From Podarcis muralis (taxonomy: Eukaryota), in the NCBI RefSeq assembly GCF_964188315.1, contig NC_135670.1:27466001-27530000 (forward strand): DNA of 64,000 nt, given 5' to 3'. Positions within the stretch are counted from its first letter, which is position 1, and each line of letters begins with the position of its first letter. Both the position numbers and the translations under genes were made by a program. This document shows positions 1-64,000 of the stretch, piece after piece. The notes below the pieces were generated by a model. That model saw only the letters and a list, made by a program, of their open reading frames with translations. It was not told the DNA's origin and did no database searches.

Positions 1-479
1 GTTTCCTTGTAATTAAAAGTAACAGCTTTCCAATATCATAAATAAACTAAAACAATTATGGTCCATCTTATTCACTTTTCTTAACATTCTAAATCCCATT
101 TACGGTATTTAATCATAACTTAGTTTAATCCTAGGCCTATTTGTTTCTTTCAAGTAATTTCTAATTTTTTTATATTACAATATTTATTCAAACAGTCCTT
201 AAATTTCCTCCAGTCCTCTTGCAACTCCTATTCTTTCTGGTCGCGGATTCTTCCAGTCAGGTTCTTCCAGTCCAGAATTCTTTGGGACCTAAGCCACGTG
301 CTTTGCATGTTAGTGCGCGCGCGCAGCATTCGATTCCTCCACCGAAATTCCGAGAGTTTCTCCATCTAGCAGTTAAGCTCGGAAATCTCCTATCCGTTCC
401 ATGAAACGCCTCTAGAACTTTATCTATCCGGGAGCCCCACAGAGAGGCAGCCATAGCAACGGATGGGTCCTGCAAATAG

Positions 480-1200
480 ACGCCTCCTTGCTGATTGGCC
501 GACCGTCCGCCGGCCACGGCCACGTGGCTTTTTCTTTCCCCGACACAACAACACAGCCCGCGCCATGCCATTGGCTTCAAAACCCGTCGCTCCTTACTTG
601 CCCTGCCCCGCTGCATAGAGAGTGGCATCCCTCCAGCCCTTGGCGAGCCTGTGAGTGCTCCTGAGTGGCTGCGCTCTCTTTCGGCCACGCCCCTGCGCCC
701 TCTCCCCGCCCTATCAGCGGCTTGACAAGCAAAGGGGCTTGGCCGCTCCCGGAGCCCCGACCTTAAAGGGCGCGCAGCCCTTTCCGCTCTTGCCTCGGGT
801 CTCCTCGATCTCCCGCCATGGCCTACCAAGGATTCGCCGCGGAGTACCTGGGCATCCCCGCCGTGACGCGCGCCTACACCACCGCCTGCGTCATCACCAC
901 CGCTGCCGTGGTAATCGCTGGGGAGGGGGAGAGAAAGGGAGGCAGGCGGAGATCCAACAGGGAGAGCCGCCACAGCCCGCCCGGTGCGATGCCCGCCTGC
1001 CTTGCATGGAGCGCATTTTCTTTCCGGCCCGAGGTTGGCTCGGGGCGGCGGCGGCGGCAGCCCCATCGCCCTTGCCTCGGGCCTGGGGTGGCGGTTTCCG
1101 TTCCCTCTTGCCAGCAACCCTTGGGCTCTGCTGCCCCGAGTGGGGATTGCACGAGGACGGCATTGCACGCCTCTCCTCTTCCTGGGAAGCAGCTGGGATG
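480..1200 (+). promoter_or_regulatory. CpG-rich DERL3 promoter/first exon region with CCAAT boxes and a CCACG/CACGTG cluster
   Basis: High GC/CpG; ATTGG at 494-498 and 570-574; CCACG at 514-518 and palindrome GCCACGTGGC at 519-528. Confidence 0.6.
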
Positions 1201-4200
1201 AAGGGCGGACGAGGCAGGGCTACCTGGAAAGCCCATCAGAGCCAGGCAGGCGCTGCCTTTGCTGTGCGCCCAGGATCCCTGCTCAGCCCATTGCCTGCCT
1301 TTTTGTATTTTGCAGCAACTGGAGTTCATCACGCCTTTCCAGCTGTATTTCAATCCGGATCTCATTTTCAGGAAGTTCCAGGTGAGGCCTGGCCCTGCCC
1401 CCGTTTGCTTGCTAGCCTCAGGGCAGGATGTGTTTCCAGTGGCTGTTTGGCAGTCCCATGCTCGCTTCAGAAAGGACCTATTTCTGGGGACAGGGGAGTT
1501 CTCAGGAAGTGTTGGCGGAAGCAAGCAACAGGCTTCTTGCAAGAAGACTGTGTGTGCATCTGGTGGAAGGTGCTGGGTTGGTGCTGTATTTGGCCACCTG
1601 GTGCTCTTTCCTTTTCTCCTTTTCTTGCAGATCTGGCGACTCATCACCAACTTCCTGTTTTTTGGGCCGCTGGGATTCAGCTTCTTCTTCAACATGATAT
1701 TCCTGTATCCTTTGACCCTGACTACTTATTTTTGCGCTCTCTCTCTGCCCCTTTCAAAAAGTGTTCTTGGCTTATCCTGACGGCACAATGACCTGCCCTT
1801 TGCCTCTGCTGCCTCTGAAGGTCTGCATGGGTAAACGACACAGCCCTTAAGACAAAAAAAGCAGCTGGAGAGCAGAATCCTAAAAGTAACAGGAGCCAAA
1901 ATTCATATGGTCTCTTAGCAGCAGTTTCTGACCATGTGGCTCACCTACAACGTGTGAGCAAGGACTATACCCCAGTTCATGGACTGGGAGGGAGACACAG
2001 GCTGCACATGTTAAATAGGTAAAGGGACCCCTGACCATTAGGTCCAGTTGTGACCGACTCTGGGGTTGTGGCGCTCATCTCGCTTTATTGGCCAAGGGAG
2101 CCGGCGTACAGCTTATGGGTCATGTGGCCAACATGACTAAGCCGCCTCTGGCGAACCAGAGCAGCGCATGGAAACGCCGTTTACCTTCCCGCCAGAGCGG
2201 TACCTATTTATCTACTTGCACTTTGATGTGCTTTCAAACTGCTAGGTTGGCAGGAGCAGGGACTGAGCAACGGGAGCTCACCCTGTCACGGGGATTTGAA
2301 CCGCCGACCTTCTGATCGGCAAGTCCTAGGCTCTGTGGTTTAACCCGCAGCGCCACCCGCGTCCTTTGCATATGTTAAGTAGCAGCACACAAACTACCTC
2401 ATTAAACTGTAGAGCAAAGTATCAAATTGGTCCAAGATGTAAAACTCAGAACTCTTAAGTTTGGTGGGAATTTTCTTCCCAGGCCTAGGAAGCCCACTTA
2501 GCTGCACAGCTCAGATGGGAACCAAGGCAAATCTCAGCTTGCTAGAAGGAAGCCTGGCCCAAGTCAGGAACTGGAATAGATGGAGAGGATTTGATCTGTG
2601 CCACAGTAATAGGGGTATTCAGACCATACCCCTCACATACTTTTGGAGCAGGGCGTTGCTGACATGAATGGATGATGATGAGATCAGAAACTTCCATGCC
2701 TAGTAACCATAGCATACAAAATCTCTCTTCTTAGGACTGAAAGCCTGTTAACAAGATGCTTTCTCCAGAGTATTGGAAACTCCTATGTATACTTACGAAA
2801 TGTGCAGTTGGGGCACACCAAAAAGGAGGAGCTCCATGTATGTCCTGCTACCCTCTAGCCAAGGGCTGCTCAGGGTTAGGGTTAGGGTATGCAAGTTGCT
2901 ATTGTTTTCAAAGGAATCTCCAGTCCTTCTGAAGCCAAATCCCCACCCAAGTTCACACTGTGCTGCAGCAGGGCCAAAGGTGCTGCCTCTAACCAGATGT
3001 GTTGGGCAACCTTCTGCCCTCAAGGTAAAAGGCACTGTGGTTTGGTTCAGATCTGCCCGCCCTTGCCCAAGTGGCTGTTTTTGTGGTGAAATGACTTTTG
3101 TCCGCATTAGCCCTAGGGCTATTCTGCCTAGCAATCCATCCATCCGTTAGTTTCCTTTACTACCTCCCTCCATTGCTGCCTGCTCACAGGTACAGATACT
3201 GCAGGATGCTGGAAGAAGGCTCTTTCCGCGGAAGGACTGCAGACTTCATCTTCATGTTCCTCTTTGGAGGGTTTCTCATGACAGTATCCTTTCCCGTTGA
3301 TTTGCTCAGTGTTCTCCTTCCGGATTGGTTTTGCTCTCACCTGGGACCATGGCAAAGGGGCTGCCACCCTGTCCATTCTGGCTTCATGGCTTTTCCTGTA
3401 TCCTGATTTTTGCATAGCGCACACACGCACGATTCACGATATATTGCCAGGTCAACATTTTTGAAACAGATTGCCACAATATGGACTTCAAACTGGTTTT
3501 GGATGATATATCAGTATACTGTCCAGCCTTATTCTGGACCCAATTCCAAGGTGCTCTCATTAGTGTTTAGAGCTCAAAATGACTCCCCCCCCCCAAGTAT
3601 CTGCAGGATTGCAAGATCTGCAATACCCTCTCGGGCATTAAGACCTGCAGAGGGAGTGCTTCTGGTAGTTCCACTGCCAAGAGGTTAGGGTGGTAATTTG
3701 TTTTAATATTGTATTTTTAAATTGTTGTGACCTCCCTCGGACCTTAAAATGAAGGGCAGGTAATAAATAATAATAATGATGATAGGAAGCTGCTTTAGGG
3801 GACTCTTTCAGCCTTTGTTGAGCCAATTAAATCTCTCCACACCCCCTGCCTTGACTCTGTAGCTCTCAGCTTTTTGGACTCTTTGCCAGCCTCTTCTTCC
3901 TGGGCCAGGCCTTCACCATCATGCTGGTTTACGTGTGGAGCCGGAGGAATCCCTATATCCGCATGAACTTCTTTGGGCTGCTGAACTTCCAGGCGCCTTT
4001 CCTGCCCTGGGTCCTGATGGGCTTCTCACTGCTGCTGGGCAATTCCATCATCATTGACCTCTTAGGTGAGGGTGGGCGCTTCTTCTTCTTGCAGAGCTTC
4101 TCGGAATATCTGTGAGGAGCTGGTTTTCACAAACAGTGGCGTAGCATGGGGCTGGGGCTACTGGGGTAATTGCCCATGCACAATTTTTTAAAGGGGTGCA

Positions 4201-7127
4201 CTGCTGCAGCTGCCACCCTGATTGGAGGAACTCCCTGTCCTGCCCGTCTGCCTCACCTGAGCAGCACGCCAAGCAGGAGGTGGGAGAGGATGGGCTTTTG
4301 CATCCCTTGGCCAGGGGGCATCCCCCCACCTGTGGGGGAGGCGGGCAGGTGGCAGCAGCAGGGAGGTGCACATGTATGTCCCACCGCTACTCCACAGCTC
4401 TGTCTGGCAGCGGCAGCAGCAGCAGAGGCAGCATGGAGACACCAGTTTGGGTTGCAATACTTTCCTTGCCCCGAGCACTGGCAAACCATGCTATGCCACT
4501 GCTCACAAAGGCTTTGCCAGGTGAGGGCTGTGCTGCCTCTGCAGCTCCCTTGCAGATAGTTGCTTTGCTGCCTTGAGGACTATTCAGATGCTGTGAGAGG
4601 TAACATGCTGATAATGCTGGTGTAGCTTTCCAAGACGTTATCTTTTAGGAGTGTTATGTGTGGGTGTTGATGAGGCAAAACACCTAGTCAGTGCCTGGAG
4701 GCGGTTTCTCCAAGGCTTGCAGCTAGCTATGGCTGTATCCACAGGACCAGGTCCTGGTTTGGGAAGCAGTTAGAAAAAGGGGATATCCAGGCAAGGCAGC
4801 GCAGTTCCTGGGGACAGTCTAGGACAAGCATGGCCAAACTTGGCCCTCCAGCTGTTTTGGGACTACAGTTCCCATCATCCCTGACAACTGGACCTGTTAG
4901 CTAGGGATGATGGGAGTTGTAGTCCCAAAACAGCTGGATGGCCAAGTTTGGCCATGCCTGGTCTAGATGTGCTGCTGTGGAGAAGAGTCCTAAGACTGGA
5001 TGGAGGTGGCTGGCTTGAGGGGGTAGGGAGAAAAAGGAGGATGGGTTTGTGTAGTGATAGCACATAGTAAAGTCCCTTGGTTCTTCTGCTTTTGAAAGCA
5101 GGTTTCTCCCCCAGCTCTGACAGCACTCACTAGTGACCCAACAGATGTGGTCATCCTGAGAAGGTGGAAGCAGAGAGTTAGAGATTCTGTTTCCTATTGG
5201 CCAGAGGCTACACTGCTGGGTCAATGACCCTAAGAGCGTCATCCTATCCCAAACAGTTGTCAAATGCAGGTGTTTTTACCTTATTGAAATCAGTGTCTGT
5301 ACCTGCTGGGTTATGGGACGCGGGTGGCGCTGTGGGTTAACCACAGAGCCTAGGACTTGCCGATCAGAAGGTCAGCGATTCGAATCCCCGCGACAGGGTG
5401 AGCTCCCGTTGCTCGGTCCCAGCTCCTGACCCACCTAGCAGTTCAAAAGCACGTCAAAGTGCAAGTAGATAAATAGGTACCGCTCCGGCAGCAAGGTACA
5501 TGTTGTTTCCGTGCACTGCTCTGGTTCACCAGAAGCGGCTTAGTCATGCTGGCCACATGACCTGGAAGCTGTCTGCGGACAAACGCCAGCTCCCTCGGCC
5601 TATAGAGTGAGATGAGCGCCGCAACCCCAGAGTCGGTCACGAGTGGACATAATGTTCAGGGCTCCCTTTACCTTTAACCTGCAGGGTTTAAGAAGAGTCT
5701 CAATTTACAGGGCTCATGCCTCCTCTTTGAACTGCTGCTATGCTGCAGAAGATTCTGGTGGCAAATTGTCACAAACCAGCAGTGCACCAGGGGAAATGTA
5801 TTTGGGTGGTGGGCTATGGAAACGAAGCCATTGCCTCTAGCTGTACTGGCAAAAGAGATCTAGATAGTAGCTTCTCAGACCTTTGTTTCTCCTGCAGGAA
5901 TAGCCGTGGGTCACGTCTACTACTTCCTTGAGGATGTCTTTCCCAACCAACCCGGAGGGAAAAAGTTGTTACTAACACCAGGATTCCTGTAAGTAAATGG
6001 CCAACTTTATCAGGCAGTCCTACAAAGCAGGTTGAAGAATGGGCCACCCTCATTCAACCATAGAAGCACACAAAGAGGCAGTATTATGATGGACGCAGAT
6101 GTGGCGTTTTCCTCCTGCCTTGACTAGAAAACGGGGAGAGGGAGGATCTTCAGTGTTTGAAGGAAGAGAGCAGGGATAAAAGGAAATGGAAAAGGACTAC
6201 ACATACATGTTGGTTGTACAGTGGTGCCTCGCAAGACAAAATTAATTCGTTCCGCGAGTTTTGTCGTCTTGCGATTTTTTCCGTCTTGCGAAGCACGGTG
6301 TCGGGAAAGTTTTGGAAAAGCTTCAAAAATCACCAAAGTCTTTAAAAACCTCAAAAAAGGCTACCACACCGCGTGCTATGAGTTGCTCCTCGAAGTCAAG
6401 TCGCAACTGTATTAACGGTGTTAAGAAAAAGGAAACAAACTTGCAAGACGTTTCTGTCTTGCGAAGCAAGCCCATAGGGAAAATCGTCTTGCAAAGCAGC
6501 TCAAAAAACAAAAAACCCTTTCGTCTAGCGAGTTTTTTGTTTTGCGAGGCATTCGTCTTGCGAGGTACCACTGTATACACCTCAAAACATTAACAGAGAC
6601 AAATACCACCAATGAGCCTCGTTTGATCCCCAGTGTACACTTGGTGCCATACAACATTTGGCAAGGCTAAGCAGGTCCCAGCAAGCTCCCCGCACCCCGT
6701 GTTATAAGAAAGGCAAACTGCTCCTACAATGCAGGTTGCCAGCCACAGACCCTTCCTTTCCTTATAGGTCCATCCTGTTAAGTTAAATGTTTCTGGTCCT
6801 GCTTAGGAGATTTAGAGCATGTTTAGAGATCTTGATGTGCTCTTCGGTGCTGTTGTGTCTCAGAACAGGGACCTGTTTTTGTGTAACAGCCTCCCACAAA
6901 AACAAGCAAGCAAGCAAAAGGGAAGGAGCAGCTCATTTGAGCTCCTCTTCCAGTGTAGGAAAGTGTGTGTTTTGTCTTTGTGGCATGGATCTCATTTTGT
7001 GGTTGGGGTTTTCCTTCGCAGAAAGCTGGTATTTGACCCTCCCGAAGAGGACCCCAACTACAACCCTCTCCCGGAAGACCACCCTATGCCTGCTCCAGAC
7101 CAAAACCTGCCACAGGAACCCCAATAG
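818..7127 (+). CDS. DERL3: Derlin-3 (ERAD rhomboid-like membrane protein), 7 coding exons, 239 aa
   Basis: Exons 818-910, 1316-1381, 1631-1704, 3190-3283, 3870-4065, 5898-5988, 7022-7127 (93/66/74/94/196/91/106 nt = 720 nt) join in frame with GT/AG ends. Translation [10 protein letters not shown]...[26 protein letters not shown]...[17 protein letters not shown]...[26 protein letters not shown]3-type termini and tail-to-tail position next to SMARCB1 favour DERL3 over DERL2. Confidence 0.95.
1705..3189 (+). other. U12-type (minor spliceosome) GT-AG intron 3 of DERL3
   Basis: Donor GTATCCTTT at 1705; branch-like TTCCTTTAC at 3152-3160; CAG acceptor at 3187-3189. Confidence 0.85.
2017..2364 (-). 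mobile_element. Sauria/Squam1-type tRNA-derived SINE
   Basis: Reverse complement of the GGGACGCGGGTGGCGCTG head and (ACCTTT) tail. Confidence 0.9.
3284..3869 (+). other. U12-type (minor spliceosome) GT-AG intron 4 of DERL3
   Basis: Donor GTATCCTTT at 3284; branch CCTTGAC at 3849-3855; in-frame CAG acceptor ending 3869. Confidence 0.88.
4829..4956. mobile_element. short palindromic MITE
   Basis: Near-perfect hairpin CATGGCCAAACTTGGCC...GGCCAAGTTTGGCCATG; relatives at about 9360-9470, 26550-26670, 35040-35125, 42440-42560. Confidence 0.75.
5315..5675 (+). mobile_element. Sauria/Squam1-type SINE
   Basis: Same head and tail; imperfect ACCTGC(T/A)GGGTT TSD. Confidence 0.9.
6219..6573. mobile_element. 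Tc1/mariner-type MITE
   Basis: TIR CAGTGGT(G/A)CCTCGCAAGAC, TA TSD; related copies 19203-19428 and 33515-33740. Confidence 0.85.
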
Positions 7128-7674
7128 TGACGGCACAGCAAGTCCCTTCTGCCTAAGACTGTTCTGCACGGACAGGTGTGTGGATGGCCCCCTGAGCAGC
7201 TCCACAGCTGGGTGGGTTGCATTCTCCTGCCACTCCAATTCCCTTCTGCTGCTAAGCTGTCCTCTAGTGTTGTGGATAGGATGGGGGACAATTCTGTTTA
7301 TGTGCCAGATGCTGTAAAGGACTAGAAGATGATGAATTTGCACTGGACAAACTACAGGCAGAAGGCAACCGGGCAGATGCTGAGCCTTGCACCCCGTCAA
7401 CTTCCACGTTAAACCAAAAAATCCAATCTCCTGTTGCTGGCCTGTCTGGGCCCAAGAAGATAGGCTGTTGGTGGAACTGCCCCCCGCCTCAACTCTGGAT
7501 CTGACCCAGAATTGGGCCTAGCATGTTTCAGCATTCTCAGGCCTCACTGGGCAGTTCTTGTGCAGCCAGTACTAATTCCATGAGAAGTCTGCGGACTGCC
7601 CTGACCACCTGCCTCTCCAGCATTCCCTCACCTACTTCTCTGTTTTGCCCATTTATTTCAACCTCTGTAAAAAT

Positions 7675-7680
7675 AATAAA
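7675..7680 (+). terminator. candidate DERL3 polyadenylation signal
   Basis: First AATAAA I found downstream of the stop codon (about 550 nt after it). Confidence 0.5.
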
Positions 7681-9828
7681 TGTTGGAAGCAGAATAGAGT
7701 GCATAGCCACTGTGTCCTTTAAAGTTACAGCTCTGGATCTCAGGAGTTAAGTCTCTCCTGTTTTGCAGCTGTGGCTGCAAATATACAAGCCAATGCCTCA
7801 AGAAACTCTGGGTGAGTGGGGCTAATTAAAGTGAGACCTGAATCCAAAATCTGTTTGCCTCTTGACTACATCTTTTGCTTCTTTCTGGGTCCTGACCCTT
7901 GACATTATTCTCAGGCAGCAATTAAAATGCCTGATACCATGTTTTATAAAACTGGTTTAATATAAAAGCTGCTGCCTGAAGTTTTGGTCCTATAGTCTCA
8001 GAAACCCAGGGCATGCCTTGAAACTGATGGACCTTGGCTGGGCTCTGCAGCCTTCAAGGGAACCTTCCTCACATGTAGTGTCCTGTTTTCCTGCCATGTT
8101 GGGCTTCCCCCAACTAGCTGCAGCTTACATGGAGGAATCAGAGAAGGAAAAAGATGCAGATGCTCACCCAGAAGCCATTCTGAATACTCCCTGGCTTCAT
8201 CCCATGGCAAGCCAGTGTTGAAGGCCAAAGCCATGGGTCCACACTGGGCTGCTTCACAGAAGCAGATTCTGGGATGGGATACTGGCAACATGACAACAGC
8301 CTTAGTATTGTATGAATATCAGGATGTGCTGGTCCTGGAAAGGGATGAAGTGTTCCTGCAACAGCTGCTTTCCAGGGAGCAGGAGGCGGCTTGTCATTTC
8401 TATTATGTAACATGATCCAACTCACATTAGAAAATATATATTTTTTTAAAGGTAGTGCACAAACAGCAGCACCTTCAAAACAGTACAAAAAAGTATCAGC
8501 TTACAGAGGGGAAAGAAATACCTGTGTTTCTCTGTGAAGCCAACAATCCAAATTGCTGAATATCCGACCATTAGACTCTGGCACATCACTCTGGCTTAGT
8601 CCTCTTGTAGTGATCTGTGGCTCTTGCTAATGTTTAAGAGACAGATGTTGGAAAGAGAAGATGCCCCTGGTGGGGAGAATGTACAAAGTACCAGCCTGCA
8701 AGCACTGCCTGTGACAAATTGCTTAGGTAGTTGATTCAGGCCTTGCCTAAACCCAGTGGATTCTCCAGCTGCAGCTTCTGTCGGTGCTGCTTGGCCGGGC
8801 TTGCATACAGCTGCATGCACTGGAGACCCACAATGCCAGTTCAATGTTCGGGCAATAAGCATGACCTGCCCTGGTAGTATTCTGCTGCAGAGTGTGTGTG
8901 AAATGGGATTGGGGAGGGAGAAGGCAGCCTCCACCCCATGCCAGATTCAAGTGCTTTGTTAACACATAACAGGCTACAGTCCCAACACAGACTGTTCTTG
9001 TTGTTGCTTTTAAGACATATTCAGAAACTGCACTGGGCTCATTCTGCTAAGAGCAGGTAAAGCAGATTGACTCCTGTACAGACACATTTTAAGACTTAAA
9101 AACATCTCTTAACCTTGCTGCTTTAACATCAAGCACTAAAACAAAGCTAAGCAGATTTGCTAACTGACTCTTCCTTTGTGAAAGATGCCACAAGCTAGCT
9201 ACTGTTGTACCTTTTCGAGAAACTACATCCCTCTCTAACAGCACCCCTCATCTTTGTACAGAAGGATGGGTTGCAGAAAAAGAAAAAAGCCGCTGCTGTG
9301 TGAAATAGTAATAAAAAACGGAAGATCATCAGTGCTAGTCTGGACTAGAAGGGGAGAACCTTTGGGGCTCCAGATGTGGTTGAACTACAACTCCCATCAT
9401 GCTTGGCCCATTTACTGTGCTTGTCAGGACTGATGCAAGCTGTAGTTCAGCAACTTCTGGGAAGCCATGGCTGCCCCATCCGTGGTGTAGACTTGGAAGG
9501 CAAAGGCAGGAAAGAAAACTGGGAATGCACATCAGAGAAGGCCTGACAAACAAAAATTATTATTCATTTATTTAAAAACTTGTCCTAAGGTTTTTGGGGG
9601 AGGGGGGAGAGAAGGGCTCAGACAGCTGCCACAGGTCTTTATTGGACCCCTTGTTTGACAGGTACCCACGAGGTGGAGAGGTCACCATCCCTCTGGTCTG
9701 CTGGGCCAGCCAATGCAAGTACCGCCAGTCCCCAGGTGGGCATAGAAAGCATAACAAATGCTTGCCCTTTGCTTGGCTCCTCATGGACACAGCCTGGAGG
9801 CTGAATCCTCTTGTCCACTTCGGGAGGG

Positions 9829-16560
<6,732 letters not shown>

Positions 16561-16837
16561 GACTGTCTGAGCTGGGATGAGCGAGTTATTTATGTATTTA
16601 TTTTATTTATTTAATTTCTATACCGCCCTATACCCGAAGGTCTCAGGGCGGTTCACATAAAATATCATTTACATAAAATCAAAACGAAACCAGCAACCCA
16701 ATAAAACCATCCAAAAGAGCCAGCATTTTAAAAAATGGTATAGGATGTAGGTCAAGTCAGGCAAAGGCCTGGCTGAAAAGGAACGTTTTTGCCTGGCGCC
16801 TAAACTTCCCTGGGGAGAGCAGTTGCACTATCTTCAT

Positions 16838-17347
16838 CATGGCTGTCAACTTTCAGATTTGAAAATAAGGGATCAGCAGCCTCAAAAATAAGGGCTCAGC
16901 AGCCTCACCTGTTCCGGGGACAGTCTATGGCACGGGTGTCAAACACAAGGCCCGTGGGCCAAATCCGGCCCGCCAGACCTCGTCATGTGGCCCGTGTAGC
17001 TGCCGGCGGCCGCCAGCCTTCACCTTTTATTCTCGCGTTTTTGTTTTTTTTTTGACACAAGAAAGCTGCCTCTTCAGCGCATGCGCGGCAGCCTACAAGC
17101 CAGAGAACGCCTGCCCTCTAGCGGCGCCGGCCGTTCTACACAGGAAACCTCCACTTTACACATAGTCCTACAGATACAACCGGCCCTTTGAGGGTGACCA
17201 AACTGCTGATGCGGCCCCCGATGAATTTGAGTTTGACACCCCTGGTCTATGGGATATAAAACAATTCAGGATAGCAGCTGGAAGCAGCGGGAAATGGTGC
17301 TGCAATAAGGGAATTTCCTGCAAAAAAAGGGAAGGTTGACAGCTATG
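16838..17347. mobile_element. nested hAT MITEs upstream of SMARCB1 (inner 16931-17244)
   Basis: Outer TIR CAT(A/G)GCTGTCAAC with TSD ATCTTCA(T/G); inner TIR CA(C/G)GGGTGTCAAAC with perfect TSD GTCTATGG; outer family also at 39315-39836. Confidence 0.85.
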
Positions 17348-18098
17348 ATCTTCAGTTGGGGAGTTCAACTGGCTGAGCGTGGGAATCAACCGCCAAGCCT
17401 GGAGATCTGCTGCATCTGAAACTGCTGCTGGTGGATCCTACCCTGGTATTGCTCCTTAAACTAGCCAATCCTAACAGTTTAGGAGGGTGGGAGAAATCCA
17501 AGTCATTTCGCATTTCGAGTACCTGATTCACACTCTCAGAAATGGAGACACAACAAGAGGCAGTGAGCTAATGAGATGCCCCTTTCAAAGTGGGCAGGGA
17601 CAAAGGCTGGATGGGATGAGATTCTCACATTAACAACAACAACAACTATCTAGCCTTTGTTCTTAACTGTTGTCTTCAAACCCCTCTGGAAGCCAAGACC
17701 AGTTATTTCTGTTGCACCTTTCATTTCCTCCCAAGAGAGGCCATACAGATCTGAAATAACATGTAAGTTATTCAAGCTGAAGATAGATCAAAACAAAACA
17801 AAACCTAAACCCATATCGATTTGCAGTTAACCAACTGCACAATCCATACATCTTGCCACCAGATGGAGATATTGTATGTGTCTGAGCTCTCTCTCTCTCT
17901 CTGTGTGTGTGTGTGTAAGAGAGAGAACTACAACCACAATATTGTACCTCTTCATCATTGAGGGGGAATGCAATGAGGATCTAGGAAAGAGTTGGTGTTT
18001 TGAGTCACTTTGAGGGTGTAGCTGCTTTCTTTTTAGCAAAGCTGCTGCCCTCCTCCTGCACTCTGAGACAGTTATTAAGAAGCTGACATATTTGCATA

Positions 18099-18451
18099 GG
18101 GACACGGGTGGCGCTGTGGGTTAAACCACAGAGCCTAGGACTTGCCGATCAGAAGGCTGGCGGTTTGAATCCCCGTGACAGGGTGAGCTCCCGTTGCTTG
18201 GTCCCTGCTCCTGCCCACCTAGCAGTTCGAAAGCACGTCAAAAGTGCAAGTAGATAAATAGGTACCGCTCCGGTGGGAAGGTAAACGGCATTTCCGTGCA
18301 CTTCTCTGGTTCGCCAGAAGCGGCTTAGTCATGCTGGCCACATGACCCGGAAGCTGTAGGCCGGCTCCCTCGGCCAATAAAGTGAGATGAGCGTCGCAAC
18401 CCCAGAGTTGGTCACGACTGGACCTAATGGTTAGGGCTCCCTTTACCTTTT
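18099..18451 (+). mobile_element. Sauria/Squam1-type SINE inserted at the V1 octamer
   Basis: 12-bp TSD CATATTTGCATA at 18087-18098 and 18452-18463. Confidence 0.93.
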
Positions 18452-18454
18452 CAT

Positions 18455-18462
18455 ATTTGCAT
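18455..18462 (+). promoter_or_regulatory. Ig promoter octamer of V1 (second copy at 18090-18097)
   Basis: ATTTGCAT 103 bp before the leader ATG. Confidence 0.85.
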
Positions 18463-18557
18463 ACAGTGGCTGTTCTCCTCACTTCTGAGGGGTTAAGAGG
18501 TTCTCGGAGGAGAGGCCAAGGAGAGGTCTCTTTCGGGAAGATCCTCTGCATCTCCCC

Positions 18558-18990
18558 ATGATGGAGTGGTGCCTGTTCCTTGCCACAGTCCTGGTCTCCA
18601 TTGGTAAGAGAAACTAGTTTGAGACAGACCCAGGTCTTTCTCATCCTCTCCCAGAGTGCAGACTTTGCTACACTGAGATATAGTTCGATAAGCTGGTCCT
18701 TACCTCATTCCTTCTCAGGTCTCGGCATCCAGCAACTACAGTCCCCGAAACCCTCAGAGGCTGTTCCTCTAGGTGGGACCATCAGCATGTCTTGCACATT
18801 TGATAGCGGAAGCATCACTGATAACAACTACCCTCTCTGGATCTAGCACAGTTGGGTAAAGTGCTGTGGCTGTTGCTTTACCACACCAGCAAAAGAGCAT
18901 TCGGTGTCCCAGCCCATTTCTCTGGGTCTAGAACTGGGGATACAATGTCTTTGGCCATCACTGGGGCCTTGCAAGAAGATGAAACTGTAC
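18558..18990 (+). pseudogene. IGLV pseudogene V1
   Basis: Leader 18558-18603 (MMEWCLFLATVLVSIG/gtaaga); V exon from 18719 (QQLQSPKPSEAVPLGGTISMSC...NYPLWI*); in-frame TAG at 18844-18846; FR3 breaks off at LQEDET into a MITE end, with no YYC and no RSS. Confidence 0.9.
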
Positions 18991-19742
18991 ATTCGAAAAC
19001 CGAGGTACCTCTGTATTTGCATTCATTCATTGCATGACAACCGGCCACCTTCTTCTACCTCAGCTGTAGCAAAACATGTCCCTCCTGTATCCTGTAGCCA
19101 CGGCAGACATTGCAACCTTGCAACAGTTTGACTTCACTCCCAAAGGTGCACCCCTCCATTGTTTCCCTGGACAGAGGGATGCCAACCAGTCATTGCTTAC
19201 TACAGTGGTACCTCAGGCTAAGTACTTAATTCGTTCCGGAGGTCCGTCTTTAACCTGAAATTGTTCTTCACCTGAAGCACCACTTTAGCTAATGGGGCCT
19301 CTTGCTGCTGCTGCGGCGCCGGAACACTATTTCTGTTCTCATCCTGAAGCAAAGTTCTTAACCTGAAGCACTATTTCTGGGTTAGCGGAGTCTGTAACCT
19401 GAAGCGTATGTAACCTGAGGTACGACTGAACAATATTTTTTTCTCAAAACAACATATACAGTTATAAAAAGCATACATTATTCAAAATTAAAAAGGTATC
19501 ATTAAATGCATTCCAGGGCCTCTGAATCTGGAACAGATGAGTAAAATCTGTCTGCCTCTGGTTGATCTCTTTTCTTCAACCAGATCTCCACACACCCTCT
19601 TTATCGCAGCATATGTTTGCAGTTGTTGACATGCTATAAATTACAACTTGGAGAGGCACTCCCACCATGGCGTCCTGCCGGAAATTCTATTCCAGTGTTT
19701 ACCTTCTAAAAAAAAAGGCTTCAGGCTGTTTTTGAAGGAAAC

Positions 19743-20081
19743 ATGGCTGCTGGAGGCACTCTCGGCCAGGAAGAAATGACTTGCCCCGTTTGCCACCAAC
19801 GTTTCTTGGAGCCAGTGATTACTGACTGTGGACACAGTTTCTGCCGTGCTTGCCTCATCCAGTATTGGAGCGACTCTGATGCAGCAGGTTCTTGCCCTCA
19901 GTGCGGAAAACCTTTTAAAGAAGGCAGCTACAGGTGGAACCACGAGCTAGCAAGGCATGCAGGGGGACCCACAAAATCTAAAGAAGGGGAAGATGCGAAA
20001 AGCAAGATGGGAAGGTGTGATAAGCCAGAGGAACTCCTGGAATCCTGTGAGGGTGGTGATCGAATGGTTCGAAAGAAAAAG
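19743..20081 (+). CDS. isolated TRIM-type RING (C3HC4) exon with degenerate B-box
   Basis: CPVC-x11-CGH-SF-CRAC...CPQC; ATG in good context (AACATGG); phase-0 donor AAG/GTAGGA at 20081. No dedicated downstream exons found. Confidence 0.65.
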
Positions 20082-21828
20082 GTAGGAAACTAGGGAGGGG
20101 AGGGGAGGGAAATGAATTTGGTTTGCTTACTTAAAAAAAAGTTCAATTGATTCACATGTATCTCTTCCATAAAATTTATGTATACAAACCAGAAAGCAGT
20201 TTACAAAAATAATAAAACAATAAAGTTATCGATAAAAGCAGTTAAACAGCATTTAAAACATTCAGAAAGTAATTAAAATCTGCAATAAGCTGAAAACAGA
20301 AGCATATGCCACCCTCTGCTTGCTCATAATTTACCTGCGATGGGCCCACGCTTTACCTTGGTCTTTTAGGAACACAGAGTGACACTGTACAAGGTTATAA
20401 ATGAGACTCTCCCCTACTGGTGGACTTGGGAAATGGTTGTCACCAAATCAACTAGGGTTGCTAGGTCAGGAGCATCTCAGATCCTGAAATTTCAAGGCCC
20501 AGACCTGAGACCTAAGGGAACCCCCTGTTGATGTCATGGGGGCAGGCCCTGGAGACGGAGGTTAATTGGGAGAAGGGATTGGAGGAGGACAGTCCCCTCA
20601 CTGAGCGTCTGTGCTATGATTTGCAACTGGCTCCTGTTGCGTTTGCAAAGTAAAGGAAGGATTGGACCCTGATTAAAAATCAAGACACGAGGCTTTGACC
20701 AGCAAGGCTCTCGGAGAAAAGTGCGTCCACCACACCCCTCACCAGGCCATTTTATTAGCAAAAGAATCTTTTGCACAGTGCTCGTAAGAACCAATCATAT
20801 TTCCTCTGAGCATTTCATTAAACCCCACATGGGGAAAAAGTTATACTACAACACTAATTAGCATGCATATATTTTGGGGTAAATATGTTGAGAACTACAA
20901 AGGGGTAGTAAATAAGTTGAGAACTACAAAGGGGTGCATCTGGGAACCCCAGAGCTGAGAAATAAACATGATAAGAAGGATGGCCAGAAAGACCAGATCA
21001 CTACCACCTTCATGTGAGATCTGTTTCCTGGCTCCAAGATTAACATTTTAAGATTATATATAAGAAACTACATCAAAGAACTTGCCCACAATCTTTATGG
21101 CCCAGGATGCCTGCCTGGCGAAGCAACTGCTGTGTACTGCTGCGTACGTGACGTGAGGAGAGAGAAATGGGCAGTAGAGTCAAAAGGGCATGAAAAGGGC
21201 ACGAATATAGAATCTTATAGGATTTAATCAGAAATTATCGTCAATAATCAAACCCAATCAACACAATATCTTCATCGTGGACACAATGGCTTGATGTATA
21301 TTTTATAATTCCTCATGGTAATCCCATCTGACCACTACAGGCTCCTACTGGGCTGAGGCTTGCAAGTTAGATGCACAAAATTCTTAATTACTATTAATAA
21401 TGCATAGTAGAGGAAATTGCATACGAAAGTATGAATATTGGGGGAAATGTGCTGTAAAATGCTGGTGAATTTTCATGAGCTGCTCCTTTTTATTTATTTA
21501 ATAAATTGGCAAAGTGGTTCAGAAATGTGACAAATTGAACATAAGTTTGGGGGGGGGGGGAGAAAAACACCAGAATGCACAGATTCATTCATCCCTAATG
21601 AAGGAAGGTGAGGACAGGTGACCCCACCTAGGCCCAAAGTCACCCCCCCCCCAAAGCAGGCTCAAAGCTTCTCAAAGCTTTTCAAAAGGCATTAGCTAAG
21701 CATCTGCTCATTTGCTCTGCTGTTGCAAGGCAAACCGTTACTTTTATCAGCACAAGAGAGCTTCAAAAAGGCTACACTACATCTAGATCACACAAATGAC
21801 ACCTTGGCCTACAAAGCCTCAGCAGTGG

Positions 21829-22090
21829 TGTTATGTACTGAAGTTCCCACCCTGGGCCAGCAGGGGGATACTGTAGATAGTTTTCACTCAGGTCCACATA
21901 TGCAGATAAGGGATTGAAAGTGACGTTCAGTGATTGGATAGTTACAGAAAATGGTTACTGTTGTGTTGTAGTGGAGATCTATATAAGCAGGCTGGCTGAA
22001 CCCTTCAGTTCAGTTCTGTCCTGGCCTGTGAATAAACAAGAGCTGTTTGAAGAATCACTGTCGTCTGATGTGTTCACCCACAACTTAACA
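21829..22090 (+). mobile_element. solo LTR (Gypsy/ERV-like)
   Basis: TGTTA...TAACA termini, TATATAA near 21979, AATAAA at 22031; flanks AGTGG/GGTGG. Confidence 0.7.
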
Positions 22091-22295
22091 GGTGGTATTG
22101 TATCTTTCTGGTCAATTACTCTGGTTGTGTAGAAGAACTCAGCTGTTACATTTCCATGTTGGGGGGGGGGGAGGAAATGAAGGAGTGGATGGAATTGTAC
22201 TTCTAAATCAATAACTTTACTAAGAAACATCTTATTTTTTTTATATTTGTAAGGGAACCATGATACCGAAAGGGACGTCCACACTGCTTGTAGTT

Positions 22296-25200
22296 ATGGA
22301 AGAAGACATTAAGTGCCCTATTTGCATAGACTACTTAACAGGCATTGTGACTCTAGATTGTGGCCATAACTTTTGTAAGGCCTGCATCAACCATCACTGC
22401 GATACATGGAAGGAAATAGGTCCACCGGAATGTCCTATCTGCCGAACCAAGATCCAGAAAGGGAGTTACCGGCCAAACTGGCTGCTGACCAGCATTGTAG
22501 AAAACTGCAAACGCTGCAAAGGAGCATTGTGTGACAGACACAAGGAAAAACTTCTACTGTTCTGCAAAGAAGACAGAGAATTGCTATGTTCCAAGTGTGA
22601 ACATTCGCCACAGCACAGCCAGCACTCAGTGGTTCTCCTGGAGCATATTGAACAGGTAGGAACTTGTCTAGATAAGCCCCAACCAACATTGTGTCCTCCA
22701 GATGTTATGCAATGCAGATCTCTGACCAAAAACAAAATAGGTTACAGAATGAGGGGGAAATGCAGTGCATTTATTGGTGAAAATAAAATGCAAAATTATG
22801 TTGTATTAGGGGGAAATGAGTTCCAAAAAATTTCCTGTATGGAGAGCAGTTCTGTCCATTCCACCCGCCAGTTTAGATATTTGTCCTTTAAATTTTTTTG
22901 CACTCCAGGTTCCATGGAAATCTTTGCCACTCTAATGGTGATAGGAAGGGGGCTGAATCCTGTGTTGTAGCCGTTATCCCCTGCCCAACCCCCATGGCTC
23001 AAGTTTGACAAGTGGGTAGGATCACCTGACATAATTAGGAGCTGCTAGACCCATACCAAAAGGGACGCAGGTGGCGCTGTGGGTTAAACCACAGAGCCTA
23101 GGACTTGCCGATCAGAAGGTCGGTGGTTCGAATCCCCGTGACAGGGTGAGCTCCCATTGCTCGGTCCCTGCTCCTGCCAACCTAGCAGTTCAAAAGCACG
23201 TCAAAGTGCAAGTAGATAAATAGGTACCGCTCCGGCGGGAAGGTCAACGGCGTTTCCGTGCGCTGTTCTGGTTCGCCAGAAGCGGCTTAGTCATGCTGGC
23301 CACATGACCCAGAAGCTGTACTCCTGCTCCCTCGGCCAATAAAGTGAGATGAGCGGGCAACCCCAGAGTCGGCCACGACTGGACCTAATGGTCAGGGGTC
23401 CCTTTACCTTTACTTAGACCCATACCTGAACCTCAGTTGACTCCTATCAAGTCTCTTCTCTCCAGACGTCTCCTTGAGAGGAGGATTTTACTCCTGAGGA
23501 GTCCTTACCAGTAACTGACCACTGATGGGAATGGGCTGGCTTTGTAGTGGGCACTGCCTTTCTCTAGGGCTCAGGACTCATTTGGCTTCAGTGTCAGAGG
23601 ACTAACCTTGGTTGTGAACAGCCCCTACTCAGTCTTGTCTGAGGACGCCAACTCCCTGTCCCCAGATGGAGCCTGATTCAGAACTTGGTGTAGGGCTCCC
23701 CCAGCTGGGACATAGCAAGGTGAGATTAACCCCCCGCCCTGCTTTTAGTCTGAAGTGGTACAGTCAAACCTCGGTTGTCGAATGTAATCCATTCCAGAAG
23801 ACCGTTCAACTTCCAAAATGTTTGACAACTGAGGTTCAAAGGGCTGTAGGCAAAGTCAACGGAGAAAAAATATAAAAACTCCCTGGAAGCCGTTCAGCTT
23901 CCGAAAATCATTTGAAAACCGGAGCAGTTACAGTGGTGCCCCGCAAGACGAATGCCTCACAAGACGAAAAACTCGCTAAACGAAAGGGTTTTCCGTTTTT
24001 TGAGTCGTTCTGCAAGACGAATTTCCCTATGGGCTTGCTTCGCAAGACGAAACGTCTTGCGAGTTCTTGCGAGTTTGTTTCCTTTTTCTTAAAGCCGCTA
24101 AGCCGTTAATAGCCGCTAAGCCGTTAATAGCCGCTAAGCCGTTAATAGCCGCTAAGCCGCTAATAGCCGTGCTTCGCAAGACGAAAAAACCGCAAGACGA
24201 AGAGACTCGCGGAACGGATTCATTTCGTCTTGCGAGGCACCACTGTACTTCTGGGTTTTCGGCATTCAGGAGCCGAAACATACGATAATGGAGGTGTTCG
24301 GGAACCGAGGTTTGACTGTACAAACCAATTTTTTAAAATTTTCCCCAAAAAAGAAATAAGAAATAAAATAAAAATGTACACCCCACTCCCAAGACCATTC
24401 CATTGTAACTATCCAACCTCCCAAAATTTGAACACCTCTTGCGATGGTTTGACCTTTTTCCGTTTTAACAGTAAATATTCTACAAATACCTTCCATAGCT
24501 CCTCAAAATCATCTCTCCTGCATATTCCCCGTTTTACCTGACAAGGTGAGATTCAAGACAAAGATATATACCACAAAAGCAATGAGGAACCTGCTGTGGC
24601 CCTTCTGTCACCAGATACTGATGTGGACTCCTCTTATACATAAAGTCCTAACTGCCTAACTGCCCTGAGGTTTACCAATAGGGATGCGGGTGGCGCTGTG
24701 GTCTAAACCACTGAGCCTCTTGGGCTTGCTGATCAGAAGGTTGGCAGTTTGAATCCCCACGATGGAGTGAGCTCCTGTTGCTCTGTCCCAGCTCCTGCCA
24801 ACCTAGCAGTTCGGAAGCACGCCAGTGCAAGTAGATAAATAGGTACCACTGTAGTGGGTAGGTAAATGGTGTTTCCGTGCTCTCTGGTTTCCGTCACAGT
24901 GTTCTCTTGTGCCAGAAGCAGTTTAGTCCTGCTGGCCACATGACCTGGAAAGCTGTCTGTGGACAAACGCCGGCTCCCTCGGCCTTTGACTGGACTTAAC
25001 TGTCCAGGGGTCCCTTACCTTTACCTTTAAACCTGCAGTTTACCACTGCCTGTTTACAGATTCCCTCCCACTTGAAAGCCATGACACGCTGGCAAGGGAG
25101 ACTTTGGGATGTGTCTCTTTTCAAGCATTTAATGTAACACAGAAGGGTTGTTAGAGGCCAAACTAAACAGGATGGACAAAGTACAGTTCCTGTATTATCA

Positions 25201-26059
25201 GCCATGTAAATAAAGTGATGTTAATGACAGACCTCCAACTGCTCGAGTTTACTTACAGAGAATCTGTCACAGATTGGTGAACCTTTGAGGATGCATTCAA
25301 TGATTCAGTTATTAGGCAGTGTCCCTGCTCAATTTTCCTTATAATATGCGACTGAAGTGTTCACATAACACTGCACAGGTTTTGTTGGAGGTGATCAATG
25401 TCATTTTATTATAAAACCAATAAAATATTCCACAAAAAAGGGACACATCCTAGGACAGGAGAAGGGTAGTGGAGGATATGTCCTGGGGCCAAATAGAGCT
25501 TCCCAGAGGGCTGCATTTGGCCCCTGGGCCTGCATGTCCCCACACTTGCCCCAGGACCTAGGGAATAAAGAAGAGAAGATCCCTCAAGACTGGTGAATCA
25601 TTCACTGCTTAGCTCATAATGTGGAGTTTAGGAGAATTCCCATGTTCCCTGGCCAGCAGAAGCGTCACACATCCAGGATTTTCATCTGAGCCAGAGAATA
25701 ATTTTGTGGTTCTACGTTTTCTTTCCTGAGCCTGAGAAGAAATTCACTGGTACAGTCATACCTTGGGTTGAATGTGCTTCAGGTTGAGCGCTTCCGGGTT
25801 GCACTCTGTGGCAATCCGGAAGTAATGGAGCACGCTGCTTCTGGGTTTTGCCGCTCGCGCATGCGCAGACACTCAAAATGATGTCACGCGCATGCATGGA
25901 AGTGGCAAAACGCGACCCACAGATGCGCTGTCGTGTCTTACGTTCTATTCAAACTCATTGTATGTTCTGTCCCTGTAGCTGAGACCTCATTTATCTTGTT
26001 CTCTCTTTCAGGGGATCAGAAGGAACTTGAACAGGTATGTAACTCTTTCTTGTCACATA

Positions 26060-26100
<41 letters not shown>

Positions 26101-29100
26101 CTGCAGAACAGATTCTATTTCACTGAAAACAACATGCTCTTACAAGTATGACAACAAATTCTGCTATGTACAATCAACATTGAAAGCAAGGGTGGGAAAT
26201 CTTTCTCTAATACCCTTTTAACCTTGACAACATTGATTTACCCTTACAACCTTTTACATGTAAAACATAAATTTGGAAATTGAGTAATGGGTCTGTGCCT
26301 TTGGACTCCTCTTACAATCTTGTAGTCAATTGTGCATGGTCTGAAGATCAAGAACAGGTTATTGTCTATGTCTGGATAGAACTGGAGTCCATTTTTAATC
26401 ACGACGTTGGACTGAATCTTTCAGCACTGCACTGATTTTGTGACTTCTTAGAATTCCTGAGCAGTACCAGGAAATCTCCCTCAAATGCAACCCCTGCTTT
26501 CTCCTCTGGTCAATTTCACTCTGAAGTGTGAAGCATGGGGAATGATATTGAGTTGGGGAACCTTTGGATTTCCAGATGTTCTTAGACTACAGCTGTCATC
26601 ATCTCTGACCCCTGGCAGGGCAACTGGGGCTAATAAGAGTTGGACAGAGCGATGGGTTGCTCATTCCTGGTCTAGAGGGTTCACTAGATTGAAATGTTCT
26701 TGGGAGAGAGACCTCCAGGCTCAAAATGTCAGACTGGGACTCTTATCTGTGAATGTATCTGCGGGAAATTGCAGTCAAGCATAACTAGCAAGCATAGGGC
26801 TAGTTAGTGCATGAAGGGGTTAAAACCACAGAGTTAGATTCCTACACTCAGCTAGGTCATGCTCCCTTTCCTCAGGAGAGGAAGGAAGTGAGACCTTCCC
26901 TCCCTCCCTCCCTAGCTCTCCATGCAATGTAACTGACCAAGGAGGATGTGCCTAAGCTTGTTCTCCAAGCTTAGAACACATGCTTGAAGCTACCGTATCT
27001 TTCGCTCTATAAGACGCACCTAGTTTTTAGAGGAGGAAAACAAGAAAAAAAAATATTCTGAATCAAATGTTGTTGAAGAAAGCAACGCAAAGCTTCAGCG
27101 TAAGCAACGCAAAGCCTCTTCAGCGCAATGGGAGGAACGCTCCCGCTGCCCTGAAGAGGCTTCACACGGGTATCCCAGAAGCCAGAACAACAAGAGGAAT
27201 CGCTGCGCAGCAATCCCTCTTGCTGTTCTGGCTTCAGTGATAGCTGCGCAGCCTGTATTTGCTCCATAAGACGCACACACATTTCCCCTTACTTTTTAGG
27301 AGGGAAAAGTGCATCTTACAGAGTGAAAAATACGGTATCTTGCTGTATTTTCTACACAGAACAACACATGTATCAGACTTTTGAATAGGTAAGTAAATAA
27401 TTTTAAACTTAGCAGTGTGTGGCGTGTTCAGTGAGGTCTGTTGCTTCAGCGGACTAAACAGAACTTTTAAACAGGATTAACAGTCTATTCCTATGCTGTA
27501 CTGCTGCACAAGTTGTGACTTGATTTTAAATTCTGCTGGGGCTTTCTGTGTGCTAGCCCTGTGTTTTGAATCTAGTCACCTAGTCAGTTCTTTTGTTGTT
27601 CACCCACACAAGTGAGTCCACAGGGATTCATATATTAATTCCCCCACAGCATCTTCTCTTCTTATGTTCTTACTACACATTTGTATGGGAGGGCAAGGGG
27701 ATTGTTGAGTACTGAAAGCTGTCCATCTTCCCTTCCAGGTCCAAAGATGAGGAGGAAGTGGGGCATGAGTTGGTTAATCACCCCAACAGTTGCTCACCGG
27801 AAAAAATTGCTCTGATCAAGATTACGGGAAAATGGGAAGGTATTGGGGGCAAACAGGGGAGCGGGAAAATACGTTGAACTCAGAGACTTGCTAGTGCTCA
27901 GGGGCATGGCAAGGGGTGTGTGTGGGGGGTGTGTGCGGTCCATCCTGGGTGTCATGCCTAGGGTGTGTGTGACAAAACCCGCCTCCCAGGTGGATTGGCA
28001 TGGTGGCGCTCGCACCCCCGGTGGGTGGATTTTCGTGATTGGCCAAGACCTCTGACCTGCATCAGAACGCCATCATTACAATAGGCACTCTAGACTCCCT
28101 TCTGTTATTAAGGCTAGCCAACTGATCAGTCAATTCCTGCAAAGGGGCTCCATCCAGTTGCTCCATTTGACACCCAGCTTCTAGCAAATGATGCCCAAAC
28201 TGATCCCTAATACCCAATCCATCTAGTCCTGTTCTCAACAGTAGTTGACATCTAGTCCTGTTCTCATTAGAAGCCTAGCTAGAGCATCTGCCTTGAATGC
28301 AAAAGGTTCCAGGTTCAATTCTCAGCATCTCTAGGTAGAGCTGGGGAAGAGACAACCCTGTTTGGAACTCCAGAGAACTGCTGAATAGACAAGACTGTGC
28401 TGTATGGACCAAGGTATAAGGCACCTTCCTCTGTTTCCATCCATGCACATCTCCTTCCAGGAGCGCCTTCCGGGGGTGTGGCCTGGGGAGGAGGCATGGC
28501 CTAGAGAGAACCTTGAGGACCAGTTCAAGAGGACCTTGGGTCTCAGTTCTGCACCTGTAAGATAGGTCTCTGATTAGATTGAGCTGGGCTTGTTTTTACG
28601 TTCCTCAAATCTCCACGTTCCTTCTTTCCCTCTGTCCTGCAGGAAGTATAATTCTGGATCCAAGCACAGCATATCCATACCTCATTGTGTCTGATGACCT
28701 GAAAAGCGTGAGATGGGGAGATGGAAAGCAGGACGTGCCCACGAGCCTTGAGAGGTTCCACTTTGATCCCTGTGTCCTGGGCTGCGAGAGATTTGTTTCA
28801 GGGAAACATTGGTGGGAGGTGGAGGTGGGGATGGAGGTTGAGGAGGAAGAGGCTGAGTGGGCTGTGGGGGTTGTACGAGAATCTTTCCAGAGGAATGCAA
28901 AGAGCAGCCTTAGTCCTTATTGTGGGATCTGGGCTGTGGGAAAGGAGAGGAATTCTGGCCATGGCTCATTGAGTGACTCTCTTCCCTCCTGTTGCCTCTG
29001 GGCTTTTACTTCTCCCAAGTGGACCATGTTGAGACTGGCACGTCTTCCCAGGAAGATCAAGGTGTCCCTGGATTATGAAAAGGCAGTTGTGGAGTTTTTC

Positions 29101-29211
29101 GATGCTGATTTGGACAAACCGATCTTCAAATTCTGTTCAGCCTTTTTTAACAGGGAGATGGTCATTCCCTATTTGCGGGTAGAACGTGGTGTCACCCTGA
29201 AATGCTCTTGA
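22296..29211 (+). CDS. TRIM39/TRIM27(RFP)-like E3 ligase: RING, B-box2, PRY/SPRY (B30.2); coiled-coil exons not found
   Basis: Exons 22296-22655 (RING CPIC...CGH..CKAC...CPIC; B-box CDRH...C...C..C...H..H), 26012-26034 (23 nt), 27739-27839 (101 nt), 28643-29211 (ILDPSTAYPYL...GKHWWEVEV...WAVGV). Phases 0/2/1 join in frame: 1053 nt, 350 aa. Terminal domains are certain; internal exons are a model. Confidence 0.75.
23062..23414 (+). mobile_element. Sauria/Squam1-type SINE
   Basis: TSD TAGACCCATACC. Confidence 0.92.
23761..24318. mobile_element. nested Tc1/mariner MITEs (inner 23931-24245)
   Basis: Outer TIR CAGTCAAACCTCGGTT, inner TIR CAGTGGTGCC, both with TA TSDs; inner element carries 4 x 18-bp tandem AGCCGCTAAGCCGTTAAT at 24093-24164. 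Confidence 0.87.
24681..25028 (+). mobile_element. Sauria/Squam1-type SINE
   Basis: Head and tail as above. Confidence 0.88.
26993..27335. mobile_element. Tc1/pogo-type MITE (related copy 62212-62903)
   Basis: TIR CCGTAT(C/T)TTTC..., TA TSD. Confidence 0.8.
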
Positions 29212-29977
29212 GGAGAAAGCCACATCTCTGCGGCAATGGGGCAAATGGTTCTCACGAATGACTACTGGTTCCTGAACATGCATTGCTGAATCTTTTATCT
29301 GCGGGCCAGGAGTTGGGATGTGTCTAGCCAAAGGCAAGGCGCTTCTTTTAAAATTCAGAAGCAATACAGAATACACAAGTGAGTGGGAAGATTAAAGGTT
29401 TTATTCCAAAACAGCAAGCGATGTATACATACCAAGCAAGGTCTTCAACCTGCCAATTGGAAGCCCTCCAAGTGTCGTCTGATATGTTCACCCACAACTT
29501 AACAGGAAGGAACAGGGGCAGGAAGGGCTCTGTGTCAGACCATTAACTGTTCGATACATTTTGTCTTCCGGATGAATTTCCCATACAGGATGTTGGAGGA
29601 ATCCATTGGAAAGGGACTATCAAATGGATTACCTTCGGTCTGCCTCTTTGACCTCTATCACAGCACAGTTTCTCTACCAAACACTTTTTTTTTTTAAAAA
29701 AGAACTCTAATGGTTAGAAAGCAGCTTCCTATGGCTACCCATGCCAGTCTCGCCGTGCATCTCATATATTTTTAATTTCATAAAATTTGTACACTGCTTG
29801 ATTGTGAAAAAACAACAACAGCCCAAAGTGTTTTGCAAAAGAACCTTCTGTGCCTGTCTTACTGCAGTTTGCAATAAACCTTTTCTATTTTCCACCTCAT
29901 CTGTCTGAAAAGTAGGTTGGAAGCTGCCCAGCGTAGCTGGGACAACCCAGTCAGATCAATGAGATACAAATGATAAA

Positions 29978-30021
<44 letters not shown>

Positions 30022-30287
30022 GGAACAGGACGTCCCTATTTCAATCAAATAATTGTTGTAGTTCATTGGTACAGCATCTGTTCTGCATGTAGAAGGCCCC
30101 AGGTTCACTTCCTAGCATTTTCATGTAGGCTCTGGAAGGACTCCCTGTCTGAAAAACTAGAAAACCACTACCACTGAGTATAGACCCCCCTGAGCTAGTT
30201 GGACCAGTGGTCTGACTCAGAATAAGGCAGCTTCTTATGTTTCTGGCTAGGAAGCAAACATTTGTATGCTCACAGCTTGAGGGACTC

Positions 30288-30295
30288 ATTTGCAT
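30288..30295 (+). promoter_or_regulatory. Ig promoter octamer of V2
   Basis: ATTTGCAT 130 bp before the ATG. Confidence 0.8.
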
Positions 30296-30417
30296 CCAGA
30301 CTTTGCCTCTGCTCCACCTCTGAAATTCTACCTCTTAAATGTGCTTAAAGATTTCTGTGGGGCTGGGAGCTGTACTAAGGTTGAAAAGGCTGGTTGCTCC
30401 GTAAATGCTGCTAGACC

Positions 30418-31552
30418 ATGGTTCTGCTAGCACCACCAGCTCTATGGTTTCTGGGTCTTTTCTTAGCAGGTACTGGCAATCTCCTGGAATCTACAGATTC
30501 AGTTCTGGACGCCTTGGCAGAGACTTAGGTCTTATTGCCTTGCCACATGGAGAATTACACACGGACAAGGACTGCAAACTGGATCTGCAGTTGGATAGGG
30601 GACAATCTCTGCAATCCCCTCCTTGCTACTCAGATGGAGACATTGGGCTGGAGCCAAACTTTTCCGTTGAAATCAGTGGAACTTAAGTTGAACTTATCCC
30701 ATTGATTTCTGCACTCTGCAGGAGAGGACCTCTGCAGATACCATCTTATCAGGAGGTCTGCTCCATGTAACATGGGAACAGGGCCTTTAGTGTGGTGGCA
30801 CCTGTCTTTGGAATCCCCTCTCATTAAATATCAGACAGGTGCCATTTTGGTGCCTGCAGAAGACCTCCCTCTTCTAACAGGGCTTTTGGGTGGAGATCTT
30901 TCCCAGTCCACATCTGTACTGGAATTATGTTAACATGTTTTATTGCTTGTGTGTTTGCCTGCCCTTTGATAGGGAGGGTGGGCTACAAATCAAACAGATT
31001 TCAGTGGGGCACATGTTCAGCTAACTTAACATGGATCCAGCCTCTGATGTTTGTAGAAAGCTGCATCTCTGTGGACAGCGACGTGACCCACCTCAGGGTT
31101 ATGGAATGAAACACTCAAAGTTCACAGGCTCACCCAAGGGGTCACCAGCATGCTGTGTACCTGCTGTTCTGCTTTAAAAATGACCTGCTGATGTCTCTGT
31201 GTTGTGTTTGTGTCTTCGAACCACAGGCAATGCAGAAGTGATGCTAAACCAGCCTAGCTCTATGCTGGCACCCCTAGGAAGTGTCACTCAGCTCCCCTGC
31301 ACCCTGTCCGGCGACAGCATCACAACCATCGCAAGCCACACCATCGTCTGGCTCCAGTGGAAGCATCAGGGCTCTCCCAAACGCATTTTGTATTACAAAG
31401 ATGAATCAAACCAACATAAAGGTTCAGGGGTCCCTGATCGCTTTTCTGCTTTCAAAGATGCCCAAAGCAGCACCTGCTACCTCGCTATCTCTGGGGTCCA
31501 GACGGAGGATGACGGCATCTATTACTGCCTGACATCGGCCGGGGGAGAATAC
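30418..31552 (+). CDS. IGLV segment V2, VPREB3-like, open reading frame
   Basis: Leader 30418-30469 (MVLLAPPALWFLGLFLAG); V exon from 31227 EVMLNQPSS...CTLS...W...LYYKDESNQHKGSGVPDRFSAFKDAQSSTCYL...YYC; long CDR2; 23-RSS follows. Confidence 0.88.
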
Positions 31553-31591
31553 CACAGTGCTTTAGCTTAAGGGAGAACCAAGACCAAAACT
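31553..31591 (+). other. 23-RSS of V2
   Basis: CACAGTG-23-ACCAAAACT. Confidence 0.88.
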
Positions 31592-31984
31592 CCATCCTAT
31601 CCCCTTGGGGAATAGGCTATAGACACAGCTGATAAGGAAGTCAATCCAGCAGATGGATTTGCATGAAGACACTTGTCAGAGTCTAGATTCTATTTTTGTA
31701 GTTTGGGCAGCGAACGGAAACCCCCCAAACCACAATCGTGTTTCAGTTCCCACCTGTACAGACCAATAGCAAATCCCTTCTCTCTGATTACAGATCCTTA
31801 GGTAGCTAAATGTTGCCATCTACAGAGAAGGAGGAGCTCCTTGGAGGCTTGGCGGTGGGGAGGAGGAATCTAAAGGTTTGCAGAAGTACAAAATGTGGTG
31901 AGCCAGTGTGGTTTGGTGGTTAGGGCTCGGACTAGGACCTTGGAGATCAGGGTTCAAGTCCCCCTAGGACACTAAGTGGAGTAA

Positions 31985-32344
31985 AAAGGTAAAGGGACCC
32001 CTGACCATTAGGTCCAGTCGTGACCGACTCTGGGGTTGCGCGCTCATCTCGCTCTATAGGCCGAGGGAGCCGGCGTTTGTCCTCAGACAGCTTCTGGGTC
32101 ATGTGGCCAGCGTGACTAAGCCACTTCTGGCGAACCAGAGCAGCACACGGAAACGCTGTTTACCTTCCCACCGGAGCGGTACCTATTTATGTACTTGCAC
32201 TTTGATGTGCTTTCGAACTGCTAGGTTGGCAGGAGCAGGGACCGAGCAATGGGAGGTCACCCCGTCACGGGGATTCGAACCGCCGACTTTCTGATCGGCA
32301 AGTCCTAGGCTCTGTGGTTTAACCCACAGCGCCACCCGCGTCCC
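31985..32344 (-). mobile_element. Sauria/Squam1-type SINE nested in an older tRNA-SINE (about 31900-32395)
   Basis: Reverse-complement copy interrupting a GAGCCAGTGTGG... SINE. Confidence 0.85.
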
Positions 32345-32679
32345 CCTAGACAGAGACTGGCCCAACCTCACAGGGTTGTTGTGAGAATAAAACAGAGACA
32401 TATTCTACTCATGTAAAAACACACTGATTCCCGGACCATCCGTGGGCCGGATTTAGAAGGCAATTGGGCCAGATCCGGCTTCTGGGCCTTAGTTTGCCTA
32501 CCCATGCACTAGCAAAAACATGTTCATTAGTCAGTGCTGAATCAAAAAAAAAAAAAAAGTGTGCATTAGGAGAAATTCACATTAACTTACTGGCAAATTT
32601 TCATGACTTTCCAAAAAAACTGCAGAAAAGTGGAGAATTTAAGAATGGAAAAATGAGAAACTTAGAAAACCTGCCTGAC

Positions 32680-32915
32680 TCCAACAGGGGCAAAGTGAAG
32701 ACTGTAAATTCACTTTGAGAATTCTTATGGGGTGAGACATCAGTGTGATCAAAGATTGGAACTATCTCCCTCGGGAGGCTGTGGACTCTCCTTCCTTGGA
32801 GGTTTTTAAGCAGAGGTGGGATGGACATCTGTCATGGATGCTTTAGCTGCATTTCAGGGGGTTGGACTAGATGATCCTTGAGGTCCCTTCCAACTATACG
32901 GTTCTATGATTCTAT
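32680..32915 (+). mobile_element. CR1 LINE 3' end
   Basis: GGGTTGGACTAGATGA...GGTCCCTTCCAAC...(ATTCTATG) terminus. Confidence 0.75.
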
Positions 32916-34144
32916 GAAATAAACACAATAGCTAGCCTTTTTTTAAAAAAAAAAATCAACTGTCATTCGCAGACACCTGGAAACCACGATCAAATATTTC
33001 TTCCTGCACCTGTTATGCCCATCACCTCCCAAGGGAAATTCTGCTGCTCTGAAAGGGCGTTCAGCTTACTCAAGCTGAAAGCTCCCACCAGCTTTGCTCT
33101 TAAAATTCTCACCATGAGATGGCCCTATGGTAGAATGGATGGCGAGAAAAACTCTTTTCTGAAATAGCATGGAAGGAGCCCCTTTGTAACGGCTGTGCTT
33201 TACATATCGCGTTCAGTTGTAATCAGGATTAATCCTCAAAGAGTAACCAACATTGTGCAAACCAGCCAGGAGGAATGTTTTAGAAAGCAGGTTGTCCTTT
33301 TACTGACTGAGTTAACCAAGGAAGGAATGGCTGCTCTTAACTTGGAACAGGGACATCTTAAGTGGGGAATTCCAGGATCAAATCAGAAACTGGGACGGCT
33401 TCTGTAAATCCAGGACTGTCCCTGGAAAACAGGGACACTTGGAGGGTCAGGAAGGGAAGCAAAGAAGACCATCGGTGAATTAATCCCTGCTGGAGAGGCA
33501 GAGCAAACACTATACAGTGGTACCTCGGGTTAAGTACTTAATTCGTTCCAGAGGCCCGTTCTTAACCTGAAACTGTTCTTAACCTGAAGCACCACTTTAG
33601 CTAATGGGGCCTCCCGCTGCCACCGCGCCGCCGGAGCACGATTTCTGTTCTCATCCTGAAGCAAAGTTCTTAACCTGAGGTACTATTTCTGGATTAGTGG
33701 AGTCTGTAACCTGAAGCGTCTGTAACCCGAGGTACCACTGTAGAGGGAAAGCTGTTCAATGCTGGGATATCAGACTCCCCACCTTGGTGCTGCCATCTTG
33801 CTGTATAAAGGACACACCCCATTACAATTGCAGCAGAAAAATCCTCCATTTATCCTCATCTGTGATGCAGCCATGGAAAGAATCAAGCAGGGATGAGCAA
33901 CGCTGTGTCTCCCAAGATGCTCCTGGCTCCAACTCCCATCAGCTCCAGCTGGCGCAACCAATGATCAGGGGGGGGGGGGGGGGTTGGGAGTTGTTCAACA
34001 ACACCTGGAGCTCCACAGTTCCCCCACCCTTGAGACAGGGGCTTTATCGATATATGCATGCAAACACCCACACACACCCATGCCAGGAATCCTACATGTT
34101 TCTTCCTTTCAAAGACTGGACCCTAGAAGGGAGCAGAGATGCAG

Positions 34145-34152
34145 ATTTGCAT
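34145..34152 (+). promoter_or_regulatory. Ig promoter octamer of V3
   Basis: ATTTGCAT 98 bp before the ATG. Confidence 0.88.
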
Positions 34153-34242
34153 AAGGAAGACCTTCCTCAGGCCTCAGGAGGGTTTAAAGGAGAAGAGCAT
34201 GAGGCTCTTGGTCAGCAGAGCTGCTAGTCTGTCTTCTCCACC

Positions 34243-34844
34243 ATGGGACTGAACCTTCTCCTCCTTGTCTTCTCGGCTTTTTGCAACGGTGAGAAATAGG
34301 GATTAGGTTTGATCAGGAGGGTTCCCCGATTAAGCAGCTGTTGACGTTGCTTTGAGCTGCTTTCCCATTTCTGCGATAGCTTCATCGCTTAGCATGGTAC
34401 CTCGATCTCCAGAGACAGCAAGTGTGTGACAGTACTGCTCCCCAAAACCCTGTCTTTATCAGTACCACTAAATCATGGGATGCATGTTTCAGAGGTGAGT
34501 GATGCAATGGTTTGGTTTCCATCTTATTCCTCCCAGGTCTCAGTTCCCAGGCTGCGTTGACTCAGACAAATGGTCCCGTCTCCGTGGCCCTCAGAGGGTC
34601 AACAACCCTGTCCTGCACTCTGCAAGGCGTGGAGTTTATCAGCACAGTCCACCCATCCTGGTACCTTCAGAGAGAAGGGAAGGCTCCCCAGTTACTAATC
34701 TACAAGTCCAGAGAAAGAGCCACAGGTATCCCTGAGCGCTTTTCTGGAGAGACATATGGCAACACTGCAAAGCTAACTGTCTCCAGCATTGAGGAGGGCG
34801 ACGAAGGGGATTATTATTGTGCACTGTGGCATGCAAACATGTTG
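34243..34844 (+). CDS. IGLV segment V3, intact
   Basis: Leader 34243-34288 (MGLNLLLLVFSAFCNG); V exon 34537-34844 QAALTQTNGPVSV...C...HPSWYLQ...GIPERFSG...DYYCALWHANML. Confidence 0.92.
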
Positions 34845-34883
34845 CACCGTGATGCAGTCATATGTAGAACTGGAACAACAACT
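34845..34883 (+). other. 23-RSS of V3
   Basis: CACCGTG-23-ACAACAACT. Confidence 0.8.
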
Positions 34884-35460
34884 CTCTGGGCCCAAAAGAG
34901 AGGTGCAGGAACAAGAGGAGTGGAGAGGAGAAAGGTTATTGGACCTAAAATTGTTGCATGTTTAATGCACTGAAGTAGAGATTTTTGACTACAGAAGGAT
35001 ACTCTTTCAACTCCAGCTGTTAGCATCTACCTCAGTGTCTCCCATCGTTGGGTCTCCAGCTGTTTTTGGACTGCAACTCCCATCATCCTTAGTTGGCAAG
35101 ACCAGTGGTCAGGGATGATGGGAATTGAGTGGCGAGTTCCTGCCCCCCCCAGGGGAAATAAAGACACATGACACAATTATTAAGGTTAATGGGCTAAATA
35201 AGGCCACAACTTTATTGGTTACAGGTGATGAGCAGTATTGGCTTAGGCATTGGTCCTAACCGACTATATCCGGCTTTAGCCCGTCCACTTGAAGTCCGGG
35301 AAGGGTTAACCACCAGTAGGGGGAGTTCTGCTGATGCACATCAACTAGGAACTCCCCCGGGGTCACTGCTCGTGGGCGTGCCTTAGGCATCTGACAGAGT
35401 GCAGCAAAGGCCCTTCTGCTTATTTTGGAGCTTTAATACCCTCTGGGACAGGAGCAGGAC

Positions 35461-35468
35461 ATTTGCAT
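35461..35468 (+). promoter_or_regulatory. Ig promoter octamer of V4, copy 1 (copy 2 at 36675-36682)
   Basis: ATTTGCAT 95 bp before the ATG in both copies. Confidence 0.85.
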
Positions 35469-35713
35469 GAAGAGTCTGCTGTCTGGGCCACTGGAGGTTT
35501 AAGAGGGATGGGGAAGAGGCTGGCCAGAGATCCCATTGCTTCCTGTTCCTCCACGATGGCCTGGGCCTCCCTGATCATCTCAATCCTGTCTTCCATCGGT
35601 GAGAGCAATTGAATAGCGAAAGGAAGAGAAAAATCTGACAAGTCTTTTACACTATAATCCAATATTTGTGAAGGTTTGGGGTTGCTACACTGTGTGAGAC
35701 AGTTCTTGTTGCA

Positions 35714-36087
35714 TGGCAAGTTCCCGACCCCCCCCTCCCGGTGGAAATAAAGACACATGAAATATACTCCGAGTCGCAAAGTGATTTCATGCTCTTTATT
35801 CAGCTCATAGTGGTGAGGAGGAATGAATGAAAGTCCCCTCAAAGTATCTGCTTTATATACATTATTTACACAATGGGCTGCACATGATTGGCTAATTCCG
35901 GAATTCTTCTGTAAGCCAATCAGGTTGTGGATTCACTTCTATCTGGAGCTGGATTGGGTGGTTCCTGCCAACCAATCATACTGCTGCATTGTTCTAGGAC
36001 CAATCAGACTGCTGCATTCTGAATCCTATTGTTCTAGGACCAATCAGACTGCTGCATTTTGGATCCTATTCAACTCAGTACATAACA
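35714..36087 (-). mobile_element. LTR-like element (copies 36930-37303 and about 41020-41354)
   Basis: Minus strand starts TGTTATGTACTGA, has repeated CCAAT boxes, a TATA-like motif and AATAAA. Confidence 0.7.
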
Positions 36088-36181
36088 ACACATGACACAA
36101 TTATTAAGGTTAATGGGCTAAAAAAAAGGCCACAACTTTATTGGTTGCAGGTGATGAGTGGCATTGGCTTAGGCATTGGTC

Positions 36182-36468
36182 AAAGAAGAAGAAGAAGAAG
36201 AAGAAGAAGAAGAAGAGGAGGAGGAGGAGGAGTTTGGATTTGATATCCTGCTTTTTCACTACCTGAAGGAATCTCAAAGCGGCTAAAATTCTCCTTTCCC
36301 TTCCTCCCCCACAACAAACACTCTGTGGGGTGAGTGGGGCTGAGAGACTTCAGAGAAGTGTGACTGGCTCAAGGTCACCCAGCTGCTGCATGTGGAGGAA
36401 TAGGGAATCGAACCCAGCTCACCAGATTATGAGTCCACCACTCTTAACCACTACACCACACTGGCTCT
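36182..36468 (-). mobile_element. second tRNA-derived SINE family (Squam3-like) with (CTT)n tail; duplicate at 37398-37696
   Basis: Reverse complement begins AGAGCCAGTGTGGTGTAGTGGTTAAGAG; microsatellite tail. Confidence 0.75.
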
Positions 36469-38249
36469 CCTAACTGACTATATCTGACTCCAGCTCATCT
36501 GCTTGAAGTCCGGGAAGGGTTAACCACCAGTAGGGGGAGTCCTGCTGATGCACATCAACTAGGAACTCCCCCGGGGTCACTGCTCGTGGGCGTGCCTTAG
36601 GCATCTGACAGAGTGCAGCAAAGGCCCTTCTGCTTATTTTGGAGCTTTAATACCCTCTGGGACAGGAGCAGGACATTTGCATGAAGAGTCTGCTGTCTGG
36701 GCCACTGGAGGTTTAAGAGGGATGGGGAAGAGGCTGGCCAGAGATCCCATTGCTTCCTGTTCCTCCACGATGGCCTGGGCCTCCCTGATCATCTCAATCC
36801 TGTCTTCCATCGGTGAGAGCAATTGAATAGCGAAAGGAAGAGAAAAATCTGACAAAAGTCTTTTACACTATAATCCAATATTTGTGAAGGTTTGGGGTTG
36901 CTACACTGTGTGAGACAGTTCTTGTTGCATGGCAAGTTCCCGACCCCCCCCTCCCGGTGGAAATAAAGACACATGAAATATACTCCGAGTCGCAAAGTGA
37001 TTTCATGCTCTTTATTCAGCTCATAGTGGTGAGGAGGAATGAATGAAAGTCCCCTCAAAGTATCTGCTTTATATACATTATTTACACAATGGGCTGCACA
37101 TGATTGGCTAATTCCGGAATTCTTCTGTAAGCCAATCAGGTTGTGGATTCACTTCTATCTGGAGCTGGATTGGGTGGTTCCTGCCAACCAATCATACTGC
37201 TGCATTGTTCTAGGACCAATCAGACTGCTGCATTCTGAATCCTATTGTTCTAGGACCAATCAGACTGCTGCATTTTGGATCCTATTCAACTCAGTACATA
37301 ACAACACATGACACAATTATTAAGGTTAATGGGCTAAAAAAAAGGCCACAACTTTATTGGTTGCAGGTGATGAGTGGCATTGGCTTAGGCATTGGTCAAA
37401 GAAGAAGAAGAAGAAGAAGAAGAAGAAGAAGAGTAGTAGTAGTAGTAGTAGTAGTAGGAGTTTGGATTTGATATCCTGCTTTTTCACTACCTGAAGGAGT
37501 CTCAAAGCGGCTAAAATTCTCCTTTCCCTTCCTCCCCCACAACAAACACTCTGTGGGGTGAGTGGGGCTGAGAGACTTCAGAGAAGTGTGACTGGCTCAA
37601 GGTCACCCAGCTGCTGCATGTGGAGGAATAGGGAATCGAACCCAGCTCACCAGATTATGAGTCCACCACTCTTAACCACTACACCACACTGGCTCTCCTA
37701 ACTGACTATATCTGACTCCAGCTCATCTGCTTGAAGTCCGGGAAGGGTTAACCACCAGTAGGGGGAGTCCTGCTGATGCACATCAACTAGGAACTCCCCC
37801 GGGGTCACCGATAGGGGGCGTGCCAGCTGGCGGTCAGCAAAGAGGGAGATCCCGGGCCGCGTCCTGCCTATTTAGGGCAGACCACGCCCCCGAACCAGCC
37901 GATTGGCCGGCTAGGCGGTGACGTGTGTGGAGGGGAGGGGCCGTGAAGCCCGCAACTCCACTTCCTCCTTAAGGCGGAAGTGGCTTTCCCTTCCAGGTCC
38001 CAGTGCCCAGCAGCAGCTCCCTGAAGCCCTCAGAGGTTGTGTCTGCAGGAGATACGGTCACCTTTTCCTGCAGCTTCAGTGGTGGAACCATCACTGATGG
38101 CAACTACCCTCTCTGGGTCCATCAGAAACTGGGGAATTCTCCACGGCTGTTGATTGACCAGCAGAAGAGCACCAGGCATCGCAGCCCATTTCTCTGGGTC
38201 TAAGTCAGGGAACACCATGTCCCTGACCATCACAGGAGCCATGGCAGAA

Positions 38250-38250
<1 letters not shown>

Positions 38251-38293
<43 letters not shown>

Positions 38294-38783
38294 TTATTAT
38301 TTATACCCCGCCCATCTGGCTGGGCCTCCCCAGCCACTCTGGGCGGCTTCCATAGAAACCAAAAATACACTAAGATGTCACACGTTAAAAACTTCCCTGA
38401 ACAGGGCTGCCTTAAGATGTCTTCTGAATGTCAGGTAGTTGTTTATCGCTTTGACATCTGCTGGAAGGGCGTTCCACAGGGCAGGCGCCACTACCAAGAA
38501 GGCCCTCTGCCTGGTTCCCTGTAACTTGGCCTCTCGCAATGAGGGAACTGCCAGAAGGCCCTCGGCACTGGACCTCAGCGTCCGGGCTGAACAATGGGGA
38601 TGCAGACGCTCCTTCAGGTATACTGGGCTGAGACTGTTTAGGGCTTTGAAGGTCAGCACCAACACTTTGAATTGTGCTCGGAAACGTACTGGGAGCCAAT
38701 GTAGGTCTTTCAAGACCGGTGTTATATGGTCTCGGCGGCCGCCCCCAGCCACCAGTCTAGCTGCCGCGTTCTGGATTAGTTGT
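38251..38783 (-). mobile_element. 5'-truncated L2/CR1-clade LINE inserted in V4
   Basis: (TAA)n tail, RT C-terminal ORF (DHITPVLKDLHWLPV...), TSD AGAAG. Confidence 0.88.
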
Positions 38784-38834
38784 AGAAGACGAGGCTGATT
38801 ATTACCGCACCATTAATATCCCTGGCCAGTATGT

Positions 38835-38873
38835 CACAGTGGTCCATGCACATGGGGAAGCGAGACGAAAACT
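38835..38873 (+). other. 23-RSS of pseudogene V4
   Basis: CACAGTG-23-ACGAAAACT. Confidence 0.85.
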
Positions 38874-40210
38874 CTCCTAAACTGCCTCCATTAGCCTAAG
38901 TTCCTCTTGCGGTGAATGAAATCTTGATGGAAACCTCACAGGCTGTCAGGACTCAGGAGAAAAATTACAAGCATTAGAGAATGGCCAGCAAAATTATAAT
39001 TTATCCATTCATATTATGACTTCCCTATTTTATTTTCAAAACTTCAAATATGACTGAAAAATAAATCAAATGTGAGTGCTTTAAACTTTGTGAACTAAGT
39101 CCTACTCAGAGTAAACCCACTGAAATGAATGAACCTAAGGAAGCCATGTGTATTTAATAGATCCACTTGGAATAGGACTAGCCCATTATACCCTGCTTTC
39201 TTTCTAATATTATACTTGTTAGGCAGTCCTTTCCAATATGATTTTTTCCCTCTTTAACCAACCAGTATCTGTTGATCTTTTATTGACATTCATTATTATT
39301 ATTAGTATTATTATCATAGCTGTCAACTTACAGATTTGAAAATAAGGGACCAGCAGCCCCGATAATAAGGGATCAGCAGCCAAAATAAGGGATTTTCGGA
39401 GCACAGGTATGTTCAACTTCTGAGCCCCTCTGAGCCAAAGGCAGAAAGCCCAGCCAGCAGCCAAACAAAGCCTCAGGCGGTGGTTCCCACAGCGCAGCAA
39501 CCCGGCAAAGGGGATGCAGCAAGGAAAACCACCGTCACCTCTCCGCTGGGAAGCGCTGAGCAAAGGCGAGTCCCCAGGCAACGCGGCCGATTTGATCGGC
39601 ACAAGGCATGCAAGCTCCACCCCCCAGTTGTTCTTAGACTCCTTATTGGGTGAGCAACGCAGCCAAGCAACACAGTTGGAGCCTCCCTCCTCCCTGGCCA
39701 GCAGGGAGGGAGGGAGAGGAGCTGCTTCCTTTGAAACCCGGGAAATTTAAGGGACATCATCAATAAGGGACAGCAGCGGGATACGGCGCTGGGATAAGGG
39801 AATTTCCCGCCAAATAAGGGACGGTTGACAGCTATGATGATGATAATGATGATGATGATTACAGATATTTATTTGTTTTATTGCATTGTATTGTTTTTGT
39901 GTTGCGAGCTGCCTTAATATATGTTCTTAAAGTGCAGCTTGTAAATATTAAACAGATAGATAAGATGATACATCTACGATCAGGCTGTTTGCCATGATGT
40001 CCTTCAAATTCCATTCAGCGTATTTAAAGAGCAACCCGGCAAGTTAGCGAGCCGGCATTGTAGCCTAAACCAGAGGGAGCCAACGTTGAGCCATTGGGTC
40101 GTTCCTGGACATAAATGATCCTTTGAAAGTTCTGCAAAGAGCTTAGCGACATCCTTTTATTGACACAGAAGGAAACCAGCTGCCTGGAGCAGCCAATGAG
40201 CTTCAAGGAT

Positions 40211-40218
40211 ATTTGCAT
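40211..40218 (+). promoter_or_regulatory. Ig promoter octamer of V5
   Basis: ATTTGCAT 97 bp before the ATG. Confidence 0.88.
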
Positions 40219-40307
40219 GCAGGGACCCTTTCTTGCATTGAAAAGGGGATTGCCTAATTCCTCCAGCTAGAAACCCCTTTGTCCCAGGAAGCTGTGAATT
40301 CCTCACC

Positions 40308-40795
40308 ATGGCTCAGCTCTTGAAACTCTTCCTATTTCTCGCTTGCTGTTGCTGGGGTAGGAGGGAGGATTTAAACATGTTTTATTAAATATATTCCCCT
40401 AGTTCCCCCCCCCCCCATTTATGCCAGGGTATTCACTTTCTGATCCTCCACTTCCACTTATTTTTTTTGCTGCCGTTTTTGGTTCCAGGTTGTGAGGCGC
40501 AGTTCACGATGACTCAGCCGCCTTTCGTCTCGGCCTCCATGGGAGAAACAGTCGGGATCTCTTGTACGAGAAGCAGTGGGGGTATAAGAAGCAAGTGGAA
40601 TCACTGGTACCAACAGAAACCCAACAGCGCTCCGATACTGCTAATATACAATGATGAAGAGAGAGTGTCGGGGATCCCAGAGCGATTCTCTGGTTCTTAT
40701 GACACCTCGGCCAATTCTGTCACCTTAACCATCTCCAACGTCCAAGCAGAAGATGAAGCTCACTATTACTGTCAAGCTGAAGACAGCAGTACACA
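40308..40795 (+). CDS. IGLV segment V5, intact, IGLV6-like
   Basis: Leader 40308-40356; V exon 40489-40795 QFTMTQPPFVSAS...CTRSSGGI...WYQQKP...SGSYDTSANSVTLTISNVQAEDEAHYYCQAEDSS. Confidence 0.93.
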
Positions 40796-40834
40796 CACAA
40801 TGATACAAGCTGATGAGGAAGTGAGACAAAAACC
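40796..40834 (+). other. 23-RSS of V5
   Basis: CACAATG-23-ACAAAAACC. Confidence 0.9.
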
Positions 40835-42103
40835 TTCCTTTAGGTGATTAGCTCTACTTGGTATTGCTTGCAGCTGGTAGATGTAAGAGCTGACCTTGTT
40901 CTCTTAAGGGCTCATGGGACAATTCATGCCAAACTTCAGCACTTGCTACCAAGCCATGTTCAGGATCCTTGTATTAATTTACAAAGCACTGGGTAACCCT
41001 CTTTTGAGAGGCTAGTTTAAGTTATGGACATTGAAATATACTCGGAGTCGAGTGTGGATTTCATGCTCTTTATTCAGCTCATAGTAGTGAGGAGTGCAAG
41101 TTCCCCCCAAATATCTGCTTTATATAAATTATTTACACAATAGGCCGCACGTGATTGGCTAATTCTGGGATTCTCCTGTAGGCCAATCAGGTTGCGGATT
41201 CACTTCCATCTGGAGCTGGACTGGGTGGCTCCTGCGGACCAATCATACTGCTGTATTGTTCTAGGACCAATCAGACTGCTGCATATTGAATCCTATTGTT
41301 CTAGGACCAATCAGACTGCTGCCTTTTGGATCCTATTCAACTCAGTACATAACAGACACACAGGTGAAGATGGTGAAAAATGGATCGCAGAGATGGAATA
41401 TAACATCAGATGGAATTGTGTGTGTAAAATAAAAATTAAAAAGGGGGGGGGGGAGAGAAGCTCTAGTCTACAAAAGGTCTATGAAGGAAACTTAGAGCGG
41501 CCTCTTTCCCTAGCCTTTATCATCCTCAGACTGAACTGAATTTAATTTACAGTCATACCTCGGGTTGCAAACGTGATCCATGCGGGAGGCACGTTCGCAA
41601 ACCACATGCGAACATCATGGGGTCAGCACAGGAGCCTTTCTGTTTTGAATCACCAGTAGGTGCTACTGTTGCTCTTTTTGCACAGGGGAAGTGGTGGGGA
41701 GGCAGGTAGAATCTGCTACTATGACTTACCGTATACATTGGGTCAACTCAGGGGTCACCTCCCCTGCCCCATCCCACAACTGGTCCTGAATAAGTTCAGG
41801 CATGGGGGCTAATGTTGAAATATGGTTTCAAAACCTAATAGATTTTTGAGGGAAGTCTTCGTCTCGGAACTAGGCATAGGGAGGGATGGGCCATAGCTCA
41901 GTGGTGGAGCAACTCTCCTGTGTGTAGAAGGAAGGCCCCAGATTCAATCCTCAGCATCTCCAGCTAGGGACAGGGATGTATCCTGCCTGAAATAACCTGG
42001 AGAGCTTCTGCTAGACAACCCAGAGCTAGATGAGTCCATGGTCTGACTTGGTGTAAGGCAGCTTCCTATACTGGTATGAACCCGTTCATAAACAGGATAC
42101 AGT

Positions 42104-42111
42104 ATTTGCAT
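42104..42111 (+). promoter_or_regulatory. Ig promoter octamer of V6
   Basis: ATTTGCAT 112 bp before the ATG. Confidence 0.88.
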
Positions 42112-42215
42112 GTGTTTGCATTTCTCCAGTCCTGAGAGGTTTAAGGGAGACCATCTGGGTTCTGCTCAGAGAAACCATTGGTTCGGGAACCTGATACTAC
42201 TCCGTTTCCCCTGCC

Positions 42216-43638
42216 ATGGCCTGGACTCCTCTCTTCCTTGTCCTCTCTGTTTACTGCACTGGTTGGTAATGGGGAGCATCTGCTTTCTCTTTATGGGGGA
42301 TATGGGTTCTAGCTCAGTGGTACAGCACCTTCACAAGGTCTAGGGCTCAATCCCCAGCATCTCCTGATAAGGCTGGAAAAGGCTGCTGCTGGTGTTCGGG
42401 ATAGACCATGGGTAGTCAACATGACACCCTGAACATGTTGTTGGACTACTGCTCCTATACTTCCTGATCGCCGTCCCTTATGGCTGGGGCTGATGGAAGC
42501 TGGAGTCTAATGACATCGGGAAAGCACCCCATTGGCTGTCCCTGGGGTAGATAATACCAGGCTGGGTTTGACTNNNNNNNNNNNNNNNNNNNNNNNNNNN
42601 NNNNNNNNNNNNNNNNNNNNNNNNNNNNNNNNNNNNNNNNNNNNNNNNNNNNNNNNNNNNNNNNNNNNNNNNNNNNNNNNNNNNNNNNNNNNNNNNNNNN
42701 NNNNNNNNNNNNNNNNNNNNNNNNNNNNNNNNNNNNNNNNNNNNNNNNNNNNNNNNNCATCAACTTTTGAGAAGTGATCTGACAATATTAACCACCTGGG
42801 ACCAGTTTACCTGTGAGATCTCCTTACGCTATATATGCCCACTCAACCGCTCCGATCTGTGGAACTGGCACCATTACGGGGGCCACATAATACTCATTCT
42901 GCATTGGTAAGAAATCAATATTTTAGTGTAGCAGCCCCCACACTTGGGAATTCCCTGCCTATTGACACCCAGGCAGCAGCCTTCCCTGTATTCCCTGTGC
43001 TAAGAACCTTTTAGTTTAGACCAGCTTACTCAGGTATGTAGAATGTGGCATGTGTTTTAACGTGCCTTTAGCTTATCTCTGATTCTGATTCTGATTATTT
43101 TTTGGGGGAATGTTTTTAAGGATCATTTTGGGTCCCCCCTCATTCTTCTTGTAAACCGCTTTGAGGGGTGTTTTTAACAATCAAATGGTGTGTGTGTGTG
43201 TGAAACAATAATAATAACTACCAATAATAATAACACTGCTCTTCCACAAGTTTTTCTCTCTTTCCCCTCACCTTGATGGAACACAATTCTCGCCAGCAAT
43301 AGCCTCCCTCTTTGCTTTTCTTCTAGGGACTGTTTCTCAGTTCTCCCTAACTCAGCCACCCTCCATGTCGGCATCCCTTGGAGAAACCGCCAGCATCTCC
43401 TGTCGGAGGAGCAGCGGAAACATTGGCACCTACAATGTCGCCTGGTATGAACAGAAGCCTGGCAGTGCCCCCAAAATCCTGATCTACTGGTTTAGCACCA
43501 GAAGCTCTGGAACACCAGAGCGGTTCTCAGGTTCTGTCAACAAACCTTCCAACATGGCCACCTTAACCATCTCCAAGCTTCAACCAGAAGACGAGGCTGA
43601 TTATTACTGTTTGTCTTATGACGGCAGCTACAAGTACG
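42216..43638 (+). CDS. IGLV segment V6, intact frame, defective-looking RSS
   Basis: Leader 42216-42261 ([16 protein letters not shown]); intron spans the N gap; V exon 43327-43638 [30 protein letters not shown]...[10 protein letters not shown]. Confidence 0.87.
42574..42757. other. assembly gap (184 N) inside the V6 leader intron
   Basis: Run of N. Confidence 1.
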
Positions 43639-43675
43639 CACGGCGATGCAGTCCTGGGGAAGTGAGGCAAAAACC
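43639..43675 (+). other. degenerate RSS of V6
   Basis: CACGGCG-21-GCAAAAACC. Confidence 0.75.
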
Positions 43676-46199
43676 TCTTTGCAGAAACCCAGCATTGCTT
43701 GCAATGAGCAGCCGCAGGATAGAAGCTGCACAATCGCTCCTGACCACTTCCCTCCAGCCTGACTTGCCTTAAGAGTCATAACCACAGATCTCTGCTGCAT
43801 TAAAACAGAAATATGATTGCTGAAAATGTTGTGGTTCAAGCTGAGCCTGGGGTCACTAGAGGGAAGGAACCTGTTTCAATGCAATGGTTGAGCGTCTGGA
43901 ACTGTTGCCATTCTCACCCTATTTCTCCAAAAGACAAGAAATTCCAGGACTGTAGTGCTTCCACAAGTTTGGCTCCCTTTGGAAGAAGTTCATGTTGGCT
44001 TTTTGCAGTTTGGTAGCGCTGCAGAGAGCTTGCTGGGGAGACCATGCATTAAAAAGGGACTCAAAAATAACTTAACGAAGGTTTTAATAACAAAAACAAA
44101 AACTCCTTATACACTAAATACATCAACAACAAACCAGACCCAACCACCAACCCATTCCCCAGGGTAATGGGAGAGCTAGGTGCTGCTCCTTATATACTAC
44201 ACTCAAATGCTGACACACCTTAATCAATACAACTCAGCAGCACCTGCTCTGTTTCACAGCTGTAAAACTGGGTCTCGTTATTTTGCTCTGGCCCCTTAAA
44301 GACATACACATCGAGTGGAACAATGATGAACCTTTACATTTAAAGAAACCATTCAACAGTTCATTGGAGGTTTATGGATATTTTGAAAGACTTGTGCTTA
44401 TTTACAAAGACTATGGACTGCTGTCCCAGCTCACCCCGTTCCCCTGTCAGTTTGCATTTCTTGGTACAGAAAGGATTGATCTGATGTGTAGAGCTCTTTC
44501 CTATTCTGATTAATTCAAGAGGGTTCTGGAAGCTTCTCTGTGTGAAACAAGCAGAAGGTTCGTGATGTTTGGGTTATTCCTTCAGAGAAGCGGAATACAG
44601 GTGGCTTGAATTGGTTCTGTTATCTCTTCAGTCAAGGTCACGCTGACTATAATAATAAGGCCAGAAGGAGCCTGGGTTTCACCTTTTTCTTTCTATCTTT
44701 TTCTTCTGGTGTGGTGTTCTGTATGTAGTGTTCTGTATGTCTTATTATAAGTTATTGTAAGTTTAAGTTAAGTCTGCTGCAACTGGATTTCTTATGGACA
44801 GTGCTAATCCTGAATGTATTGGATTTGTGACCATTCTGTTCATTTGCCTTCAGTAGCAGTAAAACTCTGCTGGATGAAATATTAATTGCCTCTGGTCTAT
44901 TTTTGGGGAATTCTGCAATGTGTTTAAGTTTTTACTCTGCTAACCATGTGTTGGAATCTGCTCTGAGAGTAGAATTTATGACATTCCCACCCCTGCCCAC
45001 CCCACTTCCTCCACACATGACCACCCCTCCCTTTACACCTCATTTGACCCATCAGTTATCCTCCCATGGCTCACCAAAACTTTCCCTTTCTCCTCTTCTC
45101 ACAGCTCACCTCATCCACTCCTCCTTTCAAAGGAGAGAGGGAGGTGCTTTGTAGAGCGGTTTGGCAAACCGCTTCCTCAAGAGCCTCCCAGCCTCTGTTA
45201 AGCAGCTCATCTAGGTCACCTGCCACCTGCTCTGCTTGCTTGCTCACTTCTGCCAAACACCAGAGTTGGCTTGGCCACCTATTGGCAGCCATGCAAACTG
45301 CAGCGTGATGACAGCCTTACATTTTTCTGCATATAGGAAGATGCAGTCTGAGCCTAGGTGGAGGTGTACTGCTTAGAAACATTGCAACAGTGGTACCTTG
45401 GTTCTCGAACTTAATCCATTCCGGGAGTCTGTTCGACTCCCGAAACTGTTCAAAAACCCTGGCACGGCGCCGCGTTGGATGTTCGTGTTACGAAAAAGGA
45501 GCAATGCAGCAGCGAGCTCCAGCTGGCTGGAATGCCAGACAGCATGTTTATGCTTGTGGCTGTACCGTGGGAACAAAGGAACAGCCTATTCACTGTGCTG
45601 AGCACCGGATGTTAGCTCAGAGTGTCATCTGACCTGTGCTGGAAGTACAGGAAATACAGGGGAGGGTTTTCTCTCTCTGCTATTGATGTTAAGAGAGTGC
45701 AGACACGTTTCTCTGTACTGCTGAAAAGGACAGAAATAAAAAAGCATGTAAATATATTTCTGTCTGTCTCTTTCCCCTCCCTGGGGATAGCAGGGAGGAG
45801 GGGGAGTGGCGTGTCCTTCTCTCGTTAGAGGAGGATCGCCGATAGAAGATCTTGCCTGATCTTGCCGGGAGTCGCAGACCGGGGAGGTCAACAAAGAATT
45901 AAGCCGGGTACCTGGAGAGTGGCCAATTTCCTCTGATAAGGCTTAATTCTAACAGTTCGGCTTCCAAAAAATGTTCGCAAACTGGAACACTTACTTCCAG
46001 GTTTGCGGTGTTCGAGAGCTGATTTGTTCGGGAGCCAAGCCGTTCAAGAACCAAGGTACCACTGCTTCCACACCAGACCTCCAGAGAGACAGTGGGCATC
46101 TCGGTGGATGCAACATCAATAATAAATAATAATAATAAAATGCATGCTGACAGACAGTCTAATAATAAAATAGTTGCTAATATTCCTCTTCCCCACACT

Positions 46200-46900
46200 T
46201 TCACAAGCTGTAGATTATTTAATAACCATAAGCCTGGGTAAAGAGGAATGTAAAGGAAAAAAAGGGACTTTTTACCACACGTGGTGGGAATGTAGAGAAG
46301 TTAAAAAAATTTGGGAAATGATATACAATGAATTGAAAAAAAATGTTTAAAATGACATTTGTAAAAAAACCAGAAGCATTTTTGTTAGGGATGGTAGGAT
46401 AAGACCTGCCAAGAAAAACAAAGAATCTATTTATGTATGCTACAACAGTGGCAAGAGTCTTGATAGCACAAGGACAGAAGAATGAGGAAATCCCAATGAA
46501 AGAACAGTCGTAAGAAAAATTGATGAACTATGCAGAACTGGCTAAATTGACATACAAACTGCGGGACAAAGACAACTGTGACTTTAAGGAAGAATGTGAA
46601 CTTTTTAGAAATGATCTAAAAAGACAACAAAATGAACTGGACTCCTTGGCAGGTTTTGAATAAACATATACAAATTTATTGGTTGATAACATGATAGATC
46701 GACAATGCAAGGATATGTGTAATTTTATAACATCCAGAGAATAATATGTGCAGAGAAATCAGAGATAGGAGGTGAGGGAAGTCCCAGGTTGGGGGGGGGA
46801 GGGAGGGATGGAAGGGGGGAGAAAGGGGAAAAATAATGTATGTGATTATATGATTTGTTGTGTTGAAAGTGCTTAATAAAAATATTTTTTAAAAAATAAT
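46200..46900 (+). mobile_element. degraded L1-like LINE 3' fragment (similar fragment on - at about 1-470)
   Basis: A-rich degenerate ORF2-like text (YATTVARVLIA...) with A-rich end. Confidence 0.5.
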
Positions 46901-47642
46901 AATGTTGGCACCAGGTGAGCCTTTCTGGGGAGAGCATTCTACAGTCAGGGAGCCACCACAGAAAAGGCCCGTTCTCTTGTTGCCACCCTCCAAATCACTC
47001 CAGGTTGGGGGACATAGAGAAGGGCCTCAGATGACACACGGAGGTTCTGGGTAGGTTCATATAGGGAGAGCCGATCCTTAAACAATTGAGGACCTGAGCT
47101 GTGTATGGCTTCATAGGTCAATACTCACACTTATTACCACCAAGGCAGTGCTTAATATCTCAAAGGACAGTTGTTACCACCAGGCTGGCCCTGCATGAAA
47201 TGTTTCTTTATTGTAGATCCATTCAATGAACCATGCCAGGGTTTTTTGAATGCCCTCCTAGGCTAAGTACAGACTAACCCACCGAGGGATTTCTATTTGA
47301 CTGGAAGGGCAAGCAAGGTGGATAGCAGAAAGAAGAATCCGAGTCTGCCCAGAGGGGCTGTATGCAAGGAAGGACCTCTGCCCCAAAGCACTCCCTCTGC
47401 TAACCCAAGCCTCTGGACCCAGATCCTTATATTTATGAATCCCAGGTACCTGAGCATACCATGACCAGCAGTTTGCAGCTGCATTTTCTGTGCCAGTCCT
47501 CCAGCATCTATAGACAGTAGTTAAAGAGTTAGACATTTGCATGAAGGGGCTGCTCCCTTGACCTCTTTGGATTTAAAAGAGATTGGGCAGAGGCCATCAG
47601 GATATCCTTTGGCTTTAAATTTGCTCAGCAGATTTCCTCATA

Positions 47643-48143
47643 ATGGCCTGGGGCTTGCTCCACTTCACAGTCCTGGCATCCATCATTGGTGAGGGAGATT
47701 CATTGGGAGGATGGGGGAAAATATCTGATATGTCGCAAAGAGAGGCATATCTTGCCCTCCCAAGCCCTGCGATTTGCAAAGTATTTGGTGTTGTCCACTT
47801 TAAATTAATGTACGGATTCTTTGCCCTGCTTCCTTCCAGGTCCCAGTGTCCAGCAGTTACAGACTTTGAAGGACACAGAATTTGTGGCACCAGGTGGGAC
47901 GGTCACCATGTCTTGCAGGTTTGACAGTGGAAACATTGGTGATGGCAACTACCCTTTGTGGGTACAGAAGAAACCTGAGAGTAAACCCTGGACACTGATC
48001 TACACCACCAGCATCCGACCGTCTGACGTTCCAGCCCGTTTCTCTGGGTCTCGATCGGGGAATGTGATGTCCCTGACCATCACGGGGGCCCTTCTGGAAG
48101 CGAAGCTGCTTATTACTGTTGTGTGTGGACTGGGAGTCAGTGG
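47643..48143 (+). pseudogene. IGLV pseudogene V7 (expanded family)
   Basis: Leader 47643-47688; V exon from 47840; 1-nt deletion at about 48100 (GAAGCGAAG vs GAAGACGAAG) shifts the frame before YYC; RSS intact. Confidence 0.9.
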
Positions 48144-48182
48144 CACAGTGCTTCATTGGGATGGGGAAGTGAGACAAAAACC
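48144..48182 (+). other. 23-RSS of pseudogene V7
   Basis: CACAGTG-23-ACAAAAACC (consensus). Confidence 0.95.
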
Positions 48183-48353
48183 TCCTGTCCTTTGCTCTCT
48201 CTGTACATCAACAGAATCTGAACTCCCTGCTGTAGCCTCTGTTTGTTTGCATAGTGAATGGTTTATTGAGCATGCATCCTTGCACCGTTTCTGCAGGGAG
48301 GTTCAGCGAAGCCTGCTATTTATCAAGCACTCATTCTGAATATGCATACACAG

Positions 48354-48436
48354 CCAGCAGCAGACCGTCGTCGTTCCAGCCCATTTCTTTGGGTCTAGAT
48401 CAGGGAATGGGATGTCCTTGACCATCACCCCTGGGC
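48354..48436 (+). pseudogene. V-gene CDR2/FR3 relic (further copies 55939-56021, 59735-59817)
   Basis: Aligns to the family FR3; the third copy reads [29 protein letters not shown] vs [29 protein letters not shown]. Confidence 0.8.
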
Positions 48437-48814
48437 ATCCTGTAGGTGTCACTGTTGCCCTTTCCACTTTGGCTGGATGGAGACACATCAAGGAAGCGTT
48501 TCAGATAAATGCATTGGATACCTAAACAGAGAAAACAGGTGGAGGAAAACGGGGCTCCATATCGCCATTTGGCAGCACAATGTTATATTGCATATGCAAC
48601 GCTTATTCTTTCCACATCTTGCTGAGTCCTAAGTATCAGTTTGCTTCCAAATTTTCTCCGCGGTTCAGTTATTGCTTAAATCGTGCTGTGCAATGTTTTA
48701 TATTGTAAGTGCCGCTTTATTATTTATATCTGTATTATAGATATTTTCATGCACGCTGCCTAGAGAACTTCAGTCATGGGGTGTCATAGAGATATTATTT
48801 ATATGAATAAATTA

Positions 48815-49171
48815 AAGGTAAAGGTACCCCTGCCCATACGGGCCAGTCTTGACAGACTCTAGGGTTGTGCACCCATCTCACTCAAGAGGCCGGGGGCCAG
48901 CGCTGTCCGGAGACACTTCTGGGTCACGTGGCCAGCGTGACATCGCTGCTCTGGCGAGCCAGAGCCACACACGGAAACGCCGCTTACCTTCCCGCTAGTA
49001 AGCGGTCCCTATTTATCTACTTGCACCCGGGGGTGCTTTTGAACTGCTAGGTTGGCAGGCGCTGGGACCGAGCAACGGGAGCGCACCCCGCCGCGGGGAT
49101 TCGAACCGCTGACCTTTCGATCGGCAAGCCCTAGGCGCTGAGGCTTTTACCCACAGCGCCACCCGTGTCCC
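48815..49171 (-). mobile_element. Sauria/Squam1-type SINE, divergent subfamily
   Basis: TSD ATGAATAAATTA at 48803-48814 and 49172-49183. Confidence 0.92.
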
Positions 49172-49529
49172 ATGAATAAATTAGATTTGTCCTAAATCAA
49201 CAACAGAAAATGAGCAACAGAATTTGCTGCTGTGAACCAGAGCCTTTTCACACTGCAGGAGGGGGGAGAATTGGATTGGGGAAGCCCTGTGGGTGCGTCA
49301 TGCAGAAAGTGGAAGGTTGGGAGAAATGGCTAAAAATGGCAGTGGCGTCTGGTAACATTTTGACTTGGATTCCTATTTGACTGGATGGGAGATTCCATTG
49401 TGAGGCATTTTAATTTACGTATGGCTGTATGCAAGGAAGGTCCTTAAAAGAAAAAGGGGAAAAAAGAAGAAGGAAAAAAATCAATCTATGAATCTCTGTT
49501 CTACCTTTTTTAAAAAATCAGACCCAGTG

Positions 49530-50334
49530 AAGGCGGTGAAGGTCCTGTGTGAGTTTCTGGAGGCCGTTGGAGGATGGATGGCAGCTAGCAGATTGAGGTT
49601 GAAACAGAAGTACTGTTTTGGGGGGACAGGGGTGGGCAGGTGTGGAGGACTTCCTGGTCCTGAATGGGGTAACTGTGCTACTGAAGGACCAGGTGCGCAG
49701 CCTGGGAGTCATTTTGGACTCACAGCTGTCCATGGAGGCGCAGGTCAATTCTGTGTCCAGGGCAGCTGTCTACCACCTCCATCAGGTACACAGGCTGAGA
49801 CCCTACCTGCCCGCAGACTGTCTCACCAGAGTGGTGCATGCTCTAGTTATCTCCCACTTGGACTACTGTAATGCGCTCTACGTGGGGCTACCTTTGAAGG
49901 TGACCTGGAAACTACAACTAATCAAGAATGCGGCAGCCAGACTGGTGACTGGGAGTGGCCTCCGAGACCATATTATCCTGGTCCTGAAAGACCATGTTTC
50001 CGAGTGCAGTTCAAAGTGTTGGTGCTGACCTTTAAAGCCCTAAACGGCCTCGGCCCAGTACACCTGAAGGAGTGTCTCCACCCCCATTGTCCAGCTCCGA
50101 GGGCCTCCTGGTGGTTCCCTCATTGTGAGAAGTGAGGTTACAGGGAACCAAGCAGAGGGCCTTTTCAGTAGTGGTGCCCTCCCATCAGATTTCAAGGAAA
50201 TAAACAACTATCTGACTTTTAGAAGACATCTGAAGGCACCCCTGCTTAGAGAAGTTTTATTCTGTTTTTAGTTTTCTGTTGGTAGCTGCACAGAGTGGCT
50301 GGGGAAACCCAGCCAGATGGGCGGGATATGAATA

Positions 50335-50382
<48 letters not shown>
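49530..50382 (+). mobile_element. L2/CR1-clade LINE 3' fragment
   Basis: RT-like ORF (LDYCNALYVGLPLK...LQLIKNAAARLV) and (AAT)n tail; shorter relatives at about 3590-3780, 16580-16830, 46910-47130, 57960-58140. Confidence 0.82.
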
Positions 50383-50620
50383 TGTTTTCTCCGAATCCAG
50401 ATCCTTACTTTTCAGAATCCCAGCACCCGGATACCATGACCAGCAGAAGGCTGCTGTTTTTTCTGAGCTAGTCCTTCAAGATCGAGACACAGTAGTTAAG
50501 GAGCTAGACATTTGCATGAAGGGGCTGCTCCACTGACCTCTGGGGATTTAAGAGAGGCTGGCAGATGCCAATGGGATCTCTCTTTTCTTTAGAAAAGCCC
50601 ACTCTGTAGATTTCCTCATA

Positions 50621-51119
50621 ATGGCCTGGGGCTTGCTCCTCTTCACAATCCTGGTGTCCATCATTGGTGAGGATGATTCATTGGGAGGATGAGGAAAAAA
50701 ATCTGATATGAAGCAGAGAGAAGCATAACCTGCCCTTCCAAGCCCTGCACTTTGCAAAGTATTTGGTGTTATCCACTTTAAATTAACCTACTGATTCTGT
50801 TCCTTGCTTTCTTCCAGGTCCCAGTGTCCAGCAGTTACTGACTTTGAAGGACCCAGAATTTGTGGCTCCAGGTGGGACAGTCACCATGTCTTGCAGGCTC
50901 GACAGTGTAATCGCTGATAGCAACTACCCTTTGTGGGTACAGAAAAAGCCTGATAGTAAACCCCAGACACTTATCCATGACACCAGCGTCAGACCGTCTG
51001 ATGTTCCAGCCCGTTTCTCTGGGTCTCGATCGGGGAATGTGATGTCCCTGACCATCACGGGGGCCCTTCTGGAAGATGAAGCTATTTATTACTGTTGTGC
51101 GTGGGCTGGGAGTCAGTGA
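50621..51119 (+). CDS. IGLV segment V8 (expanded family), open to terminal TGA
   Basis: Leader 50621-50666 (MAWGLLLFTILVSIIG); V exon 50818-51119; CDR1 one codon shorter than siblings; ends YYCCAWAGSQ*. Confidence 0.9.
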
Positions 51120-51158
51120 CACGGTGCTTCATTCAGATGAGGAAGTGGGACAAAAACC
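51120..51158 (+). other. 23-RSS of V8
   Basis: CACGGTG-23-ACAAAAACC. Confidence 0.92.
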
Positions 51159-53180
51159 TCCTCTCCTTTGCTCTCTGTGCATGTGAACAAAATCTGAACC
51201 TCTGTTTGTTTTATCTTCCTGTAGTGAATGAGTTCCCAAAGAAAGGCTGGGGCTTTTTTCAGGCAACCTGTTCTTCCACAATTTCTTCAGGAAGGTTCAG
51301 CAATATCTACTGTTTATCGATCATTCATTCTATTATGTTTGCAGGAAGGTTGTATTATATTGTGCTGCAAAAACATGTTATAACACATTTCCCAGTGCAT
51401 TTTCTCATAAACTTCCTCATTGCATGAAATTCCGATGTTTGGAGGAAGTTGGTTGGTTGGGCATGAACTCCAAGCCACCTTTTATTTTGCAACCTGAATT
51501 TGCCAGTACAGTCAAACCTTGGTTCCGAAACAGCTTAGTTGCTGATCAAATCGGCTCCCAAACACCGCAAACCCGGAAGCAAGTGTTCCAGTTTGCGAAC
51601 ATTTTTCAGAAGCTGAACATACGACGTGACTTCTGCTTGAGTGCAGGAATCCCCTGCAACCAATCGGAAGCCATGCCTTGGTTTTTGAGCAGTTTTGGGA
51701 GTCGAAAGGGCTCCTGGAACGGATTAAGCTTGAGAACCAAGGTGCCACTATATTGAATCCTGTTCTAGCCCTCGCTGCCAGTTGGAGAAATCAAACTCCC
51801 AGTTGGTTGATGCCCAATACCATAGGTGCCAACTCCCTGGGTCCTGGGTGCCTAATCACCCACAAAATTCCGCAGGGGCCAAGCACCCACAAATTTGGGT
51901 GCCAGGGCATGGCACCTATGGCTCAGTGCACCAATGGTCGTGGGGCCAAGCTGACACTCCTGCCCAAGACTTTAATTCTTAAATTAGAGTTGTTTCCAAG
52001 CAAGGCAAAGTTACAATGAACACAGGTGTGCAAGGGAATCAGATGCAAAGTTTGGTTCTGACCACTGTGAGAACAGGAAGTTAGACTAGATGGGCCATTG
52101 GTGTGAGACCGAGCAGGATCTTCTTACCTTCTTCAGTCTGAGACATTGATCCGACAAGCGACATGTTCCCTGCACCTTCCTTTTCAAGATTAGGTCAGGT
52201 ACTACTCTTAGAGCAGCAAGCAGCCAGAGTCCCAGGACCAGGGAAGCCCAACCCAAGGGGGTTGGGGTTCTGAGGTCTGTTGGTGGCAACCTTGGTGTCA
52301 CACCATCTCAGGAGGTGACGTTGATGGCAGCTCAGAATCTGATTTGCTCTCAGTAGCCTGCTTCTCTAAAGGAGACTCATCAGCAACAAGGAGAGACGCT
52401 GTTTGTGCGTGTGTTACTCCACAGCAAAAGGGGTCTACGGTGTTACTGGAAGAGAACACCCCTCAGCTCTCCTGCTTGTTCCCTGACCTGAATCCATGTC
52501 TCCATCTTCCATACTGCAAACCCGTTCTCTGCTCTCGAAGCCGAGGTGCCAAGGTTGAAGGACACTTGCCCTGGTAGATTTTCTCCCTAATGTTGGGCTA
52601 CATAAATGCAGTCTAAATAAGTTCAAAATATGTTTTCCCCCATGGCTTCCTATTTTCTGGTGCTACCCTAGGAACAAAAACAGGTTTGGGGGCTAAACTC
52701 TGACAGCAATGAATGCATTCAGGGACTGATCCTGATCCTCTGGTCCCAGTTTTGCTTTGTTTTTAGCTAACTCAGGAGACATTTCAGAGATCGTGTGACC
52801 TGAGTTCTTTTGTCTCAGATTCATTCTGCAAATGCCTTGGGCAAAGCAGAAACTAGACCACGCCAATGATTTATATGAGAAGGGGTCCCAGAAAGAAAAA
52901 TACAAGTTTGCCTGTTGCTGTACGCAAGGAAAGAGCTCTAAAATGAAAACTTAGTCCCTGAATTCAGATTCCCAGGTCTCTGAGCATACCACAACCAGCA
53001 AGGCTGCAGTTGCTTTTTCTAAGCTAGTCCTCCAGCATCTAGAGACCATAGTTAAGGAGTTACACATTTGCATGAAAGGGGCTCCTCCCTTGACCTCAAG
53101 GGAATTTAACTGATGCTTTGCAGATGCCAATGAGATCTTCTTTTGCTTCAGAGAAAACTAGCCCAGCAGATTTCACCATT

Positions 53181-53673
53181 ATGCTTCTCTTCTCAATCCT
53201 GCTGTCCATCATTGGTAAGGGGAATTCACTTTTCGGATGGGATACATTTTCTTCGAAGCAAAGAACATGCGTCCTCTGTGCTCTAAAACCCTACAGCTTG
53301 CAGAACATTTGGTGATGATACATAGTAAATTAAACTGCCAAACAGTGAAATGCCTTGTTCCCTTCCAGGTCCCAGTGTCCAGCAGCTACAGAACTTGAAG
53401 GATCCAGAATTTGTGGCTCCGGGTGGGACTGTCACCATGTCTTGCCGATTGGAGAGCGGGAGCATCAGTGACAGCAACCAGCCTATGTGGGTGCAGAAAA
53501 AAGCCGAGAGTAAACATCGACTGATGATGTACACCACCAGGAACAGACCACCTGATGTTCCAGCCCGTTTCTCTGGGTCTAGCTCAGGGAATGTGATGTC
53601 CCTGACCATCACGGGGGCCCTTCTGGAAGACGAAGCTGCTTATTACTGTGCTGTGTGGACTGCGAGTCACTGG
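53181..53673 (+). CDS. IGLV segment V9 (expanded family), open frame, short leader
   Basis: Leader 53181-53214 (MLLFSILLSIIG); V exon 53369-53673 ending YYCAVWTASHW. Confidence 0.87.
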
Positions 53674-53712
53674 CACTATGCTTCATTCAGATGGGGAAGT
53701 GAGACAAAAACC
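53674..53712 (+). other. 23-RSS of V9
   Basis: CACTATG-23-ACAAAAACC. Confidence 0.88.
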
Positions 53713-54206
53713 TCTTCTCCTTTGCTCCCTGTGTACATCAGCAGAATCTGAACCGCCTTTCAAAGTTTCAGCAATGTCTGCAGCAGCACCGTGTTTTAAA
53801 ATCCTGAATGCGAATCCCCAAATGTATGCATACAATGTAAAAAAATAGAAAAGGATCTCAACCTGCAGTAGATAGGAAAGCATTGGAAGAATATATGGCT
53901 TGCAACCTACCAATGCTAGTACTTATTATCACCACAGGGCATGATGTTATGCAGGGCATAATGTCTCAAAGGAGAGGGGCAGGGCCTGAACCTTCAGAGG
54001 GAAGCTTTGCCCTGCTAGACCTCTCCCCTAATCTTTGATGAGTATTGGGCCGCACAAGGTTGCTTCGGAAAATGCACTTAAACCCAGTTCTATTTTTCTC
54101 AAATAATGTTTAGGAGTACTCTCATTTTGACTCAAGAAAATCACCATTTTATAGTTGAAATTGGGAAAAATAAATACAGTAAATGGACAAGAGTACAAAG
54201 ATTCAT

Positions 54207-54547
54207 GGGACGCTGTGGGTTAAACCACAGAGCCTAGGACTTGCTGATCAGAAGGTCGGCGGTTCGAATCCCCACGACTGGGTGAGCTTCCGTTGCTCGG
54301 TCCCTGCTCCTGCCAACCTAGGAGTTCGAAAGCATGTCAAAGTGCAAGTAGATAAATAGGTACCACTCCGGCATTAAGGTAAACAGCATTTCCGTGTGCT
54401 GCTCTGGTTCGCCAGAAGCGGCTTAGTCATGCTGGCCACATGACCCGGAAGATGTACGCCGGCTCCCTTGGCCAGTAAAGCGAGATGAGCGCCACAACCC
54501 CAGAGTCGGCCACAACTGGACCTAATGGTCAGGGGTCCCTTTACCTT
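54207..54547 (+). mobile_element. Sauria/Squam1-type SINE
   Basis: TSD TACAAAGATTCAT. Confidence 0.92.
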
Positions 54548-55239
54548 TACAAAGATTCATAAAATGTTTAGGGGTATGCATACCCCTGCATCCCCTCAGG
54601 AAAAAATCACTGCTTAAACATATTGAGAAGAACAGCTTTCTGTACCAGGGATTCATATATTCCAACCAGTGTTATCACTGGGACAACAACAACAAAAACA
54701 ACAACAGAACAGATTTGGGTGTTGAACCCTAACATCTTCACTGAATTCAAGGGTTGCTCCCCGTCCTGACCCCTTGGTCCAGGGAATTATTTTTAGCAAA
54801 TGCAGCCATGCTGTTCCAGGCATGGTGTGAGCTGAAATGTTTCCTGCAGATCCATTCCTTCAATCAGGCCAGGATTTATTTTTAGTGCCTTGAGCTAAAC
54901 ACAGACTAGTCCACCCCTGGATTAATCATGAAGGAAAGGACGCTGCCTGCCACTGTGTGTAAGGGGGGACCTATAAAATAAAGTAATGCAAAAAAACAAA
55001 AAACCCTAGCACATTCTAAGCTTAAATTCTGAATCCAGTTTGTCAGTCCCAAGTCCTGAACATAGCATGACCAGGAGTTGGCAGCTGCTTTATCTGTTAG
55101 TCCTCTACAGTAGTTAAGGAGCTAGACATTTGCATGAAGGGGCTGCTCCCCTGACCTCTGGGGATTTAAGAGAGATGGGGCAGATGCCAATGGGATCTCC
55201 TTTTGCTTTAGAAAATCTAGCCCAGCAGTTTTCACCATC

Positions 55240-55727
55240 ATGGCCTTGTTTCTCGTCACATTCCTGATCGCCATCATTGGTGAGGGAAATTCATTGGGTG
55301 AATGGGGACAAATCTGCGTGGAAATAAAAGCAGTGATCTTCTGTTCTCTAAAACCTTGCACGTTGCAAAATGTTTGATGTAGATTAATGTGCTGAGCAGT
55401 TCCCTGCCTTGCTTCCTTCCAGGTCCCAGTGTCCAGCAGCTACAGACTTTGAAGGACCCAGAATTTGTGGCACGAGGAGGGACGGTCACCATGTCTTGCA
55501 GGTTTGACAGTGGAAACATCGGTGACAGCAACTACCCTTGGTGGGCACAGAAAAAACCTGGGAGTAGACCCCGACAGATAATGTATGCCACCAGCACCCG
55601 ACCGTCTGACATTCCAGCCCGTTTCTCTGGGTCTCGATCGGGGAACGTGATGTCCCTGACCATCACGGGGGCCCTTCTGGAAGATGAAGCTGCTTATTAC
55701 TGTTGTGTGTGGACTGGGAGCCAGTGA
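55240..55727 (+). CDS. IGLV segment V10 (expanded family), open to terminal TGA
   Basis: Leader 55240-55279 (MALFLVTFLIAIIG); V exon 55423-55727 ending [10 protein letters not shown]. Confidence 0.92.
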
Positions 55728-55766
55728 CACAGTGCTTCAGTGGGATGGGGAAGTGAGACAAAAACC
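55728..55766 (+). other. 23-RSS of V10
   Basis: CACAGTG-23-ACAAAAACC (consensus). Confidence 0.95.
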
Positions 55767-56428
55767 TCCTCTCCTTTGCTCTCTTGGTGCATCAACAGAA
55801 TCTGAACTCCTTTATTGTAGCCTCTGTTTGTTTGCATAGTGAATGGTGTATTGAGCGTCCATCCTTGCACAGTTTCTGCAGGGAGGTTCAGAGAAGCCTG
55901 CCATTTATCAAGCACTCATTCTGAGTCTGTGTGCACTGCCAGCACCACACCATCTGCTGTTCCAGCCCATTTCTCTGGGTCTAGTCAGGGAATGGAAGGT
56001 CCTAAACAATCACCCCTGGGCATCCAGTAGGTGTCACTGTTGCACTTTCAACTTTGGCTGGATGGAGACACATCAAGGAAGTGTTTCAGATAAATGTGTT
56101 GTAAATTTAAACAGAGAAAACAGTAGTGGAAAACGGGGCTCCACATTGCCATCTGGCTGCAAAATGTTATATTGCATATACAAAGCATATAAACCGCTTT
56201 TGCTATACTAATCTAGCTGAGTCCTAAGTATTGGCTTGCTTCAAAATTCTCTCTGTGGTTCAGTTTTTGCTTAAATCGTGCTGTGCAATGTTTTATATTG
56301 TAAGTGTCTCTTTATAGTTTAGATTTGTATTCTAGATATTCTTATTCCCACTGCCTAGGGAGCTTCAGTCATGGGGTGTCATAGAGATATTGTTTATATG
56401 AAAAAATTAGAGTTGTCCTAAACCAACA

Positions 56429-56763
56429 AAGAGGAACGCGGGTGGCGCTGTGGGTTAAACCACAGAAGGGCTGCGGTTTGAATCCCCGCGATGGGGTGAG
56501 CTCCTGTTGCTCGGTCCCTGCTCCTGCCAACCTAGCAGTCCGAAAGCATATCAAAGTGCAAGTAGATAAATAGGTACCGCTCTGGCGGGAAGGTAAACGG
56601 CGTTTCCGTGTGCTGCTCTGGTTCACCAGAAGCGGCTTAGTCATGCTGGCCACATGACCTGGAAGCTGTACGCCGGCTCCCTCGGCCAATAAAGCGAGAT
56701 GAGCGCCGCAACTCCAGAGTCGACCATGACTAAACCTAATGGCCAGGGGTCCCTTTACCTTTA
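56429..56763 (+). mobile_element. Sauria/Squam1-type SINE
   Basis: TSD CCTAAACCAACA. Confidence 0.9.
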
Positions 56764-57295
56764 CCTAAACCAACAACAGAAAAAGACAAATAGAATTTGC
56801 TGCTGTGAACCAGAGCCTTTCCCCTCACACTGCAGAAAGGGGGAGAATTGAACTGGGGAAGCCCCATGGGTGTGTCATGCAGAAAGTGGAAGCTTGGGGA
56901 AATGGCTAAAAATGGCAGTAGCAACATTTTGACTTGGATTCGTATTTGACTGGATGGTGGATTCCATTGTGAGGGATTCTAATCTACGTATGGCTGTATG
57001 CAAGGAAGGTCCTCTAAAAGAAAAGGAAACAAAGAAGGAAAACATGAATCTGTGAAACCTTTCTCTGAATCCAGATCTTTTCTTCTCAGATTCCCAGCTC
57101 CCTGATACCACGACCAACAGATGGCTGCTGCTTGTTCTGTGCTAGTCCTTCAAGATCGAGACACAGTAGTTAAGGAGCTAGACATTTGCATGAAGGGGCT
57201 GCTCCCCTGAACTCTGGGGATTTAAGAGAGATGGGGCAGATGCCAATGGAATCTCTCTTTTCTTTCAAAAAACCCAGTCTGTAGATTTCCTCATA

Positions 57296-57747
57296 ATGGC
57301 CTGGGGCTTGCTCCTCTTCACAATCCTGGTGTCCATCATTGGTGAGGGAGATTCATTGGGTGGATGGGGGATAATTCTGATATGAAGCAAAATGTTTGAT
57401 GTAGATTAATGTGTTAAGCAGTTCCCTGCCTTGCTTCCTTCCAGGTCCCAGTGTCCAGCAGTTACAGACCTTGAAGGACCCAGAATTTGTGGCACCAGGT
57501 GGGACGGTCACAATGTCTTGCAGGTTTGACAGTGGAAACATTGGTGATGGCAATTACCCATGGTGGGCACAGAAAAAAGTGGGAGTAGACCCCGAAAGAT
57601 AATGTACTTCACCAGCACCCGACCGTCTGACGTTCCAGCCGTTTTTCTGGGTCTCGATCGGGGAACGTGATGTCCCTGACCATCACGGGGGCCCTTCTGG
57701 AAGACGAAGCTGTTTATTACTGTGTTGTATGGACTGGGAGTCAGTGG
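57296..57747 (+). pseudogene. IGLV pseudogene V11 (expanded family)
   Basis: Leader 57296-57341; V exon from 57445; two separate 1-nt deletions (FR2 A-run near 57575; CCAGCCGTTTTTCT near 57640); RSS present. Confidence 0.9.
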
Positions 57748-57786
57748 CACAGTGCTTCATTCAGACGGGGAAGTGAGATAAAAACT
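57748..57786 (+). other. 23-RSS of pseudogene V11
   Basis: CACAGTG-23-ATAAAAACT. Confidence 0.88.
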
Positions 57787-57962
57787 TCTCCTTTGCTCCC
57801 TTGGTGCATCAACAGAATCTGAAGTGCCTTTCAAAGTACCATCACTGTGTTTTAAAATTCCGCATACCTATCCCCAAATGTATGGATACAAAGTAAAAAA
57901 TATCTGATCTTGCAGTGGTAGAATATATGGCTACCAATGCTAATCACAGAATGATATGCCAA

Positions 57963-58014
<52 letters not shown>

Positions 58015-58147
58015 TATTTATGTCCTGCCCATCTGGCTGGGTTTCCCCAGTCACTCTGGGTGGCTTCCAACAGAATATTAAAATACAATAGCTTATTAAA
58101 CATTAAAAGCTTTCAGGACCTCGCTTTCAGGACGAGGGAGACAGCAT

Positions 58148-58422
58148 TTGTCCATATACATGCTTCCAGGTCATGTGGCCAGCAGGACTAAACCGCTTCT
58201 GGCACAACGGAACACAATGATGGAAGCCAGGGCGCATGGAAACACTGTTTACCTTTTTGCCACAGTGGTACCTATTTATCTACTTGCACTGGTGTGCTTT
58301 CGAAGTGCTAAGTTGGCAGGAGCTGGGGCAGAGCAACGGGAGTTCACCCCGTCATGGGGATTCAAACTGCTGACCTTCTGATCAGCAAGCGCAAGAGGCT
58401 CAGTGGTTTAGAACACAGCGCC
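58148..58422 (-). mobile_element. Sauria/Squam1-type SINE, partial
   Basis: Reverse-complement body and head; ends truncated. Confidence 0.8.
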
Positions 58423-59036
58423 AAGCTTTCTGTACTAGGGCTTCATATATTCCAACCAGTGCTATCACTGGGACAAACAAAAAACCAAACATTATAAATC
58501 AGATTTAGGTGTTGAACTTTAATATCTTCACTGAATTCAAGGGTTGCTCCCCGTCCCGACCCCTTGGTCCAGAGAATTATTTTTTAGCAAAAGCAGCCAT
58601 GTATCCCAGGCATGGCATGAGCTGAAATGTTTGCTGCAGATCCATTCCTGCAATCAGGCCAGGATGCTTTTTAATGCCTTGGGCTAAACACAGACTGGTC
58701 TATCCCAGGATTATACCACCATGAAGAAAAGGAGGCTTCCTGCCACTGTGTGTAAGGGGGGACCTATAAAATAAAAGAATGCAGACCCCCCAAAAAAACC
58801 ATACCACCCTTCTAAGCTTAAACTCAGAATCCAGATTGTCAGTTCCAGCTCCCTGAACACAGCATGACCAGCAGTTGGCAGCTGCTTTTTCTGTTAGTCC
58901 TCTACAGTAGTTAAGGAGCTAGATATTTGCATGAAGGGGCTGCTCCCCTGATCTCCGGGGATTTAAGAGAGATGGGGCAGAGGCCAATGGGATCTCATTT
59001 TGCTTTAGAAAATCTAGCCCAGCAGTTTTCTCCATC

Positions 59037-59524
59037 ATGGTCTTGTTTCTCGTCACATTCCTGATCGCCATCATTGGTGAGGGAAATTCATTGGGTCAAT
59101 GGGGACAAATCTGTGTGGAAATAAAAGCAGGTGTCTTCTGTTCTCTAAAACCCTGCACTTTGCAAAATGTTTGATGTAGATTAATGTGGTAAGCAGTTCC
59201 CTGCCTTGCTTCCTTCCAGGTCCCAGTGTCCAGCAGTTACAGACTTTGAAGGACCCAGAATTTGTGGCACCAGGTGGGACGGTCACCATGTCTTGCAGGT
59301 TTGACAGTGGAAACATTGGTGATGGCAACTACCCATGGTGGGCACAGAAAAAAACTGGGAGTAGACCCCGACTGTTAATGTACACAACCACCAGCCGACC
59401 GTCTGATGTTCCAGCCCGTTTCTCTGGGTCTCGATCGGGGAACGTGATGTCCCTGACCATCACGGGGGCCCTTCTGGAAGATGAAGCTGCTTATTACTGT
59501 GCTGTGTGGACTGGGAGTCAGTGA
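59037..59524 (+). CDS. IGLV segment V12 (expanded family), open to terminal TGA
   Basis: Leader 59037-59076 (MVLFLVTFLIAIIG); V exon 59220-59524 ending YYCAVWTGSQ*. Confidence 0.92.
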
Positions 59525-59563
59525 CACAGTGCTTCATTCAGACGGGGAAGTGAGACAAAAACC
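59525..59563 (+). other. 23-RSS of V12
   Basis: CACAGTG-23-ACAAAAACC (consensus). Confidence 0.95.
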
Positions 59564-59912
59564 TCTTCTCCTTTGCTCTCTCTGTACATCAACAGAATCT
59601 GAACTCCCTGCTGTAGCCTCTGTTTGTTTGCATAGTGAATGGTTTATTGAGCATGTATCCTTGCACCGTTTCTGCAGGGAGGTTCAGAGAAGCCTGCCAT
59701 TTATCAAGCACTCATTCTGAACCTGTGTGCACCGCCGGCACCAGACCGTCTGCTGTTCCAGCCTATTTCTCGGGGTCTAGATCAGGGAATGGAAGGTCCT
59801 TGACCATCACCCCTGGGCATCCAGTAGGTGTCGCTGTTGCACTTTCAACTTTGGCTGGATGGAGACACATCAAAGGAGTGTTTTATTTAACGTGTTGTTG
59901 TAAATTTAAACA

Positions 59913-60275
59913 GCGTGGGTGGCGCTGTGGTCTAAACCACAGAGCCTAGGGCTTGCCAATCAGAAAGTCGGTGGTTTGAATCCCCGCGACGGGGTGAGCT
60001 CCCGTTGCTCGGTCCCTGCTCCTGCCAACCTAGCAGTTCGAAAGCACATGAAAGTGCAAGTAGATAAATAGGTATCGCTCTGGTGGGAAGGTAAACGGCG
60101 TTTCCGTGTGCTGCTCTGGTTCGCCAAAAGCAGCTTAGTCATGCTGGCCACATGTCCTGGAAGCTGTCTGCGGACAAGCACTGAGTCCCTCGGCCTATAG
60201 AGCGAGATGAGCGCGCAACCCCTGAGTCGTCAGCGGCTGGACCTAACAGTCAGGGGTACCTTTACGTTTACCTTT
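59913..60275 (+). mobile_element. Sauria/Squam1-type SINE
   Basis: Head and tail; imperfect TAAATT(T/C)AAA TSD. Confidence 0.88.
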
Positions 60276-61092
60276 AAATTCAAAGAGAGAAAACAGGTAG
60301 AGAAAAATGTGGTTCCACAGCGCCATTGGGTGGCACAATGTTATATCGCATATACAATGCATATCAATCGCTTTTTCATGACAAATCTAGCTGAGTCCTA
60401 AGTATTTGTTTGCTTCTAAATTCTCTCTGCGGTTCAGTTATTGGGTTAACCGTGCTGCGCAATATTTTATATTGTAAGTGCCTCTTTTTTGTTTATATTT
60501 GTATTTTAGACATACTTATGCACGCTGCCTAGAGAGCTTCAGTCATGGGGTGGCATAGAGATATCGTTTATATGAATAAATTAGAGCAACAACAGAAAAC
60601 AAGCGGCAGAATTTGCTGCTGTGAACCAGAGCCTTTTCACACTGCATGAGGGGGAAGCCCTGTGGGTGTGTCATGCAGAAAGTGGAAGGTTGGGGGAAAT
60701 GGCTAAAAATGGCAGTAGCAACATTTTGACTTGGATTCCTATTTGACTGGATGGGAGATTCCATTTTGTGGGATTGTAATCTGCGTATGACTGTAGGCAA
60801 GGAAGGTCCCTCCAAAAGAAAAGGAAAGGAAGATGGAAAAAAAACAATCTGTTGAACTTTTCTCTGACGCCAGATCCTTACTTATCAGATTCCCAGTGCT
60901 TGATACCATGACCAGCAGATGGCTGCTGCTTTTTCTGTGTAGTCCATCAACATCTGGACACAGTAGTTAAGGAGCTACCCATTTGCATGAAGGGGCTGCT
61001 CCCCTAACCTCTGGGGATTTAAGAGAGATGGGGCGGATGCCAATGGGATCTCTTTTTTCTTTAGAGAAGCCCACTCTGTAGATTTCCTCACA

Positions 61093-61593
61093 ATGGCCTG
61101 GGGCTTGCTCCTCTTCACAATCCTGTCGTCCATCATTGGTGAGGGAGATTCATTGGGTGGATGGGAAGCAAATGTGACATGAAGCAGAGAGAGGCAGAAA
61201 CTGCCCTTCCAAGCCCTGCGCTTTGCAAAGTATTTGGTGTTGTCCAATTTAAATTAACCTACTGATTCTTTGCCCTGCTTGCTTCCAGGTCCCAGTATCC
61301 AGCAGTTACAGACTTTGAAGGAGACAGAATTTGTGGCACCAGGTGGGACGGTCACCATGTCTTGCAGGTTTGACAGTGGAAACATCGGTGATAGCAACTA
61401 CCCATGGTGGGCACAGAAAAAAACTGGGAGTAGACCCCGATAGATAATGTACACCACCAGCACCCGACCGTCTGACGTTCCAGCCCGTTTCTCTGGGTCT
61501 CGATCGGGGAACGTGATGTCCCTGACCATCACGGGGGCCCTTCTGGAAGACGAAGCTGCTTATTACTGTTGCGTGTGGACTGGGAGTCAGGGG
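61093..61593 (+). pseudogene. IGLV pseudogene V13 (expanded family)
   Basis: Leader 61093-61138; V exon from 61289; in-frame TAG at 61441-61443 (CAG in V10); RSS intact. Confidence 0.9.
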
Positions 61594-61632
61594 CACAGTG
61601 CTTCCTTCAGATGGGGAAGTGAGACAAAAACC
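61594..61632 (+). other. 23-RSS of pseudogene V13
   Basis: CACAGTG-23-ACAAAAACC (consensus). Confidence 0.95.
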
Positions 61633-63720
61633 TCCTCTCCTTTGCTCTCTATGTACATCAACAGAATCTGAACTCCCTGCTGTAGCCTCAGTTTGTTTGC
61701 ACGGTGAATGAGTTTGCAAAAAAAGGCCAAGGTCCCTTCCAGGTGACGTCTTTATTGAGCATTCATGCTGATAGAACCTGTAAGAGACAGAAAGCCCTTT
61801 TGAAGTCCTGCCTCCTCTTGCACAACAGAAACACCCCCCACCTGTCAGACTTAGGGGATTCTTACCTCCCCTGGAGCATGAAGGATCAAGGCAGTAGCCA
61901 GGAAGTTCATATCTATGGTTTTATTCAGTTCCCGTGGTGCAGGACAAAGAATCCAGTCCTTAACTGGTTGGTGACATTGCTCACTCTGAGCTCTTCCACT
62001 TCTTTCCCCAACAACACCCCGTGGCCATGCAAGTGGCCTCAGGAGTCAAATGTCTTTGAGCCCTCCACTCTTGAATTCTAAGGGAGCGACGTGTACATGG
62101 GGATGGTGGCTCTTCTACAATTTCCAAGGATGTCTCTGCTGGCAATTCTGCCCCTCCCCCTCCTTCTCCTAACACTTCATAACTTGGCAGCTCTGAGTTC
62201 TGCTGCAATTACCGTATTTTTCGTTTCATAAGACACACTTTTTTCCTCCTAAAAAGTAAGGGGAAATGTCTGTGCGATTTATGGAGCGAATGCCTACGGA
62301 TGGCGGAGGGATCTGCTGCAGTCACAAGCAGAGGATCCATGGTTCCCCTTCCTTCCCTCCTCTGTGGCTCGCTTTGAAGCAGCAAAGCGGGAGAGGAGCC
62401 GCTTACACGGGTGTAAGCGGCTCCTGTCCGGTTGGCTGCTTTAAAGCGAGTGGGCTCTCTTTCCCTCTCTCCTCCCCGGCTCTGCTCGGTGAAAAGCTCC
62501 TTCTCCATACACCCCACCCGTGCTCCTTGTTCCTTTAGTGTTTTTCCTTCCCTCCCCACTTAAAATGTGGTTACAAAGCACCGATCCACATGGATCCTCA
62601 GGATTTTTGCATTGGGTCACCCCAAGTTCACATAGCATTTCCATGGCTACAGATTGCACCAAAAAAGCACGCACCCATTATTGCCTGGGGCCACAATGGC
62701 ACAAAAACGTGGTTACAAAGCACGGATCCACATGGATTCTCATGATTTTTGTATTGGGCTACCCCAAACTCACCATCAGATCACATGTCTGTGGCCACAG
62801 CATGAATCACAAAAATCATACATTCACTGTTTCGTTCAGAATATTTTTTTTCTTGTTTTCCTCCTCTAAAAACTAGGTGCGTCTTATGGAGTGAAAAATA
62901 CGGTAAGTCCTGTCTCCCTCTTCTCTTGAAACGTCTGTAGACTTTCCCCTTCTCCTCCGAGAGAAGCAAAGGAGGAGGAGGGGGTGATTCCCAGCCCTTG
63001 CCTTCAGTCTAGTCCCTGGCACCAGCCGCCCCCTGGAAGCAATGCTTCTGAATACTGGTTTCTGGACAGGCGATTGTGCTCCTGTTCTCAAATTCTGCTT
63101 GAGGGTTCTCCATAGTCATCTGGTTGACCATTGTAAGACCAGGATTCTGGCTAGTCAGTCCGTTGGCCTGATCCAGGAGCTTCTCAAAGACACCTCCTTT
63201 CTGTTTGCCTGGTGAACACTTTCACGCAACAACTGACTGAATACCAAAATAAGCCTACTATGAATAGGAAAAACGCCACCTGAAGAAATAAACAAAAGTG
63301 GGAAAGTGTTGTGAACCAGAGTAAATAACAATTGTTCGTGTTTGTAAAACTAGCAGCTCAGTGCTAAACCAATTTGGTAAATCACATTGCCCCTTCAGTT
63401 CATTAAAAAGGAATGGAGCCATCCAGCTCAAGGAAATTGGCATTTCCTCTAGAATGAGACCCACCAAGTTCAGCGGGGCTTATGATAATGTCCTTGTGTC
63501 CTTCCTGCCTTTCACTGTAACAATGTCTTCCCATCACCATATTTGAATAATGTGCTTCTTCCATCACCATATATGAAGTCTCTCTCAGCAGGGCGGAGAG
63601 ACCTGGCCAGATGTGATTGGTGGAAGAGTTGCCTTCATCTCCTTTAAAGAGTGAATCACAGCGATCCCTGGAAAGAGACCCATTTGCCTCAATATGCAGA
63701 GTGTACCTGGATTCCTCTCC

Positions 63721-64000
63721 ATGGCCTGGTCCTGCCTGCTCCTCCTGCTCCTCACTTACCCCCCAGGTAACAGAATGAGTGAAATCCTCAGGAACAGATC
63801 TGTGCTGAGATCCAGGTGTGATTTTTCTGTAGGCGCAACTAAACTTCTTTCTCTTTTCGGGTTTTTATCTTTTTGCAGGTTCCTCCTCCCAGCCAGTGCT
63901 GACTCAGAGGCCCTCAACATCCTTTTCCTCAGGTGAGACAGTCCGTCTCCCCTGCACTTTGAATGCTGGATACAGTATCAGCAGCTATAGAGTCGGGTGG
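63721..64000 (+). CDS. IGLV segment V14, truncated by window end
   Basis: Leader 63721-63766 (MAWSCLLLLLLTYPPG); V exon from 63879 QPVLTQRPSTSFSSGETVRLPCTLNAGYSISSYRVGW. Confidence 0.9.

Follow-up and report, generated by a model that had tools for sequence, protein, structure and literature searches.

A TRIM gene that encodes two RING domains in tandem and has lost its coiled-coil exons is present in a 64,000-nt stretch of the Podarcis muralis genome (the window). The gene is expressed, codes for protein and derives from the class IV TRIMs. With moderate confidence, we take its product to be a monomeric E3 ligase with two RINGs in cis and with targeting by the PRY/SPRY domain. The features of the locus are described in Table 1.

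When the upstream RING exon is included, the spliced frame has 477 codons and specifies, in this order, RING, RING, B-box2, a 41-residue linker and PRY/SPRY. The first-pass annotation, made from the letters alone, had proposed an in-frame splice of four exons starting at position 22296. These exons and their frame were borne out (1050 nt, or 350 codons), but the Met codon at 22296 is internal to the RING2/B-box2 exon and is not conserved in Zootoca, and the upstream RING exon had been overlooked. With this exon the mechanistic picture shifts to two RINGs in cis. The RING1 exon and the N-terminal parts of the orthologues from Zootoca, Lacerta and Podarcis share 76-90% identity, and Pfam RING models match both RING exons. 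The RING2/B-box2 exon was recognized by the Pfam models zf-C3HC4_4 and zf-B_box (4.5e-8 for zf-B_box), it matches exactly the B-box type 2 motif C-x2-H-x7-C-x7-C-x2-C-x5-H-x2-H, and the solved structure nearest to it in sequence is the TRIM21 RING-B-box (5olm, 4e-18). Among 24 AG-N23-GT/GC candidates, the 23-nt exon was the sole match to the orthologue sequence EIRRTLNR and to the family motif D-I/V-x-S-T-L-x-R. In an alignment, the Lacerta copy of the 101-nt linker exon shares 40% of its residues with the python linker, and the PRY/SPRY exon is 96% identical to that of P. muralis P0156. Searches were run exon by exon, with the database orthologues P0153 and P0156 as stand-ins for the whole protein, and exons were concatenated in scripts solely for the frame count and the stop simulation. 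Of the features that define the TRIM/RBCC family, a RING, a type 2 B-box, a PRY/SPRY and class IV descent were all found, and the ~100 residues of coiled-coil that follow the B-box in class IV members, encoded by two phase-0 exons, were missing.

Table 1. Coordinates of the TRIM gene and of neighbouring features in the window.
Feature	Position	Strand	Remarks
SMARCB1 first coding exon	15705..16133	-	head-to-head with the TRIM gene; Pfam INI1_DNA-bd, 3e-5
V-lambda-like pseudogene	18708..18968	+	between SMARCB1 and the TRIM gene; frame broken
RING1 (C3HC4) exon	19743..20081	+	339 nt, phase 0, donor GT at 20082; decayed, truncated B-box remnant after the RING
RING2 + B-box2 exon	22254..22655	+	402 nt, phase 0 to 0, donor GT at 22656
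First intron (four-exon count)	22656..26011	+	3356 nt; position of the class IV TRIM coiled-coil exons, no such exon found
SINE copies in first intron (n=2)	23054-23314, 24673-24950		repeat match; the intron also has bins of very high read depth
23-nt canonical TRIM exon (GIRRNLN-)	26012..26034	+	strong polypyrimidine tract; donor GTATGT
101-nt linker exon	27739..27839	+	shortened homologue of the L2 linker exon; matches orthologue linkers
PRY/SPRY (B30.2) exon	28643..29211	+	stop codon 29209-29211; Pfam PRY 9e-20, SPRY 8e-10

Alignment of RNA data confirmed the splicing predicted around the 23-nt exon. The joints 22655|26012 and 26034|27739, both GT..AG, were covered by 3 and 2 raw reads, respectively (X24), and were also present in contigs of two further studies (X1 and X3). 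Reads skipped the whole 3356-nt intron, and among the RNA joints listed the exon 2 (RING2/B-box2) donor was joined to the 23-nt exon alone, in three runs. RNA depth was 17-28 over the exons (17-25 over the RING2/B-box2 exon) versus 0-3 over unique intron sequence, and contigs also cover the 101-nt exon. In two raw-read runs expression was low, with depths of 0 and ~2.6 at 12% sampling. Judging from their lengths, record 2 of the X1 contigs and record 14 of X3 appear to run into the PRY/SPRY exon. At the other end, the genome match of an X3 contig stops at 22251, and the contig has 674 further letters 5' of this point, which is consistent with a junction between the terminal AAG of the RING1 exon and exon 2. 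It could be argued that the upstream RING exon serves as an alternative first exon or stays untranslated, and that translation starts inside exon 2 to give a single-RING protein of 350 aa, since the frame could be opened by the Met codons at 22260 and 22296 and the joint between exons 1 and 2 is deduced rather than directly seen. This is rather improbable: every lacertid has an open, in-phase RING1 frame, the 8 ligands of RING1 do not vary even when python is included, annotation pipelines joined the RING1 exon in three species, the X3 contig departs from the genome at the exon 2 acceptor, and Zootoca lacks Met 22296.

The absence of coiled-coil exons, noticed in the first pass, was corroborated by homology searches as well as by the 22655|26012 joint. 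No coiled-coil match was obtained by tblastn with 152 TRIM relatives, nor with the python and Varanus relatives that have a coiled-coil; this held for the window and for the Zootoca and Lacerta agilis loci. A profile built from 15 reptile TRIM coiled-coils gave a best E value of 7.6 in any lacertid locus (the window, Zootoca L001 and Lacerta agilis L003). The same profile detected the python 231-nt exon at 4e-25, the python protein being part of the profile, and a 96-nt-type exon at 7e-6 in a Rhineura gene absent from it. For the first, short coiled-coil exon the profile performs poorly, with E 0.22 on the python gene even though the python protein was included, and this weakness is what would allow coiled-coil exons to have been overlooked or to be used by another isoform. 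Such an oversight is extremely unlikely, given that three lacertid loci lack the readily detected 231-nt exon and that, in three runs, the sole RNA joint listed for the donor of exon 2 leads to the 23-nt exon. The intron had been described as mostly SINE/MITE, which overstated the case, as only about half of its 3356 nt is visibly repetitive.

Three candidate traces were considered and rejected. An open segment of coiled-coil-exon length bounded by AG..GT (231 nt, 27024-27254, 'FLEEENKK...') was taken as chance: it matches no coiled-coil, lies in the second intron where RNA depth is of the repeat-rich kind, and is skipped by RNA. A B-box-like translation on the minus strand (25725-25642) gave tblastn E values of 0.02-10, but its cysteines are gone and it has no Pfam match, so that it was not accepted as a relic. 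An alignment of the python coiled-coil that extends into the Lacerta intron was low-identity read-through.

The same build is found in the annotated orthologues P0156, P0157, P0153 and P0003, and the RING-RING-B-box2-linker-PRY/SPRY order is already in public annotation for P. muralis, Lacerta agilis and Zootoca. In the lacertid orthologues the linker between B-box and PRY has 41-49 residues, versus 160-190 in ordinary relatives. In a tree of SPRY sequences the lacertid clade has a support of 100; the node that unites it with Varanus has 84 and the one with python 96. The gene is nested there among coiled-coil-bearing RFP-like and TRIM39-like genes of squamates. This position, together with the retained 23-nt and linker exons, points to descent from a class IV TRIM. 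Like TRIM21, TRIM39, TRIM27 (RFP) and TRIM5, the lacertid gene has a shared phase-0 exon for RING and B-box2, a 23-nt exon, a linker exon and a single large PRY/SPRY exon; unlike them, it lacks both coiled-coil exons, has a shortened L2 linker and carries a second RING upstream. Tandem RINGs in successive phase-0 exons are shared by the window, the lacertid orthologues, Varanus, python and the lacertid paralogues P0061 and P0213. The closest relatives, Liasis olivaceus KAM6472615.1 (P0155) and Varanus komodoensis RFP-like X2 (P0158), fall in the same SPRY clade (support 96) and share with the lacertid gene the tandem RINGs, an acidic insert in the SPRY and other idiosyncratic motifs, but they keep their coiled-coil exons (84 nt and 231 nt in python, which also has a 23-nt exon), and the python gene adjoins a SCAN-KRAB zinc-finger gene rather than SMARCB1. 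The loss is therefore lineage-specific: in the lacertid lineage the two symmetric coiled-coil exons, and nothing else, disappeared, and the gene has an extra N-terminal RING. The loss dates back tens of millions of years, and the gene is still under selective maintenance.

Other reptiles have comparable forms. In turtle 'TRIM39-like' proteins of 385-392 aa (e.g., P0173 from Mauremys and P0059 from Chelydra) and in Rhineura P0014, the B-box exon is followed immediately by the motif of the 23-nt exon, with a linker of 50-70 residues and without a coiled-coil; for the P0014 gene, the profile found no coiled-coil exons. As these forms have a single RING and lie elsewhere in the SPRY tree, they represent events independent of the lacertid loss, although some turtle forms may be isoforms, since one Chelydra form has the same SPRY and a longer linker. 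By this comparison, reptiles have lost symmetric coiled-coil exons repeatedly (lacertids, turtles and Rhineura), and automatic names such as A33, TRIML1 or TRIM39-like mask the loss. Mammalian RNF39 and RFPL1-4 also combine RING and PRY/SPRY without a coiled-coil, but they have one RING, no B-box and a separate origin. In our literature search for natural class IV TRIMs with tandem RINGs or without a coiled-coil, a comment about Trim33 and Trim36 of carp was the sole relevant item.

Every lacertid examined has an uninterrupted frame of 477 codons: the window, two Zootoca versions, Lacerta and P. muralis (three genera). All zinc ligands are invariant (23/23), versus 80 variable columns out of 245 (33%; P = 6.5e-5): the 8/8 ligands of RING1 from python to lacertids, the 8 of RING2 and the 7 of the B-box. 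Also invariant are the Ile and Pro that RING2 has at E2-contact positions, within its motifs C-P-I-C and C-P-x-C. The introns have 7 gap openings per kb, 78% of which are not a multiple of 3, and the coding exons contain in-frame indels only. Under neutral substitution at d = 0.10, the probability of finding no stop is 0.006 per pair. In comparisons with Zootoca and Lacerta, the PRY/SPRY exon had a dN/dS of 0.39-0.55, and two of the three pairs gave p = 0.002 and 0.04. For the two RING exons (0.7-1.4, near-neutral) and the whole gene (0.71-0.83), dN/dS was indistinguishable from 1, and exon divergence is at least that of the introns. The whole-gene value and the exon divergence would fit a transcribed gene that is becoming a pseudogene, with constraint relaxed since the coiled-coil was lost. 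That reading is disfavoured, and we hold it to be very unlikely, because neutral drift would have brought ~8 frameshifting indels and, in nearly every pair, a stop, and because the intact frames, the invariant ligands and a PRY/SPRY dN/dS significantly below 1 all run against it. The earlier argument that the open frames speak against simple decay stands, now strengthened by splicing, expression, a frame preserved across three lacertid genera, the invariant zinc ligands and the PRY/SPRY dN/dS.

The AlphaFold model of P0156 shows both RINGs, the B-box and the SPRY folded with pLDDT 80-97. The longest helix has 18 residues, and residues 98-149 and 276-308 are disordered, the linker included; the pTM of 0.46 leaves the model silent on domain packing. 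A monomeric TRIM, as the first-pass annotation suggested, is thus plausible. The two RINGs are about 30% identical and separated by ~50 disordered residues. From our reading of the alignments, RING1 has polar residues at the positions of TRIM21 M10 and M72, which are hydrophobic dimer contacts, so that a canonical RING1-RING2 bundle is uncertain.

The antiparallel coiled-coil is regarded as the organizing element of TRIM proteins, which sets the dimer and holds the RINGs ~150-170 Å apart, and TRIM activity depends on higher-order clustering through this arrangement. In its absence the usual rod-shaped dimer should be impossible and a monomer most likely. Its ligase activity would probably persist, with the PRY/SPRY as the part that recognizes the target, the RING pair usually needed for activation of E2~ubiquitin being supplied by two RINGs on one chain, possibly assisted by clustering on a multivalent target. 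A dominant-negative action through coiled-coil heterodimers, proposed earlier, is impossible without a coiled-coil; a SPRY decoy survives solely as a rival. Such a decoy or regulator would bind the target by its PRY/SPRY with little ligase output, and shield it from, or compete with, full-length TRIM paralogues. The PRY/SPRY is indeed the most constrained part, the RING exons being near-neutral, and the coiled-coil loss takes away the usual route to avidity and activation. This reading is nonetheless unlikely, as a pure binder would have no use for 16/16 invariant RING ligands, 7/7 invariant B-box ligands and the invariant Ile and Pro of RING2.

The ligase reading has an engineered parallel. 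A TRIM21 RING-linker-RING construct was more active than a single RING, with B-box and coiled-coil both dispensable (bioRxiv 10.1101/2020.07.28.225359), and a TRIM21 knockout was rescued by RING-RING-PRYSPRY (PMC10105713). These constructs likewise have two RINGs per chain without a coiled-coil, in 'R-R-PS' ahead of the PRY/SPRY. R-R-PS is man-made, with identical RINGs and no B-box, whereas the lacertid RINGs are only ~30% identical and RING2 is succeeded by a B-box. An immune, pathogen-facing role is suggested by the rapid evolution of the RING and linker surfaces and by the concentration of sequence diversity in exons. We tentatively raise the possibility that the gene is a natural counterpart of RING-RING-PRYSPRY: a monomeric TRIM in which a cis RING pair replaces the coiled-coil, acting as a self-sufficient pathogen sensor and ligase, fast-evolving and highly polymorphic, at the border of the lambda V cluster. 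The gene provides a natural experiment on whether two RINGs paired in cis can stand in for coiled-coil assembly, and on whether such ligases need a coiled-coil, and might serve as a model for compact ligases in targeted degradation.

The TRIM gene lies at the edge of an antibody lambda V cluster. In Zootoca and Lacerta, SMARCB1 was likewise called as the neighbour, in colinear DNA. A scan for 23-spacer RSSs found sites solely at 31553 and beyond, and none at the V-like stretch upstream of the gene, so that, as first proposed, all V segments of the window that have an RSS lie 3' of the gene. That V-like stretch has 68% DNA identity, with gaps, to the V at 47830-48090. The window also contains a run of N at 42574-42757.

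The gene under study encodes two RINGs in tandem, a B-box and a PRY/SPRY, and lacks a coiled-coil. A C3HC4 RING and then a type 2 B-box are located at the start of the ORF 22260-22970, and the exon closes at a GT donor at 22656. By sequence, the nearest solved structure to this RING-B-box exon is that of TRIM21 RING-B-box (5olm, 4e-18). The last exon codes for PRY (9e-20) and SPRY (8e-10), and its acceptor AG is at 28641-28642. The first-pass annotation had joined four exons into 350 in-frame codons from Met 22296. This count was reproduced and the four exons stood, but the start and extent of the gene did not, because the upstream RING1 exon, an ORF whose 3' end is in phase 0 and abuts a GT donor, had been overlooked. 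Exon 2 truly starts at 22254, directly 3' of an AG, and the complete frame has 477 codons with a single, terminal stop. Among the 24 AG-N23-GT/GC candidates in the interval, the 23-nt exon is the one that combines the pyrimidine tract, the donor and the translation listed in the table; the latter agrees with EIRRTLNR of the orthologues and with the family pattern D-I/V-x-S-T-L-x-R. In the annotated Podarcis muralis protein an upstream ATG (19668-19742) adds 22 N-terminal residues. In the window the frame from this ATG meets a stop past an A-run, which leaves 19743 as the conserved start.

Features of the TRIM gene and its 5' flank
Feature	Position	Strand	Remarks
V-lambda-like pseudogene	18708-18968	+	flanked by SMARCB1 and the TRIM gene; 68% identity with the V at 47830-48090; frame broken
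RING1 exon	19743-20081	+	phase-0 end of the ORF, GT donor
Exon 2	22254-22655	+	RING2 and B-box2
23-nt exon	26012-26034	+	strong pyrimidine tract, GTATGT donor, translation GIRRNLN(R)
101-nt exon	27739-27839	+	first-pass exon, coordinates fixed
PRY/SPRY exon	28643-29211	+	

When the RING-B-box exon was searched exhaustively against proteins, the top match was Zootoca vivipara XP_034953967.1 (482 aa, 'zinc-binding protein A33-like'). Its order (RING, RING, B-box, EIRRTLNR, short linker, PRY/SPRY) is exactly the build of the window gene. A word search with a newer version of the Zootoca protein retrieved further lacertid orthologues from P. muralis (A0A670JUH3, 499 aa, SPRY 96% identical to the window) and Lacerta agilis (480 aa, annotated 'TRIML1'), so that the same gene is present in all three species. 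Public databases thus already include the gene model, under three names unrelated to one another; a literature search found no paper discussing a build with tandem RINGs and no coiled-coil.

RNA reads and contigs from four runs were aligned to 22230-28229. The joint 22655|26012 (GT..AG) was observed in three raw reads of run X24 and in one contig each of runs X1 (depth 25) and X3 (depth 19), and the joint 26034|27739 in two X24 reads and in X1 and X3 contigs. The splicing of exon 2 to the 23-nt and 101-nt exons, predicted in the first pass, is thus seen in these three runs. Judged from its coordinates, record 2 of X1 (830 nt) comprises exon 2, the 23-nt exon, the 101-nt exon and ∼450 nt beyond, which fits the SPRY exon. 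The match of X3 record 8 ends at 22251, with 674 more letters 5' of there. Since this break is 3 nt upstream of the exon 2 acceptor, and AAG also terminates the RING1 exon, the record fits splicing of RING1 to exon 2, for which the evidence is indirect. RNA depth was 17-28 in exons versus 0-3 in unique intron, intronic bins of very high depth were repeats, and the stranded raw reads had the orientation expected of plus-strand RNA.

In the python Liasis olivaceus (KAM6472615.1), two phase-0 exons for the coiled-coil, 84 and 231 nt long, precede the 23-nt exon, and these are exactly the exons missing from the window gene. Using tblastn, 152 relatives gave no coiled-coil match in the window or the Zootoca locus (L001), and the coiled-coil-bearing python and Varanus relatives gave none in the window, L001 or the Lacerta locus (L003). 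With a profile of 15 reptile coiled-coils the best E-value across the lacertid loci was 7.6. In an unrelated Rhineura gene this profile detected the first coiled-coil exon (7e-6), and in python the 231-nt exon (4e-25, but the python protein is itself part of the profile); it was weak on the short first python exon (E 0.22). Together with the RNA that joins 22655 straight to 26012, these searches bear out the earlier claim that the coiled-coil exons are missing. A stretch at 25725-25642 (-) was considered as a B-box relic and rejected: the translation match was weak (E 0.02-10), the cysteines are lost, and Pfam gave no match. The intronic segment 25555-25752 matches Zootoca and L. agilis at 96% identity each, versus an intron average of ∼93-94%. 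The ∼200 nt at 25753-25950, just upstream of the 23-nt exon, are missing from the Zootoca and Lacerta loci, have high RNA depth, and are tied by odd RNA joints to a SINE end at ∼23410; they are probably a lineage-specific repeat insertion.

In a PRY/SPRY tree of 160 rows, the lacertid sequences group with support 100 and are joined by Varanus at 84 and then by python at 96. Tandem RINGs are common to all these members, and the B-box-to-PRY distance is 41-49 residues in lacertids versus 136-164 in Varanus and python, which retain the coiled-coil. Outside python comes the sister group of the studied clade, lacertid paralogues of ∼605 aa (P0061, P0213 and P0234 from Zootoca, Lacerta and Podarcis), which have tandem RINGs, coiled-coil and PRY/SPRY, but not B-box2. 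Since these relatives all carry the coiled-coil, the tandem RING predates its loss, which the sequences place on the branch to Podarcis, Lacerta and Zootoca. Forms without a coiled-coil are present in Rhineura as well, and in turtles, where at least 10 species share a conserved group of them at 385-392 aa (P0173 and P0059 among others). Their position elsewhere in the SPRY tree marks them as independent events, and loss of the two symmetric coiled-coil exons seems to recur in reptiles. The Rhineura floridana gene (P0014; L004 10001-20964) is a 347-aa TRIM39-like gene in a TRIM cluster, with coiled-coil exons absent by profile search.

Selection was analyzed across the three genera, with dN/dS calculated per exon (Nei-Gojobori) against Zootoca and Lacerta. 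For PRY/SPRY dN/dS was 0.39-0.55 (p = 0.002, 0.04 and 0.11); the RING exons (0.7-1.4) and the whole gene (0.71-0.83) were indistinguishable from 1, and the linker was above 1 (not significant). Aligned introns diverge by 5.8-6.6%, with 7 gap openings per kb, 78% having a length not divisible by three; coding exons diverge by ∼9-10%, and all their indels are in-frame. Simulated random substitution at d = 0.10 left a stop-free frame in 0.6% of trials. Among lacertids no change is seen at any of the 23 zinc ligands (both RINGs plus the B-box), against 80 variable columns out of 245 (P = 6.5e-5), and most of these ligands are unchanged out to python. The intact frame, the invariant ligands and the PRY/SPRY ratio indicate that selection maintains the protein while its surfaces change fast. 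RNA contigs of X3 and X1 are labelled as the same species. Those of X3 depart from the window sequence at 15/507 exon versus 4/771 intron positions (p = 0.0006), and those of X1 at 10/514 versus 11/973 (not significant). Taken exon by exon, X3 differs at 15/402 positions of exon 2 and X1 at 6/105 of the 101-nt exon, with intron contigs at 0.5-1.1%; 7 of the 13 listed exon 2 differences alter the residue. This exon bias does no more than hint at diversifying or balancing selection. Several of the RNA exon variants agree with the P. muralis reference protein.

In the AlphaFold model of the P. muralis orthologue, RING1, RING2, B-box2 and PRY/SPRY are folded (pLDDT 80-97), residues 98-149 and 276-308 are disordered, and the longest helix, immediately after the B-box, has 18 residues; given a pTM of 0.46, domain packing is not predicted. 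TRIM21 activity needs RING dimerisation, and its coiled-coil keeps the two RINGs of the dimer at least 150 Å apart (bioRxiv 10.1101/2020.07.28.225359; PMC10105713). A TRIM21 RING-linker-RING chain is more active than a single RING (bioRxiv 10.1101/2020.07.28.225359), and with RING-RING-PRYSPRY, adenovirus coated with antibody is neutralised, NF-kB signalling is triggered and a TRIM21 knockout is rescued (PMC10105713). The parts of the lizard protein follow the order of this engineered construct, and by this analogy we infer that the protein is probably a monomeric ligase that would act without a coiled-coil, using its two RINGs in cis. In our reading of the alignments RING1 is polar where TRIM21 has the M10 and M72 contacts, which makes a canonical RING1-RING2 bundle uncertain.

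In all three lacertids SMARCB1 is the head-to-head neighbour of the gene, and the lambda V cluster lies downstream; the neighbour of the python gene differs. Consensus-like 23-spacer RSSs on the plus strand appear only from 31553 on, and an RSS scan of the upstream V-like stretch (see table) found none. This places the gene on the 5' edge of the V cluster, where, as the first-pass annotation had argued, deletional V-J joining would spare it. A GC-rich stretch of the window contains a short ORF at 818-1201 (+), which had no Pfam match and whose start resembles the N-terminus of a Derlin (DERL3-like).

What the first reader, a model, noticed from the sequence alone, without database searches (positions are those of the whole stretch)
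47535..61632. Recently expanded, divergent V-lambda family with a rewired VH/VL interface
Seen: seven paralogues in 14 kb share an atypical N-terminus (QQLQTLKDPEFVAPG instead of ..LTQPPS) and FR2 W-[A/V]-Q-K-K in every copy. Known: in conventional VL, Kabat L36 (usually Tyr) and L38 (Gln, H-bonded to VH Gln39) are core interface residues; here they are Ala/Val and Lys in all seven, while W35, both Cys and YYC are kept. The YP before W and LTITGA recall IGLV7/8. Inference: these light chains may pair only with a complementary (for example acidic H39) VH subset, use a different partner, or work unpaired. Fixation across the expansion suggests selection rather than decay.
Basis: partly seen in the sequence, partly recalled or inferred. 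Interest (0 to 1): 0.75.

Follow-up and report, generated by a model that had tools for sequence, protein, structure and literature searches.

The report
Lizard lambda V genes with lysine-38
Seven neighbouring antibody light-chain (lambda) V gene segments of a lacertid lizard, four intact and at least three expressed, belong to an old reptile family and are ordinary except for a lysine at a contact position with the heavy chain that lacertids alone carry.

Summary
Window 47535-61632 contains seven tandem lambda V gene segments on the + strand. Each has an octamer, a split leader, a V exon and a 23-spacer recombination signal, and all seven read W-[A/V]-Q-K-K in FR2. Three are defective: V1 has a 1-nt deletion, V5 has two, and V7 has an in-frame stop.

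- **N-terminus and L36.** The "atypical" QQLQ.LK N-terminus and a non-aromatic residue at L36 are shared by snakes, anoles, varanids, a gecko, tuatara and turtles. Rodent V-lambda-1/2 also has Val36, plus Glu38, and pairs with ordinary Gln39 heavy chains in solved structures.
- **Lys38.** Only this residue is lineage-specific. It occurs in Podarcis, Lacerta and Zootoca and nowhere else sampled.
- **Origin of Lys38.** The tree shows three sublineages that each have Zootoca and Podarcis orthologues. Lys38 therefore arose once and was inherited, rather than fixed seven times.
- **Age of the expansion.** The copies are 73-90% identical in DNA, so most of the expansion is not recent.
- **Use.** RNA shows spliced leaders and V-end junctions. 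RefSeq V-J-C lambda models from lacertids carry the motif. dN/dS is below 1.

These are working, conventional light-chain genes. Whether Lys38 biases heavy-chain pairing could not be tested, because no lacertid VH sequence was reachable.

The parts
47535..48182 (+). V1 (WVQKK). Octamer 47535-47542, leader exon 47643-47688, V exon 47840-48143, RSS-23 48144-48182. Defective here: a 1-nt deletion in FR3 (..LLE|x|EAAYYC).
   Evidence: The Podarcis muralis orthologue inside fused model P0050 is intact.
50510..51158 (+). V2 (WVQKK), intact. Octamer 50510, leader 50621-50666, V exon 50818-51119 (ends in TGA at the heptamer), RSS 51120-51158 with heptamer CACGGTG. CDR1 is one codon shorter.
   Evidence: The leader intron is spliced in RNA (joint 50666|50818 in X1, X3 and X23). 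Contigs keep the FR2 codons unchanged. 98% identical to P. muralis P0006.
53066..53712 (+). V3 (WVQKK), intact. It has a shorter leader (ATG 53181-53214), V exon 53369-53673, and RSS 53674-53712 with heptamer CACTATG. His replaces Pro at L44.
   Evidence: Splice joint 53214|53369 in X3 and X23. Orthologues: P. muralis P0017 and the Zootoca V-J-C model P0038.
55128..55766 (+). V4 (WAQKK), intact. Leader 55240-55279, V exon 55423-55727 (TGA at the heptamer), RSS 55728-55766.
   Evidence: RNA contig X1 record 8 covers 55422-55726 and runs on for 26 non-germline letters.
57184..57786 (+). V5 (WAQKK), pseudogene. Two 1-nt deletions, one just after FR2 'QKK' and one in FR3 'PAR'. The nonamer is degraded to ATAAAAACT and the leader intron is shortened to 103 nt.
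58925..59563 (+). V6 (WAQKK), intact. Leader 59037-59076, V exon 59220-59524 (TGA at the heptamer), RSS 59525-59563.
   Evidence: Pfam V-set E 2e-12. AlphaFold2 model pLDDT 85.7 with a VL fold.
60981..61632 (+). V7 (WAQKK), pseudogene. In-frame TAG at the FR2/CDR2 border (RPR*IMY). Leader 61093-61138, V exon 61289-61593, RSS 61594-61632.
37979..38249 (+). Decayed member of a sister subfamily (..GNYPLWVHQKLGNSPRLLI). It is frameshifted and its 3' end is replaced by a microsatellite. It keeps Gln at L38.
   Evidence: Its Podarcis raffonei counterpart inside P0062 reads WVQQK.
18688..18992 (+). Decayed, frameshifted older family member (IQQLQSPKPSEAVPLGG..NNYPLW). No RSS was found.

Best explanation
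This is a tandem array of seven germline immunoglobulin lambda V gene segments in the IGL V cluster of a lacertid lizard (Podarcis-like). Four are intact and three are pseudogenes. Each intact unit works as any V-lambda does. An octamer/TATA promoter drives transcription and a roughly 150-nt leader intron is spliced out. The 23-spacer RSS directs RAG joining to a J-lambda. The product is a conventional V-J-C lambda light chain that pairs with a heavy chain.

The family is an ancient sauropsid branch related to mammalian IGLV7/8 and rodent V-lambda-1. Its QQLQ.LK N-terminus and its small aliphatic residue at Kabat L36 are old family traits. The only lacertid-specific feature is Lys instead of Gln at L38. 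It arose once by a single C-to-A change in the ancestor of this subfamily and was inherited by every later duplicate, pseudogenes included.

Shown here: gene anatomy, defects, expression with splicing, V-end junctions, phylogenetic distribution and purifying selection. Inferred: Lys38 is tolerated opposite an ordinary Gln H39, as Glu38 is in rodent lambda-1, with at most a modest effect on pairing.
For: Anatomy: octamer, split leader, V exon and heptamer-23-nonamer in all seven copies. V-set domain. VL fold with pLDDT 85.7; the nearest structures are pig, dog and camelid lambda and mouse B1-8.

Expression: GT..AG leader splices of V2 and V3 appear in raw RNA reads of X23 (8 and 4 reads, one direction only) and in contigs X1 and X3. 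Contigs cover the V2, V3 and V4 exons, stop at the V end, and carry 5-26 further letters that do not match the RSS. Depth is zero just downstream of the RSS.

In-frame V-J-C lambda models with W[AVI]QKK exist in Podarcis muralis (P0039), Zootoca (P0038, P0040, P0042, P0060) and Lacerta agilis (P0041), with J 'WVFGGGT..' and C-lambda ending ..SECA.

Distribution: Q or H at L38 in 40+ relatives from snakes, Anolis, Sceloporus, Phrynosoma, Elgaria, Varanus, a gecko, tuatara and turtles. K occurs only in lacertids. In the tree, the family clade has support 99/95 and the lacertid K38 clade 94/79, with three sublineages each containing Zootoca and Podarcis.

dN/dS is 0.32 in FR and 0.50 in CDR.

Precedent: mouse lambda-1 'WVQEKPDHLFTG' shares scFv chains with VH 'WVKQRPG' or 'WVRQSPE' (9udp, 5fxc). 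Hamster lambda-2 P0047 also reads WVQEK. One search shows 'WYQKKPGQ' in an anti-HIV Fab light chain (5whz).
Against: A charged residue at L38 is not always neutral. In an engineered human Fab, VL Q38E alone impaired assembly and was rescued by VH Q39K. The Q38K/Q39E pair raised correct pairing from 25% to 56% (PMC5297516). The residue at H39 in lacertid heavy chains was not seen here. X1 and X3 are RNA only by the tool's guess, and tissue is unknown. The J part of the junction letters was not displayed, so productive in-frame joining in this species rests on relatives' gene models.
Confidence: 0.85

Rival explanations
1. Natural charge steering. Germline Lys at L38 biases these light chains toward a subset of heavy chains with a complementary (acidic, or at least non-basic) residue at H39. 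That would partition the lacertid repertoire, much as engineers do with Q38K/Q39E.
For: Lys38 is kept in every lacertid member of the subfamily across Podarcis, Lacerta and Zootoca, including expressed genes. Engineered Q38K/Q39E improves selective pairing, and an unmatched Q38E impairs assembly (PMC5297516). The V3 lineage carries a second interface change, P44H.
Against: A single inherited substitution needs no selection to be present in all copies, and the pseudogenes keep it. Rodent lambda-1 (Glu38, Val36, Phe44) pairs with Gln39 VH. The other interface residues (W35, P44, Y87, and J F98 in relatives) are conventional. No VH data are available.
Confidence: 0.1
2. These V domains use a non-heavy-chain partner or act unpaired, as surrogate-like or free light chains.
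For: The only support is the unusual L36 and L38 residues and the frequent free Cys at L89 (YYCC).
Against: The genes carry functional 23-RSS, whereas VpreB-type genes do not. Relatives' transcripts are standard V-J-C-lambda with the C-terminal Cys used for the H-L disulfide. The same L36 and L89 features occur across squamates, where this family forms part of ordinary lambda models.
Confidence: 0.03
3. The array is a decaying, functionless remnant, and the shared motif only reflects too little time to diverge.
For: Three of the seven copies are broken. Variant heptamers occur in V2 and V3.
Against: V2, V3 and V4 are transcribed, spliced and end at the V-J boundary. FR dN/dS is 0.32. Orthologues are kept intact in three genera.
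Confidence: 0.02

Closest known systems
Squamate, tuatara and turtle 'QQLQ.LK' V-lambda family (database models such as Zootoca 'immunoglobulin lambda variable 8-61', Varanus 'lambda variable 7-43', Anolis and Sceloporus 'lambda-1 light chain' isoforms)
   Same: 70-98% identity. Same N-terminus, the ..GNYP.W CDR1 end, non-aromatic L36, [24 protein letters not shown]3, and a YYC[CA]VWTGSQ 3' end.
   Different: Outside lacertids, L38 is Gln (His in one Anolis model and one salamander model). In Podarcis, Lacerta and Zootoca it is Lys.
Rodent V-lambda-1/2 (mouse IGLV1/2; hamster lambda-2 P0047)
   Same: Same length, LTITGA..EDEA FR3, A-x-W CDR3 start, Val at L36 and a charged residue at L38. Used in many solved antibodies with ordinary Gln39 VH.
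   Different: About 45-50% identity. Glu rather than Lys at L38, and Phe44/Gly46 rather than Pro44/Leu46. The N-terminus is QAVVTQES, not QQLQTLKD.
Human, pig and camelid IGLV7/IGLV8
   Same: They give the best single-domain sequence and fold matches in the PDB (pig Fabs 9mtf and 9mtm, camelid 4o9h; 48-56% identity). They share the YP-before-W CDR1 end and LTITGA.
   Different: From memory, they carry aromatic L36 (Tyr/Phe) and Gln38. The turtle IGLV7/8-like relatives read WYQQKPG or WFQQKPG.
Engineered VL Q38K / VH Q39E charge pair for bispecific IgG (PMC5297516)
   Same: The same residue (Lys) at the same position of the VH/VL interface.
   Different: The engineered version is paired with a designed Glu at H39. 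Here the heavy-chain partner residue is unknown and the Lys is germline and natural.

Membership tests
Germline immunoglobulin lambda V gene segment (IGLV) | V-set Ig domain with the two conserved Cys, Trp at the start of FR2 and the YYC motif | tested here: met
   Pfam V-set E 1e-9 to 2e-12 for V2, V3, V4 and V6. C23, W35 and YYC are present in all codon-aligned copies. The model has a VL fold.
Germline immunoglobulin lambda V gene segment (IGLV) | Split leader: a short leader exon, an intron, then the V exon starting with the last four leader codons, the first of them split by the intron | tested here: met
   Donor GT[GA]AGG and acceptor TTCCAG in all seven copies. The splices of V2 and V3 were observed in RNA.
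Germline immunoglobulin lambda V gene segment (IGLV) | Recombination signal with a 23-nt spacer directly 3' of the V exon | tested here: met
   Heptamer CAC[AGT][GA]TG, spacer exactly 23 nt, nonamer ACAAAAACC in six copies and ATAAAAACT in V5.
Germline immunoglobulin lambda V gene segment (IGLV) | Octamer-containing promoter | tested here: met
   ATTTGCAT lies 108-115 nt upstream of each ATG.
Germline immunoglobulin lambda V gene segment (IGLV) | Joined to J-lambda and C-lambda in transcripts | tested here: met
   V-J-C models of lacertid orthologues P0038-P0042 and P0060. In this species, contigs end at the V end and continue with non-germline letters. The J letters themselves were not shown.
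IGLV7/8 and rodent V-lambda-1 clan | Clusters with IGLV7/8 and V-lambda-1 rather than other lambda clans in a tree | tested here: inconclusive
   The nearest outgroups are turtle IGLV7/8-like genes and hamster lambda-2. The best PDB matches are IGLV8-like and mouse lambda-1. No members of other clans were in the tree, so exclusive clustering was not tested.
Surrogate light chain V (VpreB) | No RSS, a germline-encoded non-Ig tail, and no rearrangement | tested here: not met
   All copies carry a 23-RSS and no tail. The transcripts end at the V-J boundary.
Complementary charge-pair VH/VL interface (K38 with D/E39) | Acidic residue at H39 in the partner heavy chains | not testable with these tools
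   No lacertid VH sequence could be reached.

The most novel reading that the evidence does not exclude
Lacertid lizards carry a natural, germline-fixed charge at the conserved L38-H39 hydrogen-bond position of one expressed V-lambda subfamily. If a subset of their VH genes carries a matching acidic H39, this would be a natural heavy/light pairing code. It would be the evolutionary counterpart of the Q38K/Q39E trick used to build bispecific antibodies.
Probability: 0.1. Interest if true: 0.7.

Novelty: new member of a known kind. Interest (0 to 1): 0.27.

Why it matters
The main value is corrective. What looked like a young, aberrant light-chain family is an ancient, conserved and expressed sauropsid V-lambda family. 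Its odd N-terminus and small L36 residue are the norm in reptiles. One observation remains: a whole expressed V subfamily in lacertids carries Lys at L38, one half of the most conserved VH/VL hydrogen bond. Together with rodent lambda-1 (Glu38), this gives a second natural case for asking how much that Gln-Gln pair matters. It is also a cheap place to look for natural pairing bias. The calls also give a clean annotation of this part of a lizard IGL locus, including which copies are broken.

Tried and rejected
(1) Testing for an acidic H39 was not possible. The window has no VH. All three word searches were needed for the VL distribution. The scan's notes on IGHV in this genome hold no residues.

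(2) Literature searches found no description of lacertid IGLV or of a natural germline K38. They returned only general statements that reptile V-lambda groups fall among the mammalian clans (bioRxiv 10.1101/002618) and the engineering paper PMC5297516.

(3) An Rfam scan of 47000-64000 found nothing, so the highly expressed repeat at 54211-54550 was not named.

(4) Positive selection was considered and rejected. dN/dS is below 1 in both FR and CDR for nearly every pair.

(5) Seven independent fixations of K38 were rejected in favour of one ancestral change.

(6) The large representative-protein search was not run, since no claim here rests on absence of relatives.

(7) A joined leader-plus-V precursor was not built. 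Exon 2 was searched by reference only.

(8) An unused typed copy of the V1 translation sat in the script. All sequences analysed were read from files.
Full report
**What is there**

A tblastn of copy 6 against the whole window shows that the window is a stretch of an immunoglobulin lambda V cluster, with all V segments on the + strand.
- Other V-lambda families lie at about 31.3, 34.5, 40.5 and 43.3 kb.
- Two decayed relatives of the present family lie at 18.7 and 38.0 kb.
- The seven copies of the finding lie at 47.5-61.6 kb.

The DNA alignment and coordinate scans give the same anatomy for every copy.
- An ATTTGCAT octamer lies 108-115 nt upstream of the ATG.
- The leader exon is 34-46 nt and ends ..ATCATTG|GTGAGG (GTAAGG in V3).
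- The intron is 103-154 nt with acceptor ..TTCCAG|GTCCC.
- The V exon is followed by a heptamer, a spacer of exactly 23 nt, and the nonamer ACAAAAACC (ATAAAAACT in V5).

The finding's start and end are V1's octamer and V7's nonamer. Pfam recognises a V-set domain. An AlphaFold2 model of V6 (pLDDT 85.7) matches pig, dog and camelid lambda V domains and mouse B1-8 and SPE-7 lambda-1.

**Observation check**

All seven copies read TGG-GTR/GCA-CAG-AAR-AAR. That is W-V-Q-K-K in V1-V3 and W-A-Q-K-K in V4-V7. The QQLQTLKDPEFVAPGG N-terminus is present with 0-2 changes.

- V1 has a 1-nt deletion in FR3.
- V5 has two 1-nt deletions and a degraded nonamer.
- V7 has an in-frame TAG at the FR2/CDR2 border.

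V2, V3, V4 and V6 are intact. V2, V4 and V6 end with a TGA that abuts the heptamer, which normal trimming at joining would remove.

**How old and how widespread**

Three word searches were run. The alignments and motif tables found 70-98% identical V genes in these groups:
- Podarcis muralis, P. lilfordi, Lacerta agilis and Zootoca vivipara;
- Anolis, Sceloporus, Phrynosoma, Elgaria and Varanus;
- a gecko;
- many snakes;
- tuatara and sea turtles.

All of these share the QQLQ.LK-type N-terminus and a non-aromatic residue at Kabat L36 (V, A, S, I, L or T). These two "atypical" traits therefore define an ancient sauropsid family. They are not a recent divergence.

L38 is Gln in every non-lacertid member, except one Anolis model and one salamander relative, which have His. 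L38 is Lys only in the lacertids. Lacertid sister subfamilies keep Gln38: P0061, P0062 and the relic at 38 kb.

In the maximum-likelihood tree the family clade has support 99/95 and all Lys38 genes form one clade (94/79). That clade contains three sublineages, each with Zootoca and Podarcis orthologues:
- V1/V2 with P0006, P0002 and P0042;
- V3 with P0017 and P0038;
- V4-V7 with P0039, P0040 and P0041.

So one ancestral C-to-A change, inherited by all later duplicates including the pseudogenes, explains the "fixation in all seven".

The copies are 73-90% identical in DNA with flanks included. FR dS is 0.04-0.41. The youngest event is a two-gene block duplication, V4-V5 to V6-V7, with a period of exactly 3,797 nt and 83-90% identity. 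"Recently expanded" holds at most for that step.

**Is the family used?**

Reads and contigs of four runs were laid on 50500-55800.
- The leader introns of V2 (50666|50818) and V3 (53214|53369) are removed with GT..AG ends. This is seen in raw RNA reads of X23 (8 and 4 reads, all in one direction) and in contigs of X1 and X3.
- Contigs cover the V2, V3 and V4 exons, stop at the last V bases, and carry 5-26 further letters that do not match the RSS.
- Depth is zero in the bins just downstream of the RSS.
- The V2 contigs have no differences in the W-V-Q-K-K codons.

This is the pattern expected of rearranged V-J transcripts. X1 and X3 are RNA only by the tool's guess, but the splices argue for RNA.

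Independently, RefSeq V-J-C lambda models of P. muralis, Zootoca and Lacerta carry W[AVI]QKK in frame with J (WVFGGGT..) and a C-lambda that ends in the usual Cys. dN/dS is 0.32 in frameworks and 0.50 in CDRs. That indicates purifying selection without a sign of positive selection.

**The interface claim**

L36 and L38 are interface positions, and the L38-H39 Gln-Gln hydrogen bond is conserved (stated in PMC5297516).

Several points argue against rewiring.
- Ala/Val36 is family-wide.
- Rodent V-lambda-1/2 reads WVQEKPDHLFTG (Val36, Glu38, Phe44). It sits in the same solved scFv chains as VH domains reading WVKQRPG or WVRQSPE, that is Gln39 (9udp, 5fxc). The hamster germline P0047 has the same motif.
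- WYQKKPGQ also occurs in a solved anti-HIV Fab light chain (5whz). From memory this is the 10E8 lineage, whose VH has Gln39.
- The remaining interface residues (W35, P44 except in V3, Y87, and F98 of J in relatives) are conventional.

One point argues the other way. In an engineered Fab, VL Q38E alone impaired assembly and VH Q39K rescued it. The Q38K/Q39E pair doubled correct pairing. A charge at L38 can therefore matter.

The decisive datum is the residue at H39 in lacertid VH genes, and it could not be obtained here. I put conventional pairing at about 0.85 and a real pairing bias at about 0.10.

**Comparison and novelty**

These are new members of a known kind. They are IGLV segments of a family already present, unnamed, in database annotations of many reptiles and related to IGLV7/8 and rodent V-lambda-1. 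I found no paper that describes the family's traits or the lacertid Lys38. That is a small, real and undescribed natural variant rather than a new system.

**Limits**

- A leader-plus-V spliced protein was not built.
It is Podarcis-like but not identical to the P. muralis models: V2 is 98% identical to P0006, and the V1 orthologue in P0050 is intact.

Noticed in passing
window 51117-51119, 55725-55727, 59522-59524: Three of the four intact genes (V2, V4, V6) end with an in-frame TGA directly abutting the heptamer. V1, V3 and V5 have TGG there, and V7 has GGG. A productive join must trim at least one base. Lacertid V-J-C models read ..GSQ-W-VFGG at this junction.
   Followed up: partly
window V1, V2, V4, V7 (e.g. 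55701-55706) and relatives P0001, P0003, P0004, P0012, P0045: A second Cys directly follows the conserved Cys (YYCC..), that is an unpaired germline Cys at Kabat L89, an interface/CDR3 position. It alternates with Ala and is conserved from snakes to lacertids.
   Followed up: no
window 53515-53517 (V3) and P0017, P0038: The V3 lineage has His instead of the near-universal Pro at L44 (..ESKHRLMMY). The change is conserved in the Podarcis muralis and Zootoca orthologues and is present in a V-J-C model.
   Followed up: partly
window 55128-58924 versus 58925-62721: Two-gene block duplication. The octamers of V4/V6 and of V5/V7 are each exactly 3,797 nt apart, and the flanks are 83-90% identical.
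   Followed up: partly
window 54211-54550; copies at 56463-56766 and 59923-60273: A roughly 340-nt interspersed repeat with enormous RNA depth (1e5 in contigs, hundreds of raw reads) whose reads run on into unrelated flanks. It is SINE-like, and the upstream read consensus ends in GGGACGCGGGTGG. No Rfam family matched.
   Followed up: partly
window 48373-48429, 55935-55991, 59755-59811: Short relics of a V FR3 (..[18 protein letters not shown]) lie about 230-290 nt downstream of the RSS of V1, V4 and V6. They are part of the longer duplicated unit that these three copies share.
   Followed up: no
window 49618-50028: An open reading frame resembling the C-terminal part of a retroelement polymerase (..LDYCNALYVGLPLK..) lies between V1 and V2. 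It was observed only.
   Followed up: no
window 31262-31549: The separate old V-lambda gene covered by another finding reads ..VWLQWKHQGSP in FR2. By simple counting this puts Leu at L36 and Trp at L38, another non-Gln L38 in this locus.
   Followed up: no
window 43302-43628 and P0050, P0054: The neighbouring V-lambda family reads WYEQKPG (Glu at L37), shared with Podarcis muralis and Lacerta agilis.
   Followed up: no
proteins P0048, P0050, P0054, P0062, P0037: Several database gene models fuse two or three adjacent germline V segments into one 'light chain-like' protein. These are annotation artefacts that could mislead counts of V genes.
   Followed up: partly
window 63721-63762: A leader-like ORF (MAWSCLLLLLLTY..) near the window end probably belongs to the next V-lambda gene. 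Its V exon would lie beyond the window.
   Followed up: no
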